Below, one piece after another: positions 1-64,000 of a DNA stretch of 64,000 nucleotides. The stretch comes from Candidatus Forterrea multitransposorum CG_2015-17_Forterrea_25_41 (GTDB taxonomy: Archaea > Iainarchaeota > Iainarchaeia > Iainarchaeales > CSSED10-239). Position numbers and translations under genes: made by a program. The DNA is taken from the NCBI GenBank assembly GCA_009392915.1, contig CP045477.1, positions 32,001-96,000 on the forward strand. The letters run 5' to 3'. The notes beneath the pieces were generated by a model. The model saw only the letters and a list, made by a program, of their open reading frames with translations, was not told the origin of the DNA and made no database searches. How positions within the stretch are numbered: position 1 is the stretch's first letter; each line of letters starts with the position of its first letter.

Positions 1-1
1 G

Positions 2-331
2 TCAAATATTTTAAATTCTAGTAAAATGCTTCCGTTCTATTCTCAATTAATTCTTGCAGGAGCAGATCAAGAACTTTATTCTCTAGATATGCTTGGAGGA
101 TTTTCAAAAGAAGATAATTTTTCATTTTCAGGTTCAGGTTCAGAACTTGCTTTAAGTGCACTTGATAAAGGTTATAAATCTAATATTTCTATTAAGGATA
201 CTATTGAACTTGCAAAAGAAGCTATTACTTCTGCTAAGAAAAGAGATGTTTTTACTGGCGGAGATGGAATAAAAGTTGTAATTATTAAAAAAGATGGTAT
301 TGAAGAACTACCTATTGAAAAATACAAATAG
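2..331 (+). CDS. psmB: Proteasome subunit beta, C-terminal portion (5' end lies outside the window)
   Basis: The ORF track peptide ...GSGSELALSALDKGY...FTGGDGIKVVIIKKDG has the typical proteasome beta C-terminal pattern. The reading frame is open from the window edge. An aCPSF1 gene sits immediately downstream, the conserved archaeal psmB-aCPSF1 linkage. Confidence 0.75.
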   Translation, partial: SNILNSSKMLPFYSQLILAGADQELYSLDMLGGFSKEDNFSFSGSGSELALSALDKGYKSNISIKDTIELAKEAITSAKKRDVFTGGDGIKVVIIKKDGIEELPIEKYK

Positions 332-483
332 TTCTTTTTTTATTTTTTTTTAAAAATTACTTTTAAATTTTTTATACTTTATAATCTTTATATTTATTTT
401 AAATAAATTATAAAGAAAATTAATCTAAATTATACAATTAAATATATGATATTTATACTTTTTTAAAAATAATGTGAACAAAT

Positions 484-2376
484 ATGGACTTATTCGATAA
501 TATTAAAAAACAAATTTCTTCTCTCTTAAATGAGAAAAAAATGTCGTTTTCAAAGATAGAACCTGAAGCTTCAGAGATTGCTATCTATACAAATGACCCT
601 TATTCTTTTTTCAGTAATAAAACAATTGTTGGTGAAATTGCTGATAAATTTAAAAAAAGAATTAACATTAGAACTGAAAAATCATCTCTTATGGATTCAG
701 CTGAAGCCTATAATAAAATAAAAGAAATAATTCCAGAAGATGCTGGTATTAAATCAATTGCTTTTGATGGAGTTTTTTCAGAAGTTGTAATTGAAGCAGA
801 TAAGCCTGGTGTAGTTATTGGAAAACAAGGAGATGTTTCAAAATCAATTATAAAAGAAACAAAATGGATTCCAAAAATATTAAGAGCACCACTTGAACCT
901 TCTGAAATAATTAAAAAAATAAGAGGGTATGCAATTAAAAATAATACTGAAAGAAGACAATTTCTAAAAGAAGTTGCAAAAAAAATATATTCTCCTCCTG
1001 TTAGTAATAAAGAATGGGTTAGAATGACAGCTCTTGGTGGTTTTAGAGAAGTTGGAAGAAGTGCTATACTTTTAGAAACTCCTGATACAAAAATACTTTT
1101 AGATTGTGGAATTAATCCTGCAGATAAAAATGAAGAAGCACCTTTCTTTGGTGTTATAAGATTTCCTTTAGATGAACTTGATGCTGTAGTAATTACACAC
1201 GCTCACATAGATCACGTAGGATTTTTACCATATCTTTTTAGAGCAGGTTATAGAGGTCCTGTATATTGTACAGAACCTACAAAAGATATTATGGCTCTTT
1301 TACTTTTAGATGCAATTTCAGTTTCTGAAAAAACAGGTAGAGAAGCTCTTTATGGAGAAGAAGATGTTAAGGAAGTTATAAAACACTGTATAACTAAAAA
1401 CTTTAGAGAAGTTACAGATATCGCTCCTGGAATAAGACTTACTTTCCATAATTCAGCACATATTTTAGGTTCTGCTTCTGCACACTTACATATAGGTGAT
1501 GGAAAACATAACTTAGTTTATTCTGCAGATATTAAATATGGTTTTACAAGATTATATAACAATATGGATGCAAATTATCCTAGAGTAGATACTTTAATTT
1601 TAGAAAGTACTTATGGTGGTAAACCATTAAATCCTTCTAGAAATAAATCAGAAGATCGTTTAATAGAAGTTTTAAATGAAACACATGATAAAGGAGGAAT
1701 TACTTTAATTCCTGTTTTTTCTGTAGGTCGTGCTCAAGAAGTTATGATTGTTTTAGAAGAATATTTTAGACGTGGAAAATTAAAAGCAGAAAATGTTTTT
1801 ATAGATGGTATGACAAGAGAAGCTTCTTTAATACATACTGTTTATCCTGAATATTTAAAAATGAATATTAAAACTAGAGTTTTACAAAATAATTCTCCAT
1901 TTTCTTCAAAACTTTTTAGATCAGTTGATTATGAAGAAAATTCTAGAGAAAATGTTTTAAATTCTCCTGGTTCAATTATTATAGCATCATCAGGTATGCT
2001 TACAGGTGGACCTTCAGTTGCATATTTTAATGAACTTGCAGATAACCCTAATAATTCTTTAGTTTTTGTTGGTTATCAAGCAAGAAATAGTTTAGGACAA
2101 AAGGTGCAAAAAGGTTTAAAATCAATGATTATTAATGATTCTAAAGGAAAAACAAAAACATTAAATGTTAATCTTAGAATTGAAACTATTGATGCCTTTT
2201 CAGGTCACGCTTATCGTCAAGAGTTACTAAATTATGTTACAAGTTTAAATCCTAAACCAAAAACAATTTTAGTAAATCACGGTGATTCTTGTCCTGAATT
2301 TGCAAGATTTGTTGCAAAGAAATTCCATATTAATACACTTTCAATTCAAAATTTAGAGAGTGTTAGATTAAGGTAA
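484..2376 (+). CDS. Archaeal beta-CASP ribonuclease aCPSF1 (FttA-like): KH domains, metallo-beta-lactamase and beta-CASP
   Basis: 630 aa. It has N-terminal KH-like regions, the metallo-beta-lactamase motif HAHIDHVG, and a beta-CASP C-terminal region. Its position next to the proteasome beta gene is conserved in archaea. Confidence 0.85.
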   Translation: MDLFDNIKKQISSLLNEKKMSFSKIEPEASEIAIYTNDPYSFFSNKTIVGEIADKFKKRINIRTEKSSLMDSAEAYNKIKEIIPEDAGIKSIAFDGVFSEVVIEADKPGVVIGKQGDVSKSIIKETKWIPKILRAPLEPSEIIKKIRGYAIKNNTERRQFLKEVAKKIYSPPVSNKEWVRMTALGGFREVGRSAILLETPDTKILLDCGINPADKNEEAPFFGVIRFPLDELDAVVITHAHIDHVGFLPYLFRAGYRGPVYCTEPTKDIMALLLLDAISVSEKTGREALYGEEDVKEVIKHCITKNFREVTDIAPGIRLTFHNSAHILGSASAHLHIGDGKHNLVYSADIKYGFTRLYNNMDANYPRVDTLILESTYGGKPLNPSRNKSEDRLIEVLNETHDKGGITLIPVFSVGRAQEVMIVLEEYFRRGKLKAENVFIDGMTREASLIHTVYPEYLKMNIKTRVLQNNSPFSSKLFRSVDYEENSRENVLNSPGSIIIASSGMLTGGPSVAYFNELADNPNNSLVFVGYQARNSLGQKVQKGLKSMIINDSKGKTKTLNVNLRIETIDAFSGHAYRQELLNYVTSLNPKPKTILVNHGDSCPEFARFVAKKFHINTLSIQNLESVRLR

Positions 2377-2382
2377 GGTATT

Positions 2383-2877
2383 ATGTATTTTGTAATAACA
2401 GGTTCTGTTGCAAGCGGTAAAACTACGCTTGCACAAGAAGTTAAAAAAAAATTTCCTTTTCAAAAGTTTTTAGTTGTTAATGATAAAGATTTTTCTAAAG
2501 AAAATAATATTGCTATCTTAAATGAAGAAACAAAAGAATATGAAATAGATACTTCACTTCTTTCAAAAAAATGTTTAGAACTTTTAAAAAAGAAAAAAAA
2601 TATTATTTTTGAAGGACATTTGTTTTGTGAAGTTTCTAAACTTTTTTTAAAAAAAATGGATTTTGTTTTTTTATTATTATCTTCTGAAAAATTATTAAGA
2701 GATAGAATGTCTGAGAGAAATTATTCTGTTTTAAAAATTGAAGAAAATATTCTTTGTCATAAGACAAGTTATTTTCAAGAAAAATTAAATTCTAAAAAAA
2801 TAGATTATATTCCTATAGAGGTTTCAAAAGACCTTAAATTAAATTTAAAAAAAATAAATAAATATTTAAAATTATAA
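2383..2877 (+). CDS. Small P-loop NTPase, probable nucleotide/adenylate-kinase-like (Fap7/AK6-like) protein
   Basis: It has an N-terminal Walker A motif, GSVASGKTTLAQEV, and is 164 aa. The specific kinase family cannot be resolved by eye. Confidence 0.45.
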   Translation: MYFVITGSVASGKTTLAQEVKKKFPFQKFLVVNDKDFSKENNIAILNEETKEYEIDTSLLSKKCLELLKKKKNIIFEGHLFCEVSKLFLKKMDFVFLLLSSEKLLRDRMSERNYSVLKIEENILCHKTSYFQEKLNSKKIDYIPIEVSKDLKLNLKKINKYLKL

Positions 2878-2890
2878 AATGTGATAAAAA

Positions 2891-3724
2891 ATGGTTCAAG
2901 CATTAGTTTCTGCAAAAACACAAACTGTTAAAGAAATTAAAAAGAAATCTTCTATTAAAAGAAGAAATAAATTAATTGTTAAATTGATTTTAATAACTAT
3001 TGTTGCAATATTAATTGCATTGATATTAAGCAAAATAGTTGTTGAAACAAGAACTTCTTTTACAAATAATGATATTGACTTTAAATCAGTAAACTTTCAT
3101 ATACATGAAGGTTTTGAAATATTTGGAACTGATAAAAATTATTTATTAGTTTTTAATTACTATTACCAAGATACAAATTATTTATCTTCAGTAATTGATG
3201 GCCTTGTATTTTCTCAATCCATGCTTTCTGCTAAAAATAAAAATACAATTCTTTTAATTTCTGTAATTGATAATGAAAATAATCTTCTTTATTGTCAATC
3301 AAATAATGGAAATGTTTTAGAAAATATTGAACTTACAAGTGAAGAATGTTTATCTCTTTTAGATACTAATCATTCTGTAATTATGGTTAATTATCCTTTT
3401 GGAGATGTTGAAAAATCAGAAGTTGTTTTAAATTTAAATGAAAAATTATTATTAATTAATCCTAAATCAAAAGAATTTGTTTATGACTCTTTATATGTTT
3501 CTTTTAATCAAATGTATAAAGATGCTAAAATGATTGAAGATTCTTTAACAGATATTCAAAATAAATTAAGCACTTCTAAAGAAAAGTCTTTGGTTGATAA
3601 AAATATTATTGATGAAAATATTGTTGATGAAAACTTTTATGATCAAAATATTTTAATTGATGAAAATTTTTCTGATGATAATTCTTTAAACGATGATAAC
3701 TTTTCACAAGATATTAATAATTAA
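2891..3724 (+). CDS. Membrane-anchored hypothetical protein with an acidic C-terminal (I/F)DEN repeat region
   Basis: One N-terminal hydrophobic helix (LIVKLILITIVAILIALILSKIVV). The C-terminus repeats DKNIIDENIVDENFYDQNILIDENFSDDN. Confidence 0.4.
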   Translation: MVQALVSAKTQTVKEIKKKSSIKRRNKLIVKLILITIVAILIALILSKIVVETRTSFTNNDIDFKSVNFHIHEGFEIFGTDKNYLLVFNYYYQDTNYLSSVIDGLVFSQSMLSAKNKNTILLISVIDNENNLLYCQSNNGNVLENIELTSEECLSLLDTNHSVIMVNYPFGDVEKSEVVLNLNEKLLLINPKSKEFVYDSLYVSFNQMYKDAKMIEDSLTDIQNKLSTSKEKSLVDKNIIDENIVDENFYDQNILIDENFSDDNSLNDDNFSQDINN

Positions 3725-3786
3725 ATATTTTTTTAAAAATAACTTTATAAAACAATTTATATTGTTTATGTTCTATAATTATAATT

Positions 3787-5157
3787 ATGTCTTCAATAAA
3801 TCTTGATAAATCAAAAGTATCAATTTATAGAGATACTAGAAAGAAATTACTTTCTCAAATCAAACCTAGTACTTCTCAAAATATAAAAGAAAAAAGATTT
3901 ATTGATAATGTTATTAAAAAAATAGAAAAGATGCCAGGACCACATTTATCTGCTGTTTGTGCAGGTTCTTTTGGAAAAGGTACTAATTTAAAAGATACAA
4001 AAGATTTTGATGTTTTTGTAATTTATCCTCCTTCTCTTGAAAAAACAAAATTTATTGAAGAAGGTTTAATGTTAGGTCAAAAAGCTTTTAAAGGATATTT
4101 TTGGGAAAAAGCATATTCTCAACATCCTTATATAAGAGGTGTAATTGACGGACATAAAGTTGAAGTTGTGCCTGCATATAAAATAGAACCTAATGAACCT
4201 ATAATTTCTGCAGTTGATAGAACTGTTTTACATTTAATGTTTGTTTTAAAAAATATGTCTGAAACACAAAAAGATGAAACTAGACTTTTAAAATATTTTT
4301 TAAAACAAATAGGGTCTTATGGTGCAGATACTTCTGTATCTGGATTTTCTGGTTATTTATGTGAACTTTTAATTCTATTTTATGGAGATTTTATAACTGT
4401 TTTAGAGAATGCTTCAAATTGGCAATATCCTATAAAATTTACTTTACTTAAAGAACAACATGTTAACTTAGCAAGATTTTCTGAAAGCTTAGTTGTAATT
4501 GATCCTATTGATGATACTAGAAATGTAGCATCTGCTGTAAGTTTAAAACAATTAAGTTTATTTATAGCTTCTTCAAGAAAATTTTTAGAAAATCCTTCTA
4601 TTGATTTCTTTAATACTAAAGTTATTCCAAAAGTTACATATCATCAATTAATAGGGAAACTTGAAAATTTTTCACTAGTAATTGTAAGTTTTGAAGTAAA
4701 AGATATGTTAAAAGAAATTATTTGGTCTAAAGTTAAAAGTAATACTTCAAAGTTAATTACTCATTTAGAATTTTCTGATTTTGATATTTTAAAATATGAA
4801 GTTTATCATAAAGAAGGTCAAGATAGATGTTATCTTGTATTATTATTAAATACTTTAGAACTTCCTAAATTTAAAAAAATTAATGGACCTTTAGTTTCTG
4901 ATTTTAAAAGTTCTCAAAATTATTTAACTAATAATCGTTCTGTACTTGGTCCATATATTAAAGAAGATAGATGGTATGTTGTAAGAAAAAGAGATAAAAC
5001 TTCTGCAAAGGCAATAATTTTAGATTTCTCACAAGTCTTTAATTTAAAATCTAAGATTTATTCTGGAACAGAGATCAATGATTTATTTTTAGAAGATGAT
5101 GACTTATCTGAATATTTAACTGATTTTTTTATTACTAAAGAGAAATTTTTAATTTAA
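3787..5157 (+). CDS. cca: CCA-adding tRNA nucleotidyltransferase, archaeal class I
   Basis: 456 aa. The nucleotidyltransferase motif GSFGKGTNLKDTKDFDVFV is typical of the archaeal CCA enzyme N-terminus. Confidence 0.8.
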   Translation: MSSINLDKSKVSIYRDTRKKLLSQIKPSTSQNIKEKRFIDNVIKKIEKMPGPHLSAVCAGSFGKGTNLKDTKDFDVFVIYPPSLEKTKFIEEGLMLGQKAFKGYFWEKAYSQHPYIRGVIDGHKVEVVPAYKIEPNEPIISAVDRTVLHLMFVLKNMSETQKDETRLLKYFLKQIGSYGADTSVSGFSGYLCELLILFYGDFITVLENASNWQYPIKFTLLKEQHVNLARFSESLVVIDPIDDTRNVASAVSLKQLSLFIASSRKFLENPSIDFFNTKVIPKVTYHQLIGKLENFSLVIVSFEVKDMLKEIIWSKVKSNTSKLITHLEFSDFDILKYEVYHKEGQDRCYLVLLLNTLELPKFKKINGPLVSDFKSSQNYLTNNRSVLGPYIKEDRWYVVRKRDKTSAKAIILDFSQVFNLKSKIYSGTEINDLFLEDDDLSEYLTDFFITKEKFLI

Positions 5158-5289
5158 TTTTTTTAGTTATATATAAGTTAATTATTTAATATTAATATCT
5201 TATTTTTTCCTTTTTTATCCTAAGTAATTATAATCTGGTATGTTATTTTAGATTAAGGTGTTTTTTTTTGTACACTTATTTAGGGTTAA

Positions 5290-5500
5290 TATATATATAT
5301 TACACAAATTATAGTTATATTGGATTTGAGACCTTGGAGACAAGTAGTTTCCTAAAGAATGATTTTCAGGTGAGTTTTTTCATCTAGGAGGTGGTGATAA
5401 AGTAATATGACGATAAACGACTCGAACGATAGTTAGGGAAGCAAACCCAAACCAGGTTTATATGGTAAACTGATGTGATTTGAAGGCTTCCCTATCTTTA
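5290..5500. ncRNA. GC-enriched, stem-loop-rich non-coding block (candidate structured RNA, e.g. SRP RNA or other; unresolved)
   Basis: No ORF is predicted here. GC content is locally elevated relative to the flanks, for example ggaggtggtgataaag...cgactcgaacgatagttagggaagcaaacccaaaccagg...gaaggcttccc. There is an inverted repeat gggaagc/gcttccc. I could not match it to a covariance model by eye. Confidence 0.2.
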
Positions 5501-5617
5501 ACAAATATTTTTTCTATTTCTCTAATTTTATTTAAATTCTATAAGCTTTATATATCTTTTCTATATATATTATATATATAGTACCTTTTTTTTATCAAAG
5601 ACTATATGGTAAAAAAT

Positions 5618-5699
5618 GCAGAGGTGGCGGAGTGGTCAAACGCGCCAGCCTTGAGAGCTGGAGCCTTGCGCTACACGAGTTCGAATCTCGTCCTCTGCG
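5618..5699 (+). tRNA. tRNA-Ser (anticodon UGA), class II with a long variable arm
   Basis: Cloverleaf as read: acceptor GCAGAGG/CCUCUGC; anticodon stem CCAGC/GCUGG with loop CUUGAGA; T-arm ACGAG-UUCGAAU-CUCGU; long variable arm. Confidence 0.8.
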
Positions 5700-5730
5700 C
5701 TTTATCTTTTAAAATATAGGAATTTTTATT

Positions 5731-6063
5731 ATGATTAAAGAAAACATTTCTTTTCAAGATTTTTTAAAACTTGATATAAGAATTGGAACAATTGTTGAGG
5801 CTGAAGCTGTTGAGGGTTCTGATAAATTAATAAAATTAATAATTGATTTTAAAGATTTTAAAAGACAGATTTTAGCTGGTATTAAAACAAAATATCAACC
5901 AACTGATTTATTAAACAAACAAATTCCTGTTATTGTAAATTTAGAACCTAGAAAAATGATGGGTTTTGAAAGTCAAGGAATGATCTTAGCTGTTGGAGAT
6001 AAAACTTTAGATGCTTTACTTTTACCATCTGAGCCTGTATCGGAAGGCTCGATTGTACACTAA
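5731..6063 (+). CDS. tRNA-binding domain protein (Trbp111/CsaA/EMAP-II-like OB fold)
   Basis: 110 aa. The pattern DIRIGTIVEAEAVEGSDKLIKL...ILAGIK...GMILAV is characteristic of the Myf/Trbp111 tRNA-binding domain. Confidence 0.7.
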   Translation: MIKENISFQDFLKLDIRIGTIVEAEAVEGSDKLIKLIIDFKDFKRQILAGIKTKYQPTDLLNKQIPVIVNLEPRKMMGFESQGMILAVGDKTLDALLLPSEPVSEGSIVH

Positions 6064-6084
6064 TTTTTTTTTAAAACTAAAAAT

Positions 6085-6166
6085 GCAGAGGTGGCGGAGT
6101 GGTCAAACGCGCAAGCCTGGAAAGCTTGAGCCTCGTGCTACGCGAGTTCGAATCTCGTCCTCTGCG
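6085..6166 (+). tRNA. tRNA-Ser (anticodon GGA)
   Basis: The acceptor, D- and T-arms are nearly identical to the tRNA at 5618. Anticodon stem CAAGC/GCUUG with loop CUGGAAA. Confidence 0.8.
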
Positions 6167-6197
6167 CTTTTTTCTTTTTTAATTTAATATTTATTTT

Positions 6198-6286
6198 GCA
6201 GAGATGGCGGAGTGGTCAAACGCACAAGTTTCGAAAACTTGATTAAGGTTTTTTCCTTTACATGAGTTCAAATCTCATTCTCTGCG
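6198..6286 (+). tRNA. tRNA-Ser (anticodon CGA) with an AT-rich variable arm
   Basis: Acceptor GCAGAGA/UCUCUGC; anticodon stem CAAGU/ACUUG with loop UUCGAAA; variable arm AAGG-UUUUUU-CCUU; T-arm AUGAG-UUCAAAU-CUCAU. Confidence 0.7.
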
Positions 6287-6462
6287 TAGCTGGTTTCGGT
6301 CAGCTAGCACCCAATGATTTTGCGTTTGTTAACGCTTATTTAAACTTTCTTTTTAAAAGAAGTGATTTTCCCCCAAAACTTTTTTTCTTTAAAAATTGTG
6401 TTTTAAAAATTTTTAATCTATTTTATATCTATTTAAAATACTTTTGCCTCTCTTTAATATTT

Positions 6463-7584
6463 ATGACTGAAAAAATGATTGTAAATCCATACCAAGTAGA
6501 AGGAGAAGTTGATTACCAAAGACTTGTAAAAGAATTTGGTCTTCAAGAAATAACTCCTGAAATTTTAGAAAAAATAAAACAAATAACTAAAGGTCTTCAT
6601 CCAATGTTAAAGAGAAAAATCTTTTTTGCACATAGAGACCTTAACTGGGTGTTAGATGAATATCTAAAAGGAAATAAATTTTTTCTATATACAGGTTGTG
6701 GTCCATCAGGTCCAATCCATCTAGGGCATGCATTAGTATGGTATTTTACAAAATACTTACAAGATACTTTTGATGTTGAATTATATTTTCAGTTTACAGA
6801 TGATGAAAAATTTTTATACAAAGATAAACCTTATGAAGAAATACAAAAATGGGTCTATGAAAACATGCTTGATGTTATAGCTATAGGTTTTGACCCTAAA
6901 AAAACATTTTTCATAGTAGACACAAAGCATGCTGGTCTTCTTTACCCAGAGGCAATAAAGGTTGCAAAGAAATTAACTTTTTCAACAGTTAAATCTTCTT
7001 TTGGTTTTACAGATAGCAATAATGTTGGATCTATTTTTTATACCTCTATGCAAGCAGTTCCTTCTTTTTTGCCATCAGTTTTAAAAAAGAAAAACATTCC
7101 TTGCCTTATTCCTCATGCAATAGATCAAGATAATCATTTTAGAATAACAAGAGATATTTTACCAAAGCTTGGTTTTTATAAACCTGCAAGCATACAATGT
7201 TCTTTTCTTCCTCCATTAACAGGAGCTTTTGGAAAAATGAGTAGTACTGGAGAAGCTAAAGGAATATTCATGACAGACTCTCCAAAAGAGATTAAAGATA
7301 AAATAAATAAATATGCCTTCTCTGGAGGACAACCAACTTTAGAAGAACATAGAGAAAAAGGTGGAAACACAGAGATTGACATTCCTTTCCAATATTTAAA
7401 ATATCTTTTCGAAGAGGATGATGAAAAATTAGCAGAGATTGAAAAAGATTATTCTTCTGGAAAGATGTTAACTGGAGAGATTAAAAAATATTTAATTGAT
7501 AAAATAACTGCTTTCCTTTTAGCTCATCAAGAAAGAAGAAAAGATGCTCACAAGAAAATAGATGATTTTCTTTTAAAGGTTTAA
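6463..7584 (+). CDS. trpS: Tryptophanyl-tRNA synthetase, archaeal/eukaryal type (class I; TyrRS not fully excluded)
   Basis: It has the HIGH-type motif GCGPSGPIHLGH and a KMSKS-like KMSSTGE. The 374-aa length fits archaeal TrpRS better than TyrRS. The start is placed at ATG 6463 (MTEKMIV...), because the ORF track start at 6262 overlaps the tRNA-Ser(CGA) gene. Confidence 0.65.
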   Translation: MTEKMIVNPYQVEGEVDYQRLVKEFGLQEITPEILEKIKQITKGLHPMLKRKIFFAHRDLNWVLDEYLKGNKFFLYTGCGPSGPIHLGHALVWYFTKYLQDTFDVELYFQFTDDEKFLYKDKPYEEIQKWVYENMLDVIAIGFDPKKTFFIVDTKHAGLLYPEAIKVAKKLTFSTVKSSFGFTDSNNVGSIFYTSMQAVPSFLPSVLKKKNIPCLIPHAIDQDNHFRITRDILPKLGFYKPASIQCSFLPPLTGAFGKMSSTGEAKGIFMTDSPKEIKDKINKYAFSGGQPTLEEHREKGGNTEIDIPFQYLKYLFEEDDEKLAEIEKDYSSGKMLTGEIKKYLIDKITAFLLAHQERRKDAHKKIDDFLLKV

Positions 7585-7596
7585 ATTAGGTGTTTT

Positions 7597-8364
7597 ATGA
7601 ATTTATTATTTTTAGGATTAGGTAATACAGGTATTTCTATTGCCGATAGATTATCTAAAAATAATAATATATTCTATTATGATGTAGTTAAAAAAAATGT
7701 AGCTTATAAGTATTTACCTTTAACAAAGTTAAAAAAATCTAATTTTGATTATATAATAGTTACACTTTCTTCAATTTCGATATTAAACCGACTTAAATTA
7801 TGCTCTAAATATAATACTACTTATGATTTAAGAAAATATGAGTTGGTTAAAAATAAAAATAGTTTGAAAAAAATTATAAATTACCTCCCTAATTCTAAGG
7901 TAATTGTAGTTTCTAATCCTGTGGATGATATTGTTACTTTTTTATCAAAAAATACTAATTTAGATGTAATTGGTTTTGGGATTTCTTTAGATGCTTTAAG
8001 ATATTCTAATTATTTTAAACAAAAAATTAATTGTATTGGTTTACATGGTTTTTCAGTTCCTTTAAAGGTATTAAAAAGTAAAACTCATTTTTTAAAAAGT
8101 TATTCGGCGGTTGATCTAAAATTATTTAACTCTTTTAAAGTTAATGGTATTAATTATGATCTAGTATCAAAAGAATTTGAATTATTTTTTAATAAACTTA
8201 ATTCAGATAAACAAAATACATTATATTTATCTAAATATATTTCAAAAGACATTCTAGGATTAGAAAATATATCTTTATCTCTCCCTTATTTTGTAAAAAA
8301 AGGAAAAGTAGTTGGTCTTAAACAAATAAAACTAACTAGTCTTGAAAAAAATCTATTAAAATAA
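7597..8364 (+). CDS. Lactate/malate dehydrogenase-family protein, short and divergent
   Basis: It has a Rossmann motif, GLGNTG, and the family signature VIVVSNPVDDIVTFL...VIGFGISLDALRY...IGLHGFSVP (compare SNPVD and GEHGDS in LDH/MDH). At 255 aa it is shorter than the canonical ~310 aa. Confidence 0.5.
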   Translation: MNLLFLGLGNTGISIADRLSKNNNIFYYDVVKKNVAYKYLPLTKLKKSNFDYIIVTLSSISILNRLKLCSKYNTTYDLRKYELVKNKNSLKKIINYLPNSKVIVVSNPVDDIVTFLSKNTNLDVIGFGISLDALRYSNYFKQKINCIGLHGFSVPLKVLKSKTHFLKSYSAVDLKLFNSFKVNGINYDLVSKEFELFFNKLNSDKQNTLYLSKYISKDILGLENISLSLPYFVKKGKVVGLKQIKLTSLEKNLLK

Positions 8365-8366
8365 AA

Positions 8367-8879
8367 TTATTTTCCTAATTTTCCAGGTCTTTCAAAGACA
8401 ATTGATTTATGAGCAGAAAATCTAGTTAAGTTCATTATTAAATCTGCAAGAAGTTTTGCATATATAGGTGGAAAGTTTAAAAATTCAACAAAACCAATAA
8501 CCATTATAAAAATAACAATTACTGCAGAAAAGTTAATTACATAATATCTTCCAAAAGCAAAAAGGTTTTTCTTAGAAAAAGCTTTTACATCATTTTTAAA
8601 AACAAATTTTTTATGAAGATTAAAATTTGTAAATGTTTTTACAAAATCAGAAATAAATGTAACCCATAAGTAATTATAAGCAAGTATATTATGTAAACCA
8701 AAAATCATTAATATATCTATTATTGTTCCTGCAAGACCTAAGACTGCATATTTTAAAAATCTCTTCATTCTATACATTAAAGGAAAAGAAATTAACCAAT
8801 AATATATTTGATATACAAAATTACTTTTTTTAATAGTAATTAATGAATGTGTGAATTTATCATTTTTATCTAAAGCCAT
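8367..8879 (-). CDS. GtrA-family membrane protein (polysaccharide or glycolipid flippase accessory)
   Basis: The pattern KRFLKYAVLGLAGTIIDILMIFGL...KFVFKN matches GtrA. The real start may be the internal Met at about 8765, which would give roughly 130 aa. Confidence 0.55.
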   Translation of the reverse strand: MALDKNDKFTHSLITIKKSNFVYQIYYWLISFPLMYRMKRFLKYAVLGLAGTIIDILMIFGLHNILAYNYLWVTFISDFVKTFTNFNLHKKFVFKNDVKAFSKKNLFAFGRYYVINFSAVIVIFIMVIGFVEFLNFPPIYAKLLADLIMNLTRFSAHKSIVFERPGKLGK

Positions 8880-9013
8880 ATTTTAAAAACTCTAATTAAC
8901 TATATTATATATTATTTATAACCCTTAAGTTTTAAAAAGAATAACTATTTATATCTTTTACATATATAATATATTGTTATGATTTTTTAATAACTATTAA
9001 ACTTTGATAAAAT

Positions 9014-12000
9014 ATGTCCGTAGAGAAATATAAAGCAACAAATGATAAAGATTTATTTGATGAAGTAGAATCTTCTAATAGAAAGTATGTTAATGAAGAT
9101 ACTATTAAAGATATTGAAGATAAATTAAAAAAATCAAGAGAAGAACATCCTTTAGAAGATGTTGAAAATTTTTCTGAAATTGATGATTCTGAAGATGATG
9201 ATTCTGAAGATGATGATAACTTAGATGAAGTTGATTTAGAAGAAAACTCTGAAGATGAAAATTCAGAAGATAATAATTCAGAAGATAATAATTCAGAAGA
9301 TAATAATTCAGAAGATAATAATTCAGAAGATAATAATTCAGAAGATAATAATTCAGAAGATAATAATTCTGAAGATAATGATATAGATGAAGCTGATTTA
9401 GAAGAAGACTCTGAAGATAATAATTTAGAAGAAGATAATGTTGAAAAAGACCTAAATGAAATTGATTCTAAAGAATCAGATTTAAAAGAAGATTTTACTA
9501 AAAACTCAAATATATCAAAAGAGATTACTAAAGATAAAGATATACCTGCTAAAAGTTCAGAAATTATAATTAAACCAGCACTTAAATTCTTAGAAGATTT
9601 ACAAGACCCTAATGTAGTTTATTTAGGTAGAAAAAAATCTGTTTTAAAACAATATGGAAAGATAGCTACAGCATATATAGGAAAAGTTGCTGAAAATCAA
9701 CAAGAAGGCAAACAAGTTAACATAGATGGTCTAAATCCACACGTTATTTTCTTAGATGGTGCTAGAGGAACAGGTAAGAGTTATCTTTTAGGGGTAATAG
9801 CAGAAGAGCTTGCAAGAACAAACCCATATATAGGGCAAATAGTAATTGATCCTGTAGGTGTTTTCTGGTCAATGAAATTTCCAAACAGAGATTCAAAAGA
9901 ATTAAAAATTTTAGAAGAATGGGGTTTAAAGGCAGAAGGTCTTAAAAACTTAAAAGTCTTTGTTCCAGAAGGTATAGTTTCTCAAGTTTCAAAAGATACT
10001 TATGATGACACTTTTTCAATGTTTCCTTCTCTTTTAACTCCAGAAGATTGGTGTTTAACTTTTGGTATTGAAAGATTTTCTCCATCAGGCTTACTTTTAG
10101 AAAAAACTTTAGAGTCTGTAAAGAAAGGATATGTTACAGGTGGAACAAAAGATGTTCCTGATGTTAAAAAAATATCAGCAAAAGGAAATCATTTTACTTT
10201 AGAAGATATTATTAACTGTCTTCAAAACAATTCTGAATTTCAATCTTCTCAAAAAGGTTATAAACCAGATTCTATAAGAGCTTTAGTTTCAAGATTTGAA
10301 GCTGCAAGATCTTGGGGTATATTTTCAGATTCTGGAACTCCTCTTTCAAAACTTTCAAGAGAAAATCAATTAACTGTGCTTGATACTTCTTTTTTAGATG
10401 AAAATATTACTGCTTTAGTTATTGGTATTTTAGCTAGAAGAATTCTTTCTGCAAGAAAACTTCTTGCAAGACAAGAAGCTGTTAAAAAATATGGTGATTC
10501 AACACAAAAAGCAGAAGAACTTTTAGAAATTGAAATTCCTCCAACATGGATGTATATTGATGAAGCACACACTTTAATTCCTTCTGGAAATTCTCAAACA
10601 CCAGCAACTGCAGGAATTATAGAGTATGTTAAGCAAGGAAGAAGACCTGGTTGTTCTTTAGTTTTTGCAACACAACAGCCTTCTGCAATAAACACTAAAG
10701 TTTTATCACAAGTTGATATATTAATCTCAAATAAATTAGTTTTTAATGATGATATTTCTGCAATTCAAAAAAGAATGCCTGCAATAATACCAAAGCAATA
10801 TAAAGAACCAAATTTTATAAAGACTTTGCCTTTTGCAACTGCTCTTGTAGGAGATAGATCAGAAGAAACTTCTAGAGCTTTTATTTTAAGAGCAGCACCA
10901 AGAAGATCTCAACATGAAGGTCGTGATGCAGAAACAATTAGAGAGATTCCTAAAAAAAATAAATCTGAAGTTTTAGAAATTGCTTTTAAAATGGTTTATG
11001 AAAAATTAGAAAAAACAAAAGAAATTAAAGTGTCTTTTGCAAAAGATATTTTAGATGTTATTAATATTAAATATAGAGGAACTGTTGAATATGATGAACT
11101 TTTAGAAAAACTTTTAGAAAAAAATGTTTTACTTAAAGAAGATCTTCTATATCTTAATGAAAATTTTTTCAAAGAATATAATCAAGAAGAAAAATTAGTT
11201 TCTAATGATTCCGAAAATACTGATGAAATAAATTCTTTAGATGAAAATGAGCTTGAAAATATTGAAGAAAATTTAGAACATGTTAAAAGTAGTGTTTCAA
11301 AAGTAAAAGTAAGAAATACTATTGCAGAAAGAATTTCAAAAGCAAATATTGAAGAAATTGCAAATCAAAATATTAAAAAATCTTTATTATTTAAACCAAA
11401 AGAAGAAATTTTAAATATTGTTTTAAAATATAGAACAATTTATAAAATAAGTTATAATGTTTATGATTCACAAGATTCTTTTAAGACAAATACTTGTTTT
11501 GTGGATTCTGTAACTGGTGAGTTTATACATTTTTTAAATGGAGAGTTTAAGATTTCTTCTGGTTTAAATGTTTTAGATAAAATTAATGAAGATTATTTAG
11601 AGATTCTTTATCTTTTAAATAAACAACATACTTTGTTTTCTTTAAATCAAGAAACAGATATTGAAGAAAAAGATTTAATTGAAATGATTGATTCTTTTAA
11701 AGAATTAAATTTAATTACTGTTAAAAATAATTCTGGTATAGATGTTTATAAAATAGATTCAAAAGCTTTTGATATTCCTTTTAACCCGACTATTAAAGTT
11801 CTTTCATCTTTAGATGTTTTACCTTTAAAAAAACAAGATGTTGAGTTTTTAGAATCAATAAACTATTCTTTAAATGTTATTCAAGATAATTTAAAGAAAT
11901 TATGGGGTGAAATTGAATTTACTTCTCTTCAAGAAATCTATTGGCCAATTTGGCAAATTACTTATAATAATAAAGAAGGAAATAGAGTTTTAAAAGTAGA

Positions 12001-12025
12001 TGCTGTAACAGGCAAAAAAATGTGA
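9014..12025 (+). CDS. Large DUF87/HerA-FtsK-like P-loop ATPase with a poly-acidic repeat N-terminus and a ~400-aa uncharacterised C-terminal region
   Basis: Walker A VIFLDGARGTGKSYLLG. Walker B WMYIDEAHTLIP. A HerA-like ATQQPSAINTKVLSQVDILISNKL motif. The N-terminal ~190 aa are D/E/S-rich with (SEDNN)n. There is no recognisable nuclease partner. Confidence 0.6.
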   Translation: MSVEKYKATNDKDLFDEVESSNRKYVNEDTIKDIEDKLKKSREEHPLEDVENFSEIDDSEDDDSEDDDNLDEVDLEENSEDENSEDNNSEDNNSEDNNSEDNNSEDNNSEDNNSEDNNSEDNDIDEADLEEDSEDNNLEEDNVEKDLNEIDSKESDLKEDFTKNSNISKEITKDKDIPAKSSEIIIKPALKFLEDLQDPNVVYLGRKKSVLKQYGKIATAYIGKVAENQQEGKQVNIDGLNPHVIFLDGARGTGKSYLLGVIAEELARTNPYIGQIVIDPVGVFWSMKFPNRDSKELKILEEWGLKAEGLKNLKVFVPEGIVSQVSKDTYDDTFSMFPSLLTPEDWCLTFGIERFSPSGLLLEKTLESVKKGYVTGGTKDVPDVKKISAKGNHFTLEDIINCLQNNSEFQSSQKGYKPDSIRALVSRFEAARSWGIFSDSGTPLSKLSRENQLTVLDTSFLDENITALVIGILARRILSARKLLARQEAVKKYGDSTQKAEELLEIEIPPTWMYIDEAHTLIPSGNSQTPATAGIIEYVKQGRRPGCSLVFATQQPSAINTKVLSQVDILISNKLVFNDDISAIQKRMPAIIPKQYKEPNFIKTLPFATALVGDRSEETSRAFILRAAPRRSQHEGRDAETIREIPKKNKSEVLEIAFKMVYEKLEKTKEIKVSFAKDILDVINIKYRGTVEYDELLEKLLEKNVLLKEDLLYLNENFFKEYNQEEKLVSNDSENTDEINSLDENELENIEENLEHVKSSVSKVKVRNTIAERISKANIEEIANQNIKKSLLFKPKEEILNIVLKYRTIYKISYNVYDSQDSFKTNTCFVDSVTGEFIHFLNGEFKISSGLNVLDKINEDYLEILYLLNKQHTLFSLNQETDIEEKDLIEMIDSFKELNLITVKNNSGIDVYKIDSKAFDIPFNPTIKVLSSLDVLPLKKQDVEFLESINYSLNVIQDNLKKLWGEIEFTSLQEIYWPIWQITYNNKEGNRVLKVDAVTGKKM
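9251..9375 (+). repeat. Near-perfect 15-bp tandem repeat (gaagataataattca) in about 8 copies, encoding (SEDNN)n
   Basis: Seen directly: seven identical 15-mers from 9266 to 9370, with degenerate flanking units. The repeat keeps the reading frame. Confidence 0.9.
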
Positions 12026-12031
12026 TAAAGT

Positions 12032-12328
12032 ATGGTTTTAACTGAAAAAGATTTTATACAAGATACATGTAAAGCAACACCAGGATTTGAATATTATCCA
12101 AAGAAGTTCTTAGAATTAAATGTTTCAAAATTACTCCCTATATTAAAAGAAAATGATTTTTATATATCTAAAGATAATTCTCCTTTTTATCTGCATGTAA
12201 AAAAAAAAGAATTAGAAGCATCTATTTTTTCATCAGCTAAGATAATTATTAAGAATACTACTGTTGAAGAAGATGCTAGTTTATTTTTACTTGATATTTT
12301 AGTTTGTTTAAATAAAGTTATGGAATAA
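12032..12328 (+). CDS. Hypothetical protein (98 aa), probably co-transcribed with the ATPase
   Basis: ORF lying 6 bp downstream of the ATPase stop; no recognisable motif. Confidence 0.3.
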   Translation: MVLTEKDFIQDTCKATPGFEYYPKKFLELNVSKLLPILKENDFYISKDNSPFYLHVKKKELEASIFSSAKIIIKNTTVEEDASLFLLDILVCLNKVME

Positions 12329-13328
12329 TTTTTTTTAAAATTTTTTCCATTCTTTCAATAACTTCTCTTTTTTCTTTTTTTTCAATATATTTTTTATGTC
12401 TTTTAATTATTTCTTTTCTAGCAGCTTCTTTAATTTTCTCTTCATTTATAATTGAGCTTTTAACTGTATTTATGCCCATATCTGTAGGAGATTTATACTC
12501 GTGCATTTTATTTTTTTTTGAAATAATTTTGTTAATTATTTTTTTTAAAATTTTAAAATTTTCAATATCTCTATTATAGTTAATAGCTGTAATTCCATAT
12601 GCTTTTTTATGATAAGGGTCAATAATATTTTTATCTCCAATATCTGCTGTTGCAGCTTCATATGCAAGATTAATAGGATGATTTAAAGGAAGATTAAATA
12701 CTGGGAAAGTTTCAGATTTAAAATATCCTGAATTAATTTTATTTTTTGAATCTAAAAATATTTGTGCTAAACAAATCCCCATTTTTCCTGAATTTGCAAC
12801 TGCACCAATTACAACATTTATTTTTTTATTTGTTTGGATATATGGTTGTTCAATAAATCCTTTTTGTCCTAATATTTCATCTAAATCATTTGGATAGTCT
12901 TTAATTGTTTTTGAGAAATAAACTTTTATGTTTTTCTTTTTCATTTCTTTTTCTAAAACTTTTCCTGAATTTTCATTTTTATATCTTGTTATTACTATAT
13001 CAATTTTTTCAAATTTTTTATGCAATTTTTCAATTTCTTCTAATACTAATTTTCTAAATTCTAGATTACTATTATAATCTCTTCCATTTTCTAGATGTTT
13101 TGAATAAATACAATATATTATTCCTACATCTTTTTTTATTTTTTCAAGAATCTTTACTTTTGTATCTTTTTTATAATCTATTAATACTCTATTTGCATGA
13201 TAGTCTCTTAAAAGATGTCCTCCAAACTCAATATAGACTTTATCAAAGTTTTTAATTCTTTTTTTAATTTCATTTACTTGTAATTGAATATATTTATCTT
13301 CATCAAATGCTATTTTCTTTGTAATCAT
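12318..13328 (-). CDS. Conserved hypothetical protein (336 aa), glycine-rich loop VIGAVANSGKMGI
   Basis: Long ORF with a K-rich C-terminus; the family was not recognised. Confidence 0.35.
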   Translation of the reverse strand: MITKKIAFDEDKYIQLQVNEIKKRIKNFDKVYIEFGGHLLRDYHANRVLIDYKKDTKVKILEKIKKDVGIIYCIYSKHLENGRDYNSNLEFRKLVLEEIEKLHKKFEKIDIVITRYKNENSGKVLEKEMKKKNIKVYFSKTIKDYPNDLDEILGQKGFIEQPYIQTNKKINVVIGAVANSGKMGICLAQIFLDSKNKINSGYFKSETFPVFNLPLNHPINLAYEAATADIGDKNIIDPYHKKAYGITAINYNRDIENFKILKKIINKIISKKNKMHEYKSPTDMGINTVKSSIINEEKIKEAARKEIIKRHKKYIEKKEKREVIERMEKILKKIIP

Positions 13329-13398
13329 AATTATTTTTTCCTATATCTTTAATATACGATATTACTATCAAAGAGATTATAAATATTTATCTTTATAA

Positions 13399-15465
13399 AT
13401 GTTTTGGTTTTCTTTTTTATATATGTATCTTAATAAAAATGCTATTTCTCCATTAATAGCAAGCATTTTAATTATTGTTGTAGTTGTTGCAGTTATTGGT
13501 GTGATTCTATTATGGGGTAAAAACTTTACAAATGAAAGTTTAACTTCCACTTATACTTTTTCACAAGATAAAACTGTTTCTGATTTTGTTTGGCAAGATG
13601 ATATTACTGGTAAAAATCTTTTTATAAAAAACACACATATATCATTAAGTAAAACTATTATTGGTTATAAAATAAACAGTTCCTTAGATTATGCTTATCT
13701 TAATAAATATCATTATCTTGATGAATCTTTTTTATTATCTAAAAATTCCATTGCTCAATTAACTTTAGGTTGTGTTCCAGAAAAGAATTTTTCAATTGAA
13801 CTTTTAACAGACTCTAATGAATATATTTCTTTTCCTGTCACTTCTAAGTTTTTTGATCCTTCAGAATGTACTTTTTCTTTTTCAATAACTTCTCCTTTGG
13901 AAAATTCAATCAATGCTTTAAATTCTAGTATTTCATTTACTTCTGAAATTTTAAATTCTTCAGGTACTCCTTCTTGTACTTGGATTTCTTCAATTGATGG
14001 TACTTTTTCAACATCTTGTGATGCAACTTATTCTTCTTTATCTTCTGGTTCTCATGATATTAATTTAGTTGTTGAAGATTCTGGTGATATTTTAACACAA
14101 TCAACTTCAATTATTGTAAAAGATTCTTTAGAAAGTATTATTTCTACTCCTTCAAATTCATCAAATCATTTATTTAGTGATACAATTTCATTTAGTGGTA
14201 CTGCAGATAATAATTTTGGTTCTCACACTTGTTCTTGGACTTCTTCTTTAGATGGTTCTCTTTCAAGTGATTGTAGTTTTAGTTCTAGTTTATCTCCAGG
14301 CACACATACTATTACTTTACAAGTAACTGATTCTCTTGAAACAGCATCTTCAAATATTTCTATAGATGTTTATGCTTTATTAGTTGCTTCTGTTTCTCTT
14401 CCTGCTAATAATTCTACAAAATCTTTAGGAAGTCCTATCTCTTTTTCATCAAGCATTTCTGGAGGCGATGGATCTTATTCTTGTAGTTGGACAGATAATG
14501 GTTCTCCTTTAAGTTCTAGTTGTTCATTTAGTCATACTTATCCACAAGGAAGTTGGTCTGAATATCAAGATATGCCTCAAGGTAGAGATTATCATGATTG
14601 TGTAGGTGTTGGTGATAAACTATATTGTTTTGGAGGAGATGATTCTACTTATAATGTAGAAAGAACTACTCAAATTTATAATTCTACAACAAATACTTGG
14701 TCTTTAGGTGCAAATATGCCTGCAGATAGAGAGCTTCCAGCATGTAGTTATTATAATGGAATAATTTATTGTATAGGAGGATTTAATAGTTCTTGGGATT
14801 ATGTTAATTCAAATTATGCTTATAATATTTCTACAAATTCTTGGTCTAGTAAAACTTCTATGCCAACAGTAAGAGCTGAACATGATTGTACTGCCTTAGA
14901 TGGAAAAATTTATTGTTTTGGTGGAAATAAAGATGGTGGAGGTGCAAGTAATCTTCTTGAAATATATAATATTTCAACAAATTCTTGGTCAACAGGTACA
15001 AGTTCACCTTCAGGAAAAGCAAATCATAATTGTGAGGGTTTAAATAATAAGGTTTATTGTATTGGTGGTACAACTACTACTTTAATATATGATGTTTTAT
15101 CTGATTCATGGTCTACAGGTACAACTATCTCAACATCAAAATCATCTGGAGCTTCTGATTTATATGGTACTAAAATTTATTATGGAGGAGGTTCTTCTGC
15201 TGCACTTTTAGTTTACGATACTGTTTTAAATAGTTGGTCAACTCTTGCTAGTTTACCTTATTCTAACAGATCTTATATAGGTTGTGGAATTGCAGATAAT
15301 ACTTTTTATTGTGCAGGAGGAGATTCAAGTCAAGGTAGAGAAACATACATGGATAAATTACATGGATATTCTATAGGTGCTACAGGAACACATGAAATTG
15401 AATTAAATGTAAGTGATGGTTATGGTCAAACTGCTTCTAATACAATAAATATTAATGTTCAATAG
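13399..15465 (+). CDS. Archaeal pilin-N (class III signal peptide) protein with Cys-containing Ig-like repeats and a Kelch-type beta-propeller
   Basis: The N-terminus NKNAISPLIASILIIVVVVAVIGVILLW matches the archaeal type IV pilin N-terminal domain. There are four repeats of ...SCSWTxxxDGSxSSxCSFS.... Kelch-like repeats follow (YCFGG...YN..TN.WS, YCIGG..., KIYCFGG...). Confidence 0.6.
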   Translation: MFWFSFLYMYLNKNAISPLIASILIIVVVVAVIGVILLWGKNFTNESLTSTYTFSQDKTVSDFVWQDDITGKNLFIKNTHISLSKTIIGYKINSSLDYAYLNKYHYLDESFLLSKNSIAQLTLGCVPEKNFSIELLTDSNEYISFPVTSKFFDPSECTFSFSITSPLENSINALNSSISFTSEILNSSGTPSCTWISSIDGTFSTSCDATYSSLSSGSHDINLVVEDSGDILTQSTSIIVKDSLESIISTPSNSSNHLFSDTISFSGTADNNFGSHTCSWTSSLDGSLSSDCSFSSSLSPGTHTITLQVTDSLETASSNISIDVYALLVASVSLPANNSTKSLGSPISFSSSISGGDGSYSCSWTDNGSPLSSSCSFSHTYPQGSWSEYQDMPQGRDYHDCVGVGDKLYCFGGDDSTYNVERTTQIYNSTTNTWSLGANMPADRELPACSYYNGIIYCIGGFNSSWDYVNSNYAYNISTNSWSSKTSMPTVRAEHDCTALDGKIYCFGGNKDGGGASNLLEIYNISTNSWSTGTSSPSGKANHNCEGLNNKVYCIGGTTTTLIYDVLSDSWSTGTTISTSKSSGASDLYGTKIYYGGGSSAALLVYDTVLNSWSTLASLPYSNRSYIGCGIADNTFYCAGGDSSQGRETYMDKLHGYSIGATGTHEIELNVSDGYGQTASNTININVQ

Positions 15466-15517
15466 ACTTTATATAAAATAAATATGTTTTTAAACATTAA
15501 CTCTATATAATTATATA

Positions 15518-16375
15518 ATGAACTATAAAATTATATTTTTATTTTTAACATTAATTATATTAACTCCAGGGATTTTTTCTCATGTTAATTTATCAGTAGA
15601 TCCTTCTGTTTCAAATAATACTGTTTATTTATCAAAAAATATTTCAAAAGATGTTTTATTTAATTATACTTCAAATTATTCTTCAACAATTAATAATACT
15701 TATAGAGCTGAATATGATTTAAAAATATATTCTCAAGAACTAAAAGAAATAGATTTATCTTTATCAAAAACAGAAGAATATTTTGTTTCAGATGTCTTTT
15801 CATCTTTTGCTTTAAATATAAGAAGTTTAAATTATATTGATCAAACAATTAATTTAAGAATAAAAGTTTCAGTCTATGATTCTTTAAATAATTTGGTTGA
15901 TAGTGATTATTTATTTTTAAAAATAATTTCAAATAATTCTGAATATGAATTTTCAGAGTCTCCAATAAATAAAGTTCCAGAATATAAAGGTTATTCTTTA
16001 TCTAGAGATAAGATGATACTTTTAAATTATTTAGATAAAGATAAGATTTCAATTAAAAATCATGTAGATTATTCTTTTGTATATGATGTTAATTGTACTT
16101 CAAATAGTAAAGATCTTTCTTTAGATTTAAGATATGATGGAGATAATAAACATATTTTAGAAGTTTCAATAGCTAATAATTCTGTTCAAGAAGATTTATT
16201 TTATATATCTTGTTATGCTTTTAATAAAGATGATATTAAAGACATTAGAACAATTACTGTTAATTATTTAAATCAAGATATTAATGTTAGTGATGAAACT
16301 ATTATTGAAGAAGAAGTTATAGAAGATAACAAAATTAAAACTTTTTTTAAAAATATTTTTGAAAAATTAAAATAA
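15518..16375 (+). CDS. Secreted hypothetical protein (signal peptide, N/S/D-rich)
   Basis: N-terminal hydrophobic signal MNYKIIFLFLTLIILTPGIFS; no catalytic motif. Confidence 0.4.
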   Translation: MNYKIIFLFLTLIILTPGIFSHVNLSVDPSVSNNTVYLSKNISKDVLFNYTSNYSSTINNTYRAEYDLKIYSQELKEIDLSLSKTEEYFVSDVFSSFALNIRSLNYIDQTINLRIKVSVYDSLNNLVDSDYLFLKIISNNSEYEFSESPINKVPEYKGYSLSRDKMILLNYLDKDKISIKNHVDYSFVYDVNCTSNSKDLSLDLRYDGDNKHILEVSIANNSVQEDLFYISCYAFNKDDIKDIRTITVNYLNQDINVSDETIIEEEVIEDNKIKTFFKNIFEKLK

Positions 16376-16383
16376 GTTTATTT

Positions 16384-16812
16384 CTAAAAACTATCTGCAA
16401 GTAAGTGTACTACAACTCCTAAAAAACCTGCAAAGAAATAAACTGGATCTAAAAAAAGTAAAGGACTTGCTGTTAATATTCCAAAAGTAAAAGAATGAAG
16501 TGGCCCTCTATGTTTAATGACAGTTAAAATAATTTCTAATAATAAAAGTATCCCTGCAATAATTAAAGCTGTTTGATCATTATTAATAATACTTATTCCT
16601 GTAAAAAATATTAATAAAAGAATAATTATTTTATCTAATTGTTTTCTTATCCATGAATTATTTTTATCAATATCTGGAAGAAGTGTGTATACTATGAATA
16701 TAAAGTATGCAATTAATATTTTTTCAATCTCAAGTTCCATTAAGTTTGAGATTACAACATATACAAAAGTAAATATAAATGTTGCAAATAGAACATGCCC
16801 TAATTTATTCAT
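16384..16812 (-). CDS. Small polytopic membrane protein (possibly DUF457-like membrane-bound hydrolase family)
   Basis: 142 aa with four predicted TM helices and an N-terminal MNKLGHVLFA. Confidence 0.3.
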   Translation of the reverse strand: MNKLGHVLFATFIFTFVYVVISNLMELEIEKILIAYFIFIVYTLLPDIDKNNSWIRKQLDKIIILLLIFFTGISIINNDQTALIIAGILLLLEIILTVIKHRGPLHSFTFGILTASPLLFLDPVYFFAGFLGVVVHLLADSF

Positions 16813-16915
16813 TTCTAAAAAATCCTTTTTTTCTTATAATATATATACTATAGATTTATTTATAAATTCTTATCTTCTTTAATATATATTAAATATATTT
16901 TAAAATAGACTAAAA

Positions 16916-17746
16916 ATGAATGAAATAATAAGTTATATAATAATTGGTATTTTACAAGGGGTAGTTGAATGGCTTCCTATAAGTTCTCAAGGAAACTTAA
17001 TGGTTTATTTATCAAATGTTTTAAATTTATCTTCTCAATTAAGTTTAAATTATTCTATTCTTTTACACATAGGTACTCTTTTAGCAGCTATTGTTTATTT
17101 TTATAAAGAAATTAAATCTCTTTTAACTGTTAAAAATATTTCTTTACTTTTTAAATATAATTTTAAATTATTAAAAATTAAAGAAAGTAATTTAGATAAA
17201 GATTTTTCTTACTTAAGATTTATTTTTATAACAGTTATTGTAACTCTTTTAATTTCAGGTCCAATTTATTTTTTAATAAGTGATGGAATAAATAATTTCA
17301 ATATACTTTTAATAAATTTAATTATTGGTCTATTATTATTTATTACTGGTTTTTTAATATTCTTTTCAAGAAAAATATTTTCAAAAAAACCTGTTCTTTC
17401 AATAAAAAATTCTTTTCTTTTAGGTTTATTTCAAGGTTTTTCAATACTTCCAGGGTTAAGTAGAAGTGGGCTTACAACTTCTTTACTTCTTTTTAGAGGT
17501 TTTAGTCCAGAGAAAGCTTTCAGAATTAGTTTTTTAGTTTCAATTCCAACTATTTTTATTGGAGAAATAGCACTTTTAGTTTTTAATGGTTTATTTTTCT
17601 CTCCATATATTTTAATTTCAATAGTTGTTTCTTTTATTGTTGGTTATTTTACAATTGATCTTTTGATTAAATTTGCAAAGAAAATTAATTTTTCATATTT
17701 TTGTTTTATTTTAGGATTTATATATATTCTAACTTATTTTATTTAA
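16916..17746 (+). CDS. uppP: Undecaprenyl/dolichyl-diphosphatase, UppP/BacA family
   Basis: GILQGVVEWLPISSQGNL (compare the UppP motif EGLTEFLPVSSTGHL) and a later LSRSGLT motif. Polytopic membrane protein of 276 aa. Confidence 0.7.
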   Translation: MNEIISYIIIGILQGVVEWLPISSQGNLMVYLSNVLNLSSQLSLNYSILLHIGTLLAAIVYFYKEIKSLLTVKNISLLFKYNFKLLKIKESNLDKDFSYLRFIFITVIVTLLISGPIYFLISDGINNFNILLINLIIGLLLFITGFLIFFSRKIFSKKPVLSIKNSFLLGLFQGFSILPGLSRSGLTTSLLLFRGFSPEKAFRISFLVSIPTIFIGEIALLVFNGLFFSPYILISIVVSFIVGYFTIDLLIKFAKKINFSYFCFILGFIYILTYFI

Positions 17747-18320
17747 ATTCTAATAATATTCCTTTAATTCTTTCATATGTGATTTTAGGATCATTCAATC
17801 TTATTAGTAATTCATTTATGTGATTTTTATTATTTTTTAATTTTTTAATCAAAACATTTGTTATATTTTCTTTTTTAATTTTAGGTATTTTTTTTAAGAA
17901 TTTCGCAAAATTAATTATTATTTCTCTTGCTTCTTTTGAATTATAATTAAGAGAAACTAATGATATTATTTCTTTTGCTTTCTTAGAAGAAACTTCTTTA
18001 TTGATTAAAAACTTTAAATATATTTTTTTTTGTGCTGTAGTTAGTTTCTCTTCTTCGACAACTTTTCTTTTACTAACTTTTTTTAAGATTTCTTCTTCTT
18101 TTTTTAAACTGTTAAAAAACTGTTTTACACTAAACTTATTTTCTTCAATAGATTTTTTTATTCTTTCATAAATAATAGGATCTTTTTTAATGGTTTTTGT
18201 TAAAAGATTAATTTCGTTTATAGTTAAGTCTAGCCTATAAAGTTCAGGATATTTTTTATCCATTTTAACTAAAACTTCTTTTGTTCTTTTTAATGCTCTA
18301 TTATTTATATTTCTTGGCAT
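17739..18320 (-). CDS. Lysine-rich hypothetical protein
   Basis: 193 aa, K/E-rich; no motif recognised. Confidence 0.3.
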   Translation of the reverse strand: MPRNINNRALKRTKEVLVKMDKKYPELYRLDLTINEINLLTKTIKKDPIIYERIKKSIEENKFSVKQFFNSLKKEEEILKKVSKRKVVEEEKLTTAQKKIYLKFLINKEVSSKKAKEIISLVSLNYNSKEAREIIINFAKFLKKIPKIKKENITNVLIKKLKNNKNHINELLIRLNDPKITYERIKGILLEFK

Positions 18321-18425
18321 GTTTAATCTTTCTTTTATTTATATTTATTTAGAAGATGTATATTCTTTTAAATGTATTCTATAATATATATATTATATAA
18401 AAATATTTCAAGGAGTGAATTAAAT

Positions 18426-18743
18426 ATGTCAGAAAATGTAACTGAATTAAATGATACTAATTTTAAAGAAACAATTACTGGAAAAGAAATTGTAGTTGTT
18501 GATTTTTGGGCTGCATGGTGTGGACCTTGTCAGATGTTTGCTTCAATTTTTGAAAATTTTGCAAAAGAAAATACTAATGTTTTTTGTGTAAAAGTTAATG
18601 TTGATGATTCTCCAAATATTTCTAAAGAATATCAAGTAATGTCAATTCCTACAATACTTTTTATAAAAAATGGAGAAGTTGTTAAAAAACAAGTAGGTGT
18701 ACTTTCTAAAGAAATTATTAAGCAAATTGTTAATGAATTATAA
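18426..18743 (+). CDS. trxA: Thioredoxin
   Basis: WAAWCGPCQMF active site. The start is taken at MSENVTEL (ATG 18426), preceded by aaggagtg. Confidence 0.85.
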   Translation: MSENVTELNDTNFKETITGKEIVVVDFWAAWCGPCQMFASIFENFAKENTNVFCVKVNVDDSPNISKEYQVMSIPTILFIKNGEVVKKQVGVLSKEIIKQIVNEL

Positions 18744-18782
18744 AATTATTTTTTTTAAAAATTTAAAAGGAGTTTATCAAAA

Positions 18783-20288
18783 ATGAAACTAGAATTAAAA
18801 ATAAAAATATTAGATATTTATGCAAATTATCCAATAGTTATTATGCATCCAAGATCATCATTAAGTTTAGGTGCACAAAATTTAGATAGATTAGAAGTTA
18901 AAAATGAAAAAATTGATACAGCTTTTGTTTTAGACACTTCAAATTCTTATGTTACAGAAAATGAATTAGGTATTTTTAAAGATACAGCAAAAGATCTAAG
19001 TTTAAACAACGGAGATAAAGTAGTTGTAAAATTACAAACACCTCCTCTTGCAACTAAATATATAATGGATAAAATAAAAAATAAAACTTTAGAAAAAGAA
19101 GAAATTGATGAAATTGTAAAATCTATAGAAAACAATTCTTTATCAGAAGTTGAATTATCTGCTTTTGTAACTGGAGTTTTCATAAATGGTCTTAATTTAG
19201 AAGAAACTAAATTTTTATGTAATTCTTTAGTTGATATTGGAGATAGAATTGATTTTGGAGAAAACATTATTTTAGATAAACATTCTATTGGTGGAATTAA
19301 TGGTAGAGTTTCAATGATATTAACTCCAATTATTGCATCTTTAGGTTATAAAATTCCAAAAACAGCGTCTAGATCAATAACTTCTGCAGCAGGTACTGCT
19401 GATGCCATGGAAGTTTTAGCTCCTGTAAGCTTTGATGTTGAAGAAATTAAAGAAATTATAAATAAAGCAGGTGGAGTTGTTGCATGGGAAGGTAAATTTG
19501 ATCTTTGTCCTGTAGATAATAAATTAATTGATATTGAACATGCTTTAGGAATTAATCCAGAAGGAATAATGATTGCATCTATTCTTTCAAAGAAAAAAAG
19601 TATAGGTTCAACTCATCTTGTAATTGATATTCCTGTTGGAAGAGATGTTAAAGTTAAAAATAAAGAAGATGGAGAACGTCTTGCAAAGAAATTTATAACT
19701 ATTAGTGAATCTTTAGGTATTAAATCTAAGGTTGTTTTAACTGATGGTGATAAACCTTGTGGGGATTTCTTTGGTCCAGCTCTTGAAGCTAAAAATGTTT
19801 TAGAACTTTTAGAAGGTAAATATCAAGACTCTGTTTTAGAGAAAGCATGTCTTCTTGCAGGTGAACTTTTAGAGCTTGTTGGAAAATCAAAAAATGGAGA
19901 AGGTTATCTTCTTGCAAAAGAAATTGTAACTTCTGGAAAAGCTTTAGATAAATTTATTGAAATTATTAAAATTCAAGGTGGAAGTATTTTAAGATCAGAA
20001 GATGTTCCAAAAGCTAAGTTTATACAAAAGATTTATTCTTCACAAGCAGGGGATGTAAATAATTTTGATGTTTCAAAAATAACTCATTTAGCAAAACTTT
20101 TAGGTGCTCCAAAAGATATTGAAGCAGGTGTTGTTTTATTCTGTCAAGTAGGAGATTCTGTACAAGTAAATGATGCTATATTAGAGTTCCATGCAAATAC
20201 AGAAGAAAAAATATCAAGAGCTATTGAGTATTTAAAAGATAATAATCCTGTTATCTTTGATAAAATGGTTTTAGAAGAGTTTGAATAA
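18783..20288 (+). CDS. deoA: AMP phosphorylase / thymidine phosphorylase family II (archaeal DeoA-like)
   Basis: 501 aa with an N-terminal extension. KHSIGGINGRVS (compare KHSTGGVGD). The length matches archaeal AMP phosphorylase. Confidence 0.7.
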   Translation: MKLELKIKILDIYANYPIVIMHPRSSLSLGAQNLDRLEVKNEKIDTAFVLDTSNSYVTENELGIFKDTAKDLSLNNGDKVVVKLQTPPLATKYIMDKIKNKTLEKEEIDEIVKSIENNSLSEVELSAFVTGVFINGLNLEETKFLCNSLVDIGDRIDFGENIILDKHSIGGINGRVSMILTPIIASLGYKIPKTASRSITSAAGTADAMEVLAPVSFDVEEIKEIINKAGGVVAWEGKFDLCPVDNKLIDIEHALGINPEGIMIASILSKKKSIGSTHLVIDIPVGRDVKVKNKEDGERLAKKFITISESLGIKSKVVLTDGDKPCGDFFGPALEAKNVLELLEGKYQDSVLEKACLLAGELLELVGKSKNGEGYLLAKEIVTSGKALDKFIEIIKIQGGSILRSEDVPKAKFIQKIYSSQAGDVNNFDVSKITHLAKLLGAPKDIEAGVVLFCQVGDSVQVNDAILEFHANTEEKISRAIEYLKDNNPVIFDKMVLEEFE

Positions 20289-20304
20289 AACTCTTTTTCT
20301 TTTT

Positions 20305-21102
20305 TTATTTTTTAATTAAATTATATATTTTTTCAAATTCCTTTACAGATATTTGTTTTACTTTTTTAGTCTGTAATTTTTCTGGAATAAGTTTTATTTT
20401 ATCTAAAGAAATTATTTCTTTATTTTCAGAATTAGAATGTTTAAAGCTATTAACTATATCTTTATTTGGATATCTAAAAATATTTTTAATAAACTGATTA
20501 TAATTATCATCTACTTTTGTGTTCTTTTTTGGAATTATTGAAACTATTGAAGAATCAACTTTTGGTTTTGGAAAAAAAGATGCTTTTCTAATGTTTCTAA
20601 TATTTTTTATATCACTATGTGATTGTAAAAGTACACTGATTGAAACATAATTTGCAAAACCTTCATATGCAACTAATTTTTCTGCAAATTCTTTTTGTAC
20701 AACTAGACATGCTGGTTTAGTTGCTATTATCTTATCAATTATTTTTAAAGATATTGAATAAGGAATAAATCCAACAATTTTATCAAATTTAAGTTTAGAT
20801 AGATCTACTTCTAAAAAATCAGAATGGATTATTTCTAGATTTTTATCTGGATATTCTTTTTTTAAGATTTCAACCATTATTGGATCTTTTTCAATAGCAA
20901 TTACTTTTTTAAAAACTTTTAAAAGTTCTTTTGTTACAAATCCAAGTCCAGGCCCAATTTCTAGAACTGTTTCTTCTTTATTAGGTTTAATTGTTTCAAT
21001 TACTTTAGAAATAGAGTTTTTATCTATTATAAAATTTTGATCTAATTTATGGTTAGGTTTAAATCCATGAATAAGCATTAATCTATATATTTCTTTTTGC
21101 AT
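20305..21102 (-). CDS. rsmA: 16S/18S rRNA (adenine-N6,N6)-dimethyltransferase KsgA/Dim1
   Basis: QNFIIDKN...LEIGPGLGFVTKELL SAM-binding motifs. Conserved position downstream of DUF655 and RpoF. Confidence 0.8.
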   Translation of the reverse strand: MQKEIYRLMLIHGFKPNHKLDQNFIIDKNSISKVIETIKPNKEETVLEIGPGLGFVTKELLKVFKKVIAIEKDPIMVEILKKEYPDKNLEIIHSDFLEVDLSKLKFDKIVGFIPYSISLKIIDKIIATKPACLVVQKEFAEKLVAYEGFANYVSISVLLQSHSDIKNIRNIRKASFFPKPKVDSSIVSIIPKKNTKVDDNYNQFIKNIFRYPNKDIVNSFKHSNSENKEIISLDKIKLIPEKLQTKKVKQISVKEFEKIYNLIKK

Positions 21103-21116
21103 AATAATTAATTTTT

Positions 21117-21638
21117 TTATTTTTTAATAAGATATGGCATTGTAAATAAATTATATTTAATTTCTTCGCCACCGATGATTTCATCAATAACCCTATTTAC
21201 AACAACCTTTACAGGATCTGGCATCATTTCTATTTCTCTAATGTCATCAAAAGAAGTGAATTTACCTTTTTTCTTAATATGTTCAATGATTGCCATTCTA
21301 TGTTTTACACCTATCATTGGTAAAAGATCAAGTTGATGTCTTCTAAGACCAATTGGTTTTGCATTATTGAAAAAATTTACAAATTTATCTGAGTGTTCAG
21401 TTACAATTGTTTCAATTGCTTTGTCAAGTTCTTTTTTTCCAACATTTGATAATCTATTATAATTTATTCTTCTTACAATTAAATTTTCTGTGGAAATTTT
21501 TTCTTGAATCTTATGATTTTCTGAAGTAACAATTTCAAGTAAAGAAAAGTTAGAGCTACCAATACAGTGAATAACATCTGTTTGTTTAAATTTAATATCT
21601 TTCTTTAGTCTATCTAAAACTATTGCTTCTTTCATCAT
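21117..21638 (-). CDS. DUF655-family HhH RNA/DNA-binding protein
   Basis: RRHQLDLLPMIGVKHRMAIIEHIKKKGKFTSFDDI matches DUF655. It is part of the conserved archaeal L21e-RpoF-DUF655-KsgA cluster. Confidence 0.65.
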   Translation of the reverse strand: MMKEAIVLDRLKKDIKFKQTDVIHCIGSSNFSLLEIVTSENHKIQEKISTENLIVRRINYNRLSNVGKKELDKAIETIVTEHSDKFVNFFNNAKPIGLRRHQLDLLPMIGVKHRMAIIEHIKKKGKFTSFDDIREIEMMPDPVKVVVNRVIDEIIGGEEIKYNLFTMPYLIKK

Positions 21639-21647
21639 AAAATTTAA

Positions 21648-21971
21648 TCACTCTTTTTTGTATTTCTTTAAAATTTCTATGATTTTTTCTTTTTTATCAT
21701 CATCAATATCTTTTTCTTTTTCTAATATTAAGTTTAATTCTGTAACATTAGGCAAGATATCAGTTATTTTTGTTGCAAGTTCATCAGATAATTCTATTTC
21801 AATTAAAGCTGATTTTAACTTTTCTGCTGTTGCAGGAGTTAAACTTGCAAATAACTTTGCATGCTCGTGTGCATGTTTTTGTTCGAAATTTAATTCTTTT
21901 TCTTTTGCTTTTTCAGTTAATACTTTCTTAACTTCATTTAATGTTACGTCTTCAACATATTTATAATTCAT
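21648..21971 (-). CDS. rpoF: DNA-directed RNA polymerase subunit F (Rpo4/RpoF, Rpb4 homologue)
   Basis: 107 aa with ...HAKLFASLTPATAEKLKSALIEI.LSDELATKITDILPN. It lies between L21e and DUF655. Confidence 0.65.
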   Translation of the reverse strand: MNYKYVEDVTLNEVKKVLTEKAKEKELNFEQKHAHEHAKLFASLTPATAEKLKSALIEIELSDELATKITDILPNVTELNLILEKEKDIDDDKKEKIIEILKKYKKE

Positions 21972-22288
21972 TTTTTCACCTTTTTAACTTTAGGTATTTG
22001 TTTTATAGGTTTTAAATGAACTCTTTCAGTTATAACTTTCTTTTTTAAATTTCCATCATAAATTTCCATAACTGGGGCTTTTCCTTGGAAAGAAACTAAT
22101 TTACCTGTTTTTCCTTGCATTCTTTTATGAGGAAGTCCTTGATGTTTAGAACTGTTAATGTTTATTTGGTATGTTCCACCAATTTCAACTGGTTTTAGTA
22201 CTTCATTAACTGTTGTTTTTGCTCTAACATTTCTTTTCATTAAACTTCTTGTTTTTGCTCTTTTTCCGTGTGCTTTTTTTCCTGACAT
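21968..22288 (-). CDS. rpl21e: Ribosomal protein L21e
   Basis: MSGKKAHGKRAKTRSLMKRNVRAK...GKTGKL is typical of L21e. Confidence 0.85.
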   Translation of the reverse strand: MSGKKAHGKRAKTRSLMKRNVRAKTTVNEVLKPVEIGGTYQININSSKHQGLPHKRMQGKTGKLVSFQGKAPVMEIYDGNLKKKVITERVHLKPIKQIPKVKKVKK

Positions 22289-22527
22289 ATTTAATTACCT
22301 TTTTTTATATTTTTTAAGACTTTGAAAAATTAAGTCACTAGACTAATAAATATCAAAATCTATTAATTATTCAATATATATTAATAGAATAGATATGTTT
22401 TAAAAGAGATTCTTAGGGGAAGAGGGTTTTGAAAATTCATTTTATTTATATTCCTTTAAATACCCCTTTATAAATATTTTGCTTTATAATATATCTAAAG
22501 TGCATATATAAAAATAGGTGATTTCTT

Positions 22528-23136
22528 ATGTCTTATAAAATACAAAATTTAGTTGCATCTTCTAATCTTGAAACTACATTAGATCTTTATAATCTTGCAG
22601 CTGCAATACCTGATGTTGAATACGAACCAGAACAATTTCCAGGAGCTATATTTAAACTTAAAGAACCAAAAGTAACTTTACTTTTATTTAAGAATGGAAA
22701 ATTAATAATCTCTGGAGCTTCAAATGAAGATGATATTGTTGCAGGAATTAAAAAAGCAACAAAGTTAATTAATGAAATTCAAAAAGAAGTTAAAATTAAA
22801 AAATCAGTAAATTATACCATTGTTAATTTAGTTGCAACTTCAAATCTTAATAAACCAGTTGATTTATTCCAAGCTGCAGTAACTTTAGATGATATTGAAT
22901 ATGAACCAGAACAATTTCCTGGTGCAATAATTAGAATTCATAATCCAAAAATTACAATTCTTTTATTTAAGAATGGTAAAATGATTTGTGCTGGTGCAAA
23001 ATCAGAAGCAGATATTAAGAAAAGTATTACTGTTGTAAAGAAATTATTAAAAGACAACAATTCTGAAGGTGAAGAAAAGTTATCTTTTAAACCAGAAAAG
23101 AAAGCAATTGCAAAGAAATCAGTTAAAAAGAAATGA
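22528..23136 (+). CDS. tbp: TATA-box binding protein
   Basis: Two direct repeats, each with NLVASSNL...EYEPEQFPGAI...LLFKNGK...GA. Confidence 0.9.
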   Translation: MSYKIQNLVASSNLETTLDLYNLAAAIPDVEYEPEQFPGAIFKLKEPKVTLLLFKNGKLIISGASNEDDIVAGIKKATKLINEIQKEVKIKKSVNYTIVNLVATSNLNKPVDLFQAAVTLDDIEYEPEQFPGAIIRIHNPKITILLFKNGKMICAGAKSEADIKKSITVVKKLLKDNNSEGEEKLSFKPEKKAIAKKSVKKK

Positions 23137-23211
23137 TTTCTTTTTTTCTTATTTTTTAATAAAATATTTAAAAAGAATCTATTTATAAACTTTGTGGTTC
23201 TTATTATTTAT

Positions 23212-23327
23212 GTTAGCGGCCATAGGGATGGAGAAACACCTGGACCCTTTCCGAACCCAGAAGTTAAGTCTATTGCCGTTTTAGTTCGCTGTTAGTTCAT
23301 GCTAGTAGCGTCTTTAAAGCTGCTAAC
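23212..23327 (+). rRNA. rrf: 5S rRNA (stand-alone)
   Basis: The terminal helix gttagcggc...gctgctaac pairs. The archaeal 5S core is present: ccgaacccagaagttaag. The element is GC-enriched relative to its flanks. Confidence 0.75.
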
Positions 23328-23537
23328 ATTTAATATTTTCTATTTTATAAAAAAGAATTATTAAAAGCTATTTTTTTTAAAAATAATTTTTCTACAAGCA
23401 AAACTTATTTTTTTATAAATAATTTAGTTCTTGTTTAGATAAACTTAAATTAAATCTATTTTTTAAAATTAAATATCTTTTAATATATTTCCCTACACAT
23501 TTATTTATTATAATTATTTATTTAAGGGGAAAAATAT

Positions 23538-25490
23538 ATGATAGATACAAAAACAGAATCAAATGCATTTAATACTTTTTTTACAAAACATAAAAAAATT
23601 ATATTTATATTACTTATTTTTTTAATGGCTTTTGCTGTTAGGGGACATCTTTTAAAATATGACAATATGTTTGAATTTGATACATATTGGCACTTAAGAA
23701 TGACAGGTTATGTTCTTCAAGGAGATTTACCTGATTATGATCCATTAGGTTTCTATGCAGAAGGAGGAACTCCACTTTCAGATAGACCCTCTTTTGTATG
23801 GTATTTAACTTCATTTTTATATATTTTATTTACTCTCGGAGCTCCCTACAATAAAGCTTTACTTATGGAGTTTGCAAGGTTTTTGCCAGCAATCTTTGGT
23901 GCTTTAATCTCAGTTGCAATGTATTTTTTAGGTAAAGAAATTTATAATCGTAAAGCTGGATTTATAATGGCAATAGTTACAGCTACAATTCCTGCATTTG
24001 TTTATAGAACCATGGCTGGTTTTTATGAAGAAGATGCTTTAGGATTTTTATGGATGATTTTAGGTTTTATTTTCCTTGTTAAAGCAATAAAAAATATGCA
24101 TTCAAGAAAACAAAATATAAGATACTCTTTATTATCTGGTTTGTTTTTTGGACTTATGGCTTTTACTTGGTCTGCATTTATTTTGATACCTTTAATTATA
24201 GTTTCATTTTTAATTGCAAATTTAATATACATGGCTTATAAGAATTATTCAAATAAAGATATTGCTTTATTTTTAAAAACCATTGTAATTTCTTTTGTAA
24301 TTTTTGCAGCTTTAGCTTCAATTGCTCAACCTGGTTGGGTAAAGACTACAGGTAATTATGTAATTGATAATATACCTTTAAATAAAGAAAACATAGATAA
24401 ACTTTCAAATAATGTAACTTCAGAAACTGATGTTGTAAAAGCATCTGTTGGTGAGGAAAATACAGGAAAGCAATTTTTCTTATATAAGTATAGTTTCCTT
24501 TTATGGATTCCGTTTGTTGTACTTTTAATAATGCCACTTAATTTATTATTTTCAAAAAAGAAAGATAATTTAACTTTATTACTTTTCTTTTGGATTTTAA
24601 TAACTTTATTGATGGCTTGGTCAAAATTAAAGTTTACATTTTATTTTGGAATACCGATAGCTGTATCTGCTGGATTTTTAATTTATTTTATAAATGAATG
24701 GATTAATAAAAATTCTACAGTTTTAAGAAAAAGAGTGTTTGCAATATTTATTGGTTTAATATTATTAACATCTATTGCTGCAGGTACACATGAAGTTTAT
24801 TCTAAAGTTCCACATATTGTTGAAAAAACAGATTGGAGGGAATCAATCTTTTGGATTGCAGAAAATACGTCTCCTGATGCAAAAATATTTAACTGGTGGG
24901 ATTATGGTCACTGGATAACTTATTTTTCAGAAAGAAAGGCCAGTACTGATAATACTAATTCCAATATATCAGGTACTAGTGACTTTGGATTATTTATTTT
25001 AAGTCAAGATTTAAATTATACAGCAAATCTTATGAAAAAATATGATGCTGATTATTTTATAGCAGATAATGGTTATTTTAATAGATATGCTTCATTTGGA
25101 TCTTACGGTTTTATTACTACAAATTATCAAGACCCAAGAATTAAAAGTTATGTTTCATTTTCTTTAGATTGTTATCCTGGCTCTGTAGGTGATGGTAAAC
25201 TTGCATACAAATGTGGAGAAAATATATTTACAGAAGAAGAATTTAATTCATTTCCAACAGTCTGGAATGATAAACCAAAAGATGTAATGAATGGAGTTCC
25301 AATCTTTATGTATCGTTTAGAAGATAACTCTAAATTATTTATTTTAAATACATCTTCAAATAATTCTACATTTGCAAAAATATGGTTTAATGAAAATATT
25401 CATTCTCAATTATTTTCTTTAGCTTATGAAAATGGGGCTGTAAGAATCTATGAAGTTAATAAAGAAAAAGTGAACGAGTATGCAGAATAG
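23538..25490 (+). CDS. aglB: Oligosaccharyltransferase AglB (STT3 homologue)
   Basis: 650 aa with a polytopic N-terminus and the WWDYGHWI (WWDYG) catalytic motif. Confidence 0.85.
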   Translation: MIDTKTESNAFNTFFTKHKKIIFILLIFLMAFAVRGHLLKYDNMFEFDTYWHLRMTGYVLQGDLPDYDPLGFYAEGGTPLSDRPSFVWYLTSFLYILFTLGAPYNKALLMEFARFLPAIFGALISVAMYFLGKEIYNRKAGFIMAIVTATIPAFVYRTMAGFYEEDALGFLWMILGFIFLVKAIKNMHSRKQNIRYSLLSGLFFGLMAFTWSAFILIPLIIVSFLIANLIYMAYKNYSNKDIALFLKTIVISFVIFAALASIAQPGWVKTTGNYVIDNIPLNKENIDKLSNNVTSETDVVKASVGEENTGKQFFLYKYSFLLWIPFVVLLIMPLNLLFSKKKDNLTLLLFFWILITLLMAWSKLKFTFYFGIPIAVSAGFLIYFINEWINKNSTVLRKRVFAIFIGLILLTSIAAGTHEVYSKVPHIVEKTDWRESIFWIAENTSPDAKIFNWWDYGHWITYFSERKASTDNTNSNISGTSDFGLFILSQDLNYTANLMKKYDADYFIADNGYFNRYASFGSYGFITTNYQDPRIKSYVSFSLDCYPGSVGDGKLAYKCGENIFTEEEFNSFPTVWNDKPKDVMNGVPIFMYRLEDNSKLFILNTSSNNSTFAKIWFNENIHSQLFSLAYENGAVRIYEVNKEKVNEYAE

Positions 25491-26508
25491 TGTTTTATTC
25501 TTTATATTTTTAGGTTTTTCTTTTTTCTTTTCTTTATTTTTATCTTTATTTTTAGTTCCAATGTTTATTAAAATTATTTCTAAGACTTCATATTTAGGAA
25601 AAGATATGAATAAATACAATAAAAATTTAGTTTGTGAACTTGGAGGAGTTCCAGTTTTTTTAAGTTTTATTTTTTCAATTTTTTTAATAATGTTATTAAA
25701 TTTTGTTTTAATTTCAATTTTTAGTTTTAATTTTTCAGTAATTGATTTCATTCAGTTTAGTTTAATTATTATTGCTTTATTTTCAATCTTTTTTGTAGGA
25801 TTTATTGATGATATTTTAGGTTGGAAAAAAGGAATTAGTCAAATTCAACATTTTATATATCCTTTAGTATTTTCAATTCCTTTAATCATATATGCTTTAA
25901 TTTATGAAATTACAACTCTTTATGTTCCTTTACTAGGTGTTTTTAATGTTGGCTTACTTTATGCATTTATTCTAGTTCCAATTGCATTTACTGCAACTAC
26001 AAATCTTTTAAATTTACTTGCTGGATTTAATGGTCTTGAAGCTGGTATGGGAATTATAGTTTTTTTAACAATTTCAATTTTTTCTATTTTTCAAGGAAAC
26101 ATTACTCTTGTAATTATTTTATTTGCATGGATTGGTGCACTTTTAGGTTTTTTAAAATTTAATAAATTTCCATCTAAAATGTTTCCAGGAGATATTATTA
26201 CTTTAATTAATGGATCTTTAGTTGGAATTTCTGCAATTGTTTTAGGTTTAGAATTATTAATTGCTTTTTTAATTGTTCTTTTTATAATTGAATTTATAAT
26301 TAAAGCAAAACACAAGTTTAAAACAGAATGTTTTGGATTAATTTCAAAATCTGGAATTATAAAACCAAATCCTAAGGGTGGTTCTTTAACTCATGTAGTT
26401 TTAAGCAAAGGAAGGTTTACTGAAAAGAAATTAGTTAATGTTTTTTATATTTTACAAGGAGTAATTTCTGCAATTTCATTAATTCTTTTCTTTATTGTGT
26501 ATATTTGA
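25480..26508 (+). CDS. GT4 / MraY-WecA-family UDP-GlcNAc:dolichyl-phosphate GlcNAc-1-phosphate transferase (AglH-like)
   Basis: Motifs IGFIDDILGW and NLLNLLAGFNGLEAG; polytopic membrane protein. Its start overlaps the aglB stop. Confidence 0.7.
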   Translation: MQNSVLFFIFLGFSFFFSLFLSLFLVPMFIKIISKTSYLGKDMNKYNKNLVCELGGVPVFLSFIFSIFLIMLLNFVLISIFSFNFSVIDFIQFSLIIIALFSIFFVGFIDDILGWKKGISQIQHFIYPLVFSIPLIIYALIYEITTLYVPLLGVFNVGLLYAFILVPIAFTATTNLLNLLAGFNGLEAGMGIIVFLTISIFSIFQGNITLVIILFAWIGALLGFLKFNKFPSKMFPGDIITLINGSLVGISAIVLGLELLIAFLIVLFIIEFIIKAKHKFKTECFGLISKSGIIKPNPKGGSLTHVVLSKGRFTEKKLVNVFYILQGVISAISLILFFIVYI

Positions 26509-26514
26509 TGTATT

Positions 26515-27348
26515 ATGAGGTTAATTTCTTTTAATAAATTTTTAATAATTTCAAGGCCTATTCTTTTCCCACTTATTTTTATTTGTTTATTGGTTGCTTT
26601 TTTTTATACTTTTAAATCTTTTAAATTTTTAAATTTAATTGATTTAATATTTATTTTATTATTAACTTTTTTAGTTCCTTTTTTTACATTTTCAATAAAT
26701 GACCTTGGAGATTATTATTCTGATAAAAAAAATGTTAGGAAAAAAAATATTCTTTTTGGTAAATTTCAAAAAGATTTATTATTTTTTAAAGATTCAATTT
26801 ATTTATACAATTTTTTAATATTTTTAATTTTATTTATTTATTCTTTAATATTTTATAATTTAGAAACAGTAATTATTTTGTTATTACTTTTATTTTTTAT
26901 TTATTTTTATTCTGCAAAACCAATTAGATTTAAAGAAATTTTTATTTTAGATTTTTTATCAAACGGAATAATTACATTGCTTTGTTTTGCTTTAATTTAT
27001 TCTTTTAAATATTCTTTTTTTGATTTACCATTAGGAATTTATTTAATTTCTTTGGCAATTTCTTCCTATCATTTAATTGCTGCTCAATTAGATTATTCTC
27101 CAGATAAACTTGCAAATCAAAAGACAACTATAATATTAATAAATAATAGACATATAATTTATTCATTAACTTTATTACTAAATGTACCTTTATTTTTAAT
27201 TTCTTTTAATTCTATTTTTAGATATTTAGTTTATTTAAATATAATAATAATCTTAACTTTATGGTTTTTTCCAAAGATAAATAAAAAAATAGTTTTTTGT
27301 GTATTTATTATTTTTTGGACTTTTATTTGTATTTTTTATTTTATTTAA
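26515..27348 (+). CDS. UbiA-family prenyltransferase
   Basis: First Asp-rich motif NDLGDYYSD (NDxxDxxxD) and second DYSPD (DxxxD). 277 aa, polytopic. Confidence 0.55.
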   Translation: MRLISFNKFLIISRPILFPLIFICLLVAFFYTFKSFKFLNLIDLIFILLLTFLVPFFTFSINDLGDYYSDKKNVRKKNILFGKFQKDLLFFKDSIYLYNFLIFLILFIYSLIFYNLETVIILLLLLFFIYFYSAKPIRFKEIFILDFLSNGIITLLCFALIYSFKYSFFDLPLGIYLISLAISSYHLIAAQLDYSPDKLANQKTTIILINNRHIIYSLTLLLNVPLFLISFNSIFRYLVYLNIIIILTLWFFPKINKKIVFCVFIIFWTFICIFYFI

Positions 27349-28412
27349 AAATCAAATATTCTTTTTTGAAATTTCAATCCTTTTAAAATTTCTGATTTTT
27401 GCAAAATCCATTTAAGATTTAAATTTTCTTTAATATATTCAATTACTTGATTTAAATCTTCAAAAACAATTTCTTCTTTTTCTAAAGATTCTTTTATTGC
27501 TTCTCTTATAACCCAAACTCCTTTAGAATTATATTTTTCATCAATATCTCTAAGGACAATAACGCTTGCTTTTTTATTTATTTTTTTTAAATATTCTAAA
27601 ACAACTTCTCTTGCTGCATAGTATGCACCAGTTATTTGATTTGCATATTCTTTTTTAGGTGAATTTATTTCATAGTCCTGAGCAATTAAATTTCCATTAA
27701 CATACTCAAACATTTCAAAACTCCAAGAATACGGCATAAATATAACATAAAATGTGTTGTTATAAAAACTATATTTATGCATCTTAAATCTATCAATTGT
27801 TTGATTGTTTTCAACATCTTTAAAAAATTCTTTTCCTAAAATATCATCAATTGATGTTATTGACCATCTAGTAGGTACAAAAATCCTATTTTTTTTAAGA
27901 CCTAAAAGACCAATAGATAATAGTTGTTCAATCTTATATACATCATTTGTTTTATTATAATATTCAACAATTGCATCTTTTGCTTTTATTTGAGTATCTC
28001 CTGTAATTTTATCTACAGTTCTTGAAACTTTAATATTGTCTACTATTTTTATTTTTTCAAGTTCTAAAGCTTTATTATTTATTCCTGTTATTTTTTCATT
28101 AATGTTTATTTTTTTAATATTGTAATTAATTTCAACTTCAGTTTCTTTATCTGATTTTATTAAATTTTGAATTTCAATAATTTCATTTTTATTTTTAACA
28201 GCATCTATTTTAGAATAATTTTTAACTGCAAAAACTTGTTTTTGTCTATTTTTTTCAACTTCAGATATTTCACTTTTGATCCATTTTTCAGGAGTATTTG
28301 AAAAAGCTTCTTTTTTATCATTAAATATTCCTGGACCTATCATTAAGTTAGGATAATTGTTTTCATAAACTATGTTATATGGCTTTGAATAGGCTTGTTT
28401 TTTAATACTCAT
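27345..28412 (-). CDS. Conserved hypothetical protein (355 aa)
   Basis: Long ORF whose stop is adjacent to the UbiA stop; no family recognised. Confidence 0.3.
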   Translation of the reverse strand: MSIKKQAYSKPYNIVYENNYPNLMIGPGIFNDKKEAFSNTPEKWIKSEISEVEKNRQKQVFAVKNYSKIDAVKNKNEIIEIQNLIKSDKETEVEINYNIKKININEKITGINNKALELEKIKIVDNIKVSRTVDKITGDTQIKAKDAIVEYYNKTNDVYKIEQLLSIGLLGLKKNRIFVPTRWSITSIDDILGKEFFKDVENNQTIDRFKMHKYSFYNNTFYVIFMPYSWSFEMFEYVNGNLIAQDYEINSPKKEYANQITGAYYAAREVVLEYLKKINKKASVIVLRDIDEKYNSKGVWVIREAIKESLEKEEIVFEDLNQVIEYIKENLNLKWILQKSEILKGLKFQKRIFDF

Positions 28413-28573
28413 ACTATTTTTCTATTTTCTCTTCTTTTAACTATATATTATTTTAAGATAGGTTTATAAATTATTTTATAGATAATTAATATATTATATT
28501 TATCGTTTCGCCATAGAAACAAAATTATAAAGGATTTTATAAGACCTTTAAAAAAAAGGATAGTGATTAGTGT

Positions 28574-29053
28574 ATGTTTAAATTTTTAAGTTTATTTATT
28601 GATAAAAGCAAATCTCCTAAAATGTCAAGGAGAAATAATATTGCAATTTTTGTAGATGGTCCTAATATTTTAAGAAAAGAATTTAATGTTGATTTATCAA
28701 AAATAAGAAGATATTTACAAAAAGAAGGTGTTTTAAAAGTTGCAAGAGTATATCTTAATCAATATGCAACTGATAAGCTTATGGAAGCAGTTGTTAATTT
28801 AGGTTTTGAAACAATAATTACAGTTGGAGATGTTGATGTTGCAATGGCAGTTGATGCAACAGATATTGTTCACAATAAAGAAATAGATACTATTGTTTTT
28901 GTAACTAGAGATTCAGATTATCTTCCTGCAATTTTAAAAGCTAAAAAGCATGGAAAGAATACAATGGTTTTCTTAGTTGAAGAAGGTTCTGCAACAGCTC
29001 TTAAAAACACAGTTGATAAAGTTGTTTTCATGGACAAATTAAAATATGAATAG
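28574..29053 (+). CDS. NYN/LabA-like domain protein (putative RNase)
   Basis: IAIFVDGPNILRKEF...VDVAMAVDA...VFVTRDSDYLP matches the LabA/NYN fold. The real start is possibly Met17 (about 28622). Confidence 0.6.
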   Translation: MFKFLSLFIDKSKSPKMSRRNNIAIFVDGPNILRKEFNVDLSKIRRYLQKEGVLKVARVYLNQYATDKLMEAVVNLGFETIITVGDVDVAMAVDATDIVHNKEIDTIVFVTRDSDYLPAILKAKKHGKNTMVFLVEEGSATALKNTVDKVVFMDKLKYE

Positions 29054-29056
29054 ATT

Positions 29057-29551
29057 ATGAATTTACCAATATCAAAACCAATAGTTGAAAATGTTTTCTT
29101 AGATGTAATAGATCCAGTTAAATTGTTATCTGATCTTAATCAAAAGCAATTTACTGGCTTTATTTATCTTACTATTCATTCTTTGAATAATTTTGAAGAA
29201 AATATTTTATTGTTTTTAAAAGGTAATATTTCTGGTTCTATTTATTTAAATAATACTTATAATGTTGAAATTTTTGGAAAAGAAGCATTTGATTTTTCAA
29301 TTAATAATTTAGGTTATAATGATGGGACAATAAATATTTATGAATTGTCTGCAGAACAATTAAAATTAATATTAATTTTTAATGATAAAATAAAATATGA
29401 AACAAAAATTGATGAAAAATCACTCTCTAAATTAAGTTTTAAATACAATGAAGATTTATTTAGAGAAAGATTGAAAAATAAGATTTTAAATGTTAAATTA
29501 AGAGAAGAATTATTTGACAAATTTAAAATTAATGAGTTATTAAGGTTATAA
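29057..29551 (+). CDS. Hypothetical protein, DUF4388-like
   Basis: The pattern KQFTGFIYLT...LLFLKGNISGSIY...GKEAFDF resembles the DUF4388 domain; judged by eye only. Confidence 0.3.
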   Translation: MNLPISKPIVENVFLDVIDPVKLLSDLNQKQFTGFIYLTIHSLNNFEENILLFLKGNISGSIYLNNTYNVEIFGKEAFDFSINNLGYNDGTINIYELSAEQLKLILIFNDKIKYETKIDEKSLSKLSFKYNEDLFRERLKNKILNVKLREELFDKFKINELLRL

Positions 29552-29554
29552 TTT

Positions 29555-29995
29555 ATGAAAAAAATATTATCTAGATTTCTAACAAGATTATCTACAAAAA
29601 TGTTAAATATTGATGATTTAAAAACTCCTAAAGAGTTAGAACCATTATTAGAGTATAGGCCAGTTAATTTATGTTCAAAAAACTTAGATGATTTTTTATT
29701 AAAATTAAGACATAAACATCTTGTAAATCATATAATTGTAACTGATCTTGAAGGAATAGTAATTGGTAGTACAGAAAAAGACTTAAGAGAGGGTTTTAAA
29801 AGTGCTGCAATGTATAATTATATTAATACAGAAATTAAAGAATTATCAATCATCTTAATTGAATCAAAAGGATGGAACATAATATTTAAATATAGTGACA
29901 ATGTATATTTTATTAAAGCAAATGATAGTCTTAGTAGAATAGAAGTAATGGCTATTGTAAATGATTTAGAAAATTATTTAAAAGTTATAAAGTGA
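29555..29995 (+). CDS. Hypothetical protein, possibly roadblock/LC7 fold
   Basis: HIIVTDLEGIVIGSTEKDLREGFKSAAMY is compatible with roadblock/LC7. Low confidence. Confidence 0.3.
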   Translation: MKKILSRFLTRLSTKMLNIDDLKTPKELEPLLEYRPVNLCSKNLDDFLLKLRHKHLVNHIIVTDLEGIVIGSTEKDLREGFKSAAMYNYINTEIKELSIILIESKGWNIIFKYSDNVYFIKANDSLSRIEVMAIVNDLENYLKVIK

Positions 29996-30002
29996 AATTT
30001 AT

Positions 30003-30791
30003 ATGGGTGAAATATTAACAATTGCATCAGGAAAAGGCGGTGTTGGAAAAACAACACTAACAGCTAATTTAGGGATTGCTTTAAGTGATTTAGGTTTTAA
30101 AGTATTATTGATAGATGCAGATATTGCAATGTCAAATCTTAGTCTATTAATTGGTCTTGAAAATCCACCAATTACTTTACATGATATTTTATTAGGTTCT
30201 TCTTCAGCTCAAGATGCAGTTTATGATGGACCTAATGGAATTAAGATTATCCCTTCTGGACTTTCAATTTCTAATTATCAAAGAGTAGATGCTGAAAGAT
30301 TAATTTCTGTTGCAAAAAGTTTAATTTCAGATTTTGATTATATTTTAATTGATGCTCCTGCTGGTATTGATAAAAATGTTTTATCAGCAATTTCAGCTTC
30401 AACACAAGTTTTATTAATAACTGAACCAACATCTCCTTCTGTAGCAGATGTTTTTAAAGTTAAAATTGTTTGTGAAAGATTAAATCAAAAAGTTTTAGGA
30501 ATTGTTGTAAATAAAGTAAGTAGTACTAAGGGTGAAATTTCTGAAAAAGAAATTATGAAAATGCTTGAACTTCCAAGTTATGGAACTATACCTTACAGTG
30601 CAGACATTAGAGAGTCTTTCTTACTTAAAAAAATAAAACCTATCTTAATACATAATCCTAATAGTCCTTCTGCAAATTCTTTTAGATATATTGCAATAAG
30701 ATTATCAGGAAGAGAAGTTAAAGTTAAAGACGAAAAAAAGAAAAGTGGCTTTTTTAGTTTTTTAAAAAGATTATTTTCAAAAAAAAAATAA
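30003..30791 (+). CDS. minD: MinD/ParA-family ATPase (deviant Walker A)
   Basis: SGKGGVGKTT deviant Walker A, then LLIDADIAMSNLSLLIGL. 262 aa with a basic C-terminal tail. Confidence 0.8.
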   Translation: MGEILTIASGKGGVGKTTLTANLGIALSDLGFKVLLIDADIAMSNLSLLIGLENPPITLHDILLGSSSAQDAVYDGPNGIKIIPSGLSISNYQRVDAERLISVAKSLISDFDYILIDAPAGIDKNVLSAISASTQVLLITEPTSPSVADVFKVKIVCERLNQKVLGIVVNKVSSTKGEISEKEIMKMLELPSYGTIPYSADIRESFLLKKIKPILIHNPNSPSANSFRYIAIRLSGREVKVKDEKKKSGFFSFLKRLFSKKK

Positions 30792-30802
30792 GGTGATTTA
30801 AA

Positions 30803-31033
30803 ATGAGTGATTCAAAAATAACAAGACCATTTGACATGTTAAATAATGCAATAAATAAGCAAGTTTTAATACAGTTAAAAGAAAATGTTCAAGTTAGAGG
30901 TAAATTAAAAGCATTTGATGTACATATGAATATAGTTATTGAAGATGCTGAAGAAATAATTGATGGAAAGATGAAAACTAAATATGTTGAAACTTTAGTT
31001 AGAGGAGATAATATAGTTTGGATAACTGTTTAA
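30803..31033 (+). CDS. Sm-like archaeal protein (SmAP/LSm)
   Basis: Sm1/Sm2 pattern: QVRGKLKAFDVHMNIVIEDAEE...RGDNIVWI. Confidence 0.75.
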   Translation: MSDSKITRPFDMLNNAINKQVLIQLKENVQVRGKLKAFDVHMNIVIEDAEEIIDGKMKTKYVETLVRGDNIVWITV

Positions 31034-31054
31034 AATTTAATTTTAAAATAAGAT

Positions 31055-31999
31055 GTGTGTTATATGATATTGGCTATATTTACTAAATTTATTGAAAATT
31101 TTAATAATAATGTTAAAGATAGCCTTTATGATATAATTCCTCTTAACTATATTTTTATTTTTGTAATTATAATATTTGTTTTAGTTGCAATTTTAGTTTT
31201 CTCAACACTAATTTTACCGTTATTTAAAAAGTCTTCAAAAAGACTTTATAAAAGATATCTTTTTTTAAGAGATGAAATGAAAAGAGTAGATACTCTTTAT
31301 TCTCAAAAAAAAATTATATTTGATGAATATGTATCTTTACAGTTTCAGAATGCACAAGAATATTATCAAATTGTAAAAATATTATCTTCAGATCCAAAAT
31401 TTAAATCTAAACTTCAAAGTTACACTCTTCAGGATAATTTATCAAACCCAAAACCTCCTTCAAGAAAACCTTTAACAAAAGAAGAAAAAGATTTACAACA
31501 AATTGAAAAATTAACTTCTGTTTTAAAACCAAGAGCTAGTGATTTTACAAAAGAAGATATATATAGTGTTTTGCTTTATGAAGGTTTTGAAGAAAATATT
31601 ATTCAAAGTGTATTAAAAGCTTTAGTCTCTCAGAATGTGACCTTTTCAAAAATATCTTCTACTGAAAATAAAAAAGATTTATCTTCTTTCTTAGATAATT
31701 TAATTAAAGGAAAAGAATCTGATCTTAAAAATCAAGGTGAAACTTCTCAATCAATTTCATTTGATAAAAATAAAGAGAATGATTTCTTTAAAGAAGATTT
31801 TAAAAGAAAAGAACTTAATTTTGATAATATTAAAGATGTTGATTATACTTTTAAGGTTGAACCTGAAAAGAAAGAAAAAGTTGGTTTCTTTAAAAGACTA
31901 TTTGGAAAAAAGAAAAAACCACCTGTTAAAGCATCTATAACAGAAGTTGACAGTATCTTAAAGAATATTGAAAATGAATTAAAGACTAAAGAAATTTAA
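31055..31999 (+). CDS. Single-pass membrane protein with a long K/E-rich cytoplasmic region
   Basis: One TM helix (IFIFVIIIFVLVAILVFSTLILPLF) followed by a charged low-complexity region. Confidence 0.35.
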   Translation: MCYMILAIFTKFIENFNNNVKDSLYDIIPLNYIFIFVIIIFVLVAILVFSTLILPLFKKSSKRLYKRYLFLRDEMKRVDTLYSQKKIIFDEYVSLQFQNAQEYYQIVKILSSDPKFKSKLQSYTLQDNLSNPKPPSRKPLTKEEKDLQQIEKLTSVLKPRASDFTKEDIYSVLLYEGFEENIIQSVLKALVSQNVTFSKISSTENKKDLSSFLDNLIKGKESDLKNQGETSQSISFDKNKENDFFKEDFKRKELNFDNIKDVDYTFKVEPEKKEKVGFFKRLFGKKKKPPVKASITEVDSILKNIENELKTKEI

Positions 32000-32296
32000 T
32001 CTTTAGTCTCTTCCTGAATTTATTAAAAGTATTATTCCTATAATTATTAAAATTAGTCCTAAATATATATTTAATCTTGATAATACACCTGGAAGATCTG
32101 GAATATACATTCCAATACCAATTCCCATTATAATTCCACTAGCAAGAGATTTACCCATATTTCATGTCTCCTATTTTAATTGTTAGTTTATAATTTCATA
32201 TATTGATGATAAGGTTTTTAAATTAATTTAGTTTGATAAATTAAATAAATACATTCTTTTTAATATTTATCTAATCTATTATTATATTGAGAAAAT

Positions 32297-32926
32297 ATGA
32301 ATTTTGAAAATGTAATCTTTGGAAATATTAATGATTTTGATAAAAGTCTTTTAAAAGAAATTATTGATTATCTTAATGAAAAAGAAATAAACTATTTTTA
32401 TTTAAGTGGACTTAATGAAGATTTTGGAAAAGAATATATTAAAAATAATAATTTTGATTATTTTTTTAATTTTAATAAAATCTATCATGTAGACAAATCT
32501 TATTTAGATACTCTTTCTGAAATTGATTTAGAAATTAGAAATAACAATTATAAAAAATCAAACGATTATATTGATCAATATTATAAAATTTATTTTTTAA
32601 CAAAATTAAAACCAAATCTTAATAATGAAAAAACTTTATTTATTGGAAATGATATTTGGACTGATGCTTATTATATATCTGAATATACTCTTGCAAATGT
32701 AATTTTATTTAAATCAAAAATTACATTTAATAAAGAAGAATTTAATAAAGATTTAAAAACAATTAATTGTTTTGAAAATATATCTGATTTTAAAAAAATA
32801 ATTGAAGAAGAAACTGAATTTAATTATTCTAAATTAAAGTCTTTTGCAAAAAGTTATTTAATTTCAAAGACTGTTGGAAAACTAGATTTAGATTTAAGTA
32901 AAATATATAAAAAGAGTGATAAGTAA
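32297..32926 (+). CDS. Hypothetical protein (209 aa)
   Basis: ORF directly upstream of enolase, with which it overlaps by 1 nt. Confidence 0.3.
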   Translation: MNFENVIFGNINDFDKSLLKEIIDYLNEKEINYFYLSGLNEDFGKEYIKNNNFDYFFNFNKIYHVDKSYLDTLSEIDLEIRNNNYKKSNDYIDQYYKIYFLTKLKPNLNNEKTLFIGNDIWTDAYYISEYTLANVILFKSKITFNKEEFNKDLKTINCFENISDFKKIIEEETEFNYSKLKSFAKSYLISKTVGKLDLDLSKIYKKSDK

Positions 32927-34173
32927 TGGAAATAAAAGAAATAAAAGCAATTAGAGTTCTTGATTCAAGAGGAGTACCAACAATTAAAACGTTTGTAAAA
33001 ACAGAAAATGAAACAGGATCAGCATCAATTCCTTCTGGAACTTCTGCAGGTTTGTTTGAAGCTTATGAACTTAGAGATACAAAATCTAAAGATTATTTTA
33101 ATTTAGATGTTTCTAAAGCTATAAAGAATGTTAATACTGTAATTAATAAAAAATTAAAAGGTAAATTTGTACTTGACCAAGAAGATATTGACAATACATT
33201 ATTAGAGCTTGATGGTACTGATAATAAATCTAGACTTGGAGCAAATGCAATTCTTTCTGTAAGTCTTGCAGTTTCAAGAGCAGCTGCAAATGAATTATCT
33301 ATGCCTTTATATCAGTATATTTCAAGATTAAATAATAATAATAATTTTAAAGACCCAACTCCTCTTTCAAACATTATTAATGGTGGACTTCATTCAGGAT
33401 CAAATATTGCTTTTCAAGAATATTTAATAATTCCAAAATTTAAAGAAATTGAAGATTCTGTAAAATCAATGAGTGAAATTTATCATTCTTTAAAAAATAT
33501 AATTTCAAAAGAATATGGTCCTTCTTCTACAAATGTTGGTTTTGAAGGAGGTTTTGTACCTAACTTTAAAGATGTTAATGAAGAAAATCCTTTAATATTA
33601 ATTGAAAAAGCAATTAAAGATGCAGGATATACAAGAAAAGAAATTGGTTTAGGACTTGATTGTGCTGCAAATTCTTTTTATAATGAAAAAGAAAAAAAAT
33701 ATTTTTTAAATAATAAAAATTATTCTTCATCAGAATTACTAGATTATTATTTAGATCTTATTAAAAAATTTAAAATAAAATCAATAGAAGATCCTTTCTT
33801 TGAAAAAGATAAAAAAGCATGGCAAGAGTTTAGTAAAAAAGTAAGTTCTTCAATTAATGTTGTTGGAGATGATCTTTTAGTTACAAATCCAGCTTTAATA
33901 AAAGATGCAATTTCTAAAAAATACTGTAATTCTCTACTTTTAAAAGTTAACCAGATTGGAACATTAACTGAAAGTTTAAATGCATTTAATATTTCAAAAA
34001 AAGCAAATTGGAAAGTTATAGTCTCTCACAGATCAGGAGAAACTGAAGATAATTATATTTCTGATCTTGCTTATGGAATTAATGCTGATTATGTTAAATT
34101 TGGAGCTCCTTCAAGAGGAGAGAGAACTTCTAAATATAATAGACTTCTTGAGATTAAAGAAATAAAAAGTTAA
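32926..34173 (+). CDS. eno: Enolase (phosphopyruvate hydratase)
   Basis: IRVLDSRGVPTIKT..., SHRSGETED and the C-terminal KYNRLLEI. Confidence 0.9.
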   Translation: MEIKEIKAIRVLDSRGVPTIKTFVKTENETGSASIPSGTSAGLFEAYELRDTKSKDYFNLDVSKAIKNVNTVINKKLKGKFVLDQEDIDNTLLELDGTDNKSRLGANAILSVSLAVSRAAANELSMPLYQYISRLNNNNNFKDPTPLSNIINGGLHSGSNIAFQEYLIIPKFKEIEDSVKSMSEIYHSLKNIISKEYGPSSTNVGFEGGFVPNFKDVNEENPLILIEKAIKDAGYTRKEIGLGLDCAANSFYNEKEKKYFLNNKNYSSSELLDYYLDLIKKFKIKSIEDPFFEKDKKAWQEFSKKVSSSINVVGDDLLVTNPALIKDAISKKYCNSLLLKVNQIGTLTESLNAFNISKKANWKVIVSHRSGETEDNYISDLAYGINADYVKFGAPSRGERTSKYNRLLEIKEIKS

Positions 34174-34185
34174 AAAGAAAGAAAA

Positions 34186-34356
34186 TTATTCTTTCTTTTT
34201 AAGCATAGGAAGTCCAGTTCTTTTGTTTTCTATGACTTTATAACCATCTGGAAGATCTATTGAATCAGTAGAGTCTCCAGAAAAAAAGAAAAGATGACCT
34301 TTTTTATGAAGATAATATGTTTTACCATTTTTTTTATTTTCTTGTGAATAACCCAT
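34186..34356 (-). CDS. Small ORF (56 aa) absent from the supplied track: MGYSQENKKNGKTYYLHKKGHLFFFSGDSTDSIDLPDGYKVIENKRTGLPMLKKKE
   Basis: Translated by hand from the minus strand. It is convergent with enolase and shares a terminator-like hairpin with it (aagaaagaaaattattctttcttt). Confidence 0.25.
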   Translation of the reverse strand: MGYSQENKKNGKTYYLHKKGHLFFFSGDSTDSIDLPDGYKVIENKRTGLPMLKKKE

Positions 34357-34605
34357 ATATTAACAACCCCCTTAAAATTGTTTTTTTATAATAACTATTT
34401 TTATTTCTAAATTTAATACTCTTAAAAACTAAATATTTTTTTATCTAGAAACTAAACTATTCAATATATAGAAACAATTCTTTTATAATAGTGTAGGTTT
34501 TTTTAATTAATTTATTCACTGAGATAAATAACGATACCTTTAAAAAACATTTATAAACATATTTATTTATAAGTTTAATATACTTTATAATATTTAAAAG
34601 GTGAA

Positions 34606-35460
34606 ATGAAAATGGCAGATGAATTTGATTTAAATGAAGACATGGGCTCTACTTCTAAAAGATCTGGAACTTCAAAACTTAGACTTGAAGGAATAATTCC
34701 AATTGTAATAATAATTATTGTTGTTTTATTAATTGCTTTTAAAACAAACATATTTTCAGGATCTTCAGATATATTTAGTGGAAAGGGATCAGCAGTTTTA
34801 ATTATTGGTTCTCCAAGCCCTAATTTACAATTAGTTTTAAACAATGCAGAAAATAAAGATTTAATTAAAGAAAAAAGACAAATAACGATGGATGCTCTTT
34901 TATATAATCCTACTGAAAGGATAAAAGGGTATGATATTATAATATTAGATCAAAGTTTATCTGCTGATAAATCAATTACAAGAACAGCAGGAGAGGCAAT
35001 AGCTTCTTTTGTAAAATCAGGTGGAAGTTTAATGGTTGTTTTAAACTCTGGAATTGAAAGACCAGGAGATCCTTCAGTTATTGGTTGGAAACCAACTTTT
35101 GGAGATATAGTTCCTGTTTCTTGTGATCCTACACTTTACAGTATTCCAAGTTGTAAACAACAATTAAGAGTAAATGGTATTTTATATGCTAATAGATACA
35201 ATAGTAAACAAGGTGCATATAAGATAATGTATGGTATTGAAAAAGTGCCTGCACTTGAATCTGCTGGACTTATTTCAACAGAGACATATCCTGTAACTGT
35301 TAATGGTAATGAAATTGCATATTTAGTTGATTCTAGAACAGGTACATACTATCCTGCAATTGTTGAAAAACCATTACTTTTAGGAAAAGTCATTTACTTT
35401 AATTATGATCCTGGACTTTCAGAAACAATTTTTGTAAATACTTTAAAATATTTAGGTTAG
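34606..35460 (+). CDS. Membrane-anchored hypothetical protein (284 aa)
   Basis: N-terminal TM helix IIPIVIIIIVVLLIAF, then a globular domain. Confidence 0.35.
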   Translation: MKMADEFDLNEDMGSTSKRSGTSKLRLEGIIPIVIIIIVVLLIAFKTNIFSGSSDIFSGKGSAVLIIGSPSPNLQLVLNNAENKDLIKEKRQITMDALLYNPTERIKGYDIIILDQSLSADKSITRTAGEAIASFVKSGGSLMVVLNSGIERPGDPSVIGWKPTFGDIVPVSCDPTLYSIPSCKQQLRVNGILYANRYNSKQGAYKIMYGIEKVPALESAGLISTETYPVTVNGNEIAYLVDSRTGTYYPAIVEKPLLLGKVIYFNYDPGLSETIFVNTLKYLG

Positions 35461-35633
35461 ATTTTTTTTAAAAAGAAAAAATCTTTTTCTTTTTTCTTCT
35501 TTTTTTTTAAAAATATACATTTAAAAACACTTCTCTGCTATAATTATATTACTTTTAAAGCTATTTATAGTTTTAATATTATTAAAAAAACCGATATAAC
35601 TGCTTAAAATAAAGCAGGAGGTGCAAAGTAGAT

Positions 35634-36290
35634 ATGGATAAAAAGACATTAGAGTCTACCATTAAAGATTTATTTTCAAATCTTAAGAAAAGAAATTTTG
35701 ATGAATCAGTAGACTTAATTGTAACATTCAAAAATATGAATATTAAAAATAAAGATCATAGATTTGAATACTTTGTAAGTATACCTCATCCATTTGTAAC
35801 TAAAATAAAGACACTTGCATTTGTTAAAAATAAACAATTTATAGAGTCTTTAAAAGGTATAGTGGATAAAGTAATTCCTGATGAAGAAATATCAAAGATT
35901 ACTAAAAAAGAAGGTAAAAAACTTGCAAATGAGTTTGATTTAATTTTAGCAGAAGGTCCTGCTATGCTAACTGTGGGAAAATTCTTAGGACAAGTTTTAA
36001 GTCCAAGAGGAAAAATGCCTACAATTATGCCACCATCAGAACCAGCTGTAAAAAGTTTGATTGAATCTCAACTTTCAAAAGTAAAAGTAACTAATAAAAA
36101 AAGTAAATCTTCTGTTTCTTTAATGCTTAGAATTGGAAAGAAAAGTCAAGATACAGCTTTTATTGCAGAAAATACTTTAGCTGTTTTAAGTTCTATTGCA
36201 GATAAACTTCCAAATGGAAAACAGAATATTAAAGATGTTATTTTTAAAACAACAATGAGTGCACCTGTTAAGGTAGGAGGTGCTTTATAG
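35634..36290 (+). CDS. rpl1: Ribosomal protein L1
   Basis: Typical L1 N-terminus and length. It immediately precedes P0 and L12. Confidence 0.85.
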   Translation: MDKKTLESTIKDLFSNLKKRNFDESVDLIVTFKNMNIKNKDHRFEYFVSIPHPFVTKIKTLAFVKNKQFIESLKGIVDKVIPDEEISKITKKEGKKLANEFDLILAEGPAMLTVGKFLGQVLSPRGKMPTIMPPSEPAVKSLIESQLSKVKVTNKKSKSSVSLMLRIGKKSQDTAFIAENTLAVLSSIADKLPNGKQNIKDVIFKTTMSAPVKVGGAL

Positions 36291-37055
36291 ATGGCAAAAC
36301 ATCTTAAAGAATGGAGACATAAAGAATTAGGTATTATTTCTGATCTTATATCTCAATATAAAACAATTGGTATTGGTGATTTGTATAATTTTCCATCAGC
36401 TTTACTTCATAAGCTAAGAAAAAATACTCCTAAAATACATTTCAAAGTAACTAACAGAAATATTTTAAAAATGGCTCTTGAAAAAATAGGTCAAAAAGAT
36501 TTAATTGAAAAGTTACCTGATCAACCAATATTGATTTTATCAAATGATAATGCTTTTGAAATATATTCTTCAATTAAGAAAAATAAATCAAAATCAAAAG
36601 CAAAAGTTGGTATGTTATCTCCAATTGATATTGTTGTTCCTGAAGGAGACACTGGTCTTGCACCTGGTCCTGCACTTTCAGATCTTAAAAAAGTTGGTAT
36701 TAAAGCTCAAGTTAAAGGAGCTACAATCCATGTTACAAAAGATACTGTTATTGCAAAAGAAGGAGACGTTATCAATGAAGATATTGTAAGTACTTTATCA
36801 AAGCTTGACATTAAACCTGTTGAATTAATTTTAGAAGTTGTCTTTATTAAAGAAGATGGCATAATTTATTCAAAAGATGTTTTAGATGTTGATGCTGAAA
36901 CAATATATAACAATTTCATAACTGCTGTAAGACAATCAATTAATTTAGGTGTTGAAATATCTTACGCAACAGAACTTACAATTGAGCCTATGATAATGAT
37001 GGCTGAATTGAAAGCAAAAGCCTTAGAAAAAGAGGTTGAAGAAAAAAGTAATTAA
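36291..37055 (+). CDS. rplP0: Ribosomal protein L10 / acidic P0
   Basis: Position between L1 and L12; acidic C-terminus EKEVEEK. Confidence 0.8.
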   Translation: MAKHLKEWRHKELGIISDLISQYKTIGIGDLYNFPSALLHKLRKNTPKIHFKVTNRNILKMALEKIGQKDLIEKLPDQPILILSNDNAFEIYSSIKKNKSKSKAKVGMLSPIDIVVPEGDTGLAPGPALSDLKKVGIKAQVKGATIHVTKDTVIAKEGDVINEDIVSTLSKLDIKPVELILEVVFIKEDGIIYSKDVLDVDAETIYNNFITAVRQSINLGVEISYATELTIEPMIMMAELKAKALEKEVEEKSN

Positions 37056-37110
37056 TTTTACTTTTTTTCTTTTAAATAAAAAAAAATTAAAAATAAGAGG
37101 GTGAATTAGT

Positions 37111-37401
37111 ATGGATTATATCTATGCAGTTTTATTATTACATAACGCAAAAAAAGAAATTACAGATGCAAATGTTAAAGCAGTATTAGCTGCTGCTGGT
37201 GTTTCTGTTGATGACGGAAAATTAAAAGGTCTTTTAGCTTCATTAAAAGAAGTAAATATCGCTGAAGCTATTGAAAAAGCATCAATGCCAGTTGCTGCTG
37301 CTGCAGGTCCTGTTGCAGAAGTTAAAGAAGAGAAAAAAGAAGAAGAAGTTGAAGTTTCAGAAGAATCAGCTGCTGAAGGTTTAGGTTCTCTTTTCGGTTA
37401 G
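37111..37401 (+). CDS. rpl12: Ribosomal protein L12 (P1 stalk protein)
   Basis: [17 protein letters not shown]..., a poly-Ala/Glu hinge, and the C-terminal EGLGSLFG. Confidence 0.9.
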
Positions 37402-37436
37402 AGGTTTTTTTTTAAAACCTTTCTTTTTTCTTTTTA
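37402..37436 (+). terminator. Hairpin plus T-tract downstream of rpl12
   Basis: aggttttttttttaaaacct, a perfect inverted repeat, followed by ttcttttttcttttt. Confidence 0.4.
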
Positions 37437-37553
37437 ATTTAAGAAAAGATTTTTTTTAAGAATAATAAAAAGATTTTTTCTTTTTTTTATTTTATTTTCT
37501 CGGCCTTGTTCTTTCAATAAATATATAAACTATTTATTCTATTATTATATATC

Positions 37554-39140
37554 ATGTTAGAAGACAAGTATATTACTTTTCCATATATTAAGAAAAATAC
37601 TGTGGAAAAAAGAGTTTATCAAGAACTATTGACTGCAAAAGCTATTGAAACATCTACATTAGTTGTAGCTCCAACTGGTCTTGGAAAAACCATTGTTGCG
37701 GTTTTACTTATAGGGTTTATATACAATCCAAAAAAATCAATTTTATTTTTAGCACCAACAAAACCTCTTGTCTCACAACATAAAAAATCTTTAGAAAAAG
37801 TTTTAGAAGTTGATCCTGATAAAATAATTTTTTTAACAGGACAAAATCCTCCTGAAAAGAGAAAAGAAATTTATTCTCAAAAAGGGTTAGTTATTTGTGC
37901 TACTCCTCAGACAATAGATAATGATATTAAAAATAATCTTTTAAAAGAAGATAATTTTAATTTAATAATCTTTGATGAAGCTCATAGAGCTGTTGGAGAG
38001 TATGCTTATGTTTCTATTTCTTCTTTTTTTAAAGAAGAAATAAAAAGACTTGCATTAACAGCATCTCCTGGTTATAATAAACAGAAAATTAAAGAAATTG
38101 CTGATAATTTAAAAATAAAACATATAGAAATAAAAACTGAATCTGACTTAGATGTTATTGATTATGTTAAAGATATAGAGATTGAAACTGTTTTTGTTGA
38201 ACTTGATGACGTTTCAAAAAAAATATCTAAAATTTTAGATTCTTTTATTTTAAAAAAAATAGAACTTTTAAGAAAACTTAATTTATCAGTTTCTTCAAAC
38301 TTTACTAAAAAACAAATATTAATGGTTCAACAACAATTGTTTAAAAGACTTGAATCTTCTAAAAATTCATTAAATTTTGTAGCACTTATAAATGTGTCTT
38401 TAGCTTTAAAAGCACTTTATGCAAAAGAATTAATTGAGACTCAAGGTTTTTTACCTCTTAAACATTATCTTGAAAAAGCATTTATTGATTCTAAATCTTC
38501 AAAAACTACTAAAACTTTAAATCAATTTGTAAATTCTAAAGAAATTTTAGAAACTTATTCTTTAATAATTAATTTAGATTATTCAAAACCAATTTATTCT
38601 AAGGAAAAAGAAATTGTAGAATTGGTTAAAAACTTTATTTTAAATAATCCTTCTTCAAAAATATTAATTTTTAATAATTTTAGAGATTCTGCTCAAAATA
38701 TTTCAAATTACTTAAATAAATATGATAATTTAAATAGTGTGAGATTTGTTGGACAATCTTCTAAAGAAAAAGATAAAGGATTATCTCAAAAAGAACAAGC
38801 TCAAATAATTTCTGACTTTAGAGATGGTTTAAACAATGTTTTAGTGTGTACTTCTGTTGGTGAAGAAGGACTTGATATTCCTTCAGTTGATTTAGTTTTT
38901 TTTTATGATGCAGTTCCTTCAGAAATTAGGTCTATACAGAGAAGAGGAAGAACAGGTAGATTTAATGCTGGTAAAGTTATTATTCTTTTAAATAAAGATA
39001 CAATTGATGAACATTATTATTATGTTTCTTTAAAGAAAGAAAAAACTATGAAAAAAAATTTAATTTCCATGTCAAGAGATGGAGATTTGAAAATTGTGAA
39101 AAGAAAGAAAAAAGTTCAAAAAAATTTAGGTGACTTTTAA
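37554..39140 (+). CDS. Hef/FANCM-like SF2 helicase (helicase domains only)
   Basis: Motif I VVAPTGLGKT, motif II IIFDEAHRAV, motif III LTASPG, motif VI QRRGRTGR. No nuclease domain lies in the same ORF. Confidence 0.75.
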   Translation: MLEDKYITFPYIKKNTVEKRVYQELLTAKAIETSTLVVAPTGLGKTIVAVLLIGFIYNPKKSILFLAPTKPLVSQHKKSLEKVLEVDPDKIIFLTGQNPPEKRKEIYSQKGLVICATPQTIDNDIKNNLLKEDNFNLIIFDEAHRAVGEYAYVSISSFFKEEIKRLALTASPGYNKQKIKEIADNLKIKHIEIKTESDLDVIDYVKDIEIETVFVELDDVSKKISKILDSFILKKIELLRKLNLSVSSNFTKKQILMVQQQLFKRLESSKNSLNFVALINVSLALKALYAKELIETQGFLPLKHYLEKAFIDSKSSKTTKTLNQFVNSKEILETYSLIINLDYSKPIYSKEKEIVELVKNFILNNPSSKILIFNNFRDSAQNISNYLNKYDNLNSVRFVGQSSKEKDKGLSQKEQAQIISDFRDGLNNVLVCTSVGEEGLDIPSVDLVFFYDAVPSEIRSIQRRGRTGRFNAGKVIILLNKDTIDEHYYYVSLKKEKTMKKNLISMSRDGDLKIVKRKKKVQKNLGDF

Positions 39141-39618
39141 GAAAAAATGTGATATAAATATGGATTTATTAGAATTTATAATTGAAGCAAAAAAAAATAC
39201 TTATGCATCTTCAAAAATAACTGATAAATTAAATAAAGATGGTTCTAAAGAACTTATATTTGAAAAAGATTCTTTAAAATATATTGATAAATATTATGGT
39301 TTTAATCCTTTTTCTGGTCAAGAAATTATTTTTAAAGATTATAAGGGTATTTGGTCTATGAATTATTATGGTTTTATAAAAGATCATTTAGTTTCTGAAA
39401 AAGAAGTTTATTCTTTTTTAAAAAAAGCTTTACTTAATGTTGAAAAAAGATTTCCTTTAAGAGGTCCAAATATTTATAGAGAAGGAGATTTTGAATATTT
39501 TTCAGATACTTCTGGATTTATTGAAGAATTTAATGGAAAGGAAAGAATTGATTATAATGGTAAAACTGTATATCATGGTTTTTATCATGGTGGTCTTTTA
39601 AGAGATAAATTAATTTAA
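39130..39618 (+). CDS. Hypothetical protein (162 aa) inserted between the Hef helicase and the ERCC4 nuclease
   Basis: Its ORF overlaps the helicase stop. There is an alternative start at MDLLEFI. No family was recognised. Confidence 0.35.
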   Translation: MTFKKKCDINMDLLEFIIEAKKNTYASSKITDKLNKDGSKELIFEKDSLKYIDKYYGFNPFSGQEIIFKDYKGIWSMNYYGFIKDHLVSEKEVYSFLKKALLNVEKRFPLRGPNIYREGDFEYFSDTSGFIEEFNGKERIDYNGKTVYHGFYHGGLLRDKLI

Positions 39619-39637
39619 TTTTAAAAAGTGATTTTAA

Positions 39638-40306
39638 ATGCCTTTAAAAGAAATAAATATTATTTGCGATACTAGAGAAAAAGCTTCTTCAGTTTTATCA
39701 GAAATTTCACTTCTTTCAGATAATGATATAAAAGTTAATGTTATTTTAGAACAATTATCTGTTGGAGATTATCAAATTTCAGACGATATTGTAATTGAAA
39801 GAAAAACTTTATCTGATCTTGAAACTTCAATTATTGATGGTAGAATATTTTCTCAATTGCAAGATCTTTCTTTTGTTAAAAGATCTGCTTTAATTATTGA
39901 AGGTGATCCTTTTTTATTGTATAATAGTAAAAGAATAAATGGTAAAGCACTAATTGGTTTAATTACTTCTGTTGGACTTAATTATAGAATTCCTTTATTT
40001 TTTACAAAAAATCAAAAACAAACTGCTTTATTTTTGTGTACCATGGCAAAAAAAGAACAACTTAAAAATGGAACTTCTGAATCTAAACTAAGGTATCAAA
40101 AAAATAAAATGTCAGGTACTCAATTCCAATTATTTATAATGCAGTCTTTTCCAGATGTAGGACCTACTCTTGCAAAATCTATTTTAAAAGAATTTAAATC
40201 TATTAAAAATATTTCAAATGCAAGTATTGAAGATTTATTAAAAGTTCCAAAACTTGGTCCAAAAAAAGCTCAAAAAATAAAATATCTTTTTGAAAGAGAA
40301 TATTAG
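39638..40306 (+). CDS. ERCC4-type (XPF/Mus81/Hef) nuclease with C-terminal HhH2
   Basis: GDY...IERKTLSDL (the ERK nuclease motif) and a C-terminal LKVPKLGPKKAQKI helix-hairpin-helix. Confidence 0.75.
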   Translation: MPLKEINIICDTREKASSVLSEISLLSDNDIKVNVILEQLSVGDYQISDDIVIERKTLSDLETSIIDGRIFSQLQDLSFVKRSALIIEGDPFLLYNSKRINGKALIGLITSVGLNYRIPLFFTKNQKQTALFLCTMAKKEQLKNGTSESKLRYQKNKMSGTQFQLFIMQSFPDVGPTLAKSILKEFKSIKNISNASIEDLLKVPKLGPKKAQKIKYLFEREY

Positions 40307-40315
40307 TTATATTTT

Positions 40316-40831
40316 TTAAAATAAAGAAAGTGCCATCTTTTCAATTATTTCTTCTTCAATATTTTTTTTATTTTTAATATTATAATAGTTTATTATTTCT
40401 TTTATTTTAGGAGTGTGTTTTTTAGTAATTTTTTTAACATCTAATTTTTTTAAAACATCTTTATTTATTTTTTTCTCTTGACTTAAGATATTTAAAAAAT
40501 AATTGTTTTTTCCTTTTTTAATATACCAATCTTTAGAAATTCCTTTAATTTGATTTGTATTTGAAAGAATCATTAAAGTTTCTGTAAAAATATTCTTTGA
40601 AATATTAATTTTTTCCAGAAATCTTAATTTTCCATTAAAAATAGCCCAATTAATGTGGTTTTCATTGTAAACTAGGGGTTCTGGAACCAAAATAACAGAT
40701 ATTTTCCCTTTTTGCTCTTTTTCTATGTTTTCAATTCTTTTTAAATATTTTTCTATATTATTAATATCTATAGAGCAATATATATTTTCTATATAATAGC
40801 TTTTTTTAAAAATACTAAATGAGTTTTTCAT
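40316..40831 (-). CDS. Hypothetical protein (171 aa)
   Basis: ORF only. Confidence 0.3.
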   Translation of the reverse strand: MKNSFSIFKKSYYIENIYCSIDINNIEKYLKRIENIEKEQKGKISVILVPEPLVYNENHINWAIFNGKLRFLEKINISKNIFTETLMILSNTNQIKGISKDWYIKKGKNNYFLNILSQEKKINKDVLKKLDVKKITKKHTPKIKEIINYYNIKNKKNIEEEIIEKMALSLF

Positions 40832-40897
40832 ATTAATATATTGAATAATTTAGTTTAAAAACATAATTATATTTTAAATCAAGGAGTTGAATACAAA

Positions 40898-41293
40898 ATG
40901 GTTGAATGGATTAAAAAATCAAAAAGAAAAAAAACAGGTGGAATAGATAACTCTGTTAATTTTAAAACAAAAGCATTATCTGATAGAGGTGGATCTTTTG
41001 TTAAAACTGTTGTTGATGATTCTGAAAAGAAATTTAAAGAAAGAACAAGAGGCGGAAATGAAAAATTAAAAATTTCAAAAGCATCTACTGTTTTAGTTTC
41101 AGACAATGGTAAATCTTTTAAAGCAAAAGTTTTAAATGTTGTAGAAAATCATGCAAATAAACAATTTGTAAGACAAAAAGTAATTACAAAAGGTTCAATT
41201 GTTGTAATTGAAAAAGATGGTAAAGAACATAAAGCAAAAGTTACTTCAAGACCAGGACAAACAGGTCAAGTTACTGCTGTTTTAGTAAAATAG
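40898..41293 (+). CDS. rps8e: Ribosomal protein S8e
   Basis: KRKKTGG near the N-terminus, an RTRGGNEKLKI motif, and a C-terminal VVENHANKQFVRQKVITKGSIV typical of S8e. Confidence 0.65.
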   Translation: MVEWIKKSKRKKTGGIDNSVNFKTKALSDRGGSFVKTVVDDSEKKFKERTRGGNEKLKISKASTVLVSDNGKSFKAKVLNVVENHANKQFVRQKVITKGSIVVIEKDGKEHKAKVTSRPGQTGQVTAVLVK

Positions 41294-41303
41294 ATTTTAA
41301 GAT

Positions 41304-41846
41304 ATGTTAACTTTTTTTAAAAAAATTAAAAGAGATTTGAAAACTAAAAAAAAAATAAAAGAATCTCTTTATTTTTTATTATTTTTTATAATTTCTTTTT
41401 CTCTTATTTATTTATTATTATCAAAAACCTTAATCTATAATTTTATAAACTATTTTTATGGTTCTCTTTCAAGTATTATTCTTAATATTTTTTATGGAAT
41501 TAATACTTCTTTTTATTATGATTTTATAGAACAAGTAACTTTTCTAATAATTCCAAGTATAGATTATCCTGTTGCAATTGTTTTCTTATGTACTGGTATT
41601 TTAGAATTTTCTTTAATTGTAAGTGCTATTGTTTCAACTATTGGTTTTTCTTTAAGAAAGAAAATAAAATGGGTATTAATTTCTTCTTTCCTTGTAATTA
41701 TTTTTAATCTTTTAAGAATAACTTTTACAATATTTATAATAGATTATTTTAATTTAGAAATAGCAGATTTTTTCCATGGTTTTTTATTTAGATTATTTTT
41801 AGTAATTATTGTTATTGGTACTTATTATTTTTTCTTAAAATCTTAA
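41304..41846 (+). CDS. Exosortase/archaeosortase-family membrane protein (small)
   Basis: Candidate catalytic triad in the conserved order: Cys (FLCTGILEFS), Arg (NLLRIT) and His (FFHGFLF). 180 aa, polytopic. Confidence 0.45.
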   Translation: MLTFFKKIKRDLKTKKKIKESLYFLLFFIISFSLIYLLLSKTLIYNFINYFYGSLSSIILNIFYGINTSFYYDFIEQVTFLIIPSIDYPVAIVFLCTGILEFSLIVSAIVSTIGFSLRKKIKWVLISSFLVIIFNLLRITFTIFIIDYFNLEIADFFHGFLFRLFLVIIVIGTYYFFLKS

Positions 41847-41850
41847 ATTA

Positions 41851-42162
41851 TTATTTTTTAGGACCTTTCTTAATTTTTGGTTTTCTTTTTTTACAAGCTT
41901 CATTTTGAATAACAATTTCTTTTGTTAATTTATCATTCTTTCTTTGAAGACTTGCAATCTCACATAAAATAATTTCAGCAAATTCTTTATTTCCTTTATT
42001 TGATCTAATCATGTCTTTACAGTATTCTATGTTAATGTTATTAAGTTCAATTTTTTCAGAATTAGAAATTGTACCTACTCTATTTTTTTCTTGCAATTGA
42101 TTTTTTCTTTTTGCAATTGGTGATGATGAATGATTCCATTTTTGATTTAATTCAGTAGTCAT
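41851..42162 (-). CDS. Basic hypothetical protein (103 aa)
   Basis: It overlaps the upstream ORF by 4 nt (ATGA), which suggests translational coupling. Confidence 0.35.
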   Translation of the reverse strand: MTTELNQKWNHSSSPIAKRKNQLQEKNRVGTISNSEKIELNNINIEYCKDMIRSNKGNKEFAEIILCEIASLQRKNDKLTKEIVIQNEACKKRKPKIKKGPKK

Positions 42163-42551
42163 TTTTGCATCTCTTCTTTAATGATTTTTTTCACTTGTTC
42201 AATAGTTGTATACTCTAAAGGATTAATATTATCAATTACATATTTCATTTCTTTTAAATCTTCAGCTCTTGCATATCTTTTTGAAAACATCTCAAGATTT
42301 GATTCAATCCCTTTCATTCTGTTTTCAATATCTTTCATTTTTTTAAAAATTTCTTCAATTTTTTCATTAGATGCAAAAGAGCCTTGTGAATCTGAAGTAT
42401 TGGCTGAAGCAATCTTTTTATTTAAAACAAGGATGTTTCTTCCAAGTATCTTTTCATTATGCACAAGATATTTTATCTTTTGTCTTAAAACAAGAAGACT
42501 TGATTGTAAAGCTTTAATATCTTGATACACATTCTGTGATTGATCAACCAT
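42159..42551 (-). CDS. Coiled-coil hypothetical protein (130 aa)
   Basis: Heptad-rich sequence, co-oriented with the downstream ORF and coupled to it. Confidence 0.35.
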   Translation of the reverse strand: MVDQSQNVYQDIKALQSSLLVLRQKIKYLVHNEKILGRNILVLNKKIASANTSDSQGSFASNEKIEEIFKKMKDIENRMKGIESNLEMFSKRYARAEDLKEMKYVIDNINPLEYTTIEQVKKIIKEEMQK

Positions 42552-42745
42552 AGTTAGTTCTTCTCTTTTGTAAATATTTTATATATTTATATAGTAATAG
42601 ATAATATTTAAAGATGTTTGTTTTATTTTTAAAGATTTCTTTTTTTAAATTAACTTATAATAATTTAGTTCAGTTATTAAATTAAATACCTTTATAAACT
42701 ATTTGTCTCATAAATATATAAAAATAAATGAGGTGTTAAAAGGAT

Positions 42746-43102
42746 ATGAATAAAAAAATATTAAATATTTTTGGAGTACTTTCTGTTTTAGTTTTTTTAA
42801 TGTTTATTTCATTAAACTTAAGTGCAGAGAGATTTGATGTTACTGATATTTCTTACTCTTATGTAAGTTATAATTATCCATATTACCCAAATGGTCAATA
42901 TTATAATAGTTACTATAATTATTATGATTATTATATTCCAACAGGTTATGTAAATTCATATACAGGCTATATTAATTATCCTGCTTACTCAAATTATGTT
43001 CCAACTTACTATAACACTTCATATGTAACTTATCCTTCATACTATAACAACTCAATCAGTTATGGAAGTCCAGAGGCATATGTTTCTTTTAGTTGGCAAT
43101 AA
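42746..43102 (+). CDS. Small secreted tyrosine/asparagine-rich low-complexity protein
   Basis: Signal peptide MNKKILNIFGVLSVLVFLMFISLNLSA. The mature region is about 35% Tyr, e.g. YNYPYYPNGQYYNSYYNYYDYYIP.... Confidence 0.5.
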   Translation: MNKKILNIFGVLSVLVFLMFISLNLSAERFDVTDISYSYVSYNYPYYPNGQYYNSYYNYYDYYIPTGYVNSYTGYINYPAYSNYVPTYYNTSYVTYPSYYNNSISYGSPEAYVSFSWQ

Positions 43103-43129
43103 ATAAAAAAGAGGATTTAAAGATTTATT

Positions 43130-46100
43130 ATGAACTATAAATATTTTTTTGTATTTTTATTAGTAGTTTTATTTTCATCAATGGTATTTTCATACACAAT
43201 TGGTTTTGATTATGCTGAAGTTAGAACTACAAGTTATCCTAACTATCTTAATTATCAATATGCTCATTACTATGATAATATTGATCTAAGATATGGTGTT
43301 TATGGAAGTGGAATTTCTTCTCCAGTAACAATAATTGTTTCTCCAAAAGTTTATGGAATAACAACTACTGGTCAAAGAGTCTTTGTTCATAATATACAAA
43401 CTCATTCTTTTTCAATGAATCCTTCTTCTTTTTATACTTATAGTTATAATCCAATGTTTTCTTTTGATCCTGCATATCAAAGTTATGAAGTTGTTTTAGA
43501 TCTTCAAAGTTCAGATGGATCTTTTAATAATTCTGTAAGTAGATATGTTTATTCTCAAGGAACAAATCCAAACCCTGGAGGAGATGATCCTACAGGTGAT
43601 GATCCTAATGTAGTTAGTTGTGATGATTTTTATGTTTCAGGAATGGAAGATATTTATTTAGATGAAGATTCAAGAGAATATTATAATCTTTATTTAGTAA
43701 ATTCTGTTGACTTGCCACTTACAATAACTTCAGTTACAGTTTCTCCAAATAATCCTACTAACTTAGAAATTGAAGATATTACTTATCCTTTTACAGTTTC
43801 TGCTCTTCAAACAAGAAGTGCACAAATTGAACTTTTTACAGATACAGTTTCTTCTGATTATTCAAATAGTTTTCAAATAGAAGTTAAAGGTAAATATGAT
43901 AATTCTTTAACTTGTGAAAAAACATATAATGTTAATTATAGAATACTAGATGCTGAACTTGAAAATAATGGTTCTTGTAGTGATATAAGAATTTTAGATG
44001 ATTATTTTACAATGAGTGATAATTCTTCTAAAACTTTTGAAATTGAAGTTTCAAATGCTTCTCAAGATTATTATTTTGAAGTTGATGATATTGATTTAGA
44101 TACTACAAATGATTCAATAATTGAAGCTAGTGTTAGAAACACAATTGATAAAATATATACAGATTCTTCTAAAATTTTAAAAATAAATGTTTCTTCAGAT
44201 GACACTTCTTTTTATAGAACTGAAAAAATTGATTTAGAACTAACAGGTTATTTAAAAAGAGAAAACAGAGAAGATAAAAAATGTAGAATAAGAGAAGATG
44301 TTTCAATAAGAGTTTCTCCAGATTCTTCAACTGGAAATACTTCAAATGAATGTGATGATATAAAAATATATACAAGAGATGTTTTCCAAGATTCTCAAAT
44401 AACAGAAAACTACTCTCTTCAAGAGGGTTTTTATATTTATAATGGAACTAATAAAAAATTTACTGTATCAGGTATTAACTATAAAGACAATACTATGTAT
44501 GCAGATATCTTTTCAAAATCTTTTGATTATACTCTTTATCCTAGATCCTCTAATGCTTTAAATTTTGATATAAGAACAAGTGAAGTTTCAGAAAATAAAC
44601 TTTCAAATGCAGAAATTTCTATTCAAGGATATTTTGAAGGTGGACTTTCTTGTAGTTATTCAGATATAACTTCAAACTTTAATTTAACTATAAGAGAAGA
44701 AAATGATTTTTGTTCAAATGTAGGTATTTATGATGACAGTTTTGTTGAAGGTGAAAATTATTTTACAGTTTATAATAACACTAATAAAGACTTTACTGTA
44801 AATGATATTATTTCTCAAAATTCAGTTAACTCAAATGTAGGTGTGATTGATTCTTCTTTTAAAGTTTTAAAAGATTCACAAAAAACTTTTAGAGTTGGTT
44901 CTTCAGGAAATGGTAGTTTTGAGCTTTTAGCTAAAGGTGTTTTTTCAGATGGCACTTCTTGTGACTATACTCAAACAAGCAGTGGTTATTTCAATAGTGA
45001 TTCTGGTTATGATTTTTCAGATACTTCTTGTGAATTTGAATTTAATTATCCAAATGTAAAATATATCTCTTTAAACGGAGACTCTCTAAATTTTGATTTT
45101 AGAAACTTAACTGGAAAATCTGGTGAGATTAGACTTTCTGCAGTTGGTGCTGTAATTGAAGATCCAATTATTAAGTTTTCTTCATATTCATCTTTTAATA
45201 AAGAAATAGATCTTTTAAATATTAAAAATCCAAAAATGGTTCTTTATACAATTGAAATTTACGGTTGTTCTAAAAAATCATATTTTACAAATCTTTATCC
45301 TTTAGGAAATTCTATTCAAGGAGATGTTTCATTTTTAACATATCCTAGTAATTTAATTTCAACTAAAGATAAATTTATAAGTTCTTTTTCACTTAAAAAC
45401 TCAAGTAGTTTTTCAGAAGATGTTGAAATTAAATTTTCAGGTTTTACAAGTGCATTTAATTTTGTATCTTCTCCTTATCCATTAAACCCAAATACTTTCT
45501 CATCTTCAGATAATGTTTCAACAGTTACAATAAATCCAAACTCTACAAAAAATATTTATTTTGGAGTTGATGTTTTAGAAAATGCAGAATATAAAAAATA
45601 TAATGGATATATTGAAGTTTATAGTAATAATAAATTATTATTTAAAGAGCCTTTATCAATAGATAGATCAATTACTACTAATAATTTATTAGTAAATACT
45701 ATGGTTGAAAAGACATCTGTTAAAAATACTGTTCTTTTAACATTTACTTTTGAAAACAAATTACCTGACCTTACAAGAGAACTTTATTTATCTTTTGAAG
45801 ACGAGAATAGTTTTGAAGTAGATGGTAATAGAAATATATCTGTTGCACCATTAAGTGTACTTGAAAGAAGCTTTACTGTTAAATATAATGAAGGTTCTTT
45901 ATTTAAGTATAATTTAATAGATACAGATAATTCTTCTCTTGCATATTCTGGAGAAGTAGATTTAAAAGAAATTGATAATTCTTCAAATCTTTTATCTGGA
46001 TTTTTTACTCTTTCAGATACAAAAGGATTTATATTTGCAATTGTTCTTATATTACTTATAGCTTTAATTATTTTCTTAATAGTTTATGGAGATAAATCTA

Positions 46101-46273
46101 GAGCTAAAAGAAAACAAGAAACTAAATCAGTTTTAGAAACACAAGAAAAAATAAAAGAAGAAATTAGAAAAGATAATTTTTCTAATATTACTAAGTCTGA
46201 GATTATAATAGGAAATAAGCCTATTATAAAGCCTGCAGAACCAAGACAGATTACTTTAGGTGAGCTTGATTAA
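43130..46273 (+). CDS. Large secreted cell-surface protein (S-layer/adhesin candidate) with a C-terminal TM anchor
   Basis: 1047 aa. Signal peptide, a Tyr-rich N-terminal module, a PNPGGDDPTGDDPN linker, then long beta-rich S/T/N-rich repeats. C-terminal hydrophobic helix GFIFAIVLILLIALIIFLIVYG plus a basic tail. Confidence 0.55.
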   Translation: MNYKYFFVFLLVVLFSSMVFSYTIGFDYAEVRTTSYPNYLNYQYAHYYDNIDLRYGVYGSGISSPVTIIVSPKVYGITTTGQRVFVHNIQTHSFSMNPSSFYTYSYNPMFSFDPAYQSYEVVLDLQSSDGSFNNSVSRYVYSQGTNPNPGGDDPTGDDPNVVSCDDFYVSGMEDIYLDEDSREYYNLYLVNSVDLPLTITSVTVSPNNPTNLEIEDITYPFTVSALQTRSAQIELFTDTVSSDYSNSFQIEVKGKYDNSLTCEKTYNVNYRILDAELENNGSCSDIRILDDYFTMSDNSSKTFEIEVSNASQDYYFEVDDIDLDTTNDSIIEASVRNTIDKIYTDSSKILKINVSSDDTSFYRTEKIDLELTGYLKRENREDKKCRIREDVSIRVSPDSSTGNTSNECDDIKIYTRDVFQDSQITENYSLQEGFYIYNGTNKKFTVSGINYKDNTMYADIFSKSFDYTLYPRSSNALNFDIRTSEVSENKLSNAEISIQGYFEGGLSCSYSDITSNFNLTIREENDFCSNVGIYDDSFVEGENYFTVYNNTNKDFTVNDIISQNSVNSNVGVIDSSFKVLKDSQKTFRVGSSGNGSFELLAKGVFSDGTSCDYTQTSSGYFNSDSGYDFSDTSCEFEFNYPNVKYISLNGDSLNFDFRNLTGKSGEIRLSAVGAVIEDPIIKFSSYSSFNKEIDLLNIKNPKMVLYTIEIYGCSKKSYFTNLYPLGNSIQGDVSFLTYPSNLISTKDKFISSFSLKNSSSFSEDVEIKFSGFTSAFNFVSSPYPLNPNTFSSSDNVSTVTINPNSTKNIYFGVDVLENAEYKKYNGYIEVYSNNKLLFKEPLSIDRSITTNNLLVNTMVEKTSVKNTVLLTFTFENKLPDLTRELYLSFEDENSFEVDGNRNISVAPLSVLERSFTVKYNEGSLFKYNLIDTDNSSLAYSGEVDLKEIDNSSNLLSGFFTLSDTKGFIFAIVLILLIALIIFLIVYGDKSRAKRKQETKSVLETQEKIKEEIRKDNFSNITKSEIIIGNKPIIKPAEPRQITLGELD

Positions 46274-46551
46274 GTTTTTCTTAGAGGGAAATAACAAACC
46301 ATTTATAAAGTTTTCTGTTCAAAGATTATTATATAATGAAGAATTAATGAAGCTTTGTAGACTGTGTGTTAACATAGACAGTTATTAACCATTTTTTTCA
46401 AAAATTTGGTTAACATATAAATGCAAAGCTTTTTTTAAAATAATGATTGTTTTTTAATTTTTTTTAAAAAACATTTGTAAAGTTTAAAAATTGTTTTATA
46501 TAAAAAAAAGTGTAATTTATTTTGTGTAAAAAATATTAATGTGTAACATAT

Positions 46552-47535
46552 ATGCCAAAAAAATATAAACCTAGAGCTGGATCTATGGCTTTTTACCCAA
46601 GAGTAAGAGCAAGATCTATAATCCCTAAATTTAATTCTTATAATGGACTTGAAAAAGATGAGTCTGTGTGTAAACCAATTGCTTATTATGGTCTTAAGGT
46701 TGGAATGATGCAAGCAACTGCAAAGAATGCTCATAAAAACACTTCCTCTTATGGTCATGAAGTTGTTTTGCCAGTTACAGTAATTGAGACTCCTGATTTA
46801 AAAGTTTCAGGTGCAAGGCTTTATAAAAATAAAAAACCTATAACTGGAAAAGAAGCTGTTTCTGAATTTTTAAAATTTGATAATCTTCTTTTAAAAAAAA
46901 TTAAAGGAAAGAAATCAAATGATAAAAAAGAATTAGATGTTTTCTTAAAACAAACTGAGAAAGCAGATGATCTTGTTCTTTTATGTTATATTGATACTAA
47001 ACAAACAACAATTGGTCAAAAAAAACCAGTTCTTGTTGAAATTCCTTTGTCTGGAAAGTTTGAAGACAAAATATCTTATTTTAAAGAAAAATTTACTAAA
47101 ACATTACCTATTTCTGAAGTTTTTGATGTTGATACTGATTTAGATGTTAAATCAATATCTAAAGGTCACGGATTTACTGGTCCTGTAAAAAGATTTGGTA
47201 TTAAAATACAAAGACCTAAAGCACAACAAATCCAAAGACACGTTGGTTCTATTGGTCCATGGCATCCTGCTACAATTATGCACACAGTTCCAAGAGCTGG
47301 TCAACATGGTTTCCATAACAGAGTTGCTTATATGAAAAAACTTTTAATGATTGGTAGTGATTTAGAAAAAGTAAATCCTAAGGCTGGATTTAAAAAATAT
47401 GGTGTTGTTAAAAACAACTATATTTTAGTTTCAGGAAACGTTCCTGGTGTTACAAAAAGAGTTGTAGCTCTTAGAAAATCTACAAGAAAACCAAGATCTA
47501 AATTGACTGTCACAGATGTGAATATAATTAATTAA
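46552..47535 (+). CDS. rpl3: Ribosomal protein L3
   Basis: MPKKYKPRAGSMAFYPRVRA... Confidence 0.9.
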   Translation: MPKKYKPRAGSMAFYPRVRARSIIPKFNSYNGLEKDESVCKPIAYYGLKVGMMQATAKNAHKNTSSYGHEVVLPVTVIETPDLKVSGARLYKNKKPITGKEAVSEFLKFDNLLLKKIKGKKSNDKKELDVFLKQTEKADDLVLLCYIDTKQTTIGQKKPVLVEIPLSGKFEDKISYFKEKFTKTLPISEVFDVDTDLDVKSISKGHGFTGPVKRFGIKIQRPKAQQIQRHVGSIGPWHPATIMHTVPRAGQHGFHNRVAYMKKLLMIGSDLEKVNPKAGFKKYGVVKNNYILVSGNVPGVTKRVVALRKSTRKPRSKLTVTDVNIIN

Positions 47536-47540
47536 TAATT

Positions 47541-48365
47541 TTGATTGTTATGAAAACAAACGTTTATAATCTTTTAGGAAAATCTATTAAGGAAATTGAA
47601 GTTCCAGAATACTTTAGACAAAACTACAGACCAGATCTTATTAAAAGAGCTGTTGTAGCTTCTCAAAGTAATTCTTATCAACCAAAGGCACCTTCTCCAT
47701 ATTCAAATAGATTAAATACTGCTGAATATAGAGGTGCAAGAAAGAAAAACACCATGGATAATTCTATTAATACTGGTAAAGCAAGGCTTCCAAGAACAAA
47801 AAATAGAAGAATTTTAATGGCTGGGAGAGTAGCTGGTGTTTCTCATGCTGTTGGTGGACCAAAAGCACATCCTCCAAAAGTTACAAAGATTTTAATTAAA
47901 AAAATTAATACTAAAGAAAGAACAAAAGCTATTTTAAGTGCAATTTCTGCAACTGCAAATTTAGGACTTGTTTCTACAAGAGGACATGTAATTCCTCAAG
48001 AAATTTCTCTTCCTATAGTTTTTGAAAATACTCTTGAAAATTTAACTAAAACAAAAGAAGTTTATGATATTTTAGAATCCTTAGGTCTTTCTGATAATGT
48101 TGAAAAAGCAAAAGATAATAAGTCTTATAGAGCTGGAAAAGGAAAGATGAGAGGAAGAAGATATAAGAGAAGAAAAAGTGTTTTATTTGTTTTAGGTGAC
48201 TCTAAGAATTATAAAGTTTTCCAAAACTTAGAAGGTGTTGATGTAATTGATGCATCTAAACTTTCAATAAAAGAACTTGCTCCAGGAACACATGCTGGTA
48301 GACTTACTATCTTTTCTGAAAGCGCTGTTGAAAAATTACAGGAGAGATTTTCAAAGGTGATGTGA
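47541..48365 (+). CDS. rpl4: Ribosomal protein L4
   Basis: Operon position and sequence pattern. Confidence 0.85.
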   Translation: MIVMKTNVYNLLGKSIKEIEVPEYFRQNYRPDLIKRAVVASQSNSYQPKAPSPYSNRLNTAEYRGARKKNTMDNSINTGKARLPRTKNRRILMAGRVAGVSHAVGGPKAHPPKVTKILIKKINTKERTKAILSAISATANLGLVSTRGHVIPQEISLPIVFENTLENLTKTKEVYDILESLGLSDNVEKAKDNKSYRAGKGKMRGRRYKRRKSVLFVLGDSKNYKVFQNLEGVDVIDASKLSIKELAPGTHAGRLTIFSESAVEKLQERFSKVM

Positions 48366-48366
48366 T

Positions 48367-48639
48367 ATGGCTAAAACTTTAGAATACTATGATATTGTAG
48401 AATATCCTGTAATTACAGAAAAAGCTGTTGATTTAATCTCAACACAAAATAAATTAACATTTATTGTAAATAAAAAATCAAATAAAGCAGAAATTAAAGC
48501 TGCTGTTGAAAAATTATATAAAGTTAAAGTAAAAACTATAAATACTTTAGTTGATAGAAAAAGTAGAAAAAAAGCATTTGTAACACTTTCAAAAGAGTTT
48601 AATGCTCAAGATGTTGCAAATAAATTAGGAATATTATAA
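48367..48639 (+). CDS. rpl23: Ribosomal protein L23
   Basis: ILEYPVITEKA... Confidence 0.85.
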   Translation: MAKTLEYYDIVEYPVITEKAVDLISTQNKLTFIVNKKSNKAEIKAAVEKLYKVKVKTINTLVDRKSRKKAFVTLSKEFNAQDVANKLGIL

Positions 48640-48651
48640 GGGTTGTAAATT

Positions 48652-49365
48652 ATGGGAAAAAGACTTAGACTTCAAAGAAGAGGAAAAGGAACTCCAAAAT
48701 ATGCTGCAACTAATCATGCAAAAGTTGAAATAAGATATAATTATTTTAATGATACTCAATGTTTGAAAGGACAAGTTGTAAAATTATACTCAGATCCTAT
48801 AAGAACAGCTCCTGTTGCACAGATTTTATTTGAAAATGGTTCTATTGACAATGTTGTTGCTTGTGAAGGTTTAAAAACAGGTGATAGAGTTGTTTTTGGA
48901 AAAGATGCTGAAGTAAAATCAGGAAATGTTTTATTTTTAAATGATATTGAGCCAGGAAAAACTATCTTTAATATTGAAAAAAATTTTGGAGATGGTGGTA
49001 AATTTGTAAGAGCAACTGGACAATCAGCAACTTTAATGAGTAAAAAAGAAGATGTTGCGATTGTTAAGATGCCTTCAGGAAAAATAGTTAATTTCCCATT
49101 AAATGTTAGAGCAACAGTTGGTATTGTTGCAGGTTCTGGTAGACCAAATAAACCTTATGTTAAGGCTGGAAATAAATTCCATGCGATGAAAGCAAAAAGC
49201 AAACCTTATCCAAGATTAAGAGGAGTTGCAATGAATGCTGTTGATCACCCTTTCGGTGGACTTCAACACCACGTAGGACACTCAAAATCTACATCAAGAC
49301 ATGCTCCTTCTGGAAGAAAAGTTGGTGCTATTGGATCTAAGAGAACAGGAAGAAAGAAAAAGTAA
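48652..49365 (+). CDS. rpl2: Ribosomal protein L2
   Basis: MGKRLRLQRRGKG...GGLQHHVGHSKST. Confidence 0.9.
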   Translation: MGKRLRLQRRGKGTPKYAATNHAKVEIRYNYFNDTQCLKGQVVKLYSDPIRTAPVAQILFENGSIDNVVACEGLKTGDRVVFGKDAEVKSGNVLFLNDIEPGKTIFNIEKNFGDGGKFVRATGQSATLMSKKEDVAIVKMPSGKIVNFPLNVRATVGIVAGSGRPNKPYVKAGNKFHAMKAKSKPYPRLRGVAMNAVDHPFGGLQHHVGHSKSTSRHAPSGRKVGAIGSKRTGRKKK

Positions 49366-49378
49366 AGGTTGATTTTAA

Positions 49379-49768
49379 ATGGATGAATATTACGGTTTTA
49401 GATATAAAGGGAAGACTTTAGAAGATCTTCAAAAAATGTCTTTAAGAGAGTTTTCAAAAATAATCTCTTCAAGATCAAGAAGAAATCTTTTAAGAAATGA
49501 ATCTGATCCTTTCTATCAAAAGTTTGAAAAAAACATTGATGTAGATGGAACAATAAGAACTCATAGAAGAGATATTATTGTGATTCCTAAAATGGTTGAA
49601 AAAACAATTAATGTTTATAACGGAAAAGAATTTGTTCCTGTTGTAATTACTGAAGAAATGCTTGGACATTATTTAGGTGAATTTGCACTTACAAGAAAAA
49701 GGTTAAGACACGGAAAAGCAGGAATTGGTGCTACAAAATCAAGTACTGCAATTAGCGAAAGAAAGTAA
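49379..49768 (+). CDS. rps19: Ribosomal protein S19
   Basis: Operon position; [13 protein letters not shown]. Confidence 0.85.
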
Positions 49769-49783
49769 ATTGGTTGAATATTT

Positions 49784-50254
49784 ATGTCAGATAAAAAATA
49801 TAATTTTCAAAAAAAAGTTAATGAGAAAAAGGTTGCAAAAGCATGTAAACAAAATGCTCCAATCTCAACAAAATATTCTGTTGAATTTTCAAATTACTTT
49901 AAAAATAAGCCTTTAGATAAAGCTATAAAAATCTGTGACGATATTATAAATATGGAAGATCACCTTCCTTTAAAAAAATATAATAAAAAAGTTGCTCATA
50001 GAAAAGGAGATTCAAAAAGAGGTGTTGCTTCAGGAAGATGGCCTATTAAAGCTGCAACAACAGTTAAAGCTCTTTTAGAAGATGTAAAGGCTAATGCTGA
50101 AAATTTAAATTTAGATACTGAAAAATTAAAAATAATACACATGTTTGCTGTTAAAGGAGTTACTAGAAGAAAAACTCAACCTCTTGGTAGAACTGGCGGT
50201 AAACAAAGAGAATCAAAATCTACTAATATTGAAGTAATTGTTCTAGAGGAATAA
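49784..50254 (+). CDS. rpl22: Ribosomal protein L22
   Basis: Operon position; L22/L17e pattern. Confidence 0.85.
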   Translation: MSDKKYNFQKKVNEKKVAKACKQNAPISTKYSVEFSNYFKNKPLDKAIKICDDIINMEDHLPLKKYNKKVAHRKGDSKRGVASGRWPIKAATTVKALLEDVKANAENLNLDTEKLKIIHMFAVKGVTRRKTQPLGRTGGKQRESKSTNIEVIVLEE

Positions 50255-50257
50255 TGT

Positions 50258-51148
50258 ATGAAAGAAAATTATTTTGTTAAAGATAAATTAAAAAAAATTG
50301 CAATTGCAAATTATTTAAAGAAAAAATTAGCTTCTGCAGGTTTTATAGATGTTGAAGTTTTAAAATCTGTGTTTAACACAAGAATTGTTATTTATTCTTT
50401 AAAACCAGGATTTATAATTGGAAAAAAAGGTTCAAATATTAGAGCTTTAACTGAAGATCTTGAAAAAAGATTTGAACTTTCAAAAGTACATATTGAAATT
50501 GGAGAAATTCCAAATAAAGATTTAGATCCAAAAGTTGTAATTGAAAATATTTTTTCAAATATTTCAAGAGGAGTTACTTGGAAAAGTGTTGTTTATAATG
50601 CTTTAAGACAAATTAAAGAAGCAGGTGCTATTGGTGCTGAAATTATTGCAAAAGGTAATACTTCTGGAAAAGGTCAAAGAAAAAGAAAATCTAGATTCTT
50701 CTTTGGTTATATGAAAAAAGCAGGAGATCAAAAAAGTCTTGTTGCAATGGAAAAAAGAACTACATTTCCTGGTCTTGGAACTATTGGAATTACATTAAGA
50801 ATTGTAAGACCTGATATTGTATTCTCAGATAAAATTGATGTTTTAGAGTTTTCAAAGAAATATAAAATGGAAATTCAAGAAGAAGAACTTTTAGAAAGAC
50901 AATCAGAAGTTTCAAAAGATGCTGAAGAAAAAGTTGAAAAGAAAAATGCTGATAAAAAGGTTGTAAAAGAAGATGATAAAACTGAGAAACCTAAAGTAAA
51001 AACTCCAGCAAAGAAAAAAGTTTCAACTAAAAAGAAAGATGATACAAAAGATGAAACAAAATCTGTAAAAGAAGAAAAACCTGTTGATTCTAAAAAAGAA
51101 GAAAAATCTTCAGATAAAGAAGAAACTAAAAAAGAAGAAATAAAATAA
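50258..51148 (+). CDS. rps3: Ribosomal protein S3 with a ~90-aa K/E-rich C-terminal extension
   Basis: KH domain GFIIGKKGSNIRALTEDLEKRF. The C-terminus is ...KKVSTKKKDDTKDETKSVKEEKP.... Confidence 0.85.
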   Translation: MKENYFVKDKLKKIAIANYLKKKLASAGFIDVEVLKSVFNTRIVIYSLKPGFIIGKKGSNIRALTEDLEKRFELSKVHIEIGEIPNKDLDPKVVIENIFSNISRGVTWKSVVYNALRQIKEAGAIGAEIIAKGNTSGKGQRKRKSRFFFGYMKKAGDQKSLVAMEKRTTFPGLGTIGITLRIVRPDIVFSDKIDVLEFSKKYKMEIQEEELLERQSEVSKDAEEKVEKKNADKKVVKEDDKTEKPKVKTPAKKKVSTKKKDDTKDETKSVKEEKPVDSKKEEKSSDKEETKKEEIK

Positions 51149-51169
51149 ATTTAAAAATGTGATTTTTGT

Positions 51170-51397
51170 ATGGTTAAAAAGAAACAAGTTACTTTAAGTA
51201 ATATTTCAGAAATTGAGGAAAAGATAAGTAGCTTAAAGCTTGAATTATCTAACTTTAAAGGAATATTAGCTTCAAAAACAAAATCTAATAATACTTCAAA
51301 GAAAAAAGAATTAAAAAAAGAAATTGCAAGATACTTAACCTTAAAAAATCAATTAATAAAAAATGATTTGAAAAAAAAAGTGGAGAGTAAAGTTTAA
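51170..51397 (+). CDS. rpl29: Ribosomal protein L29
   Basis: Operon position; coiled-coil 75 aa. Confidence 0.75.
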   Translation: MVKKKQVTLSNISEIEEKISSLKLELSNFKGILASKTKSNNTSKKKELKKEIARYLTLKNQLIKNDLKKKVESKV

Positions 51398-51399
51398 TT

Positions 51400-51702
51400 A
51401 TGAAAGATATTAGTTCTGTAAGTCATCTTTCAAAAGACATTTTTGATTTAAATGAGATTTCAAAAGAATCTCAACAAATAAAAATATTTATTGAAAGAAA
51501 AAAATTCAAAAAATTTGCAACAAAAGTTTCAGGTTTTGAAACTGCTGCAGAAGCAAAAGAAGTTGAAAAATATCTTAAAAGAAAACTTGCTTGTGGTGGA
51601 ACTGTTAAAGATAAAGTCGTAGAAATTCAAGGTAATCAAAAAGATAAAGTAAAACAATTATTGATTGAGAAAGGTTACCAAGGAGAATTAATTGATGGTT
51701 AA
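51400..51702 (+). CDS. Translation initiation factor SUI1 (aIF1)
   Basis: KIFIERKKFKKFATKVSGFE...LACGGTVKD. Confidence 0.8.
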   Translation: MKDISSVSHLSKDIFDLNEISKESQQIKIFIERKKFKKFATKVSGFETAAEAKEVEKYLKRKLACGGTVKDKVVEIQGNQKDKVKQLLIEKGYQGELIDG

Positions 51703-51886
51703 TTTAAAAAATATTGATATGATTGGAAAAAAGATTTTTCTTGAAAATTCTTCAGATAAATCTAAAAAAAATCTTTCTGGTCTTATAATTTTTGAAACAA
51801 AAAACACTGTTGTTTTAAAAACAAATGAAAAAAAAATAATTAAAATTAAAAAAAATGAAATCTTAAAAATTAAAGAAGTTTTGTGA
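51692..51886 (+). CDS. rnp1: RNase P protein component Rpp29/Pop4-like (miniaturised, 64 aa)
   Basis: Canonical position between SUI1 and S17. IGKKIFLENS...GLIIFETKNTVVLKT resembles the Rpp29 core. Much shorter than typical. Confidence 0.5.
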   Translation: MMVNLKNIDMIGKKIFLENSSDKSKKNLSGLIIFETKNTVVLKTNEKKIIKIKKNEILKIKEVL

Positions 51887-51892
51887 TTTGAT

Positions 51893-52174
51893 ATGGTTGA
51901 AAAAAAATTAAGTGTTAGAGGAAAATTACTTGAAGGTAAAGTTTTAAAGATGAAAGCTAAAAAAACAGCTCAAATCGAAATTAAAACTACTAAGTATATT
52001 CCAAAATATGAAAGATATTTAGTAACTAGAAATAGATATTCAGTACATGTTCCTGAAGATATAACAATCTCTGTTGGAGATAATGTTTTATGCGGTGAAA
52101 CAAGAAAAATAAGTAAAACTAAATCTTTTGTTGTTATTAAAAAAATAGATTCCGTTCAAGGTGATCTTAAATGA
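51893..52174 (+). CDS. rps17: Ribosomal protein S17
   Basis: Operon position; OB-fold pattern. Confidence 0.85.
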   Translation: MVEKKLSVRGKLLEGKVLKMKAKKTAQIEIKTTKYIPKYERYLVTRNRYSVHVPEDITISVGDNVLCGETRKISKTKSFVVIKKIDSVQGDLK

Positions 52175-52569
52175 AACAAGTTAGTGCACACCCAGTAAGA
52201 AGTTTAATAGTTGGTTCAAGATGTAATTGTACAGATAATAGTGGTGCAAAAATAGTTGAAATAATTTCTGTATATAAATTTAAATCTAGAAGAAGACAAT
52301 TTCCTTCTGCAGGAATAGCTTCTTTAGTTAATGTTGTTGTTAAAAAAGGAACTCCAAACACTAAAAAAAAGCTTGAAAAAGCAGTTATTGTAAGAGTTAA
52401 AAAAGAATATAGAAGACATAATGGTTTAAGAATTAGTTTTGAAGATAATGCGGTTGTTTTAACAGATGCAAAAGGATTTCCTAAATCTTCAGAAGTTAAA
52501 GGTTGTGTTGCAAAAGAAGTTGGTGAAAGATTCCCTAAAATTGCAGGTCTTGCATCAAGTGTTATTTAA
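52171..52569 (+). CDS. rpl14: Ribosomal protein L14
   Basis: LIVGSRCNCTDNSGAKIVEIISV. Confidence 0.9.
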   Translation: MKQVSAHPVRSLIVGSRCNCTDNSGAKIVEIISVYKFKSRRRQFPSAGIASLVNVVVKKGTPNTKKKLEKAVIVRVKKEYRRHNGLRISFEDNAVVLTDAKGFPKSSEVKGCVAKEVGERFPKIAGLASSVI

Positions 52570-52594
52570 TTATATTAAAAATTAAAAAGAATGA

Positions 52595-52987
52595 TTGTTA
52601 ATGAATAAAAAAATTACAAAAAATCCTGGAAAACAAAGATTAAAAATCTATAAAGGTCCACTTCATACTAAAAGAAAATTATTAGCATGTCCTTTAGATA
52701 AACCTTTACAAAAGAAATATGATCTTAAAAGCATCCTTATAAGAAAAGGAGATACTGTTAAGGTTATGGTTGGAGATGAAAAAGGAAAATCTGGGAAAGT
52801 TGAAATTGTTGATCATGCAAAAGCGAAAGTTTTTGTAAAAGATATTAAATATAAAAACTCAAGAGGTCAAGAAAAAATGTATCCTCTTGTAGCTTCAAAT
52901 CTTTTAATCACTGACTTAGTTGTTGATGATTTAAAAAGATTTAAAAAGAAAAAAACACCAGAGAAAAAAGGTGGAATAAATGACTAG
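52595..52987 (+). CDS. rpl24: Ribosomal protein L24
   Basis: KOW motif IRKGDTVKVMVGDEKGKSGKV. Confidence 0.85.
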   Translation: MLMNKKITKNPGKQRLKIYKGPLHTKRKLLACPLDKPLQKKYDLKSILIRKGDTVKVMVGDEKGKSGKVEIVDHAKAKVFVKDIKYKNSRGQEKMYPLVASNLLITDLVVDDLKRFKKKKTPEKKGGIND

Positions 52988-53669
52988 TAAAGGCGAAACT
53001 AAATGTTTAAAAATAAATAACGCAACTTCTATAAGTAGCGTTTCAAAAACAAAAAGATTTGTATATAATCCAAAACCTGGAAAACATACAAAAACAACAT
53101 CTATATCAATAGGTTTTGTTTTAAAACATTTACTTAATATTTGTGATAACACAAAAGAAGTAAAATATATCATTAACAATAGAGATGTAATAGTTGATAA
53201 AAAACTTGTTAAAAATTACAATCTTCCTGTAGGATTATATGATATTGTAGAAATTCCAAAACTTGAAAAATATTATGTTGTTGTGTATGCATCTAATAAA
53301 TCTTATGTTTTAAATGAAATTTCAAAAGATGAATCAAATTATAAAATTTGTAAAATAACTTCTAAAAAATTAATTAAAAAAGGAGAAGTTCAATTATCAA
53401 CAAATGATGGTAGAGTTTTATTAACTCAAAACCAAGCATATAAAGTTGGAGCTTCTATAAAACTTGATCTTTTAGAAAATACTATAAAAGAATATTTCCC
53501 TTTAGAGAAAGGAAGAGAAGTATTTGTATTTGCAGGAAAACACACTGGACAAAAAGGTACTGTTGAAGATATTAAAGAAAGTACTATGAAAAGACCTGCA
53601 TTAATAAAATTAAAATCAAACGGTATTGATTTTGAAACTGTTGAAAAAAATATAATAGTTATTAATTGA
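52980..53669 (+). CDS. rps4e: Ribosomal protein S4e
   Basis: Operon position; S4e pattern. Confidence 0.85.
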   Translation: MTSKGETKCLKINNATSISSVSKTKRFVYNPKPGKHTKTTSISIGFVLKHLLNICDNTKEVKYIINNRDVIVDKKLVKNYNLPVGLYDIVEIPKLEKYYVVVYASNKSYVLNEISKDESNYKICKITSKKLIKKGEVQLSTNDGRVLLTQNQAYKVGASIKLDLLENTIKEYFPLEKGREVFVFAGKHTGQKGTVEDIKESTMKRPALIKLKSNGIDFETVEKNIIVIN

Positions 53670-53681
53670 ATGTGATATTTT

Positions 53682-54206
53682 ATGTCAAATGAAACAAAAA
53701 CAAATCCAATGAAAGAAATCTTTGTTGAAAAAGTTGTTGTAAATATAGGTGTTGGTGAAGGTGGTCCTGAACTTGAAAAAGCAATTAAAATAATTAAGCT
53801 TTTAACAAACAAGCCTGCTGTAAAAACCATGTGTAAAGTAAAACTTCCAACATGGGGTATAAGACCAGGAATTCCTATTGGTTGTAAAACAACTTTAAGA
53901 GGACAAGACGCTCTTGATTTTATTGAATTAACTTTAAAAGCTAAAAGAAATATTATTAAGAAAAAATCTTTTTCAAAAGATGGTAATTTTTCATATGGTA
54001 TACATGAATACTTAGACGTTCCAGGTATCAAATACGATCCTGATCTTGGAATTAAGGGGTTTGATGTTTGTGTTTCTTTAAAAAGAAAAGGTTTTAGAGT
54101 AAAACAAAGAAAAAATGATGTATCTAAACTTGGAAAGACACACAAAATATCAAAAGAAGACGCAATCAAATTTGCTGAAGAAAAGTTAAAGGTAGTGATT
54201 GAATGA
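53682..54206 (+). CDS. rpl5: Ribosomal protein L5
   Basis: Operon position; L5 pattern. Confidence 0.9.
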   Translation: MSNETKTNPMKEIFVEKVVVNIGVGEGGPELEKAIKIIKLLTNKPAVKTMCKVKLPTWGIRPGIPIGCKTTLRGQDALDFIELTLKAKRNIIKKKSFSKDGNFSYGIHEYLDVPGIKYDPDLGIKGFDVCVSLKRKGFRVKQRKNDVSKLGKTHKISKEDAIKFAEEKLKVVIE

Positions 54207-54394
54207 CTACAAATGATAAAAAAGAAAAAAAAGTTTTACCAACAATTAGTAAAACAAGTAAAGAGTATCAAAGATCAAAAGCTTGTAGATTTTGTGGTAC
54301 TCACAGAGGAGTTATTAGTAAATATAACTTAAAAATTTGTAGAAGATGTTTTAATGATCATGCTTTAGAGCTTGGCTTTAAAAAATATGATTAA
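54203..54394 (+). CDS. rps14: Ribosomal protein S14 (Zn-ribbon type)
   Basis: CRFCGTHRGVISKYNLKICRRCF. Confidence 0.9.
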   Translation: MTTNDKKEKKVLPTISKTSKEYQRSKACRFCGTHRGVISKYNLKICRRCFNDHALELGFKKYD

Positions 54395-54420
54395 AATTTT
54401 AGTGCATTTAGGTGAAATAA

Positions 54421-54810
54421 ATGAGTTTGAACGATCCAATTTCAAATGCTTTGAATAATATAAACAACGCAGAAAATGTGGCAAAGAAGATATGTACACT
54501 TAACCATTCTAAGTTAGTGGAAAATATTTTGACTGTGCTTAAAAATGAAAATTACATTGGTAACTATAAAGTAATTGATAAGGCACCACATAAGAAGGTT
54601 GTTGTATATTTAGACGGTAGAATAAATAAGTGTAAGGCTATTAAACCAAGGTTTGCTGTAAAACACGATGAGTATGAAAAGTTTGAAAAATCTTTTTTAA
54701 TCTCAAGAGATGTAGGTATTTTTATTGTAAGTACCACTAGCGGACTTATGACCCACAAAAACGCAAAACAAAAGGGTCTTGGTGGAAGATTAATTGCATA
54801 TGTTTATTAA
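54421..54810 (+). CDS. rps8: Ribosomal protein S8
   Basis: Operon position; S8 pattern. Confidence 0.9.
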   Translation: MSLNDPISNALNNINNAENVAKKICTLNHSKLVENILTVLKNENYIGNYKVIDKAPHKKVVVYLDGRINKCKAIKPRFAVKHDEYEKFEKSFLISRDVGIFIVSTTSGLMTHKNAKQKGLGGRLIAYVY

Positions 54811-54823
54811 ATTTTAAAAAAAA

Positions 54824-55384
54824 GTGATTTTTGTGACTGAAAAAAAAGGTAAAAAAGAAATTAAAGAAAATATTATAGAGATTCCTAATGGAATTAATGT
54901 AACAATTGATGATTCTAAAATAATTTTAGAAAAAGCATCAGTTGTTCAAGAAGTTCCATATAATCATGTATATATTTCTGTAGAAAAATTAGATAATAGT
55001 GTAAAAGTAATTCCTAACAATAAAAAAACTAAATATACTTCAGTATCAAACACTATTAAAAAATTAATATTAAATGCAATTCAAGGTTTTGATAAAGATT
55101 TTGTTTGTAAATTACAAGTTGTTTATTCTCACTTTCCAATGACTGCAAAAGTTGAAAATAATAAATTTATTATTTCAAATTTCTATGGAGAGAAAAAACA
55201 AAGAGTTGTAAATTTAGTTTCTGGTGTTAAGGTTGAAATTTCCGGAAAAGAAATTACACTTTCAGGTAAAGATAAACAAAAAGTAGGACAACTTGCAGGA
55301 AACATAGAATCTATTGCAAGAATGAAAAACAAAGACTACAGAGTTTTTGATGATGGTATTTATATTGTTGAAAAAGTTAAATAA
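54824..55384 (+). CDS. rpl6: Ribosomal protein L6
   Basis: Operon position; two-domain L6 pattern. Confidence 0.85.
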   Translation: MIFVTEKKGKKEIKENIIEIPNGINVTIDDSKIILEKASVVQEVPYNHVYISVEKLDNSVKVIPNNKKTKYTSVSNTIKKLILNAIQGFDKDFVCKLQVVYSHFPMTAKVENNKFIISNFYGEKKQRVVNLVSGVKVEISGKEITLSGKDKQKVGQLAGNIESIARMKNKDYRVFDDGIYIVEKVK

Positions 55385-55391
55385 TTAGAGA

Positions 55392-55739
55392 ATGATTATT
55401 ATGAGTAACGATACACCAAAATTTAGAGCCCATTACGGCTTAACAACAAGAAGAAAAAAGAAAAGAAGAGATGTACAAGCTTGGAGATTTCCAAGAGGTA
55501 TTGATAGATCTTTATCTGAAAAAAGAGGTCCTATGCCAAAAATTGGTTATGGTCATAAGAAAGAAGAAAAAGGAATGCATCCTACAAAACTGATAGAAGT
55601 TTTAGTTTCTTCAAAAACAGATCTTGAAAACATCTTAACTGAAAATGTTGCAATAAGATTTAGTAAAAGACTTGGTGAAAAGAAAAAATTAGAACTTACA
55701 AATCTTGCAAAAGAAAGAAATTTCAAGGTTTTAAATTAA
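55392..55739 (+). CDS. rpl32e: Ribosomal protein L32e
   Basis: PKFRAHYGLTTRRKKKRRDVQAWRFPRGIDRS. Confidence 0.85.
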   Translation: MIIMSNDTPKFRAHYGLTTRRKKKRRDVQAWRFPRGIDRSLSEKRGPMPKIGYGHKKEEKGMHPTKLIEVLVSSKTDLENILTENVAIRFSKRLGEKKKLELTNLAKERNFKVLN

Positions 55740-55751
55740 ATGTGAATCTTT

Positions 55752-56201
55752 ATGAAATTAAATAAATTAAAAGAAAAAGTTGGTCAAATACTTAAAAAAA
55801 GTAAGCATAAACTTAAGATTGCTCCAGAAAAATTAGAAGCTAATAAAAAGTCAGTTTCTGATGCAATTACAAAAGATGATGTTAGAAAATTAATTGTTGA
55901 TGGAATTGTTACAAAAAAGCCAAATACTGGTCAATCAAGAGGACGAGCAAGAGTTTTACTTGAAAAAAAGAAATTAAAAAGAAAAAGAGGTCCTGGAAAA
56001 AGAAAAGGAACTCAAAAAGCAAGACAAAAAGTTGACGAATATAACGTAAAGGTAAGAGCTTTAAGAAAAAGATTAAGAGAACTTAAGGCTGAAGATAAAT
56101 TAAATGGTAAAAATTATAATAGATTATACCTTAGAGTTAAAGGAAATTACTTCAGAGGAAAAAAACATCTTGAAGAATTTATTAATGGTGAAAATAAATG
56201 A
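55752..56201 (+). CDS. rpl19e: Ribosomal protein L19e
   Basis: Operon position; basic 149 aa. Confidence 0.85.
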   Translation: MKLNKLKEKVGQILKKSKHKLKIAPEKLEANKKSVSDAITKDDVRKLIVDGIVTKKPNTGQSRGRARVLLEKKKLKRKRGPGKRKGTQKARQKVDEYNVKVRALRKRLRELKAEDKLNGKNYNRLYLRVKGNYFRGKKHLEEFINGENK

Positions 56202-56713
56202 AAATAGGTCCTACATATAACGTTCCTTTTAGAAGAAAAAGAGAGCAAAAAACAGATTATAATAAAAGACTTAAATTTTTAAAATCTGGTGAAAAAAGAT
56301 TTATTACAAGATTATCAAATTCAATTGTAAGAGCACAAATTGTAGATTATAAAATTGATGGAGATCAATCATTAGTTTTCATAACTTCTAAAAAATTAAA
56401 AGATTTTGGTTGGAAACACTCTCTTAAAAATACTTCTGCAATTTATTTAACTGGTTTACTTGCAGGTGTTCTTGCTAAAGAAAAAGGTATTAAAAAAGTA
56501 ATTTTTGATACAGGTGTTAGAAACTATAAAGCACATTCCAGAATTTATGCATCTTTAAAAGGTATTGTTGATGCTGGAATAGAAGCTCCACACGATCCAA
56601 AAGCATTTCCTTCAGATGATAGAATACAAGGAAAGCATGTTGAAGAAAACTTAAAGAATGATATTAGTAAAGACTTTTTAGAGGTTAAAGAAAAAATTCT
56701 TTCTAAAAAATAA
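56198..56713 (+). CDS. rpl18: Ribosomal protein L18 (L5e)
   Basis: Operon position; L18 pattern. Confidence 0.85.
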   Translation: MKIGPTYNVPFRRKREQKTDYNKRLKFLKSGEKRFITRLSNSIVRAQIVDYKIDGDQSLVFITSKKLKDFGWKHSLKNTSAIYLTGLLAGVLAKEKGIKKVIFDTGVRNYKAHSRIYASLKGIVDAGIEAPHDPKAFPSDDRIQGKHVEENLKNDISKDFLEVKEKILSKK

Positions 56714-56735
56714 TTTTTAATTAATGTGATATTTT

Positions 56736-57434
56736 ATGCCAAGAGAAAAAACTAACGGTCAAAATAAAAAAGGTCCAAGAAGAAGATCTGATAAATCTTA
56801 TAAAGATAAAGTTTTTAACAAAGATTTATGGAATCCTAAAACAAAATTAGGACAAAAAGTTAAAAGCGGAGAAATTTCTTCTTTAAAAGATGCTTTAAGA
56901 TATGGGAAAATAATGGAATCTGAAATTGTAGATTGTATTTTACCAGAAATTAAACACAAAATTGTTGATATTAAGAAAACAACAAGAGTTACAAGAGCTG
57001 GAAGACATTTCTCTTTTAGAGTAACTGCAATTGTTGGAGATAGTAATGGTCATATTGGTATTGGCTCTGCAAAAGATATCGAAAGATTTAATGCTCAAGA
57101 AAAAGCAATACAAAAAGCAAAATTAAATATGGTAGTTGTTAAAAGAGGTTCTGGTAGTTGGGAAAGTAACACTTATGACGATAACTCTGTACCTTACAGG
57201 ATTGTTGGAAAATGTGCTTCATTAAGAGTTGAACTTTTACCTGCTCCTAAAGGTGTTGGTCTTGCTGTAAGTGATTCTATTAAACCAGTTTTAGAACTTG
57301 CTGGAATTACAAATGTATGGTCTAAAACAAGAGGCGCAACTGACACTAAATTAAACTTTGTTAAAGCAACAATTGATGCTTTACATAACTTAAGTAAACT
57401 TAAAACTTTACCTGAAAAGAAAGAAGAAGAATAA
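56736..57434 (+). CDS. rps5: Ribosomal protein S5
   Basis: VTRAGRHFSFRVTAIVGDSNGHIGIGSAKD. Confidence 0.9.
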   Translation: MPREKTNGQNKKGPRRRSDKSYKDKVFNKDLWNPKTKLGQKVKSGEISSLKDALRYGKIMESEIVDCILPEIKHKIVDIKKTTRVTRAGRHFSFRVTAIVGDSNGHIGIGSAKDIERFNAQEKAIQKAKLNMVVVKRGSGSWESNTYDDNSVPYRIVGKCASLRVELLPAPKGVGLAVSDSIKPVLELAGITNVWSKTRGATDTKLNFVKATIDALHNLSKLKTLPEKKEEE

Positions 57435-57463
57435 AGATTATAAATTAAAAATGTGAAATAAAT

Positions 57464-57925
57464 ATGTTAATGGCAATAATTAGAGTAAGAGGTCCTGTAA
57501 AAATTAAAAAGGACATAGAAAAATCAATGACTTTATTAAATCTTACAAGAGCAAATCATTGTGTTCTTTATAATGATTCAGCTTATCTTAAAGGTAGTTT
57601 AAAGAAAGCAAAAGACTATATCACTTGGGGAGAAGTTTCAAAAGATGTTTTAAAGAAACTTTTAGTTAAGAGAGGATATGTTTATACTGCTGAAAATAAA
57701 TTAATTTCTTTTAATGATGCATTTTCAAAAGATCTTGATAAAATTATTGAAGAAATTTTTTCAGGTAAAAAAACTATTAAAGAATTAAATATTAAACCTG
57801 TATTTAGACTTAAACCTCCTTCAAAAGGTTATGATAGAAAAGGTATTAAAAAAACTTTTGTTGAAGGCGGAGCTTTAGGATACAGAAAAGAAGAAATTAA
57901 TAAATTATTAAAAAAAATGTTATAA
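57464..57925 (+). CDS. rpl30: Ribosomal protein L30 (L7e)
   Basis: Operon position. Confidence 0.85.
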   Translation: MLMAIIRVRGPVKIKKDIEKSMTLLNLTRANHCVLYNDSAYLKGSLKKAKDYITWGEVSKDVLKKLLVKRGYVYTAENKLISFNDAFSKDLDKIIEEIFSGKKTIKELNIKPVFRLKPPSKGYDRKGIKKTFVEGGALGYRKEEINKLLKKML

Positions 57926-57950
57926 ATATTTTTAAAGAATGTGATTATTT

Positions 57951-58331
57951 ATGCCAAAATCAAAAGTTGATAGATTAAGAGGGAAAAGAACCCACGGAAA
58001 AGGAAATACAAAGAACAAAAGAGGTGCTGGTTGTAAAGGCGGTGCTGGAAGAGCAGGTTCTTTTAAACACAAGTTTACTAAATATTTCCCACTTTTAGGA
58101 AAGAGAAAATTAGTTTCTCCAAGACTTTCTGCAAAGGTAAGAGTAAAGACAATTACTTTACATGATTTAAACAAATATATAACAGACAAAGATTATATTG
58201 ATTTAAAAGAAATTGGTTTTGGAAAAATACTTGGAACTGGTAATTTATCAAAAGCTATTAAAATTAAAAACGCACAAGTTACAAAAATTGCAAAAGAAAA
58301 GATTGAAAAGGTTGGTGGAGTGATCGAATGA
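57951..58331 (+). CDS. rpl15: Ribosomal protein L15
   Basis: RGKRTHGKGNTKNKRGAGCKGGAGRAGS. Confidence 0.9.
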   Translation: MPKSKVDRLRGKRTHGKGNTKNKRGAGCKGGAGRAGSFKHKFTKYFPLLGKRKLVSPRLSAKVRVKTITLHDLNKYITDKDYIDLKEIGFGKILGTGNLSKAIKIKNAQVTKIAKEKIEKVGGVIE

Positions 58332-59659
58332 GTTTTTATGCTGTAGCACAAAAATTACTTCCATCAGTTAAAGATCCAACAAAATCTTTAACCATTAAAG
58401 ATAAATTAATTTGGACAGCAATTGTTTTAGTTGTCTTTTTTATTTTAGGTACTGTAATGCTTATTGGTATAAACCAAGCTCAGTTACCTCAACTTGAATA
58501 TTTACAAATGATCTTAGCAAGTCAAATAGGATCTTTAATAACATTGGGAATTGGTCCAATTGTTCTTGCATCTATTATTTTGCAATTACTTGCAGGAGTA
58601 AAAATAATTAATTTAGATTTTTCAAATCCTCAAGATAGAGCAAAATTTAGTATTTTACAAAAAATATCTTCAGTTGCTCTTGCAATTGTTGAATCAATCG
58701 TTGCTGTTAAGATTGGTTTTTTAGTTCCAATGCCAGGAATGGGCTTTATTGTGGCTCTTCAGGTTGTAATTGGTTCAATAATTATTTTATATTTAGATGA
58801 AGTGGTATCAAAGTATGGAATTGGTTCTGGAATAGGACTTTTCATTGCTGCTGGAGTTTCACAAACAATTATTTGGAGAATTTTTTCACCTCCTTTAGCA
58901 GGTTCCACTGGTGGCCTTATTTTTATGGCTATTGATTATATTTCTACAGGATCAATGCTTCAGTTATTGACTTCTGTTTTAATTCCATTATTAATGACTA
59001 TTATAGTATTTTTACTAGTAGTTTATGTGGAGGGTATGCATGTAAACATTCCATTAACTGTTGGAAGAAGTGGGATGGGTGCTAAGTATCCTGTGAAACT
59101 ATTGTATGTTTCTGTAATGCCAGTAATTTTTGCATCAACGTTATTTGCAAATTTTAATCTTTTAGTAAATGTTGCAAAAAATACTTCTCTTGAAAACATA
59201 ATGTTTAAGATTGGAGCTGTATTAACTCCTCAATATCAATTGCTTGAAAACGCTATATTAGGTGGTGCAACTGCTACTATGTGGCTAAATGCTTTAATAT
59301 ACATGGTGTTATTTGTATTAACTTGTGTCATCTTTGGTAAATTCTGGGTAATGGTTGGAGGACAAGATGCAAATTCAGTTGCAAGACAACTTCAAAATTC
59401 TGGAATGTCAATTCCTGGTTTTAGAAGAGATGAAAGAGTTTTAGCAACTGTATTAAATAGATATATACCAACAATTACAATTCTTGGTTCTATATTTGTT
59501 GGACTCTTAGCATTTGTTTCTGATCTTACAGGTGCCATTGGTTCTGGAACAGGAATATTATTAACCGTTGGAGTAATTTACAAGATCTATGAAGTTCTTG
59601 CAAAAGATCAAGTATTCCAAAATAGTGCGCTTTTAAAACAAGTAGCAGGTAGGAAATAA
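58328..59659 (+). CDS. secY: Preprotein translocase subunit SecY
   Basis: 443 aa, 10 TM helices, in its conserved position after L15. Confidence 0.9.
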   Translation: MSFYAVAQKLLPSVKDPTKSLTIKDKLIWTAIVLVVFFILGTVMLIGINQAQLPQLEYLQMILASQIGSLITLGIGPIVLASIILQLLAGVKIINLDFSNPQDRAKFSILQKISSVALAIVESIVAVKIGFLVPMPGMGFIVALQVVIGSIIILYLDEVVSKYGIGSGIGLFIAAGVSQTIIWRIFSPPLAGSTGGLIFMAIDYISTGSMLQLLTSVLIPLLMTIIVFLLVVYVEGMHVNIPLTVGRSGMGAKYPVKLLYVSVMPVIFASTLFANFNLLVNVAKNTSLENIMFKIGAVLTPQYQLLENAILGGATATMWLNALIYMVLFVLTCVIFGKFWVMVGGQDANSVARQLQNSGMSIPGFRRDERVLATVLNRYIPTITILGSIFVGLLAFVSDLTGAIGSGTGILLTVGVIYKIYEVLAKDQVFQNSALLKQVAGRK

Positions 59660-59681
59660 ATTTTAAAGAGGTTTTTAATAA

Positions 59682-60137
59682 ATGTTTGAAGCACCATTAA
59701 TAAGTTATTGGGTTGATATTATAATAATATCATTAGTTTTTGCTTTATCAAGTAAATTAATTCAACATTTTACAATAAACCCAAAAGATTATTTTTATAT
59801 TAAATTAAAAAGTAAACAAATAAACAAAGAAATGAAAGAACTTTCAAAAGTTCAAGATATGCAAGGTGTTAAAAATAAACAAAAAGAAGCTTTTTCAATG
59901 GTTGGAAAACAATTTAAGCTTCAACAAAAATCAATGATTGTAATGCTTTTAATTGCATTCCCTTTATTATGGGTTGTAAATAAATTTTATGCAGTTCCTT
60001 ATGATTTTATTTTATTTTCAGTAAAAACAGGGTTCTGGGCTTATGTTATTATTGGTATTGTTTTATCATTTATAATAAGTAATATTTATGATAAACAAAT
60101 GGTTAAAAGATATTACCCAAGTGGTAAATTAGATTAA
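59682..60137 (+). CDS. Small membrane protein, candidate DUF106/Oxa1-superfamily (archaeal YidC-like) protein
   Basis: Three hydrophobic helices with a charged coiled stretch between TM1 and TM2. It sits in the slot downstream of secY where many archaea encode adk followed by a DUF106 membrane protein. Confidence 0.35.
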   Translation: MFEAPLISYWVDIIIISLVFALSSKLIQHFTINPKDYFYIKLKSKQINKEMKELSKVQDMQGVKNKQKEAFSMVGKQFKLQQKSMIVMLLIAFPLLWVVNKFYAVPYDFILFSVKTGFWAYVIIGIVLSFIISNIYDKQMVKRYYPSGKLD

Positions 60138-60164
60138 TATTTTAAAAAAAAAGGTGAATTAATT

Positions 60165-60506
60165 ATGCCAAACTTTAATGAAAAATTTAAAAAACATAAA
60201 ACAATAAAAACTCCAAGTGGTAAAAAAACAAGACATATTTTAAAAAAGAAGCCAGGTAAACATATTTGTGCAATTTCACAAAAACCTCTTCAAGGTATGC
60301 CACACGGAAAAAGAGCTTTTGAAGTTGCAAGACTTACAAAGACACAAAGAAGACCAGAAAATTTACTTGCATCTATGATTTCTCCAGATGTAAGAAAAGA
60401 CATCTATCTTCAAGCTGTTATGCTTAAATATAATGTAATAACAATGGATGATGTTGATTTAAGATATTTAAAATATATCGAAATGATTAAAAACAAAATT
60501 GAATAG
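60165..60506 (+). CDS. rpl34e: Ribosomal protein L34e
   Basis: KTPSGKKTRHILKKKPGKHICAISQKPLQGMPHG. Confidence 0.8.
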   Translation: MPNFNEKFKKHKTIKTPSGKKTRHILKKKPGKHICAISQKPLQGMPHGKRAFEVARLTKTQRRPENLLASMISPDVRKDIYLQAVMLKYNVITMDDVDLRYLKYIEMIKNKIE

Positions 60507-60533
60507 TAATATATATATAATGAGTGATTTTTT

Positions 60534-60689
60534 ATGGGTGTTTTGAAAGTAGGAACTGAATGTATAATAATTCAGGGAAGAGATTTTGGTAAAAAAATTA
60601 AAATTGAAAAAGTTGTAAAGAATGATGTTTTTTACAAAAATAAAGACAAAGAGGTAAAACTGAGTATATTTCACGTTTTTCCAATATAA
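60534..60689 (+). CDS. rpl14e: Ribosomal protein L14e-like KOW protein (miniaturised, 51 aa; not in the supplied track)
   Basis: Hand translation: MGVLKVGTECIIIQGRDFGKKIKIEKVVKNDVFYKNKDKEVKLSIFHVFPI. It has a KOW-like GRDFGKK motif, and the L34e-(cmk)-L14e neighbourhood is conserved in archaea. Confidence 0.45.
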   Translation: MGVLKVGTECIIIQGRDFGKKIKIEKVVKNDVFYKNKDKEVKLSIFHVFPI

Positions 60690-60701
60690 ATTTATAAATG
60701 A

Positions 60702-61343
60702 GTGTTAAATATGGCTAAAGCAAAGAAAAAAGATAGTGGAAATTCTAAAGGTGGAAAAGGAAATTCCAAAAATAAAAAACCACAGAAACAACAAAAAGGG
60801 AAAGAAAATTTTGGTGTTAAAGTTGCAACAAGAACTGAAAGAGTTGCAAATCAACCAACAAGAAAAGCTCCTTCACACTTTGATGCTTCTAAAGAAACTA
60901 AAGACTTTAGACATGTTGTAAGAATAAGTGGAAGAGATGTTCCTGGTTTTATGTCTTTAAAAGACGGACTTGTTTTTGTATATGGTATTGGAAAAAGAGT
61001 TTCTGGTGCTATTGAAAGTGTTTTCTTTAATAAAACTGATAGATATATTAAAAAAGTTGGATATTTAAATGAAAAAGATATTGAAATGATTGAAAACATT
61101 ATTTCAAATTTAGATAAAGAAATTCCTACATGGCTTTTAAATAGATCAAGAACAATGGATGGTCAAACAAAACATTTAATTATGGCTGACTTAAGACTTG
61201 AAAATAGAAAAGATTTCCAAAGACTTGGAAAAATTAAAAGTTATAGAGGACTAAGACTTCAATGGGGACTTACTGTTAGAGGACAAAAAACAAAATCTTC
61301 TTTTAGAAAAAGTGGTGCTGTTGGTGTTACTAAAAAGAAATAG
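60702..61343 (+). CDS. rps13: Ribosomal protein S13 with a ~60-aa lysine-rich N-terminal extension
   Basis: Core HVVRISGRDVPGFMSLKDGLVFVYGIGKRVSGAIE. It is preceded by MAKAKKKDSGNSKGGKGNSKNKKPQKQQKG.... Confidence 0.8.
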   Translation: MLNMAKAKKKDSGNSKGGKGNSKNKKPQKQQKGKENFGVKVATRTERVANQPTRKAPSHFDASKETKDFRHVVRISGRDVPGFMSLKDGLVFVYGIGKRVSGAIESVFFNKTDRYIKKVGYLNEKDIEMIENIISNLDKEIPTWLLNRSRTMDGQTKHLIMADLRLENRKDFQRLGKIKSYRGLRLQWGLTVRGQKTKSSFRKSGAVGVTKKK

Positions 61344-61365
61344 TATTATTAAGATGTGATTAATT

Positions 61366-61938
61366 ATGGGTGACCCAAAAAGATTAAATAGAAAATATGA
61401 TGTTCCAAAAATGAAATGGAATAAATTAAAAATCAGAACAGATAAACAAATTACAGAAGAGTATGGTCTTAGACGTAAAAAAGAAATCTGGAAAGCTGAA
61501 ACTGAAGTTAGAAACTTTAGAAAGAGAGCAAGACTTTTACTTGCTGGAAGAGTTGATGACTACAGTACAAGAAAAGATGAACTTTTAAATAAACTTGTAA
61601 AAATGGGTATTTTTACAAAAGAACATAAAGTTGAAGATGTTTTAAAACTTAATTTAACAGATTATTTGGACAGAAGACTTCAAACTTTAGTCTTTAAAAA
61701 AGGCCTTGCATTAAGCCCAAATCAAGCAAGACAATTAATTACTCACGGTCATATTGCAATAAATGGAAAGGTTAGAAAAATTCCTGGATCAATTATTTAT
61801 GCAGATGAATCTGTATCATACAGTAATTCTCAAATCAAAGATATGATTGAAAAAATGCTTGAGAAAAAAGGAAAACCTGCAACTTCAACTAAAGAAGAAA
61901 AGAAAGAAGAAGTAGCAGTTGAAGAGAATAAGGAGTGA
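61366..61938 (+). CDS. rps4: Ribosomal protein S4
   Basis: MGDPKRLNRKYDVPK... Confidence 0.9.
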   Translation: MGDPKRLNRKYDVPKMKWNKLKIRTDKQITEEYGLRRKKEIWKAETEVRNFRKRARLLLAGRVDDYSTRKDELLNKLVKMGIFTKEHKVEDVLKLNLTDYLDRRLQTLVFKKGLALSPNQARQLITHGHIAINGKVRKIPGSIIYADESVSYSNSQIKDMIEKMLEKKGKPATSTKEEKKEEVAVEENKE

Positions 61939-61944
61939 AGATAA

Positions 61945-62331
61945 ATGGTATCAACTGAAAAGATCGGGATTGTAAATATTTTTGCATCTAGAAATAATAC
62001 TATTATGGTATTAACAGATGAAACTGGAGCAGAAATTATTGCAAAAACATCAGGTGGACAATTAACAAAGTCTCAACATAAAGAAGGCTCTCCTTATATC
62101 GCTATGAAAATGTCTCAAATTATTGCTGAAAAAGCAAAAGAAAGAGGAATTAAAGAAGTTCATGTTAAGATAAGAGCTCCAGGTGGAAATCTTTATTATA
62201 ATCCTGGACAAGGTGCTGAACCTTCTATTAAATCATTAACAAGACATGGTTTGAGAATATTAAGTATTTTAAACACTACACCTGTCCCTCATGATGGATG
62301 TAGAAAGAAAAAATCTCATAGAAGAGATTAG
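61945..62331 (+). CDS. rps11: Ribosomal protein S11
   Basis: Operon position; S11 pattern. Confidence 0.9.
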   Translation: MVSTEKIGIVNIFASRNNTIMVLTDETGAEIIAKTSGGQLTKSQHKEGSPYIAMKMSQIIAEKAKERGIKEVHVKIRAPGGNLYYNPGQGAEPSIKSLTRHGLRILSILNTTPVPHDGCRKKKSHRRD

Positions 62332-62371
62332 ATTTTTCTTAAATTTATAAAAAAGAAGAAGTGATAAAGTT

Positions 62372-63109
62372 ATGGTGAAGGTAAAATTTTTAGAAAAAGA
62401 ACATAATGTATCTAAGTATTTAATTGAGAATACAGATCATATTACATTAAATACTATTAGAAGAACAATTAGTTATTATCTTCCAACCTATGCTATAGAT
62501 GAAATTGATTTTTATGAAAATAATTCTGTAATGATTGATGAAATGCTTGCAAATAGAATAGGACTTTCACCTGTAAAAACACCAGTTGTAACTACTGGAA
62601 AAAAGGTCACTTTTAATTTAGAAGTTGAAGGACCAAAAACAGTATATACAAGTGAATTAGTTTCAAATGATTCTGAAATTAAAATGGTGTATGATACAAT
62701 TGCACTTACAAAACTTAACGAACATGAAACAATTAAGCTTACAGCTTATGCAACACTTGGTCAAGGAAAAGATCATGTTAAGTATATGCCAGCAATTGTT
62801 TCTTATGCACAATTATATGATCTTGAAATTTCAAGAGGTTGTGAAGAGTGTAAAGCAGTTTTTGAAAAAGCTTCTAAAAATGCTATAAAATCTGAATCTT
62901 CAAAAAATATTATAATTAATCCTGAAGATTATGATTATTGTGTTGGTCAAGCTGAAGCTTGTGAAAAAAAGTGTTTAAAAATTAATCCTATCAATAGTTA
63001 TATATTATCTGTTGAAACAATTGGTCAAATGACTGCGAAAGAAGTTTTTATTTTAACTGAGAGATATTTAAAAGAATATGTTTCAATCTTAAAAAAGAAA
63101 CTTAAATAA
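62372..63109 (+). CDS. rpoD: DNA-directed RNA polymerase subunit D (Rpo3) with a Cys4 cluster domain
   Basis: Position after S11. Cys cluster CEECK...C...C. Confidence 0.8.
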   Translation: MVKVKFLEKEHNVSKYLIENTDHITLNTIRRTISYYLPTYAIDEIDFYENNSVMIDEMLANRIGLSPVKTPVVTTGKKVTFNLEVEGPKTVYTSELVSNDSEIKMVYDTIALTKLNEHETIKLTAYATLGQGKDHVKYMPAIVSYAQLYDLEISRGCEECKAVFEKASKNAIKSESSKNIIINPEDYDYCVGQAEACEKKCLKINPINSYILSVETIGQMTAKEVFILTERYLKEYVSILKKKLK

Positions 63110-63128
63110 AAAAAGTTGTTAAAAAAAA

Positions 63129-63210
63129 GCAGGGGTTCCCGAGTGGTCAAAGGGGCAGGACTTAAGATCCTGTGCTTAGTGCTTCGCAGGTTCGAATCCT
63201 GTCCCCTGCA
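63129..63210 (+). tRNA. tRNA-Leu (anticodon UAA), class II
   Basis: Acceptor GCAGGGG/CCCCUGC; anticodon stem CAGGA/UCCUG with loop CUUAAGA; long variable arm; T-arm GGUUCGAAUCC. Confidence 0.8.
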
Positions 63211-63252
63211 TTTAATATTTATATAAAAAAAAAGAAATAAAGGTGTCACATT

Positions 63253-63615
63253 ATGGCAGTTAAAAAAGATTTAATGAATTTAGAAAAAAAACAAACTTTA
63301 GACAATCTATACAGTGTTTACAAATCAAGTAAGAAAGAGATTTATAAAAAAGTAGCTTCAATGCTAGAATCTTCAAGAAGAAATATGATTTCTGTAAATT
63401 TATCAAAACTTGAAAAATTAAATAATGTTATAGAAGGTTCAATTGTAATTGTTCCTGGAAAAATTTTAGGTGTTGGAAACTTAGAAAAAAAAATAACAGT
63501 TTATGCATATAGCTTTTCAAAAAGTGCAAAAGAAAAATTAGCTAAAAATGCAAAAACTTTTGATGATTTTACAAAAGATAAAATTGATTTTAAAAAATGT
63601 GTTATAATTAAATAA
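63253..63615 (+). CDS. rpl18e: Ribosomal protein L18e
   Basis: Position after rpoD and the tRNA; L18e pattern. Confidence 0.8.
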   Translation: MAVKKDLMNLEKKQTLDNLYSVYKSSKKEIYKKVASMLESSRRNMISVNLSKLEKLNNVIEGSIVIVPGKILGVGNLEKKITVYAYSFSKSAKEKLAKNAKTFDDFTKDKIDFKKCVIIK

Positions 63616-63644
63616 TTTTTTTTAAATATTTGTGGTGAATGAAA

Positions 63645-64000
63645 ATGATTGTAATAAATGGTGAAAATAAAGTTTTTGGAAGACTTTCAAGTGAAATTGC
63701 TGAAAAACTTTTAAAATACAATGAAAAAGTTGTAGTTGTTAATGCAAGAAAAGTAATAATTAGTGGAAACTATGAAAGTATCTTTGAAAGATTTTTTGAA
63801 AGAACAGAAAGGGGAGGAAAAGGTAATCCTAGAAACAACCCTAAATACCCTAGATATCCTGATAGATTAATTAAAAGAGGAGTTAGAGGTATGCTTCCAA
63901 GAAATCCTAGAGGAGCACTTGTTTTAAAAAATTTAATTGTACATATTGATGTTCCAGAAAATTTTAATAAAGAAATTCCTGCTTCTGTTAAATTAAAAAA
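63645..64000 (+). CDS. rpl13: Ribosomal protein L13 (3' end lies outside the window)
   Basis: MIVINGENKVFGRLSSEIAEKLL... The ORF is open to the window end. Confidence 0.8.
   Translation, partial: MIVINGENKVFGRLSSEIAEKLLKYNEKVVVVNARKVIISGNYESIFERFFERTERGGKGNPRNNPKYPRYPDRLIKRGVRGMLPRNPRGALVLKNLIVHIDVPENFNKEIPASVKLK

Follow-up and report, generated by a model that had tools for sequence, protein, structure and literature searches.

An open reading frame in the genome of Candidatus Forterrea multitransposorum encodes a 1003-aa protein that belongs to the HerA clade of the FtsK–HerA superfamily. We read it, with a probability of roughly 55%, as a soluble, chromosomally encoded HerA-clade motor, a housekeeping translocase that recognises DNA through domains of its own. 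The ORF is complete (9014–12025, ending in TGA TAA) and lies in the window, the 64,000-nt stretch of a roughly 0.84-Mb contig that was analysed as a whole; it and the ORF downstream are on the + strand, as are all features given within them. Pfam searches and alignments divide the product into an N-terminal acidic tail, an ATPase and a C-terminal putative DNA-binding module.

The initial annotation had described a HerA-like ATPase with a full motif set, and this is borne out. Pfam DUF87/HerA central domain (PF01935) scored 46.7 bits against a cutoff of 23.2 over residues 249–477, and DUF87 was above the gathering score in every homologue scanned as well. The RecA-like core covers residues ~189–640 (9578–10933) according to DUF87, an AF2 model, Foldseek and the PADLOC mad8 profile, with a large insert separating Walker A from Walker B. 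Walker A (GARGTGKS, residues 249–256, 9758–9781), Walker B (IDEAH, residues 515–519, 10556–10570), the GRR motif and the ATQQPS strand motif (residues 552–557, 10667–10684), the last followed by VLSQ at residues 563–566, keep invariant key residues in alignments of 28 and 102 sequences, among them G249, R251, G252, G254, K255 and S256 of Walker A. Since the motifs are invariant and DUF87 is above its cutoff, the ATPase motifs are not degenerate. R543-R544 within QGRRPG (10640–10645) align with EGRKYG of the HerA in 8xau, in which R455/K456 are reported to be the arginine finger (PMC11291478). On this alignment R543, which is invariant in the 102 sequences, is predicted to be a trans-acting arginine finger, and the predicted catalytic residues are K255 of Walker A, D516/E517 of Walker B and R543. 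The core was modelled with a pLDDT of 87.7, and HerA-type ATPases make up all of the top 50 Foldseek matches in the PDB, with E from 3e-17 to 4e-13; the best of them are HerA hexamers of Thermococcus, Sulfolobus and Deinococcus (E about 1e-17). By analogy with these solved HerAs, the protein would form a hexameric ring with a central DNA channel, and ATP hydrolysis would drive its movement along double-stranded DNA.

Ahead of the core lies the ~190-aa D/E/S-rich tail that had been proposed from the DNA. Its first ~188 aa, N-terminal peptide included, are 40% D/E and do contain a repeat. The tail opens with a conserved peptide, MSVEKYK..D.FDE (9014–9073), identified by alignment and by a motif regex that places it within the initial 60 residues in 77 of 118 homologues. 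The peptide is kept across homologues despite differing linker lengths and is probably a short linear interaction motif. The acidic linker that follows (9074–9577) is presumed to be disordered. It contains a 15-bp tandem repeat of about 14 copies (9172–9382) encoding SEDNN/SEDDD units, which in a 30-bp register is 96% identical. The acidic repeat tail is translated. The region ahead of the core measures 46–310 aa in most homologues; the peptide and poly-acidic linker are present, at variable tail length, in Iainarchaeota homologues, and a Hadarchaeales orthologue has neither. Their probable role is to tether the protein to a partner or to mimic DNA in an autoinhibitory way.

The C-terminal ~400 aa had been set down as having no recognisable motif. 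Domains are in fact recognisable there: a winged helix (wHTH) comes first and, past an acidic linker, a rigid PepSY-wHTH-PepSY module. The first winged helix (residues ~650–714, 10961–11155) directly follows the motor and was assigned from the H-S-H-H-S-S topology of the AF2 model only. A second acidic disordered linker (residues ~715–763, 11156–11302) is 31% D/E and falls below a pLDDT of 50 at model residues 534–579. The module then consists of PepSY-like domain 1 (11303–11557), a second winged helix of TrmB/MarR/ArsR type (11558–11758) and PepSY-like domain 2 at the C-terminal end (11759–12022). Its AF2 model has a pLDDT of 96.7 and a pTM of 0.90, with a topology that agrees with PepSY. Of 23 members, 12 match the Pfam PepSY profile (PF03413), the best at E 6.6e-8. 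The window protein stays below the cutoff of 24 bits (20.7 bits, E 5e-4); the homologue P0080 exceeds it with 29.1 bits, its match supporting domain 2. The two PepSY-like domains are homologous (hhalign probability 90%), and the module arose by internal duplication. Homologues match TrmB, HTH_27 and MarR profiles. Both winged helices are predicted and could possibly read DNA. PepSY domains are usually extracytoplasmic regulators that mediate protein–protein regulation rather than DNA binders, so the module may bind protein and not DNA. A profile of the module retrieved 383 representative proteins, and in eight of ten scanned it lies C-terminal to a HerA-like ATPase. DUF835 occurs in two such ATPase-bearing proteins, one of which also carries a SAP DNA-binding domain; of the proteins without the ATPase, one joins the module to DUF835 and SAP and another, P0243, fuses it to a PLD-type, possibly nuclease, domain. 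No solved structure resembling the module as a whole was found, and the literature searched yielded no published description of a HerA-like family bearing it.

The protein is not peculiar to the Forterrea genome. Within Iainarchaeota (Diapherotrites, DPANN), 267 species-representative genomes encode a full-length orthologue, and further ones are found, at 37–50% identity, in Hadarchaeales, MSBL1, Methanofastidiosa, Theionarchaea and Micrarchaeota, so that the family spans at least six archaeal lineages. Several homologues contain inteins, placed directly after the GKS of Walker A in both cases that were mapped precisely (P0165 and P0209). The context of the gene is always chromosomal and housekeeping, with synteny conserved across hundreds of species. 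The window is ordinary chromosome, encoding aCPSF1, AglB, enolase and TBP, and neighbours across loci include tRNA synthetases, GlmS/M/U, XPD, Alba, MCM and SMC/ScpAB, the SMC genes being close in some lineages only and absent from the Forterrea window. In all, the gene context points to no consistent functional partner.

The absence of a nuclease partner bears on a first alternative, in which the protein is a helicase for DNA repair or end resection whose nuclease (such as Mre11–Rad50, a NurA-like or a PLD enzyme) is encoded elsewhere, and which replaces or supplements HerA–NurA where the repair machinery is reduced. The HerA-like fold fits this reading, as do the XPD helicase adjoining three short-form loci, the PLD-type fusion in P0243 and the inteins, which are typical of replication and repair proteins. 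However, the claim that the gene has no nuclease partner held up well beyond the window: no nuclease gene adjoins it here or in about 95 related loci, and NurA, Mre11 and Rad50 matched none of the window ORFs scanned and no gene adjoining family members in other loci. A HAS-barrel was likewise absent from the Pfam matches of the window protein at E <= 0.1 and from those of six homologues at E <= 0.01. Ordinary HerA–NurA repair, with a known HerA accessory domain in the C-terminal half and NurA nearby, is therefore not what the locus presents, given that the module matches no solved structure whole. One locus (L092) places a family member 2 kb from a canonical NurA–HerA pair, a proximity that could favour repair; yet NurA there pairs with a second, separate DUF87 gene. 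This coexistence makes the family member a distinct paralogue and argues against simple replacement. We consider the repair reading possible but unlikely.

Six base pairs past the ATPase stop, at an ATG at 12032, begins the 98-aa ORF that had been pointed out initially (12032–12328). Its product is, from sequence comparison, a conserved single-TBP-domain protein. It has 22 homologues with strongly conserved motifs, of 86–111 aa apart from one 61-aa fragment; Pfam TBP matches 10 of 18 members of the family (best E 1.6e-5), and jackhmmer started from the family recruits genuine TBPs at E about 1e-23, although direct HMM scoring gives just 12.8 bits. Forterrea encodes its two-repeat TBP separately, at 22528–23136. 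Thermococcales have monopartite TBP-domain proteins of about 95–100 aa with a single TBP repeat, divergent from the TBP of the same genome (Brindefalk et al. 2013, PMC3597702). Judged by that description, the 98-aa protein is similar in size, in its single repeat and in its divergence from the genome's own TBP, but differs in belonging to a DPANN phylum and in being fixed, in one clade, downstream of a HerA-like ATPase. The gene is directly downstream in about 21 close-clade Iainarchaeota loci; the median distance across the 27 loci containing it is 19 bp. It probably shares a transcript with the ATPase. In distant Iainarchaeota the two genes are about 5 kb apart, and none of the nine loci examined in other lineages has the TBP-like gene. 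Being absent or remote outside the close clade, it is not a core partner of the ATPase.

The same distribution weighs on a second alternative, that the protein is a regulator or remodeller of DNA-bound proteins, acting through its winged helices, PepSY domains and TBP-like partner to displace transcription factors or chromatin proteins, or that it translocates polypeptide or RNA. The TBP-like gene directly downstream in those close-clade loci is consistent with this, and so are the TrmB/MarR transcription-factor type of the winged helix, the usual role of PepSY in protein–protein regulation and the label 'predicted transcriptional regulator' that JGI attaches to some homologues. The loss or displacement of the TBP-like gene elsewhere argues against it, and every characterised HerA-clade motor known to us acts on DNA. 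We regard this alternative as improbable.

The nearby surface-protein locus and the DPANN affiliation of the organism raise the idea of a DNA-transfer or uptake ATPase (conjugation-, Ced- or Ted-like) with which the archaeon exchanges or scavenges host DNA. HerA shares its superfamily with the VirB4- and TrwB-type ATPases, and short-form relatives give weak, sub-threshold TrwB and TraG matches, at the P-loop level only. A profile search does place a Kelch/PKD protein at 13399–15465, beyond an opposite-strand DUF1846 gene, so the Kelch protein of the locus noted about 1.4 kb away exists; its link to the ATPase is not sustained, as this neighbour does not recur among the neighbour families of 88 clustered loci. 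These recurrent families also include no effector and no conserved membrane or pore gene. The protein itself has no transmembrane helix (maximum 19-residue hydropathy 1.33) and no match to VirB4, TraC or TrwB profiles. The family is equally conserved in the non-DPANN Methanofastidiosa, Theionarchaea and Hadarchaeales; viral contigs gave only a 38-residue P-loop match, phage records gave none, and no relative with the C-terminal module was found on plasmids, conjugative ones included. A role in conjugation or DNA transfer is thus very unlikely. Anti-virus defence, of HerA–effector or MADS/mad8-like type, is largely refuted: weak PADLOC HerA and mad8 matches and an ATPase-only relative without the module (389 aa, 30% identity) amid BREX/PglZ-like genes on a Haloplanus plasmid, which suggests that this type of core is also used in defence-like settings, speak for it, but the match to NCBIfam HerA_antiphage (NF042943) reaches 29.3 bits where the cutoff is 800, no Sir2, DUF4297, other effector or membrane partner adjoins a family member in the loci examined, and the stable housekeeping synteny in 267 species and cross-phyla conservation at 37–50% identity are unlike defence genes, which are normally patchy and mobile.

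Of the initial proposal of a DNA-translocation or defence ATPase of non-standard architecture, the architecture is confirmed and the defence role is not supported. An intact catalytic set, a HerA-like fold and two wHTH domains make DNA translocation the most reasonable reading. For this housekeeping translocase, the winged helix and the PepSY-wHTH-PepSY module may serve to load the ring onto the chromosome or to orient it there, or they may hold a partner that is bound to DNA. Such a motor would work in genome maintenance; segregating or organising the chromosome and processing recombination intermediates are the most plausible tasks. In the close Iainarchaeota clade, the single-TBP-domain protein, probably co-expressed, may be a DNA-binding accessory. 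A bolder version, which we offer as speculation and consider unlikely, makes the protein a missing housekeeping DNA pump of many archaea and a functional analogue of bacterial FtsK: loading onto the chromosome would fall to the two winged helices and the two PepSY domains, in Iainarchaeota the N-terminal peptide at the end of its long acidic tether would bring the protein to a cellular partner such as the SMC or division machinery, and the half-TBP would serve as a DNA-bending or -marking accessory. Archaea are not known to possess FtsK or RuvAB, and this gene is kept by DPANN lineages with small genomes; a role in chromosome segregation or recombination would fill a gap. Two domain assignments also come out of the analysis: a PepSY-wHTH-PepSY module that is cytoplasmic and has no counterpart among solved structures, and a single-TBP-domain protein in a DPANN phylum.

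Among known systems, canonical HerA (Sulfolobus 4d2i, Thermococcus 9x1m) has the same fold and matches best by structure, with a Foldseek E of about 3e-17; it shares DUF87, both Walker motifs (DEAH in Walker B) and the arginine finger GR[KR]. In contrast to canonical HerA, whose HAS-barrel contacts NurA, the window protein has only about 55 conserved residues ahead of the P-loop/Walker A, with the HAS-barrel undetected, reads QQP in place of QRP, and is extended by about 360 aa that comprise the first wHTH, the linker and the PepSY-wHTH-PepSY module. Its sequence similarity to solved HerAs covers about 80 residues of the Walker B–sensor region only and, together with the QQP substitution, makes mechanistic transfer from HerA approximate. 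Among the defence HerAs, the ATPase of DUF4297–HerA (8xau) is the best sequence match of all solved structures, and the short HerA-like PADLOC profile mad8 aligns end to end with the core; the PADLOC HerA profiles match residues ~445–594 only, and neither flanking ORF was matched. Unlike Sir2–HerA, DUF4297–HerA and MADS mad8, the family has no effector partner, is a vertically conserved housekeeping gene and carries the C-terminal module. FtsK/SpoIIIE, of the same superfamily, has an analogous layout of N-terminal targeting element, low-complexity linker, RecA-like motor and C-terminal winged helix, which in the gamma domain of FtsK reads DNA polarity. The window protein differs in having no membrane domain and is structurally closer to HerA; it has no match to the FtsK_SpoIIIE Pfam profile, for which the best homologue (P0056) reaches 16.7 bits against a cutoff of 24. 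It resembles FtsK in architecture but is not a member of that family. Two uses of HerA-type motors are known: DNA-end resection, with docked nuclease partners, and phage defence, with docked effector partners. Here a substrate-recognition apparatus on the same chain would replace the docked nuclease or effector, and the family represents a third, uncharacterised use of the motor, self-contained and with its own putative DNA-binding tail.

The window is ordinary archaeal chromosomal DNA with a G+C content of about 25%, and its genes include a CCA-adding-like enzyme, a class I tRNA synthetase, aCPSF1/FttA, AglB, Nre, enolase, a Hef-like helicase and TBP. The ATPase is encoded on the forward strand at 9014..12025 by an ORF of 1003 aa that ends in TGA TAA. 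Using alignments of 28 and 102 homologues, we found that the HerA-type motifs named in the initial annotation are all present and invariant: Walker A GARGTGKS (residues 249–256), Walker B IDEAH (residues 515–519), ATQQPS (residues 552–557) and VLSQ (residues 563–566). R543 is also invariant among the homologues. When the protein is aligned with the solved DUF4297-HerA ATPase 8xau, the GRR in QGRRPG falls on EGRKYG; the trans-acting arginine finger of 8xau is reported to be R455/K456 (PMC11291478). Together these results indicate that the catalytic set is complete, and the earlier concern that the motifs might be degenerate can be put aside. For the tRNA-synt_1b-type synthetase ORF elsewhere in the window (6262..7584, forward strand), the listed start adds ~67 hydrophobic residues and the likelier start is MTEKMIVNPY...; the extra upstream residues are probably an ORF-calling artefact. 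The 1047-aa ORF at 43130..46273 (forward strand) gave no Pfam match at E ≤ 1e-5.

Pfam DUF87, the HerA central domain, matches the window protein at 46.7 bits (cutoff 23.2). A Foldseek search of the PDB with the full AlphaFold2 model returned HerA proteins only (E 3e-17 to 4e-13), the top matches being the Thermococcus HerA–NurA complex 9x1m, Sulfolobus 4d2i, Deinococcus 7wrw and defence HerAs. These data show that the protein belongs to the HerA clade with intact catalytic residues. Sequence likeness to the solved HerAs is limited to a stretch of ~80 residues near Walker B and the sensor strand, and only ~55 conserved residues lie ahead of the P-loop. Of the PADLOC profiles, the one aligned over its entire length is that of the short HerA-like ATPase mad8, with a modest score of 55 bits.

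The C-terminal ~400 aa had been thought to hold no recognizable motif, a view that has to be revised. In the AlphaFold2 model (residues 185–1003, built on 102 sequences, mean pLDDT 87.7), the ATPase core extends to about residue 640 and is followed by a first winged helix of H-S-H-H-S-S topology (residues ~650–714), a disordered acidic linker (residues ~718–763, pLDDT <50) and a compact C-terminal module (residues 764–1003), which reached a pLDDT of 96.7 and a pTM of 0.90 when modelled alone. The module is ordered as a beta-alpha-beta-sheet domain, a winged helix and a second beta-alpha-beta-sheet domain. By Pfam, 14 of 23 members match TrmB, HTH_27 and MarR at the centre of the module and 12 of the 23 match PepSY on its flanks (best E 6.6e-8), with one homologue above the gathering threshold. 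The two PepSY-like halves are mutually homologous (hhalign probability 90%, E 1.6e-6). A search of a literature library found no publication describing the ATPase family, and the PepSY-wHTH-PepSY tail on a HerA-like ATPase is previously undescribed. With this tail and the preceding wHTH, and with no Pfam profile match to a HAS-barrel in the window protein or the scanned homologues, the non-standard HerA-like architecture proposed initially stands.

The D/E/S-rich N-terminal tail of ~190 aa is equally real. Asp and Glu account for 40% of the first ~188 residues, and its SEDNN units are encoded by ~14 copies of a 15-bp tandem repeat (9172..9382). In 118 homologues, the pre-core region is mostly 46–310 aa long, with a median net charge of about −20. 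The peptide MSVEKYK..D.FDE at the extreme N-terminus is kept across homologues, elsewhere as VE..D[IL]FD[DE]V[FL]G; its conservation despite a linker of variable length argues that the acidic tail is not an annotation artefact. The alignment of a Hadarchaeales orthologue begins with its residue 12 at residue 190 of the window protein, indicating that this orthologue is tail-less and that the peptide and linker are a lineage-variable addition. The rest of the window yielded no other occurrence of the N-terminal motif and no FtsZ. We speculate that the tail could act as a tether or as a DNA-mimic autoinhibitor.

The next gene, a 98-aa ORF (12032..12328, forward strand), starts 6 bp past the ATPase stop, as first reported. 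It has 22 homologues with the conserved motifs DFIxDxCKxTPGFEYYxKK and YISKDNSPF and, judged by sequence, is a real gene. Pfam TBP matches 10 of 18 family members (best E 1.6e-5), and jackhmmer started from the family draws in true two-repeat TBPs, both that of the window (22528..23136, forward strand) and that of the related locus L001, at E ~1e-23; the direct HMM-to-TBP score is weak, 12.8 bits, and spans the characteristic 'lliFssGKiiitG' strand–turn region. The ORF is predicted to encode a protein with one TBP domain (a 'half-TBP') that is conserved in Iainarchaeota; for comparable monopartite TBP-domain proteins, earlier descriptions are limited to Thermococcales and Halobacteria (PMC3597702). 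Kinship with the PepSY-like halves was rejected, as hhalign gave no similarity (probability <1%). A read-through fusion with the ATPase was also dismissed: the two ORFs share a frame, but two stops (TGA TAA) lie between them, and in L001 the genes are in different frames. The TBP-like ORF lies immediately 3' of the ATPase in all ~21 Iainarchaeota loci nearest the window protein (≥54% identity), and the gap has a median of 19 bp over all 27 loci carrying the ORF. In at least five distant Iainarchaeota loci it is found ~5 kb downstream, past an HTH/S_layer_C gene, and in nine loci from other lineages it is not found near the orthologous ATPases. Co-transcription is therefore likely in the close clade, and a universal partnership is not supported; that the TBP-like protein might serve the ATPase as an accessory is speculative. 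The 3' end of the ORF is overlapped by 11 bp by a DUF1846 gene (12318..13328, reverse strand), which is either truncated or a split form, since it encodes just 336 aa and matches the N-terminal 333 of 494 positions of NCBIfam PRK13663.

The ATPase has at least 595 homologues in the protein database; the best 120 are mostly full-length, with 44–82% identity, and carry the label archaeon, Diapherotrites or Iainarchaeum. Scanning one genome per GTDB species, we found relatives in 267 stretches, and nearly all of the 80 loci listed bear the name Iainarchaeum, ainarchaeum, Diapherotrites or just archaeon, which places the source of the window among the Iainarchaeota (DPANN). A search seeded by the Hadarchaeales member recovered full-length orthologues of 730–850 aa (37–50% identity) from Hadarchaeales, MSBL1, Methanofastidiosa, Theionarchaea, Methanomicrobia and Diapherotrites. 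The C-terminal module, searched as a profile against 1.84 billion representative proteins, hit 383 at E ≤ 1e-3. In a Pfam scan of ten of these, the module is C-terminal to a HerA-like ATPase in eight; among the short forms (520–670 aa) are proteins from Nanoarchaeia; DUF835 is also present in two ATPase-bearing long forms (1300–1470 aa), one with a SAP domain too; a 910-aa protein combines the module with DUF835 and SAP and has no detected ATPase; a 436-aa protein joins it to a PLD-type domain; and one of the ten carries an intein. In several homologues (P0165, P0191, P0209 and P0403) the ATPase is split by an intein of the LAGLIDADG type, which lies directly behind the Walker A GKS in P0165 and P0209. 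The ATPase core is 45–60% identical to the cores of the Hadarchaeales member and of intein-bearing members that include one from Micrarchaeota. Inteins are concentrated in essential replication, recombination and repair proteins, and their presence hints that the host ATPase gene is essential. These results show wide vertical conservation of a family that is common in uncultured archaea and not peculiar to this genome, which lessens the surprise and adds biological weight.

We then clustered all flanking ORFs over 88 loci. The ATPase has no conserved upstream neighbour; on the downstream side, a convergent GlmS/GlmM/GlmU cluster, the HTH/S_layer_C gene and the small TBP-like ORF recur. NurA, Mre11, Rad50, Sir2, DUF4297 and membrane-pore genes are all missing from the identified recurrent neighbours, in agreement with the initial annotation, which had noted no nuclease partner. 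In other lineages, too, the flanking genes are of the housekeeping kind: XPD, Alba and S17e in Nanoarchaeia; genes for MCM, for a ParA-like protein and for amino-acid biosynthesis in Hadarchaeales; and TGT and a Hel308-like helicase in Methanofastidiosa. In the last lineage, a 505-aa DUF8179 gene (9430..10947 in L094/L095) starts 3 bp past the orthologous ATPase and may be a lineage-specific partner. In L092, a short-form member and a canonical NurA–HerA (DUF87) pair, with a convergent XPD helicase between them, lie within 5 kb of one another (7001..12341); the pair is 2 kb from the family member. This separate pair indicates that the family is a paralogue coexisting with canonical HerA–NurA and not a variant of it. 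SMC lies within ~4–6 kb of the ATPase in 11 Iainarchaeota loci (e.g. L004, 18286..21252), in L092 (1..1605) and in L096, where ScpA and ScpB follow (13115..16442). SMC is absent from the window, the close clade and L091, and the linkage is suggestive only.

A role in defence, one of those proposed initially, is poorly supported, as Sir2 and DUF4297 do not recur beside the ATPase. The best plasmid relative is a 389-aa ATPase-only protein (30% identity) encoded on Haloplanus sp. HW8-1 plasmid NZ_CP098519, downstream of the genes for a 'BREX system ATP-binding' protein and for a protein with weak likeness to PglZ (1714..8152). This type of ATPase core is therefore also used in defence-like settings, without the C-terminal module. 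The plasmid gene group may be an undescribed defence cluster. DNA transfer by conjugation fares poorly too, with no recurrent membrane-pore gene, as does a link to the Kelch/pilin genes at 13399..15465, which do not recur as a neighbour family. That locus (13399..16375, forward strand) encodes a 688-aa protein with PKD repeats, a Kelch propeller and a hydrophobic N-terminus recognized by eye as archaeal pilin-like, and then a 285-aa ORF with no family match. A mobile-element origin was rejected: phage records gave no match, the single hit in viral contigs covered 38 residues at the P-loop, and plasmids gave distant ATPase-only relatives and nothing nearer.

On the best-supported reading, the ATPase is a soluble HerA-clade DNA motor with a housekeeping role, having its own DNA- or partner-recognition domains and no docked nuclease or effector. 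Its domain architecture and the lack of a nuclease or effector neighbour are direct results of this analysis; by analogy with the family, it would form a hexameric ring acting on dsDNA. The process it serves could, speculatively, be chromosome segregation or organization, or recombination. No hydrophobic segment of sufficient length for a transmembrane helix is present in the window protein. Canonical HerA has a QRP motif, whereas the window protein has QQP at the same place. Compared with FtsK, both the FtsK profile and the membrane anchor are missing, and the protein parallels FtsK in design only, with the same layout of targeting peptide, low-complexity linker, motor and winged helix.

Follow-up and report, generated by a model that had tools for sequence, protein, structure and literature searches.

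A modular type IV pilin-like protein with a Kelch propeller in its PKD stalk, a candidate adhesin of a DPANN archaeon

Pili have been observed linking DPANN cells to their hosts. To our knowledge, none of the adhesive parts of these pili has been identified, and little is understood of how these ultra-small archaea locate their partners and stay attached to them. A long open reading frame of Candidatus Forterrea multitransposorum (contig CP045477.1) raises the question of whether such an organism encodes a pilin that carries its own binding head: in a first-pass annotation its translation had been read as a pilin-type N-terminus fused to Ig-like repeats and Kelch blades, a candidate attachment protein of a possible episymbiont. 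We followed up this reading in the 64-kb stretch of DNA surrounding the frame (hereafter the window). The organism is a tiny, probably host-dependent DPANN archaeon; Ca. Forterrea has been predicted to be host-dependent and to possess large extracellular interaction proteins (PMC5905446). The core of the initial reading agrees with the prepilin-type site of the family, the fold, the pilus locus, the heads of related proteins and the divergence of its own head, and we regard the gene product as probably a modular type IV pilin-like surface protein acting as an adhesin, a concrete candidate for DPANN partner attachment.

The mechanical frame (13399..15465, + strand) is present and comprises the annotated 688 codons, but the encoded protein is likely to be shorter, with translation starting at ATG 13423 and yielding 680 amino acids. 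We prefer this start because in the diverged strain L020 the upstream ATG is replaced by ATA and a 2-nt indel disrupts the frame there, and because the NCBI and ENA calls for orthologs P0001 and P0002 begin at MYLNKNA. The gene can be considered real, since an identical protein is found on 17 contigs and its stalk is under purifying selection (dN/dS 0.05-0.3). Both TATA-like elements 5' of the likely start are kept in L020 and might constitute an archaeal promoter producing a leaderless or short-leader mRNA, an assignment worded with caution because TATA-like elements are weak evidence in a genome of 25% GC. The "second secreted protein" noted at the outset does follow as a 285-aa ORF with a hydrophobic N-terminus, preceded by an intergenic region with TATA-like elements of its own, and matched nothing in Pfam, NCBIfam or the PDB. 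Close strains keep it in synteny, with 95% identity in L020 (dN/dS 0.30), but it is missing beside the related genes P0004, P0005 and P0388, and is thus not a conserved partner of the family.

Features of the Kelch-pilin gene and its surroundings (residues in 680-aa numbering)
Feature	Coordinates	Strand	Remarks
Two TATA-like elements	13377..13399	+	TTATAAAT 13377-13384; TTTATAAA 13392-13399; read from sequence
Front of the mechanical ORF, MFWFSFLY (8 codons)	13399..13422	+	Probably untranslated
Predicted class III (prepilin-type) leader MYLNKNA	13423..13443	+	Predicted cleavage after Ala7
Recombining "pilin cassette", 484 nt	13436..13919	+	96.7% identical to DGR-target gene P0004 (blastn, window vs L014)
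Hydrophobic N-terminal alpha-helix ISPLIASILIIVVVVAVIGVILLWGK	13444..13521	+	Pilin alpha-1 or membrane anchor
Linker or helix extension	13522..13587	+	Two N-glycosylation sequons (NFT, NES)
Pilin-module beta-sandwich globular domain	13588..13872	+	Cys117-Cys149 pair; AF2 strands across 56-141
PKD domain 1, residues 151-234	13873..14124	+	Cys185-Cys199; PF00801 17.9 bits alone
PKD domain 2, residues 235-318	14125..14376	+	Cys270-Cys284; PF00801 19.3 bits alone
PKD domain 3 front, residues 319-376, strands 1-6	14377..14550	+	Cys354-Cys367; AF2 strands 321-372
Six-bladed Kelch beta-propeller, residues 377-648	14551..15366	+	Inserted in PKD3; presumed ligand-binding head
PKD domain 3 back, residues 649-680, strands 7-8, GTHEIELNVSDGYGQTASNTININVQ	15367..15462	+	AF2 strands 655-664, 670-679
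285-aa ORF, hydrophobic N-terminus MNYKIIFLFLTLIILTPGIFS	15518..16375	+	Probably secreted or membrane-anchored

The archaeal pilin-type N-terminus had been recognized from the motif NKNAISPLIASILIIVVVVAVIGVILLW, which is present and occurs only once within the window. Its leader of seven residues has Ala at -1, Asn at -2 and Lys at -3 and is followed by I-S-P at +1 to +3; orthologs retain KNA, and the distant ortholog P0388 has RKS. The family site has the consensus [KR][KR][A/S/G]↓[ILV][S/E]P and a median leader of 7 residues (the arrow marks the predicted cut), and pilins of the same genome start MKIKKA↓ISPLIAT and MKKA↓ISPIIAT. Directly after the predicted cleavage site ISPLIASILIIVVVVAVIGVILLW forms a hydrophobic helix, as in pilins, which AF2 places at residues 10-33 in the full model and at 9-46 in a model of the N-terminal module; the adjoining linker segment has low pLDDT in the former and is helical in the latter. 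When this N-module, helix and sandwich together, was searched against the PDB with Foldseek, the type IV pilus of P. calidifontis ranked first (8fk7, E=5.8e-5) and no other match reached E<=1e-3; the top 20 also held 8q30, 6w8u, 6w8x, 6nav and 9eq7, at TM-scores that are modest (0.38-0.46). Seven of the eight PDB profile matches were archaeal pilins or archaellins, and Pilin_N was the top Pfam match for three of the five N-termini tested and was reached at E<=1e-3 by 8 of the 97 long family members. By sequence profile as well as by fold, the N-module comes closest to archaeal type IV pilins, which bears out the initial assignment.

Parts of a pilus machinery are encoded in the genome, as the genome search proposed in the first-pass annotation made clear. 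A T2SSF protein (P0304; NCP72500.1 and three others) and the Kelch protein (NCP72454.1 and three others) were found in an identical set of four NCBI assemblies, in three of which the two lie 46-48 accession numbers apart. In the T2SSF locus, two T2SSF genes for the membrane platform are accompanied by three pilins, 147-159 aa in length, and by clustered minor-pilin-like genes. Stand-alone homologs of the Kelch-pilin N-module, of about 150-160 aa, likewise adjoin T2SSF genes. Neither an A24 prepilin peptidase (FlaK/PibD/EppA) nor an ATPase of the T2SSE/FlaI/PilB type was found in the approximately 135 kb of the genome covered, that is the window with 10 kb on each side, the T2SSF locus and the P0005 locus; the longest assembled contig measures 840 kb.

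Instead of entering a filament, the protein might be a membrane-anchored stalked adhesin whose pilin-like helix, cleaved or not, would serve as an anchor only, with the PKD stalk and Kelch head projecting from the envelope. Models for such an arrangement, which we consider possible but on the whole unlikely, are FlaF/FlaG and the bindosome of Sulfolobus, whose sugar-binding proteins have class III signals. The Asn at -2 deviates from the family consensus, Lys or Arg being found there in 126 of 130 relatives and Asn in only two, and some archaeal prepilin peptidases are sensitive to this position, so that cleavage may be inefficient or absent. One stand-alone relative was moreover named FlaF/FlaG-like by JGI, and proteins of this family are membrane-anchored and unpolymerised. 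A complete pilin module has nevertheless been kept, with an N-domain 97% identical between strains and a cassette equally well preserved between genes (see table). The beta-sandwich has no BLASTP-detectable similarity to that of the T2SSF-locus pilins, and from sequence comparison the globular domain groups with the subfamily found in other modular proteins rather than with these pilins, yet over 37 aa the helix shares 62% identity with this locus's own 159-aa pilin. The gene stands alone outside the pilus locus, as archaeal pilin genes often do, far from their machinery (PMC4858521), and an extension of about 500 residues would be awkward to pack in a pilus shaft, although bulky bacterial modular pilins do get incorporated, probably at tips (PMC8179133).

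The pilin resemblance of the N-terminus might also be merely compositional, because the hydrophobic helices of an AT-rich genome are rich in I, L and V, in which case the protein would be an ordinary Sec-dependent type II membrane protein. Under curated cutoffs the N-terminus indeed stays sub-threshold (PF07790, the top Pfam match, 16.7 bits vs 25.2; TIGR02537, 12.2 vs 20), and the best individual PDB sequence match is marginal (E=0.028). Composition would hardly account, however, for an S-P-L-I-A motif, a WGKxFT motif and a [KR][KR][ASG] site that recur in 130 of the 150 top relatives, the motifs being also found in T2SSF-adjacent pilins of the same genome and of a relative, nor for profile matches to pilin-sized proteins down to E=1e-49, nor for a match to 8fk7 that spans helix and beta-sandwich jointly over 141 aligned columns. 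We thus hold this explanation to be improbable, and retain a modular pilin-like protein as our reading of the N-terminal module.

Beyond this module, the Ig-like repeats previously proposed correspond to PKD domains: PF00801 reaches 34.4 bits on the whole protein against a cutoff of 23.5, and three copies are present. The first shows the eight-strand pattern in the AF2 model and fits the repeat alignment; the second contains the best PF00801 stretch of the whole protein (ORF residues 278-324). The third is split. Its front piece, scanned alone, gave no PKD match, while its back piece aligns with the ends of the first two domains and matches the C-terminal profile positions of PKD and Big_9; once spliced together (319-376 joined to 649-680), the two pieces align with PKD1 and PKD2 and score 22.3 bits with PF00801 across the junction. 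Six strands of PKD3 precede the Kelch propeller and two follow it, so that in the model the propeller sits within this third domain and not after the repeats, as the original order of domains had it. This nested design, with both the front and the back of PKD3, is kept in the 34%-identical ortholog P0388 and makes a tidy example of domain insertion. Four SCSWT...CSFS repeats had been announced; we count three CxW...C repeats, at residues 185-199, 270-284 and 354-367 of the 680-aa protein. All 18 cysteines fall in nine close pairs, from which bridging of the repeats can be predicted. Together with 17 N-glycosylation sequons in the protein and an AglB gene in the window, these locally paired cysteines favour an extracellular location.

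The structure prediction that had been suggested for the Kelch region agrees with the early estimate of about six blades. AF2 returned six blades with pLDDT >90 over the propeller (mean pLDDT of the whole protein 87), and Kelch_1 matched at E=2.8e-35, with 119.9 bits against a cutoff of 20.1. Foldseek retrieved Keap1, KLHL and designed six-blade propellers (E 1e-18 to 1e-20, target TM 0.80-0.84), and a CxxxxxxxxC pair is present in five of the blades. That this propeller belongs to a secreted or anchored carbohydrate-active enzyme, either a NanM/YjhT-like mutarotase or galactose-oxidase-like, is highly improbable: Pfam NANM (PF24996) does exceed its cutoff of 45 with 53.9 bits, the NanM, YjhT and mutarotase models of NCBIfam match at E 1e-11 to 1e-13 and several Kelch homologs are labelled "N-acetylneuraminic acid mutarotase" by JGI, but the NCBIfam scores fall far short of their cutoffs (47.8 vs 416, 44.5 vs 256 and 43.3 vs 243) and leave the protein outside the mutarotases, the NANM match overlaps far stronger generic Kelch matches, the best structural matches are protein-binding Kelch domains, galactose oxidase has seven blades, the head loops change fast between strains, unlike a conserved active site, and in sister proteins the same scaffold is topped by a lectin or CLec head.

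The head has diverged markedly between strains. Compared with strain protein P0002 it is 71% identical with a dN of 0.188, the stalk having a dN of 0.005-0.016, and its substitutions are concentrated in loops (p=0.005). The overall dN/dS of the head is 0.53, hence below 1, and its dS is raised too; recombination or relaxed constraint is therefore possible instead of positive selection.

Relatives of the gene indicate how such heads might be distributed. The N-terminal pilin module behind its prepilin site occurs in 2,491 cluster representatives; of the best 150, 93 have a length of 300 aa or more, with heads of the lectin, propeller or CLec kind. In the 97 long members examined, what has been grafted on is chiefly a binding domain (ConA-like lectin, propeller or CLec), a Laminin_G_3/ConA-like lectin being the commonest head (23 of 97). 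The variety of these heads and the fast evolution of the Kelch head strengthen the case for an adhesin. The sequence flanking the cassette shared with P0004 is essentially without similarity, the two genes differing in leader, stalk and head, and we propose that heads may be exchanged by recombination at the pilin-module boundary. P0004 is a DGR target, with 21 of 23 VR/TR mismatches at TR adenines, as is a 457-aa protein of the same genome (the L009 protein) encoded about 17 kb from the Kelch gene (13 of 15). The Kelch beta-sandwich is 33% identical over 135 aa to an own-genome DGR-target protein. The Kelch gene is itself not a DGR target: no VR/TR pair, no adjacent RT or Avd and no similarity to the DGR target upstream were found, and its head appears to vary by ordinary substitution or recombination.

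We infer the following course of events. MYLNKNA and the hydrophobic helix would target the protein to the membrane, where a class III peptidase would cut after Ala7. Helix and small beta-sandwich, by homology and fold a complete pilin module, would behave as one, either staying as a membrane anchor or being drawn out into a type IV pilus that the T2SSF platform and pilin locus, some 46 genes away, would assemble. Given its bulk, the subunit would most plausibly be found at the tip, or sparsely along the shaft. The stalk consists of two and a half PKD domains with the propeller in a loop of the third, so that it would present the propeller outward, and the loop face of the latter would bind a partner or host cell, the most likely ligand being a protein or glycan of its surface. 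Other binding heads, some of them DGR-hypermutated, are displayed on the same pilin module in relatives and elsewhere in this genome.

Tentatively, one may go further and suggest that the recombining pilin module of this DPANN lineage is a universal carrier of partner-recognition heads swapped by homologous recombination at a sharp module boundary, and the Kelch pilin an allele-rich host-recognition pilus adhesin of a host-dependent archaeon. The heads so carried might comprise Kelch, RCC1 and NHL propellers, ConA-like lectins and DGR-hypermutated CLec domains. If this were true, the set of cassette heads would determine host range, and archaea would possess an equivalent of phage tail-fibre switching and of the DGR-diversified pilus adhesins of Bacteroides. 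In any case the family brings together three subjects usually treated apart in these organisms, namely type IV pili, DGRs and a population structure driven by recombination.

Compared with known systems, the Kelch pilin shares with archaeal type IV pilins (PF07790, TIGR02537; 8fk7, 6nav, 6w8x, 8q30; FlaFind-type predictions) a short basic leader, a small residue at -1 and a helix beginning [ILV]-S-P-[LIV]-I-[AG] followed by a beta-sandwich; it differs from these proteins of about 130-170 aa in its size, its sub-cutoff scores and its Asn at -2. Its head resembles the Kelch domains of Keap1 and KLHL in blade number and fold, but is only 20-27% identical to them, predicted to be extracellular, PKD-nested, equipped with cysteine pairs and free of BTB/BACK. 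In Keap1 and KLHL the top-face loops are the usual ligand-binding surface.

As in the PilY1/PilC tip adhesins of bacterial type IV pili (PMC8179133), a beta-propeller would be the adhesive element, with a placement on the pilus that is putative here. PilY1, however, is no pilin itself, docks via minor pilins and has a propeller of another type (IPR008707), whereas the Kelch propeller is covalently fused to its pilin module. The combination of a constant anchor and a variable head recalls the DGR variable proteins, such as Mtd of Bordetella phage, Treponema TvpA and archaeal AvpA (PMC5006420), which bear C-type-lectin heads, and the DGR-diversified type V pilus adhesins of Bacteroides (bioRxiv 10.1101/2024.11.15.621889); the sister proteins P0004 and the 457-aa protein, built on the identical pilin scaffold, are such targets, and unlike DGR variable proteins the Kelch-gene product has a Kelch and not a CLec fold.

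A close parallel is with the bacterial modular pilins, among them Streptococcus sanguinis PilB (vWA) and PilC (ConA-like lectin) and CofB (Raynaud et al. 2021, PMC8179133), in which a class III signal and a small pilin module bear a grafted module that is not pilus-specific, there an adhesin. The protein, in which a pilin module of some 150 aa is followed by three PKD domains and the Kelch propeller, has the architecture of a modular type IV pilin in the sense of Raynaud et al. (2021). The ConA-like lectin, the commonest head of the archaeal family, turns up frequently in the bacterial proteins, too (PMC8179133). Unlike these, the Kelch gene encodes an archaeal Pilin_N-type module and not one of the IPR012902/N-methyl-Phe type, with a multi-PKD stalk between the pilin module and the PKD-nested head, and its incorporation into a filament is putative. 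The published survey of modular pilins used the bacterial signature only, the word "archaea" being absent from its text (PMC8179133), and the Kelch pilin and its relatives extend the modular-pilin concept to archaea.

The ORF encoding the protein studied here (hereafter the Kelch protein) is real and is followed by a 285-aa ORF; 17 public contigs code for an identical copy of the protein, further orthologs exist at 98% and 86% identity, and NCBI annotates it as a hypothetical protein (locus tags GW835_). The first-pass annotation had given it 688 aa. However, the first eight codons of the ORF are unconserved, the upstream ATG being replaced by ATA together with a frame-breaking 2-nt indel in the diverged strain that carries the 86% ortholog, and conservation holds for all sequence from ATG 13423 on. 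The Kelch protein is therefore 680 aa long, a numbering used throughout, and starts with MYLNKNA/ISPLIASILIIVVVVAVIGVILLWGKNFTNESL (here and below, the slash marks the predicted processing site). The window has a G+C content of about 25% and carries archaeal housekeeping genes, among them those for TBP, AglB/STT3, SecY, enolase and AMP phosphorylase and the operon of ribosomal proteins. AMP phosphorylase agrees with the nucleotide-salvage pathway described for Ca. Forterrea multitransposorum, a member of the Diapherotrites (DPANN) from Crystal Geyser for which host dependence was predicted (PMC5905446); a DGR with a neighboring transposase and an internally repetitive ATPase gene likewise fit this archaeon.

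Curated pilin models are only suggestive at the N-terminus of the Kelch protein, the top Pfam match, Pilin_N, scoring 16.7 bits (cutoff 25.2) and TIGR02537 12.2 bits (cutoff 20), both below threshold; the family context is far stronger. Searching with a profile built on the N-terminal ~160 residues (N-module) retrieved 2,491 cluster representatives, 299 of them at E≤1e-10, and the module was N-terminal in every one. Among the best 150 of the 2,491, the processing site displays K/R at -3, K/R at -2 (126/130) and A/S/G at -1 (129/130), after a leader of median length 7 residues and before I/L/V, S/E and P, which is the class III (prepilin) pattern. It is to be noted that the Kelch protein has Asn at -2, where its relatives carry Lys/Arg, a real caveat for the predicted cleavage of its leader. 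Pilin-sized proteins (≤200 aa) account for 48 of the best 150 members, several being 'flagellin-like' by JGI naming, and a related contig carries two T2SSF platform genes followed by four pilin-sized family genes. A PDB profile search with the N-module gave eight weak matches, seven of which were archaeal pilins or archaellins. As modelled by AF2 (pLDDT 79), the module comprises a helix (residues 9-46) and a seven-strand sandwich; among its structural matches in the PDB, 8fk7, the type IV pilus subunit of Pyrobaculum calidifontis, ranked first and alone reached E≤1e-3, and five further archaeal pilus/archaellum subunits were found in the top 20. Family processing site, profile matches and fold thus support the pilin-type N-terminus put forward in the first-pass annotation. 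Scanning the reference genome contigs with the same profile yielded only three loci, without machinery context. In Ca. ainarchaeum sp. STF1_257 we observed an ORF with the leader and helix of the Kelch gene, upstream FWFSFLYMY codons included, that stops after only 67 aa and whose continuation past WGK differs; it has the appearance of a pilin cassette copy that was truncated or recombined.

One locus of the genome encodes three pilins (N-termini MKNKKA/LSPLIAT, MKIKKA/ISPLIATILLIVVAVALIAIVVAWGKSFTTDSL and MKKA/ISPIIAT) together with two T2SSF proteins. The accessions of the T2SSF protein P0304 (NCP72500.1, NCP79677.1, NCP97967.1 and NCQ07443.1) and of the Kelch protein (NCP72454.1, NCP79629.1, NCP98300.1 and NCQ07396.1) place both in the same four assemblies, 46-48 accession numbers apart in three of the four. 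Over 37 residues, the helix of the Kelch protein shares 62% identity with that of the 159-aa pilin of this locus; its beta-sandwich has detectable similarity only to other modular members and is 33% identical over 135 aa to the DGR target of the genome. Adjoining the T2SSF/pilin locus, on the opposite strand, is a cluster of four short ORFs (116, 134, 78 and 164 aa), each with a hydrophobic helix at the N-terminus; one ORF begins with LLKGQ/VSLEF and matches Class_IIIsignal faintly. They are candidate minor pilins. Across the ~135 kb read from this genome, neither an A24 peptidase nor a T2SSE ATPase was seen, and a motif scan (T2SSE Walker A; A24 GxGDxK) of all DNA retrieved matched only UvrA and Cdc48. 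A 218-aa gene that directly adjoins the T2SSF genes and carries no annotation was rejected as prepilin peptidase, its product being soluble, lysine-rich and without transmembrane segments.

Two neighbors of the Kelch gene were also considered. The 1003-aa DUF87/HerA-like ATPase encoded two genes upstream is unsupported as a pilus ATPase and is absent beside the paralogs and the distant ortholog P0388 (34% identity); only synteny in close strains was found to link it to the pilin gene. Many tandem copies of the acidic unit NSEDN lie in its N-terminus, and it is probably the repeat-bearing 'secretion-related ATPase' that Fig. 1F of Probst & Banfield 2018 shows as an assembly problem. The 285-aa downstream protein, for which homology searches (Pfam, NCBIfam, PDB) detected nothing, was rejected as a functional partner at the family level, as it is likewise absent beside the paralogs and P0388; since TATA-like elements and a short inverted repeat that includes a T-run separate the two genes, it may have its own promoter. 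Elsewhere in the window, a protein of 180 aa matches Exosortase_EpsH weakly and is possibly archaeosortase-like; about 1.3 kb downstream, after three small ORFs, lies the gene of a 1047-aa protein without Pfam match, possibly another large surface protein.

The full-length AF2 model of the Kelch protein was confident (mean pLDDT 87). Against Keap1 and KLHL domains, its six-bladed propeller reached target TM-scores of 0.80-0.84; the blade number is in line with the about six blades read at first pass. Nesting of the propeller within the third PKD domain was apparent from the DSSP strand pattern of the model, from a splice test and from conservation: removing the propeller restored a complete PKD that aligns with PKD1 and PKD2 and scores 22.3 bits with PF00801 across the junction, PKD was not matched when the front piece was scanned alone, and P0388 keeps the whole design, both PKD3 halves included. 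The nesting is therefore old and not an artefact. The first-pass annotation placed the Kelch domain after the repeats; it is inserted into PKD3, and the CxW...C repeats number three instead of four. Each of the 18 cysteines has a close partner, which gives nine local pairs: five in Kelch blades, three in the PKD domains and a single one in the pilin domain, an arrangement suggestive of disulfides. The protein also has 17 N-glycosylation sequons. The blade pairs (CxxxxxxxxC on adjacent strands in five of six blades, e.g. DCVGVGDKLYC) are presumably stabilising disulfides; present in the 86% strain and absent from P0388, they are therefore a recent lineage-specific addition.

Coordinates of the features discussed. 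L009, L013 and L018 are other DNA from the genome of the window; L012 is from Ca. ainarchaeum sp. STF1_257; protein positions are residues of the Kelch protein.
Sequence	Position	Strand	Feature
Window	9014-12025	+	1003-aa ATPase
Window	13399..15465	+	Kelch ORF
Window	13436-13919		Mature pilin module
Window	14551-15366		Blade Cys pairs
Window	15466-15517		Inverted repeat (TGTTTTTAAACA), TATA-like elements
Window	15518..16375		285-aa ORF
Window	17739-18320	-	p193
Window	41304-41846	+	180-aa protein
Window	43130-46273	+	1047-aa protein
L009	1959-5835		DGR
L009	3212-3335		VR
L009	4437-4560		TR
L012	1984-2166		67-aa ORF
L013	7446-8966		506-aa protein
L018	13984-15412	-	Four small ORFs
Protein	151-234		PKD1, eight strands (AF2)
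Protein	235-318		PKD2, eight strands (AF2)
Protein	319-376		PKD3 front part, six strands (AF2)
Protein	377-648		Six-bladed Kelch propeller (AF2)
Protein	649-680		PKD3 back part, last two strands, protein's end (AF2)

Several matches of a first protein search had only the N-terminal half of the query in common and different C-terminal domains (FGE-sulfatase, Lcl_C/DUF1566, Gly_rich, cadherin-like). Heads are swapped across the family: a Pfam scan of 97 long members found Laminin_G_3 (ConA-like lectin) in 23, GLUG in 15, RCC1 propellers and Lcl_C in 7 each, DUF5122 propellers in 6, Peptidase_M26_N in 5, Pentaxin in 3, and NHL, FGE-sulfatase, CHB_HEX_C_1 and Kelch in 2 each. One relative, P0004, combines the scaffold of the Kelch protein with an Lcl_C head. 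In a DNA comparison with its gene, a stretch of 96.7% identity coincides exactly with the mature pilin module, with essentially no similarity to the left or right of it, and from this sharp mosaic the module therefore behaves as a recombining cassette. Sister proteins are moreover targeted by DGRs. Immediately downstream of the P0004 gene come bAvd and a reverse transcriptase gene, and 21 of the 23 mismatches between the VR at the 3' end of P0004 and the TR are at TR adenines. A complete DGR cassette is also present in the genome of the Kelch gene, ~7 kb upstream of the window start, in the order 457-aa target, 128-aa ORF, bAvd and RVT_1; the target (pilin-type N-terminus ...KRKA/ISPLIATILLIVVAVAIIAIIVSWGKGFTN) ends in an FGE-sulfatase/CLec domain, 13/15 VR mismatches are at TR adenines, and a DDE transposase and a HicAB pair adjoin the cassette. 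The Kelch gene itself was rejected as a DGR target, with no adjacent RT/Avd and no similarity to the upstream target. Our literature search found no paper joining archaeal DGR targets to pilin-type N-termini; one may still exist. Beside the paralog P0005, we noted a 506-aa protein (CHB_HEX_C_1 and Fn3_assoc) whose N-terminus, MMQKG/QASIENLILIGG, is a class III leader of another kind, Epd/EppA-like with Glu at +5, and the genome thus holds modular pilin-like proteins of two signal classes. This protein may be the 'putative chitobiase' reported as a SNP hotspot in Forterrea (PMC5905446).

The Kelch head diverges fast. In a single allele pair, the Kelch gene and that of the 86% strain, amino acid identity is 71% in the head (dN 0.188, dS 0.357, dN/dS 0.53) versus 96-99% in the N-domain and PKD segments (dN 0.005-0.034, dS 0.02-0.16, dN/dS 0.05-0.46) and 95-99% in five of six flanking genes (dN 0.003-0.026, dS 0.07-0.23, dN/dS 0.02-0.30). 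The exception is the sixth, p193 (81%, dN 0.098), whose 193-aa product is lysine-rich and without Pfam match. Changed positions in the head are more frequent in loops (37%) than in strands (20%; Fisher p=0.005), which fits a binding surface under diversifying pressure. Because the dS of the head is raised, a divergent head allele imported by recombination is allowed as a second reading, and the pattern does not prove positive selection.

The best-supported interpretation is that the Kelch protein is a modular type IV pilin-like adhesin. The class III signal and pilin module would direct export followed by anchoring or polymerisation, the PKD stalk would extend from the pilin module, and the Kelch head nested in it would bind a ligand, presumably on the surface of a partner cell. 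We infer that the leader is cleaved and that the protein becomes part of a filament, either at its tip or at sparse positions on the shaft. The main rival is surface display without a filament, with the stalk anchored in the membrane as in bindosome substrates or FlaF/FlaG. The scores of the NCBIfam family models, far below their cutoffs, make an enzymatic, NanM-like head unlikely, and a NanM-type enzyme was rejected on these grounds. Conservation of the processing motif, together with a fold that matches a pilus subunit, makes a plain Sec signal-anchor unlikely.

The closest known concept to this modular pilin-like adhesin is that of the bacterial modular pilins (S. sanguinis PilB and PilC), surveyed with the bacterial pilin signature only (PMC8179133). 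In archaea, large class III-signal proteins and stand-alone pilin genes sharing machinery are on record (PMC4858521). The Kelch protein is therefore a variation on a known concept, differing from the bacterial proteins in its archaeal pilin module, its stalk of PKD domains and a Kelch head inserted into one of these; it belongs to a DPANN family whose heads are swapped by recombination and, in some members, diversified by DGRs.

Follow-up and report, generated by a model that had tools for sequence, protein, structure and literature searches.

Hef is an archaeal protein related to human FANCM and XPF. In Euryarchaeota it is a fusion of a helicase and a nuclease, and studies of how these two activities work together still rely on domains that have been separated artificially. 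In the stretch of Candidatus Forterrea multitransposorum DNA analysed here (64,000 nucleotides of contig CP045477.1, hereafter the window), helicase and nuclease are encoded by separate genes with a third gene between them, raising the question of whether the split is real and, if so, how it arose and what the intervening gene represents. We are fairly confident that this locus encodes a genuine, lineage-specific two-gene Hef, cut in place after its PIP box, with the DUF5680 gene between the halves as a probable passenger. The three ORFs of the original prediction are present at their coordinates, each in a different reading frame, in the order helicase, DUF5680 gene, nuclease:

37554-39140, forward strand: Hef helicase subunit, 528 aa, SF2 core plus helical insertion domain (NF010337, Pfam, 1WP9)
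37671-37691, forward strand: Walker A / motif I, PTGLGKT (from the translation; invariant in 46 clade helicases)
37974-37985, forward strand: motif II, DEAH (from the translation; D141, E142, A143 and H144 invariant)
38937-38960, forward strand: motif VI, QRRGRTGR (from the translation; invariant or nearly so)
39117-39137, forward strand: predicted C-terminal PIP box QKNLGDF, the final seven residues of the helicase, with the fission point directly after it (from the translation)
39160-39618, forward strand: DUF5680 gene, inserted cargo, 152 aa from ATG 39160 (162 aa from GTG 39130) (Pfam DUF5680)
39638-40306, forward strand: Hef nuclease subunit, 222 aa, ERCC4 plus HhH2 (NF010337, Pfam, PDB matches)
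39764-39817, forward strand: catalytic signature GDXnERKX3D, GDYQISDDIVIERKTLSD (from the translation; G43, D44, Y45, E54, R55, K56 and D60 invariant in 9 clade nucleases)
40142-40297, forward strand: HhH2, two helix-hairpin-helix motifs, dimerisation and DNA-binding domain (Pfam HHH_5/HHH_2/HHH, residues 169-220; aligned to Pfu 1X2I)

The helicase and nuclease halves are separated by 497 nt, ~460 nt of which is conserved foreign coding sequence, leaving a 19-nt spacer on each side of the DUF5680 gene if ATG 39160 is its start. Given their close spacing and common direction, the genes are likely to be co-expressed. Proteins identical to those of the window recur on contigs from independent assemblies (helicase on 39, nuclease on 40, DUF5680 on 29 as the 162-aa call and on 11 as the 152-aa call), and the two-gene split is genuine rather than a sequencing error.

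The first gene had been proposed to encode a complete SF2 helicase with DEAH, TASPG and QRRGRTGR motifs, ending at 39140, and this is borne out by translation, in which PTGLGKT is present as well. The protein matches the NCBIfam Hef model NF010337 over model positions 3-518 of 781 (569 bits, E 1e-170) and aligns with residues 3-493 of 494 of the P. furiosus Hef helicase-domain structure 1WP9 (E 1e-116), and its Pfam matches are DEAD/ResIII/Helicase_C and the helical bundle PF21210 (E 1e-10). It thus contains both the SF2 core (motifs I, II DEAH, III and VI) and the helical insertion domain of Hef. The nuclease matches the same model over positions 569-779 of 781 (203 bits); taken alone, both halves score below the whole-protein cut-off of 610 bits of this model (PRK13766, equivalog). 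Since the halves divide the Hef model between them and the helicase covers the whole 1WP9 domain, the domain boundaries of Pyrococcus Hef coincide with the split.

The translated helicase ends in QKNLGDF immediately before the stop codon and, judged by its motif, would thereby retain the PIP box with which the helicase part of Hef ends. A QKx[IL]xD[FY]-type motif lies at the C-terminus, or within 1-2 residues of it, in most of the 46 clade helicases, with K replacing Q in one subgroup, and a PIP-like motif is found at the helicase/nuclease junction in 67 of 67 fused Hefs. In Thermoplasma taHef, residues 502-508 form a C-terminal PIP box whose binding to PCNA has been demonstrated experimentally (PMC4838364). 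From the PIP box to the nuclease domain, the nearest fused DPANN Hefs span only ~10 residues. Hef has also been split independently at the same point in Aenigmatarchaeota and Methanocellales, with nothing inserted and 55-75 nt from the helicase stop to the nuclease match.

An ERK-motif nuclease with HhH2 had been placed at 39638, and the Pfam matches (ERCC4, HHH_5 and HHH_2) agree, as do the alignments to A. pernix XPF 2BGW (the best PDB sequence match, E 2e-27) and to the P. furiosus Hef nuclease (1J22) and HhH2 (1X2I) domains. The catalytic motif GDXnERKX3D is intact (GDYQISDDIVIERKTLSD) and is followed by HhH2, as would be predicted for a Hef nuclease. The gene has its own start codon, preceded by a GTGAT Shine-Dalgarno-like element, and the protein begins ~5 residues ahead of its first conserved strand. 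On the archaeal short XPF model (NCBIfam NF040956, Arch_Xpf, equivalog), the nuclease reaches 132 bits, short of the cut-off of 300. The canonical PIP motif Qxx[LIM]xx[FY][FY] is absent from the 9 clade nucleases; the window protein ends in ...KAQKIKYLFEREY (KYLFEREY), and a non-canonical motif is possible. All three genes are under purifying selection, with dN/dS values against a 97%-identical relative of 0.076 for the helicase (compared with L091), 0.16 for the DUF5680 gene and 0.144 for the nuclease.

The middle gene had been described as a 162-aa ORF, unrelated to Hef, that overlaps the helicase stop. It is indeed a real gene unrelated to Hef, belonging to Pfam DUF5680 (PF18931; E 4.5e-33, 114 bits against a gathering threshold of 25, profile positions 1-104 of 104), whereas the overlap is probably an artefact of the GTG 39130 start. 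Each of the 54 homologues in the alignment starts at the position corresponding to ATG 39160, the NCBI annotation is the 152-aa form, and a GTGAT Shine-Dalgarno-like element lies 6 nt upstream of this ATG. The gene therefore most likely occupies 39160-39618 and, with this start, does not overlap the helicase stop. The family has 2883 representatives, mostly stand-alone proteins of ~150 aa with recurrent XRE-HTH fusions; SH3 fusions also occur, and one fusion to DapB_N is probably spurious. DUF5680 is common in bacteria that have no Hef, is carried on Bacillus megaplasmids adjoining an IS3 transposase, and has neighbourhoods unrelated to Hef on other metagenomic contigs, and its position between Hef halves appears to be specific to this archaeal clade. 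Sequence searches returned no PDB, PADLOC or PHROG match and no relatives in IMG/VR or INPHARED phages, and a literature search returned no characterisation, one paper mentioning the family in passing; we know of no function for it. DUF5680, which in other members of the family is fused to XRE helix-turn-helix domains, is most likely a small binding or sensor module.

The two-gene arrangement is a property of a clade. Approximately 49 helicase-only clusters (514-544 aa) share 54-97% identity with the window helicase, and the matches at 46% identity or less are, with few short exceptions, fused Hefs of 713-818 aa. Similarly, ~66 stand-alone nuclease clusters share 55-100% identity with the window nuclease, the next matches lying at 42% or less. 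The helicase-only and nuclease-only clusters form matching clades in Iainarchaeota-type archaea; a single-sequence helicase scan of metagenomes recovered only two close relatives. Gene order within the clade is rpl1-rplP0-rplP1-helicase-[cargo]-nuclease-cgi121-rps8e. The covalent joining of helicase and nuclease that defines Hef is thus lacking, the two being separate ORFs that are conserved as such throughout the clade.

The content of the gap varies among the relatives (~12 of the ~49 clade members were examined, all of them branching later than P0126, the earliest). DUF5680 alone is found in the window, L001/L002, L008 and L091; DUF5680 together with an antitoxin and a toxin gene in L095; the toxin-antitoxin pair alone in L003, L005 and L098; and the gap is empty in L009 (6 nt) and L096 (39 nt). 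The pair, absent from the window, consists of an upstream gene of ~87-89 aa and a downstream gene of ~91-93 aa that are 0-9 nt apart, so that in each of these four loci a small putative antitoxin gene abuts the putative toxin gene as in toxin-antitoxin modules. The downstream protein aligns along its whole length with TIGR00053 YafQ (E 1.6e-19 to 5e-13, 49-70 bits, below the cut-off of 87.25), TIGR02385 with 19-27 bits (below the cut-off of 27.9) and a PHROG RelE-like toxin (E 8e-9); the putative antitoxin had no family match in the profile searches. In size and order the pair resembles RelE/YafQ type II modules, but its location between the halves of a split repair gene and its vertical inheritance are unusual. 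It is shared by the two branches that diverge at the deepest sampled split of the clade, being present in P0107, P0110 and P0108 on one branch and in P0097 on the other, and at 54-81% identity between loci it is about as diverged as the helicase and is therefore vertically inherited at this site. In L005 and L095, further toxin-antitoxin pairs lie a short way upstream of the helicase gene, which indicates that the neighbourhood attracts such modules.

These observations raise the possibility that a selfish cassette, a RelE/YafQ-type pair perhaps together with DUF5680, entered the hef linker and caused the fission, and that the window lineage later lost the pair. The presence of the pair in both of the deepest sampled branches of the clade, its vertical descent, its co-occurrence with DUF5680 in L095 and the extra upstream pairs all speak for such a history, and we regard it as a serious possibility, though not the one that we would favour. 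Insertion is not needed for fission, however, since Aenigmatarchaeota and Methanocellales split hef with nothing inserted, and two clade members (L009 and L096) are without cargo. Moreover, the insert is surrounded by short AT-rich chance repeats only, with neither terminal inverted repeats nor a target-site duplication, and when filled and empty junctions were aligned, the GTGAT Shine-Dalgarno-like element was the only common feature. In the alternative order of events, the gene was split first and the gap colonised afterwards.

Whatever the order, DUF5680, or the pair in relatives, could contribute to the split Hef as a third functional component, either as an adaptor replacing the linker or as a regulator of the expression or activity of the subunits. 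The operon-like arrangement, in which DUF5680 is flanked by short spacers of 19 nt, is suggestive, as is the retention of the gene at this exact site under purifying selection where the helicases are only ~60% identical; among clade relatives, identity to the window copy is 51-72% for DUF5680 and 60-78% for the helicase. An adaptor is also conceivable from the inter-domain region of Thermococcus Hef, which binds the partners PCNA and HAN (PMC6158738). We nevertheless consider a third component unlikely, because at least five sampled clade members possess both halves without DUF5680 (L003, L005, L098, L009 and L096), the family is widespread in Hef-less bacteria in unrelated contexts with XRE HTH or SH3 fusions, and no PADLOC or PHROG match was obtained. 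Since the gap content varies in this way, DUF5680 is most likely a vertically inherited passenger and not a Hef subunit. A more elaborate scenario, slightly less probable again, would have a selfish toxin-antitoxin/DUF5680 cassette split hef in its disordered linker and then become wired into the repair operon, maybe coupling subunit expression or assembly to stress. If true, a mobile addiction module would have remodelled, and then come to regulate, a core replication-fork repair enzyme.

The original prediction left two explanations for the split, a gene fission with an insertion or an intermediate between crenarchaeal XPF and fused Hef. The coincident boundaries and the conserved foreign gene between the halves support the first. 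According to the second, the two-gene form would be older than the fusion and stand between the nuclease-only crenarchaeal XPF and the fused euryarchaeal Hef. DPANN lineages often branch early in archaeal phylogenies, and our NJ tree, rooted at its midpoint, unites the split helicases in a single long-stemmed clade that is sister to all sampled fused Hefs and not nested among them; it is from taxonomy labels, synteny and parsimony that the split is taken to be derived. We consider an ancestral intermediate very improbable. With identities of at least 54%, the split clade has little depth, and it is confined to one group of Iainarchaeota-labelled genomes, whereas fused Hef is found in 59 of the 80 sampled species representatives, comprising other Iainarchaeum/Diapherotrites, Micrarchaeota, Altiarchaeota, Euryarchaeota and Asgard. 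The nuclease scores higher on the C-terminal part of the Hef model, with 203 bits, than on the model for archaeal Xpf, with 132 bits, and fission is evidently recurrent, given the independent splits at the same point in Aenigmatarchaeota and Methanocellales. Fission in situ is favoured by the Iainarchaeum-labelled L053, whose fused Hef gene immediately precedes rps8e (the S8e gene) and so occupies the position of the split genes. As for a sequencing or assembly frameshift concealing a single fused hef gene, apparent gene splits in low-coverage MAGs often prove to be errors, and the unrelated locus L007 (2x coverage) looks error-split, with an ERCC4 gene and a tRNA synthetase gene both fragmented, but for the window the idea can be discarded, given three reading frames, a gap that encodes a confidently folded, conserved Pfam domain, the same proteins on 39-40 contigs from independent assemblies, an architecture conserved clade-wide down to 54% identity and purifying selection on all three genes.

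The split Hef shares features with several known systems. The fused Hefs of Pyrococcus furiosus and Thermococcus kodakarensis (1WP9, 1J22-1J25, 1X2I) have the same helicase core and insertion domain from end to end, the same ERCC4 catalytic motif and HhH2, and a PIP-type motif ending the helicase part, whereas in the window these parts are distributed over two polypeptides, whose genes are separated by a foreign one. Thermococcus Hef has a long disordered region between its domains (PMC6158738); this is absent here, the window helicase stopping at the PIP box. Thermoplasma acidophilum taHef is likewise a helicase-only protein of ~510-530 aa with a C-terminal PIP box; it is described as being without a nuclease domain (PMC4838364), in contrast to the window, which keeps a Hef-type nuclease gene 497 nt downstream in the same cluster. 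The short crenarchaeal XPF proteins (Aeropyrum pernix 2BGW; Sulfolobus XPF) resemble the window nuclease in their ERCC4 plus HhH2 architecture and length of ~220 aa. Crenarchaeal XPF is described as PCNA-dependent (PMC2836553), whereas no C-terminal motif for PCNA binding can be recognised in the window nuclease, which also scores better on the Hef than on the Xpf model and adjoins a Hef helicase gene. Within the FANCM/XPF/MUS81 family, the window helicase is homologous to the translocase domain of FANCM (9EL5, E 1.5e-65) and the window nuclease to the ERCC4 domains of FANCM and XPF. FANCM combines its domains in one chain, and its nuclease domain is inactive, whereas the nuclease motif in the window is intact and resides on a separate chain. 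A literature search returned no description of a split Hef with an adjacent nuclease gene.

As a plausible history, a single hef gene in the ancestor of this Iainarchaeota/Diapherotrites-type DPANN clade would have been cut in place, within the ~10-residue linker following the PIP box. By analogy with Pyrococcus/Thermococcus Hef, the helicase-only Hef of Thermoplasma and crenarchaeal XPF, the helicase would be tethered to PCNA at stalled forks via its C-terminal PIP box and remodel the fork, and the nuclease would act as an HhH2-mediated homodimer, cutting the fork or flap in trans. Cooperation of the subunits, PCNA binding and co-transcription are all presumed in this model.

The split is a true but modest evolutionary variant that leaves the current understanding of the pathway unchanged. 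At least three other archaeal groups independently show a break at this position, which suggests that the PIP box is a natural module boundary and that simple fission can yield both helicase-only Hefs, as in Thermoplasma, and nuclease-only XPF-like proteins. The variable cargo indicates that a core repair operon can carry accessory or selfish genes over long periods, and the locus provides a defined, conserved genomic setting for DUF5680. The clade itself offers a natural two-subunit Hef, cut exactly after the PCNA-binding motif.

In the window (G+C ~25%), Hef is carried by two genes separated by a third; archaeal ribosomal-protein genes (L1, P0/L10, P1/L12) precede this group, and Cgi121 and S8e follow it.

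Genes of the split Hef locus in the window
37554-39140: complete Hef-type helicase, 528 aa (NF010337, Pfam, 1WP9, motifs)
most likely 39160-39618: middle gene, a bona fide Pfam DUF5680 member, 152 aa (E 4.5e-33)
39638-40306: Hef nuclease, 222 aa (NF010337; Pfam ERCC4 and HhH; 2BGW, 1J22 and 1X2I)

The helicase matches positions 3-518 of the 781-position NCBIfam Hef model NF010337 (569 bits), contains the Pfam DEAD/ResIII/Helicase_C domains and the PF21210 helical insertion domain, and has PTGLGKT, DEAH, TASPG and QRRGRTGR each in the expected place. The nuclease covers positions 569-779 of the same model (203 bits), contains the Pfam ERCC4 and HhH domains, aligns with A. pernix XPF (2BGW) and retains the intact catalytic signature GDYQISDDIVIERKTLSD. 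Alignment to Pyrococcus furiosus Hef bears out the division originally predicted: the helicase matches the helicase domain 1WP9 end to end (residues 3-493 of 494, E 1e-116), and the nuclease corresponds to the nuclease 1J22 and the HhH2 domain 1X2I. All three reading frames are present as first described, except that the middle one had been read as 162 aa from GTG 39130, overlapping the helicase stop. The start is most likely ATG 39160, because its equivalent methionine is the start in 54 of 54 aligned homologues, the NCBI annotation gives the 152-aa form and a Shine-Dalgarno-like GTGAT element lies 6 nt 5' of this ATG. With this start, the overlap gives way to 19-nt spacers on both sides of the middle gene, and the three genes occupy three different reading frames.

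The helicase search returned ~49 clusters of 514-544 aa at 54-97% identity, all without an ERCC4 domain; among the listed hits at 46% identity or below, nearly all are fused Hefs of 713-818 aa, with a few short exceptions. The nuclease search mirrors this result, with ~66 clusters of stand-alone proteins, roughly 220-238 aa long, at 55-100% identity and next hits at 42% or below. A neighbour-joining (NJ) tree groups the split helicases, on a long stem, into one clade, and GTDB species representatives from the clade bear the labels Candidatus Diapherotrites or Iainarchaeum. Across this clade, a 284-aa ORF upstream of the L1 gene (34606-35460 in the window), which has no Pfam hit, is syntenic between the enolase gene and rpl1 at 50-66% identity. 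Unrelated to Hef, the window also holds three tRNA-Ser genes (anticodons TGA, GGA, CGA) within 700 nt (5618-6287), a stand-alone 5S rRNA gene (23212-23328) and a tRNA-Leu gene (63129-63210).

The window helicase ends in QKNLGDF, directly followed by the stop codon, and most of 46 aligned clade helicases carry a QKx[IL]xD[FY]-type motif at the end or at most 2 residues from it, preceded by a basic run and with K replacing Q in one subgroup. Judged by its sequence, the motif is a canonical PIP box, placed as in the helicase-only Hef of Thermoplasma acidophilum, whose PIP box at the extreme C-terminus (residues 502-508) binds PCNA (PMC4838364). A PIP-like motif also marks the helicase/nuclease junction in 67 of 67 fused Hefs among the helicase-search hits, and in the nearest DPANN fused Hefs the motif lies only ~10 residues ahead of the nuclease's first conserved strand, which indicates that fission fell within this linker, removed almost nothing and left both modules intact. 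Hef has also been split, independently and with the two parts adjacent, in Methanocellales (L013, 7450-7720; the L-numbers denote compared loci or contigs), with a helicase ending in QKQLVDF, and in two Aenigmatarchaeota (L082, 266-2541, ending in QRNLDDY; L086, 391-2668, ending in QRDLDEF), all with 55-75 nt from the helicase stop to the nuclease match and no inserted gene. Helicase ORFs that stop right after the PIP box are also found in Thermoplasmata and Methanomassiliicoccales (L031, L042, L062, L083); no nuclease was detected in their available flanks, which are very short in L031 and L042. A contig labelled Candidatus Acidiferrales bacterium (L071, DASPRZ010000050.1) carries a 741-aa Hef-like ORF (5995-8217); at E 1e-5, no ERCC4 domain was hit in its C-terminal part. 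This could reflect misbinning, horizontal transfer or divergence of the C-terminal domain.

Between the two Hef genes lies a cargo slot whose content varies among the clade members inspected.

Content of the gap between helicase and nuclease genes
DUF5680 only: the window, L001/L002, L008, L091
DUF5680 and two small genes: L095
Two small genes only: L003, L005, L098
Nothing: L009 (6 nt from stop to ATG), L096 (39 nt)
An 80-aa gene with weak similarity to the first of the small genes, beyond which the contig ends: L010
Nuclease not adjacent: L097

The two small genes resemble a toxin-antitoxin pair: over its full length, the product of the downstream gene (91-93 aa) matches TIGR00053, the YafQ family of addiction-module toxins (E 1.6e-19 to 5e-13, with scores below the curated cut-off), and it also matches a PHROG RelE-like toxin family (E 8e-9). 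Pair identity across L003, L005, L095 and L098 is 54-81%, a divergence close to that of the helicases, which argues for vertical inheritance at this site, and the pair is present on both sides of the clade's deepest sampled split in the NJ tree. On these grounds it is plausible, though unproven, that insertion of a cassette accompanied or caused the fission of Hef and that the window's lineage lost the pair later; against this, other phyla have cut hef at the same point without an insert. Extra RelE/ParE-type toxin-antitoxin-like pairs lie between the rplP1 (L12) and helicase genes in L005 (2637-3262) and L095 (2378-3001), and the whole neighbourhood, not the gap alone, attracts such modules. 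In L097 (3001-7477), a sulfatase gene and a DHH gene come after the split helicase, and its ERCC4 gene is not next to it; in L006 (1662-4170), a helicase-only Hef follows a DHH/DHHA1 gene at a distance of 1 nt, DHH/DHHA1 being the family to which HAN (the Hef-associated nuclease) belongs.

Between the two origins offered in the original prediction, fission with an insertion and an intermediate between known forms, a derived, in-place fission is the reading we favour. The gene order rpl1-rplP0-rplP1-helicase-[gap]-nuclease-cgi121-rps8e is kept across the clade, and a locus labelled Candidatus Iainarchaeum (L053) has a fused Hef directly upstream of rps8e. The nuclease scores 132 bits on the archaeal short-Xpf model (cut-off 300 bits), below its 203 bits on the Hef model; the two halves diverge in parallel; and fused Hef ranges widely, through Euryarchaeota, other DPANN lineages and Asgard archaea, and is found in 59 of 80 species-representative loci. 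All of this disfavours an ancestral two-gene form that never derived from fused Hef, although the midpoint-rooted NJ helicase tree, in which the clade is not nested within the sampled fused Hefs but is their sister, agrees with such a form and is a caveat on derived fission. A single sequencing frameshift, raised in the original prediction, cannot rebuild a Hef ORF because the ~460 nt between the halves are coding sequence that is conserved and unrelated, and identical proteins recur on 39-40 contigs from independent assemblies (NCBI, JGI, ENA, Logan), of which some carry the label 'Candidatus ainarchaeum sp.' (exact helicase on 39, exact nuclease on 40, DUF5680 on 29 as the 162-aa call and on 11 as the 152-aa call). 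L007 (ERZ2647914 NODE_4762, coverage ~2x) is a contrast case to the real split: its apparent Hef split resembles an assembly or frameshift error. The ERCC4 gene is in pieces of 113 and 82 aa, and the contig has a fragmented tRNA synthetase gene as well.

The helicase, DUF5680 and nuclease genes are all under purifying selection, with dN/dS of 0.076, 0.156 and 0.144, respectively, against the 97%-identical relative L091. The DUF5680 family, to which the middle ORF was traced, has 2883 representatives (50% clustering), mostly stand-alone and ~150 aa long; a recurrent fusion partner is an XRE helix-turn-helix domain at the N-terminus, and SH3 domains are fused to one member. All neighbourhoods inspected elsewhere are unrelated to Hef: DUF5680 adjoins GmrSD_N/HNH/DUF2779 genes, lies among small ORFs that include an HNH gene, accompanies tRNA synthetases and RecO (housekeeping genes) on another metagenomic contig, and neighbours an IS3 transposase on Bacillus cereus-group megaplasmids. 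On the B. cereus plasmid pBFR_2 (L099, 4980-5456), the genes near DUF5680 include one of the SMI1/KNR4 immunity family and one of AbrB/MazE type. The megaplasmid setting hints that DUF5680 is part of a variable accessory gene pool; phage, IMG/VR and PADLOC searches gave no match to DUF5680. Because both Hef halves persist without DUF5680 in several clade members, we regard the gene as a passenger of long standing, which probably encodes a small binding or sensor module. That it has long been kept in precisely this position, under purifying selection, allows for a functional link to Hef, which we consider improbable.

Tight spacing suggests that the three genes are co-expressed. Both Hef modules are conserved and intact, the helicase with its C-terminal PIP box and the nuclease with its active site, HhH2 and own translation signals; no PIP box is recognisable in the nuclease sequence. 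By analogy with Pfu and Tko Hef, taHef-PCNA and crenarchaeal XPF (PMC4838364, PMC6158738, PMC7776575), the helicase would be loaded on PCNA at stalled forks and remodel them, while the nuclease would dimerise via HhH2 and cut the fork or flap in trans. Helicase-only Hef is already published from Thermoplasma, whereas here the matching nuclease is kept next door; short XPF is already published from Crenarchaeota, whereas here the short nuclease sits beside a Hef helicase gene. Our literature search found no paper on a two-gene Hef with the matching nuclease adjacent or on a cargo slot between Hef halves, and no functional characterisation of DUF5680. The split opens no major question and is of interest to specialists in fork repair in archaea and in the evolution of gene fission, as a new architecture of a well-known enzyme rather than a new type of system.
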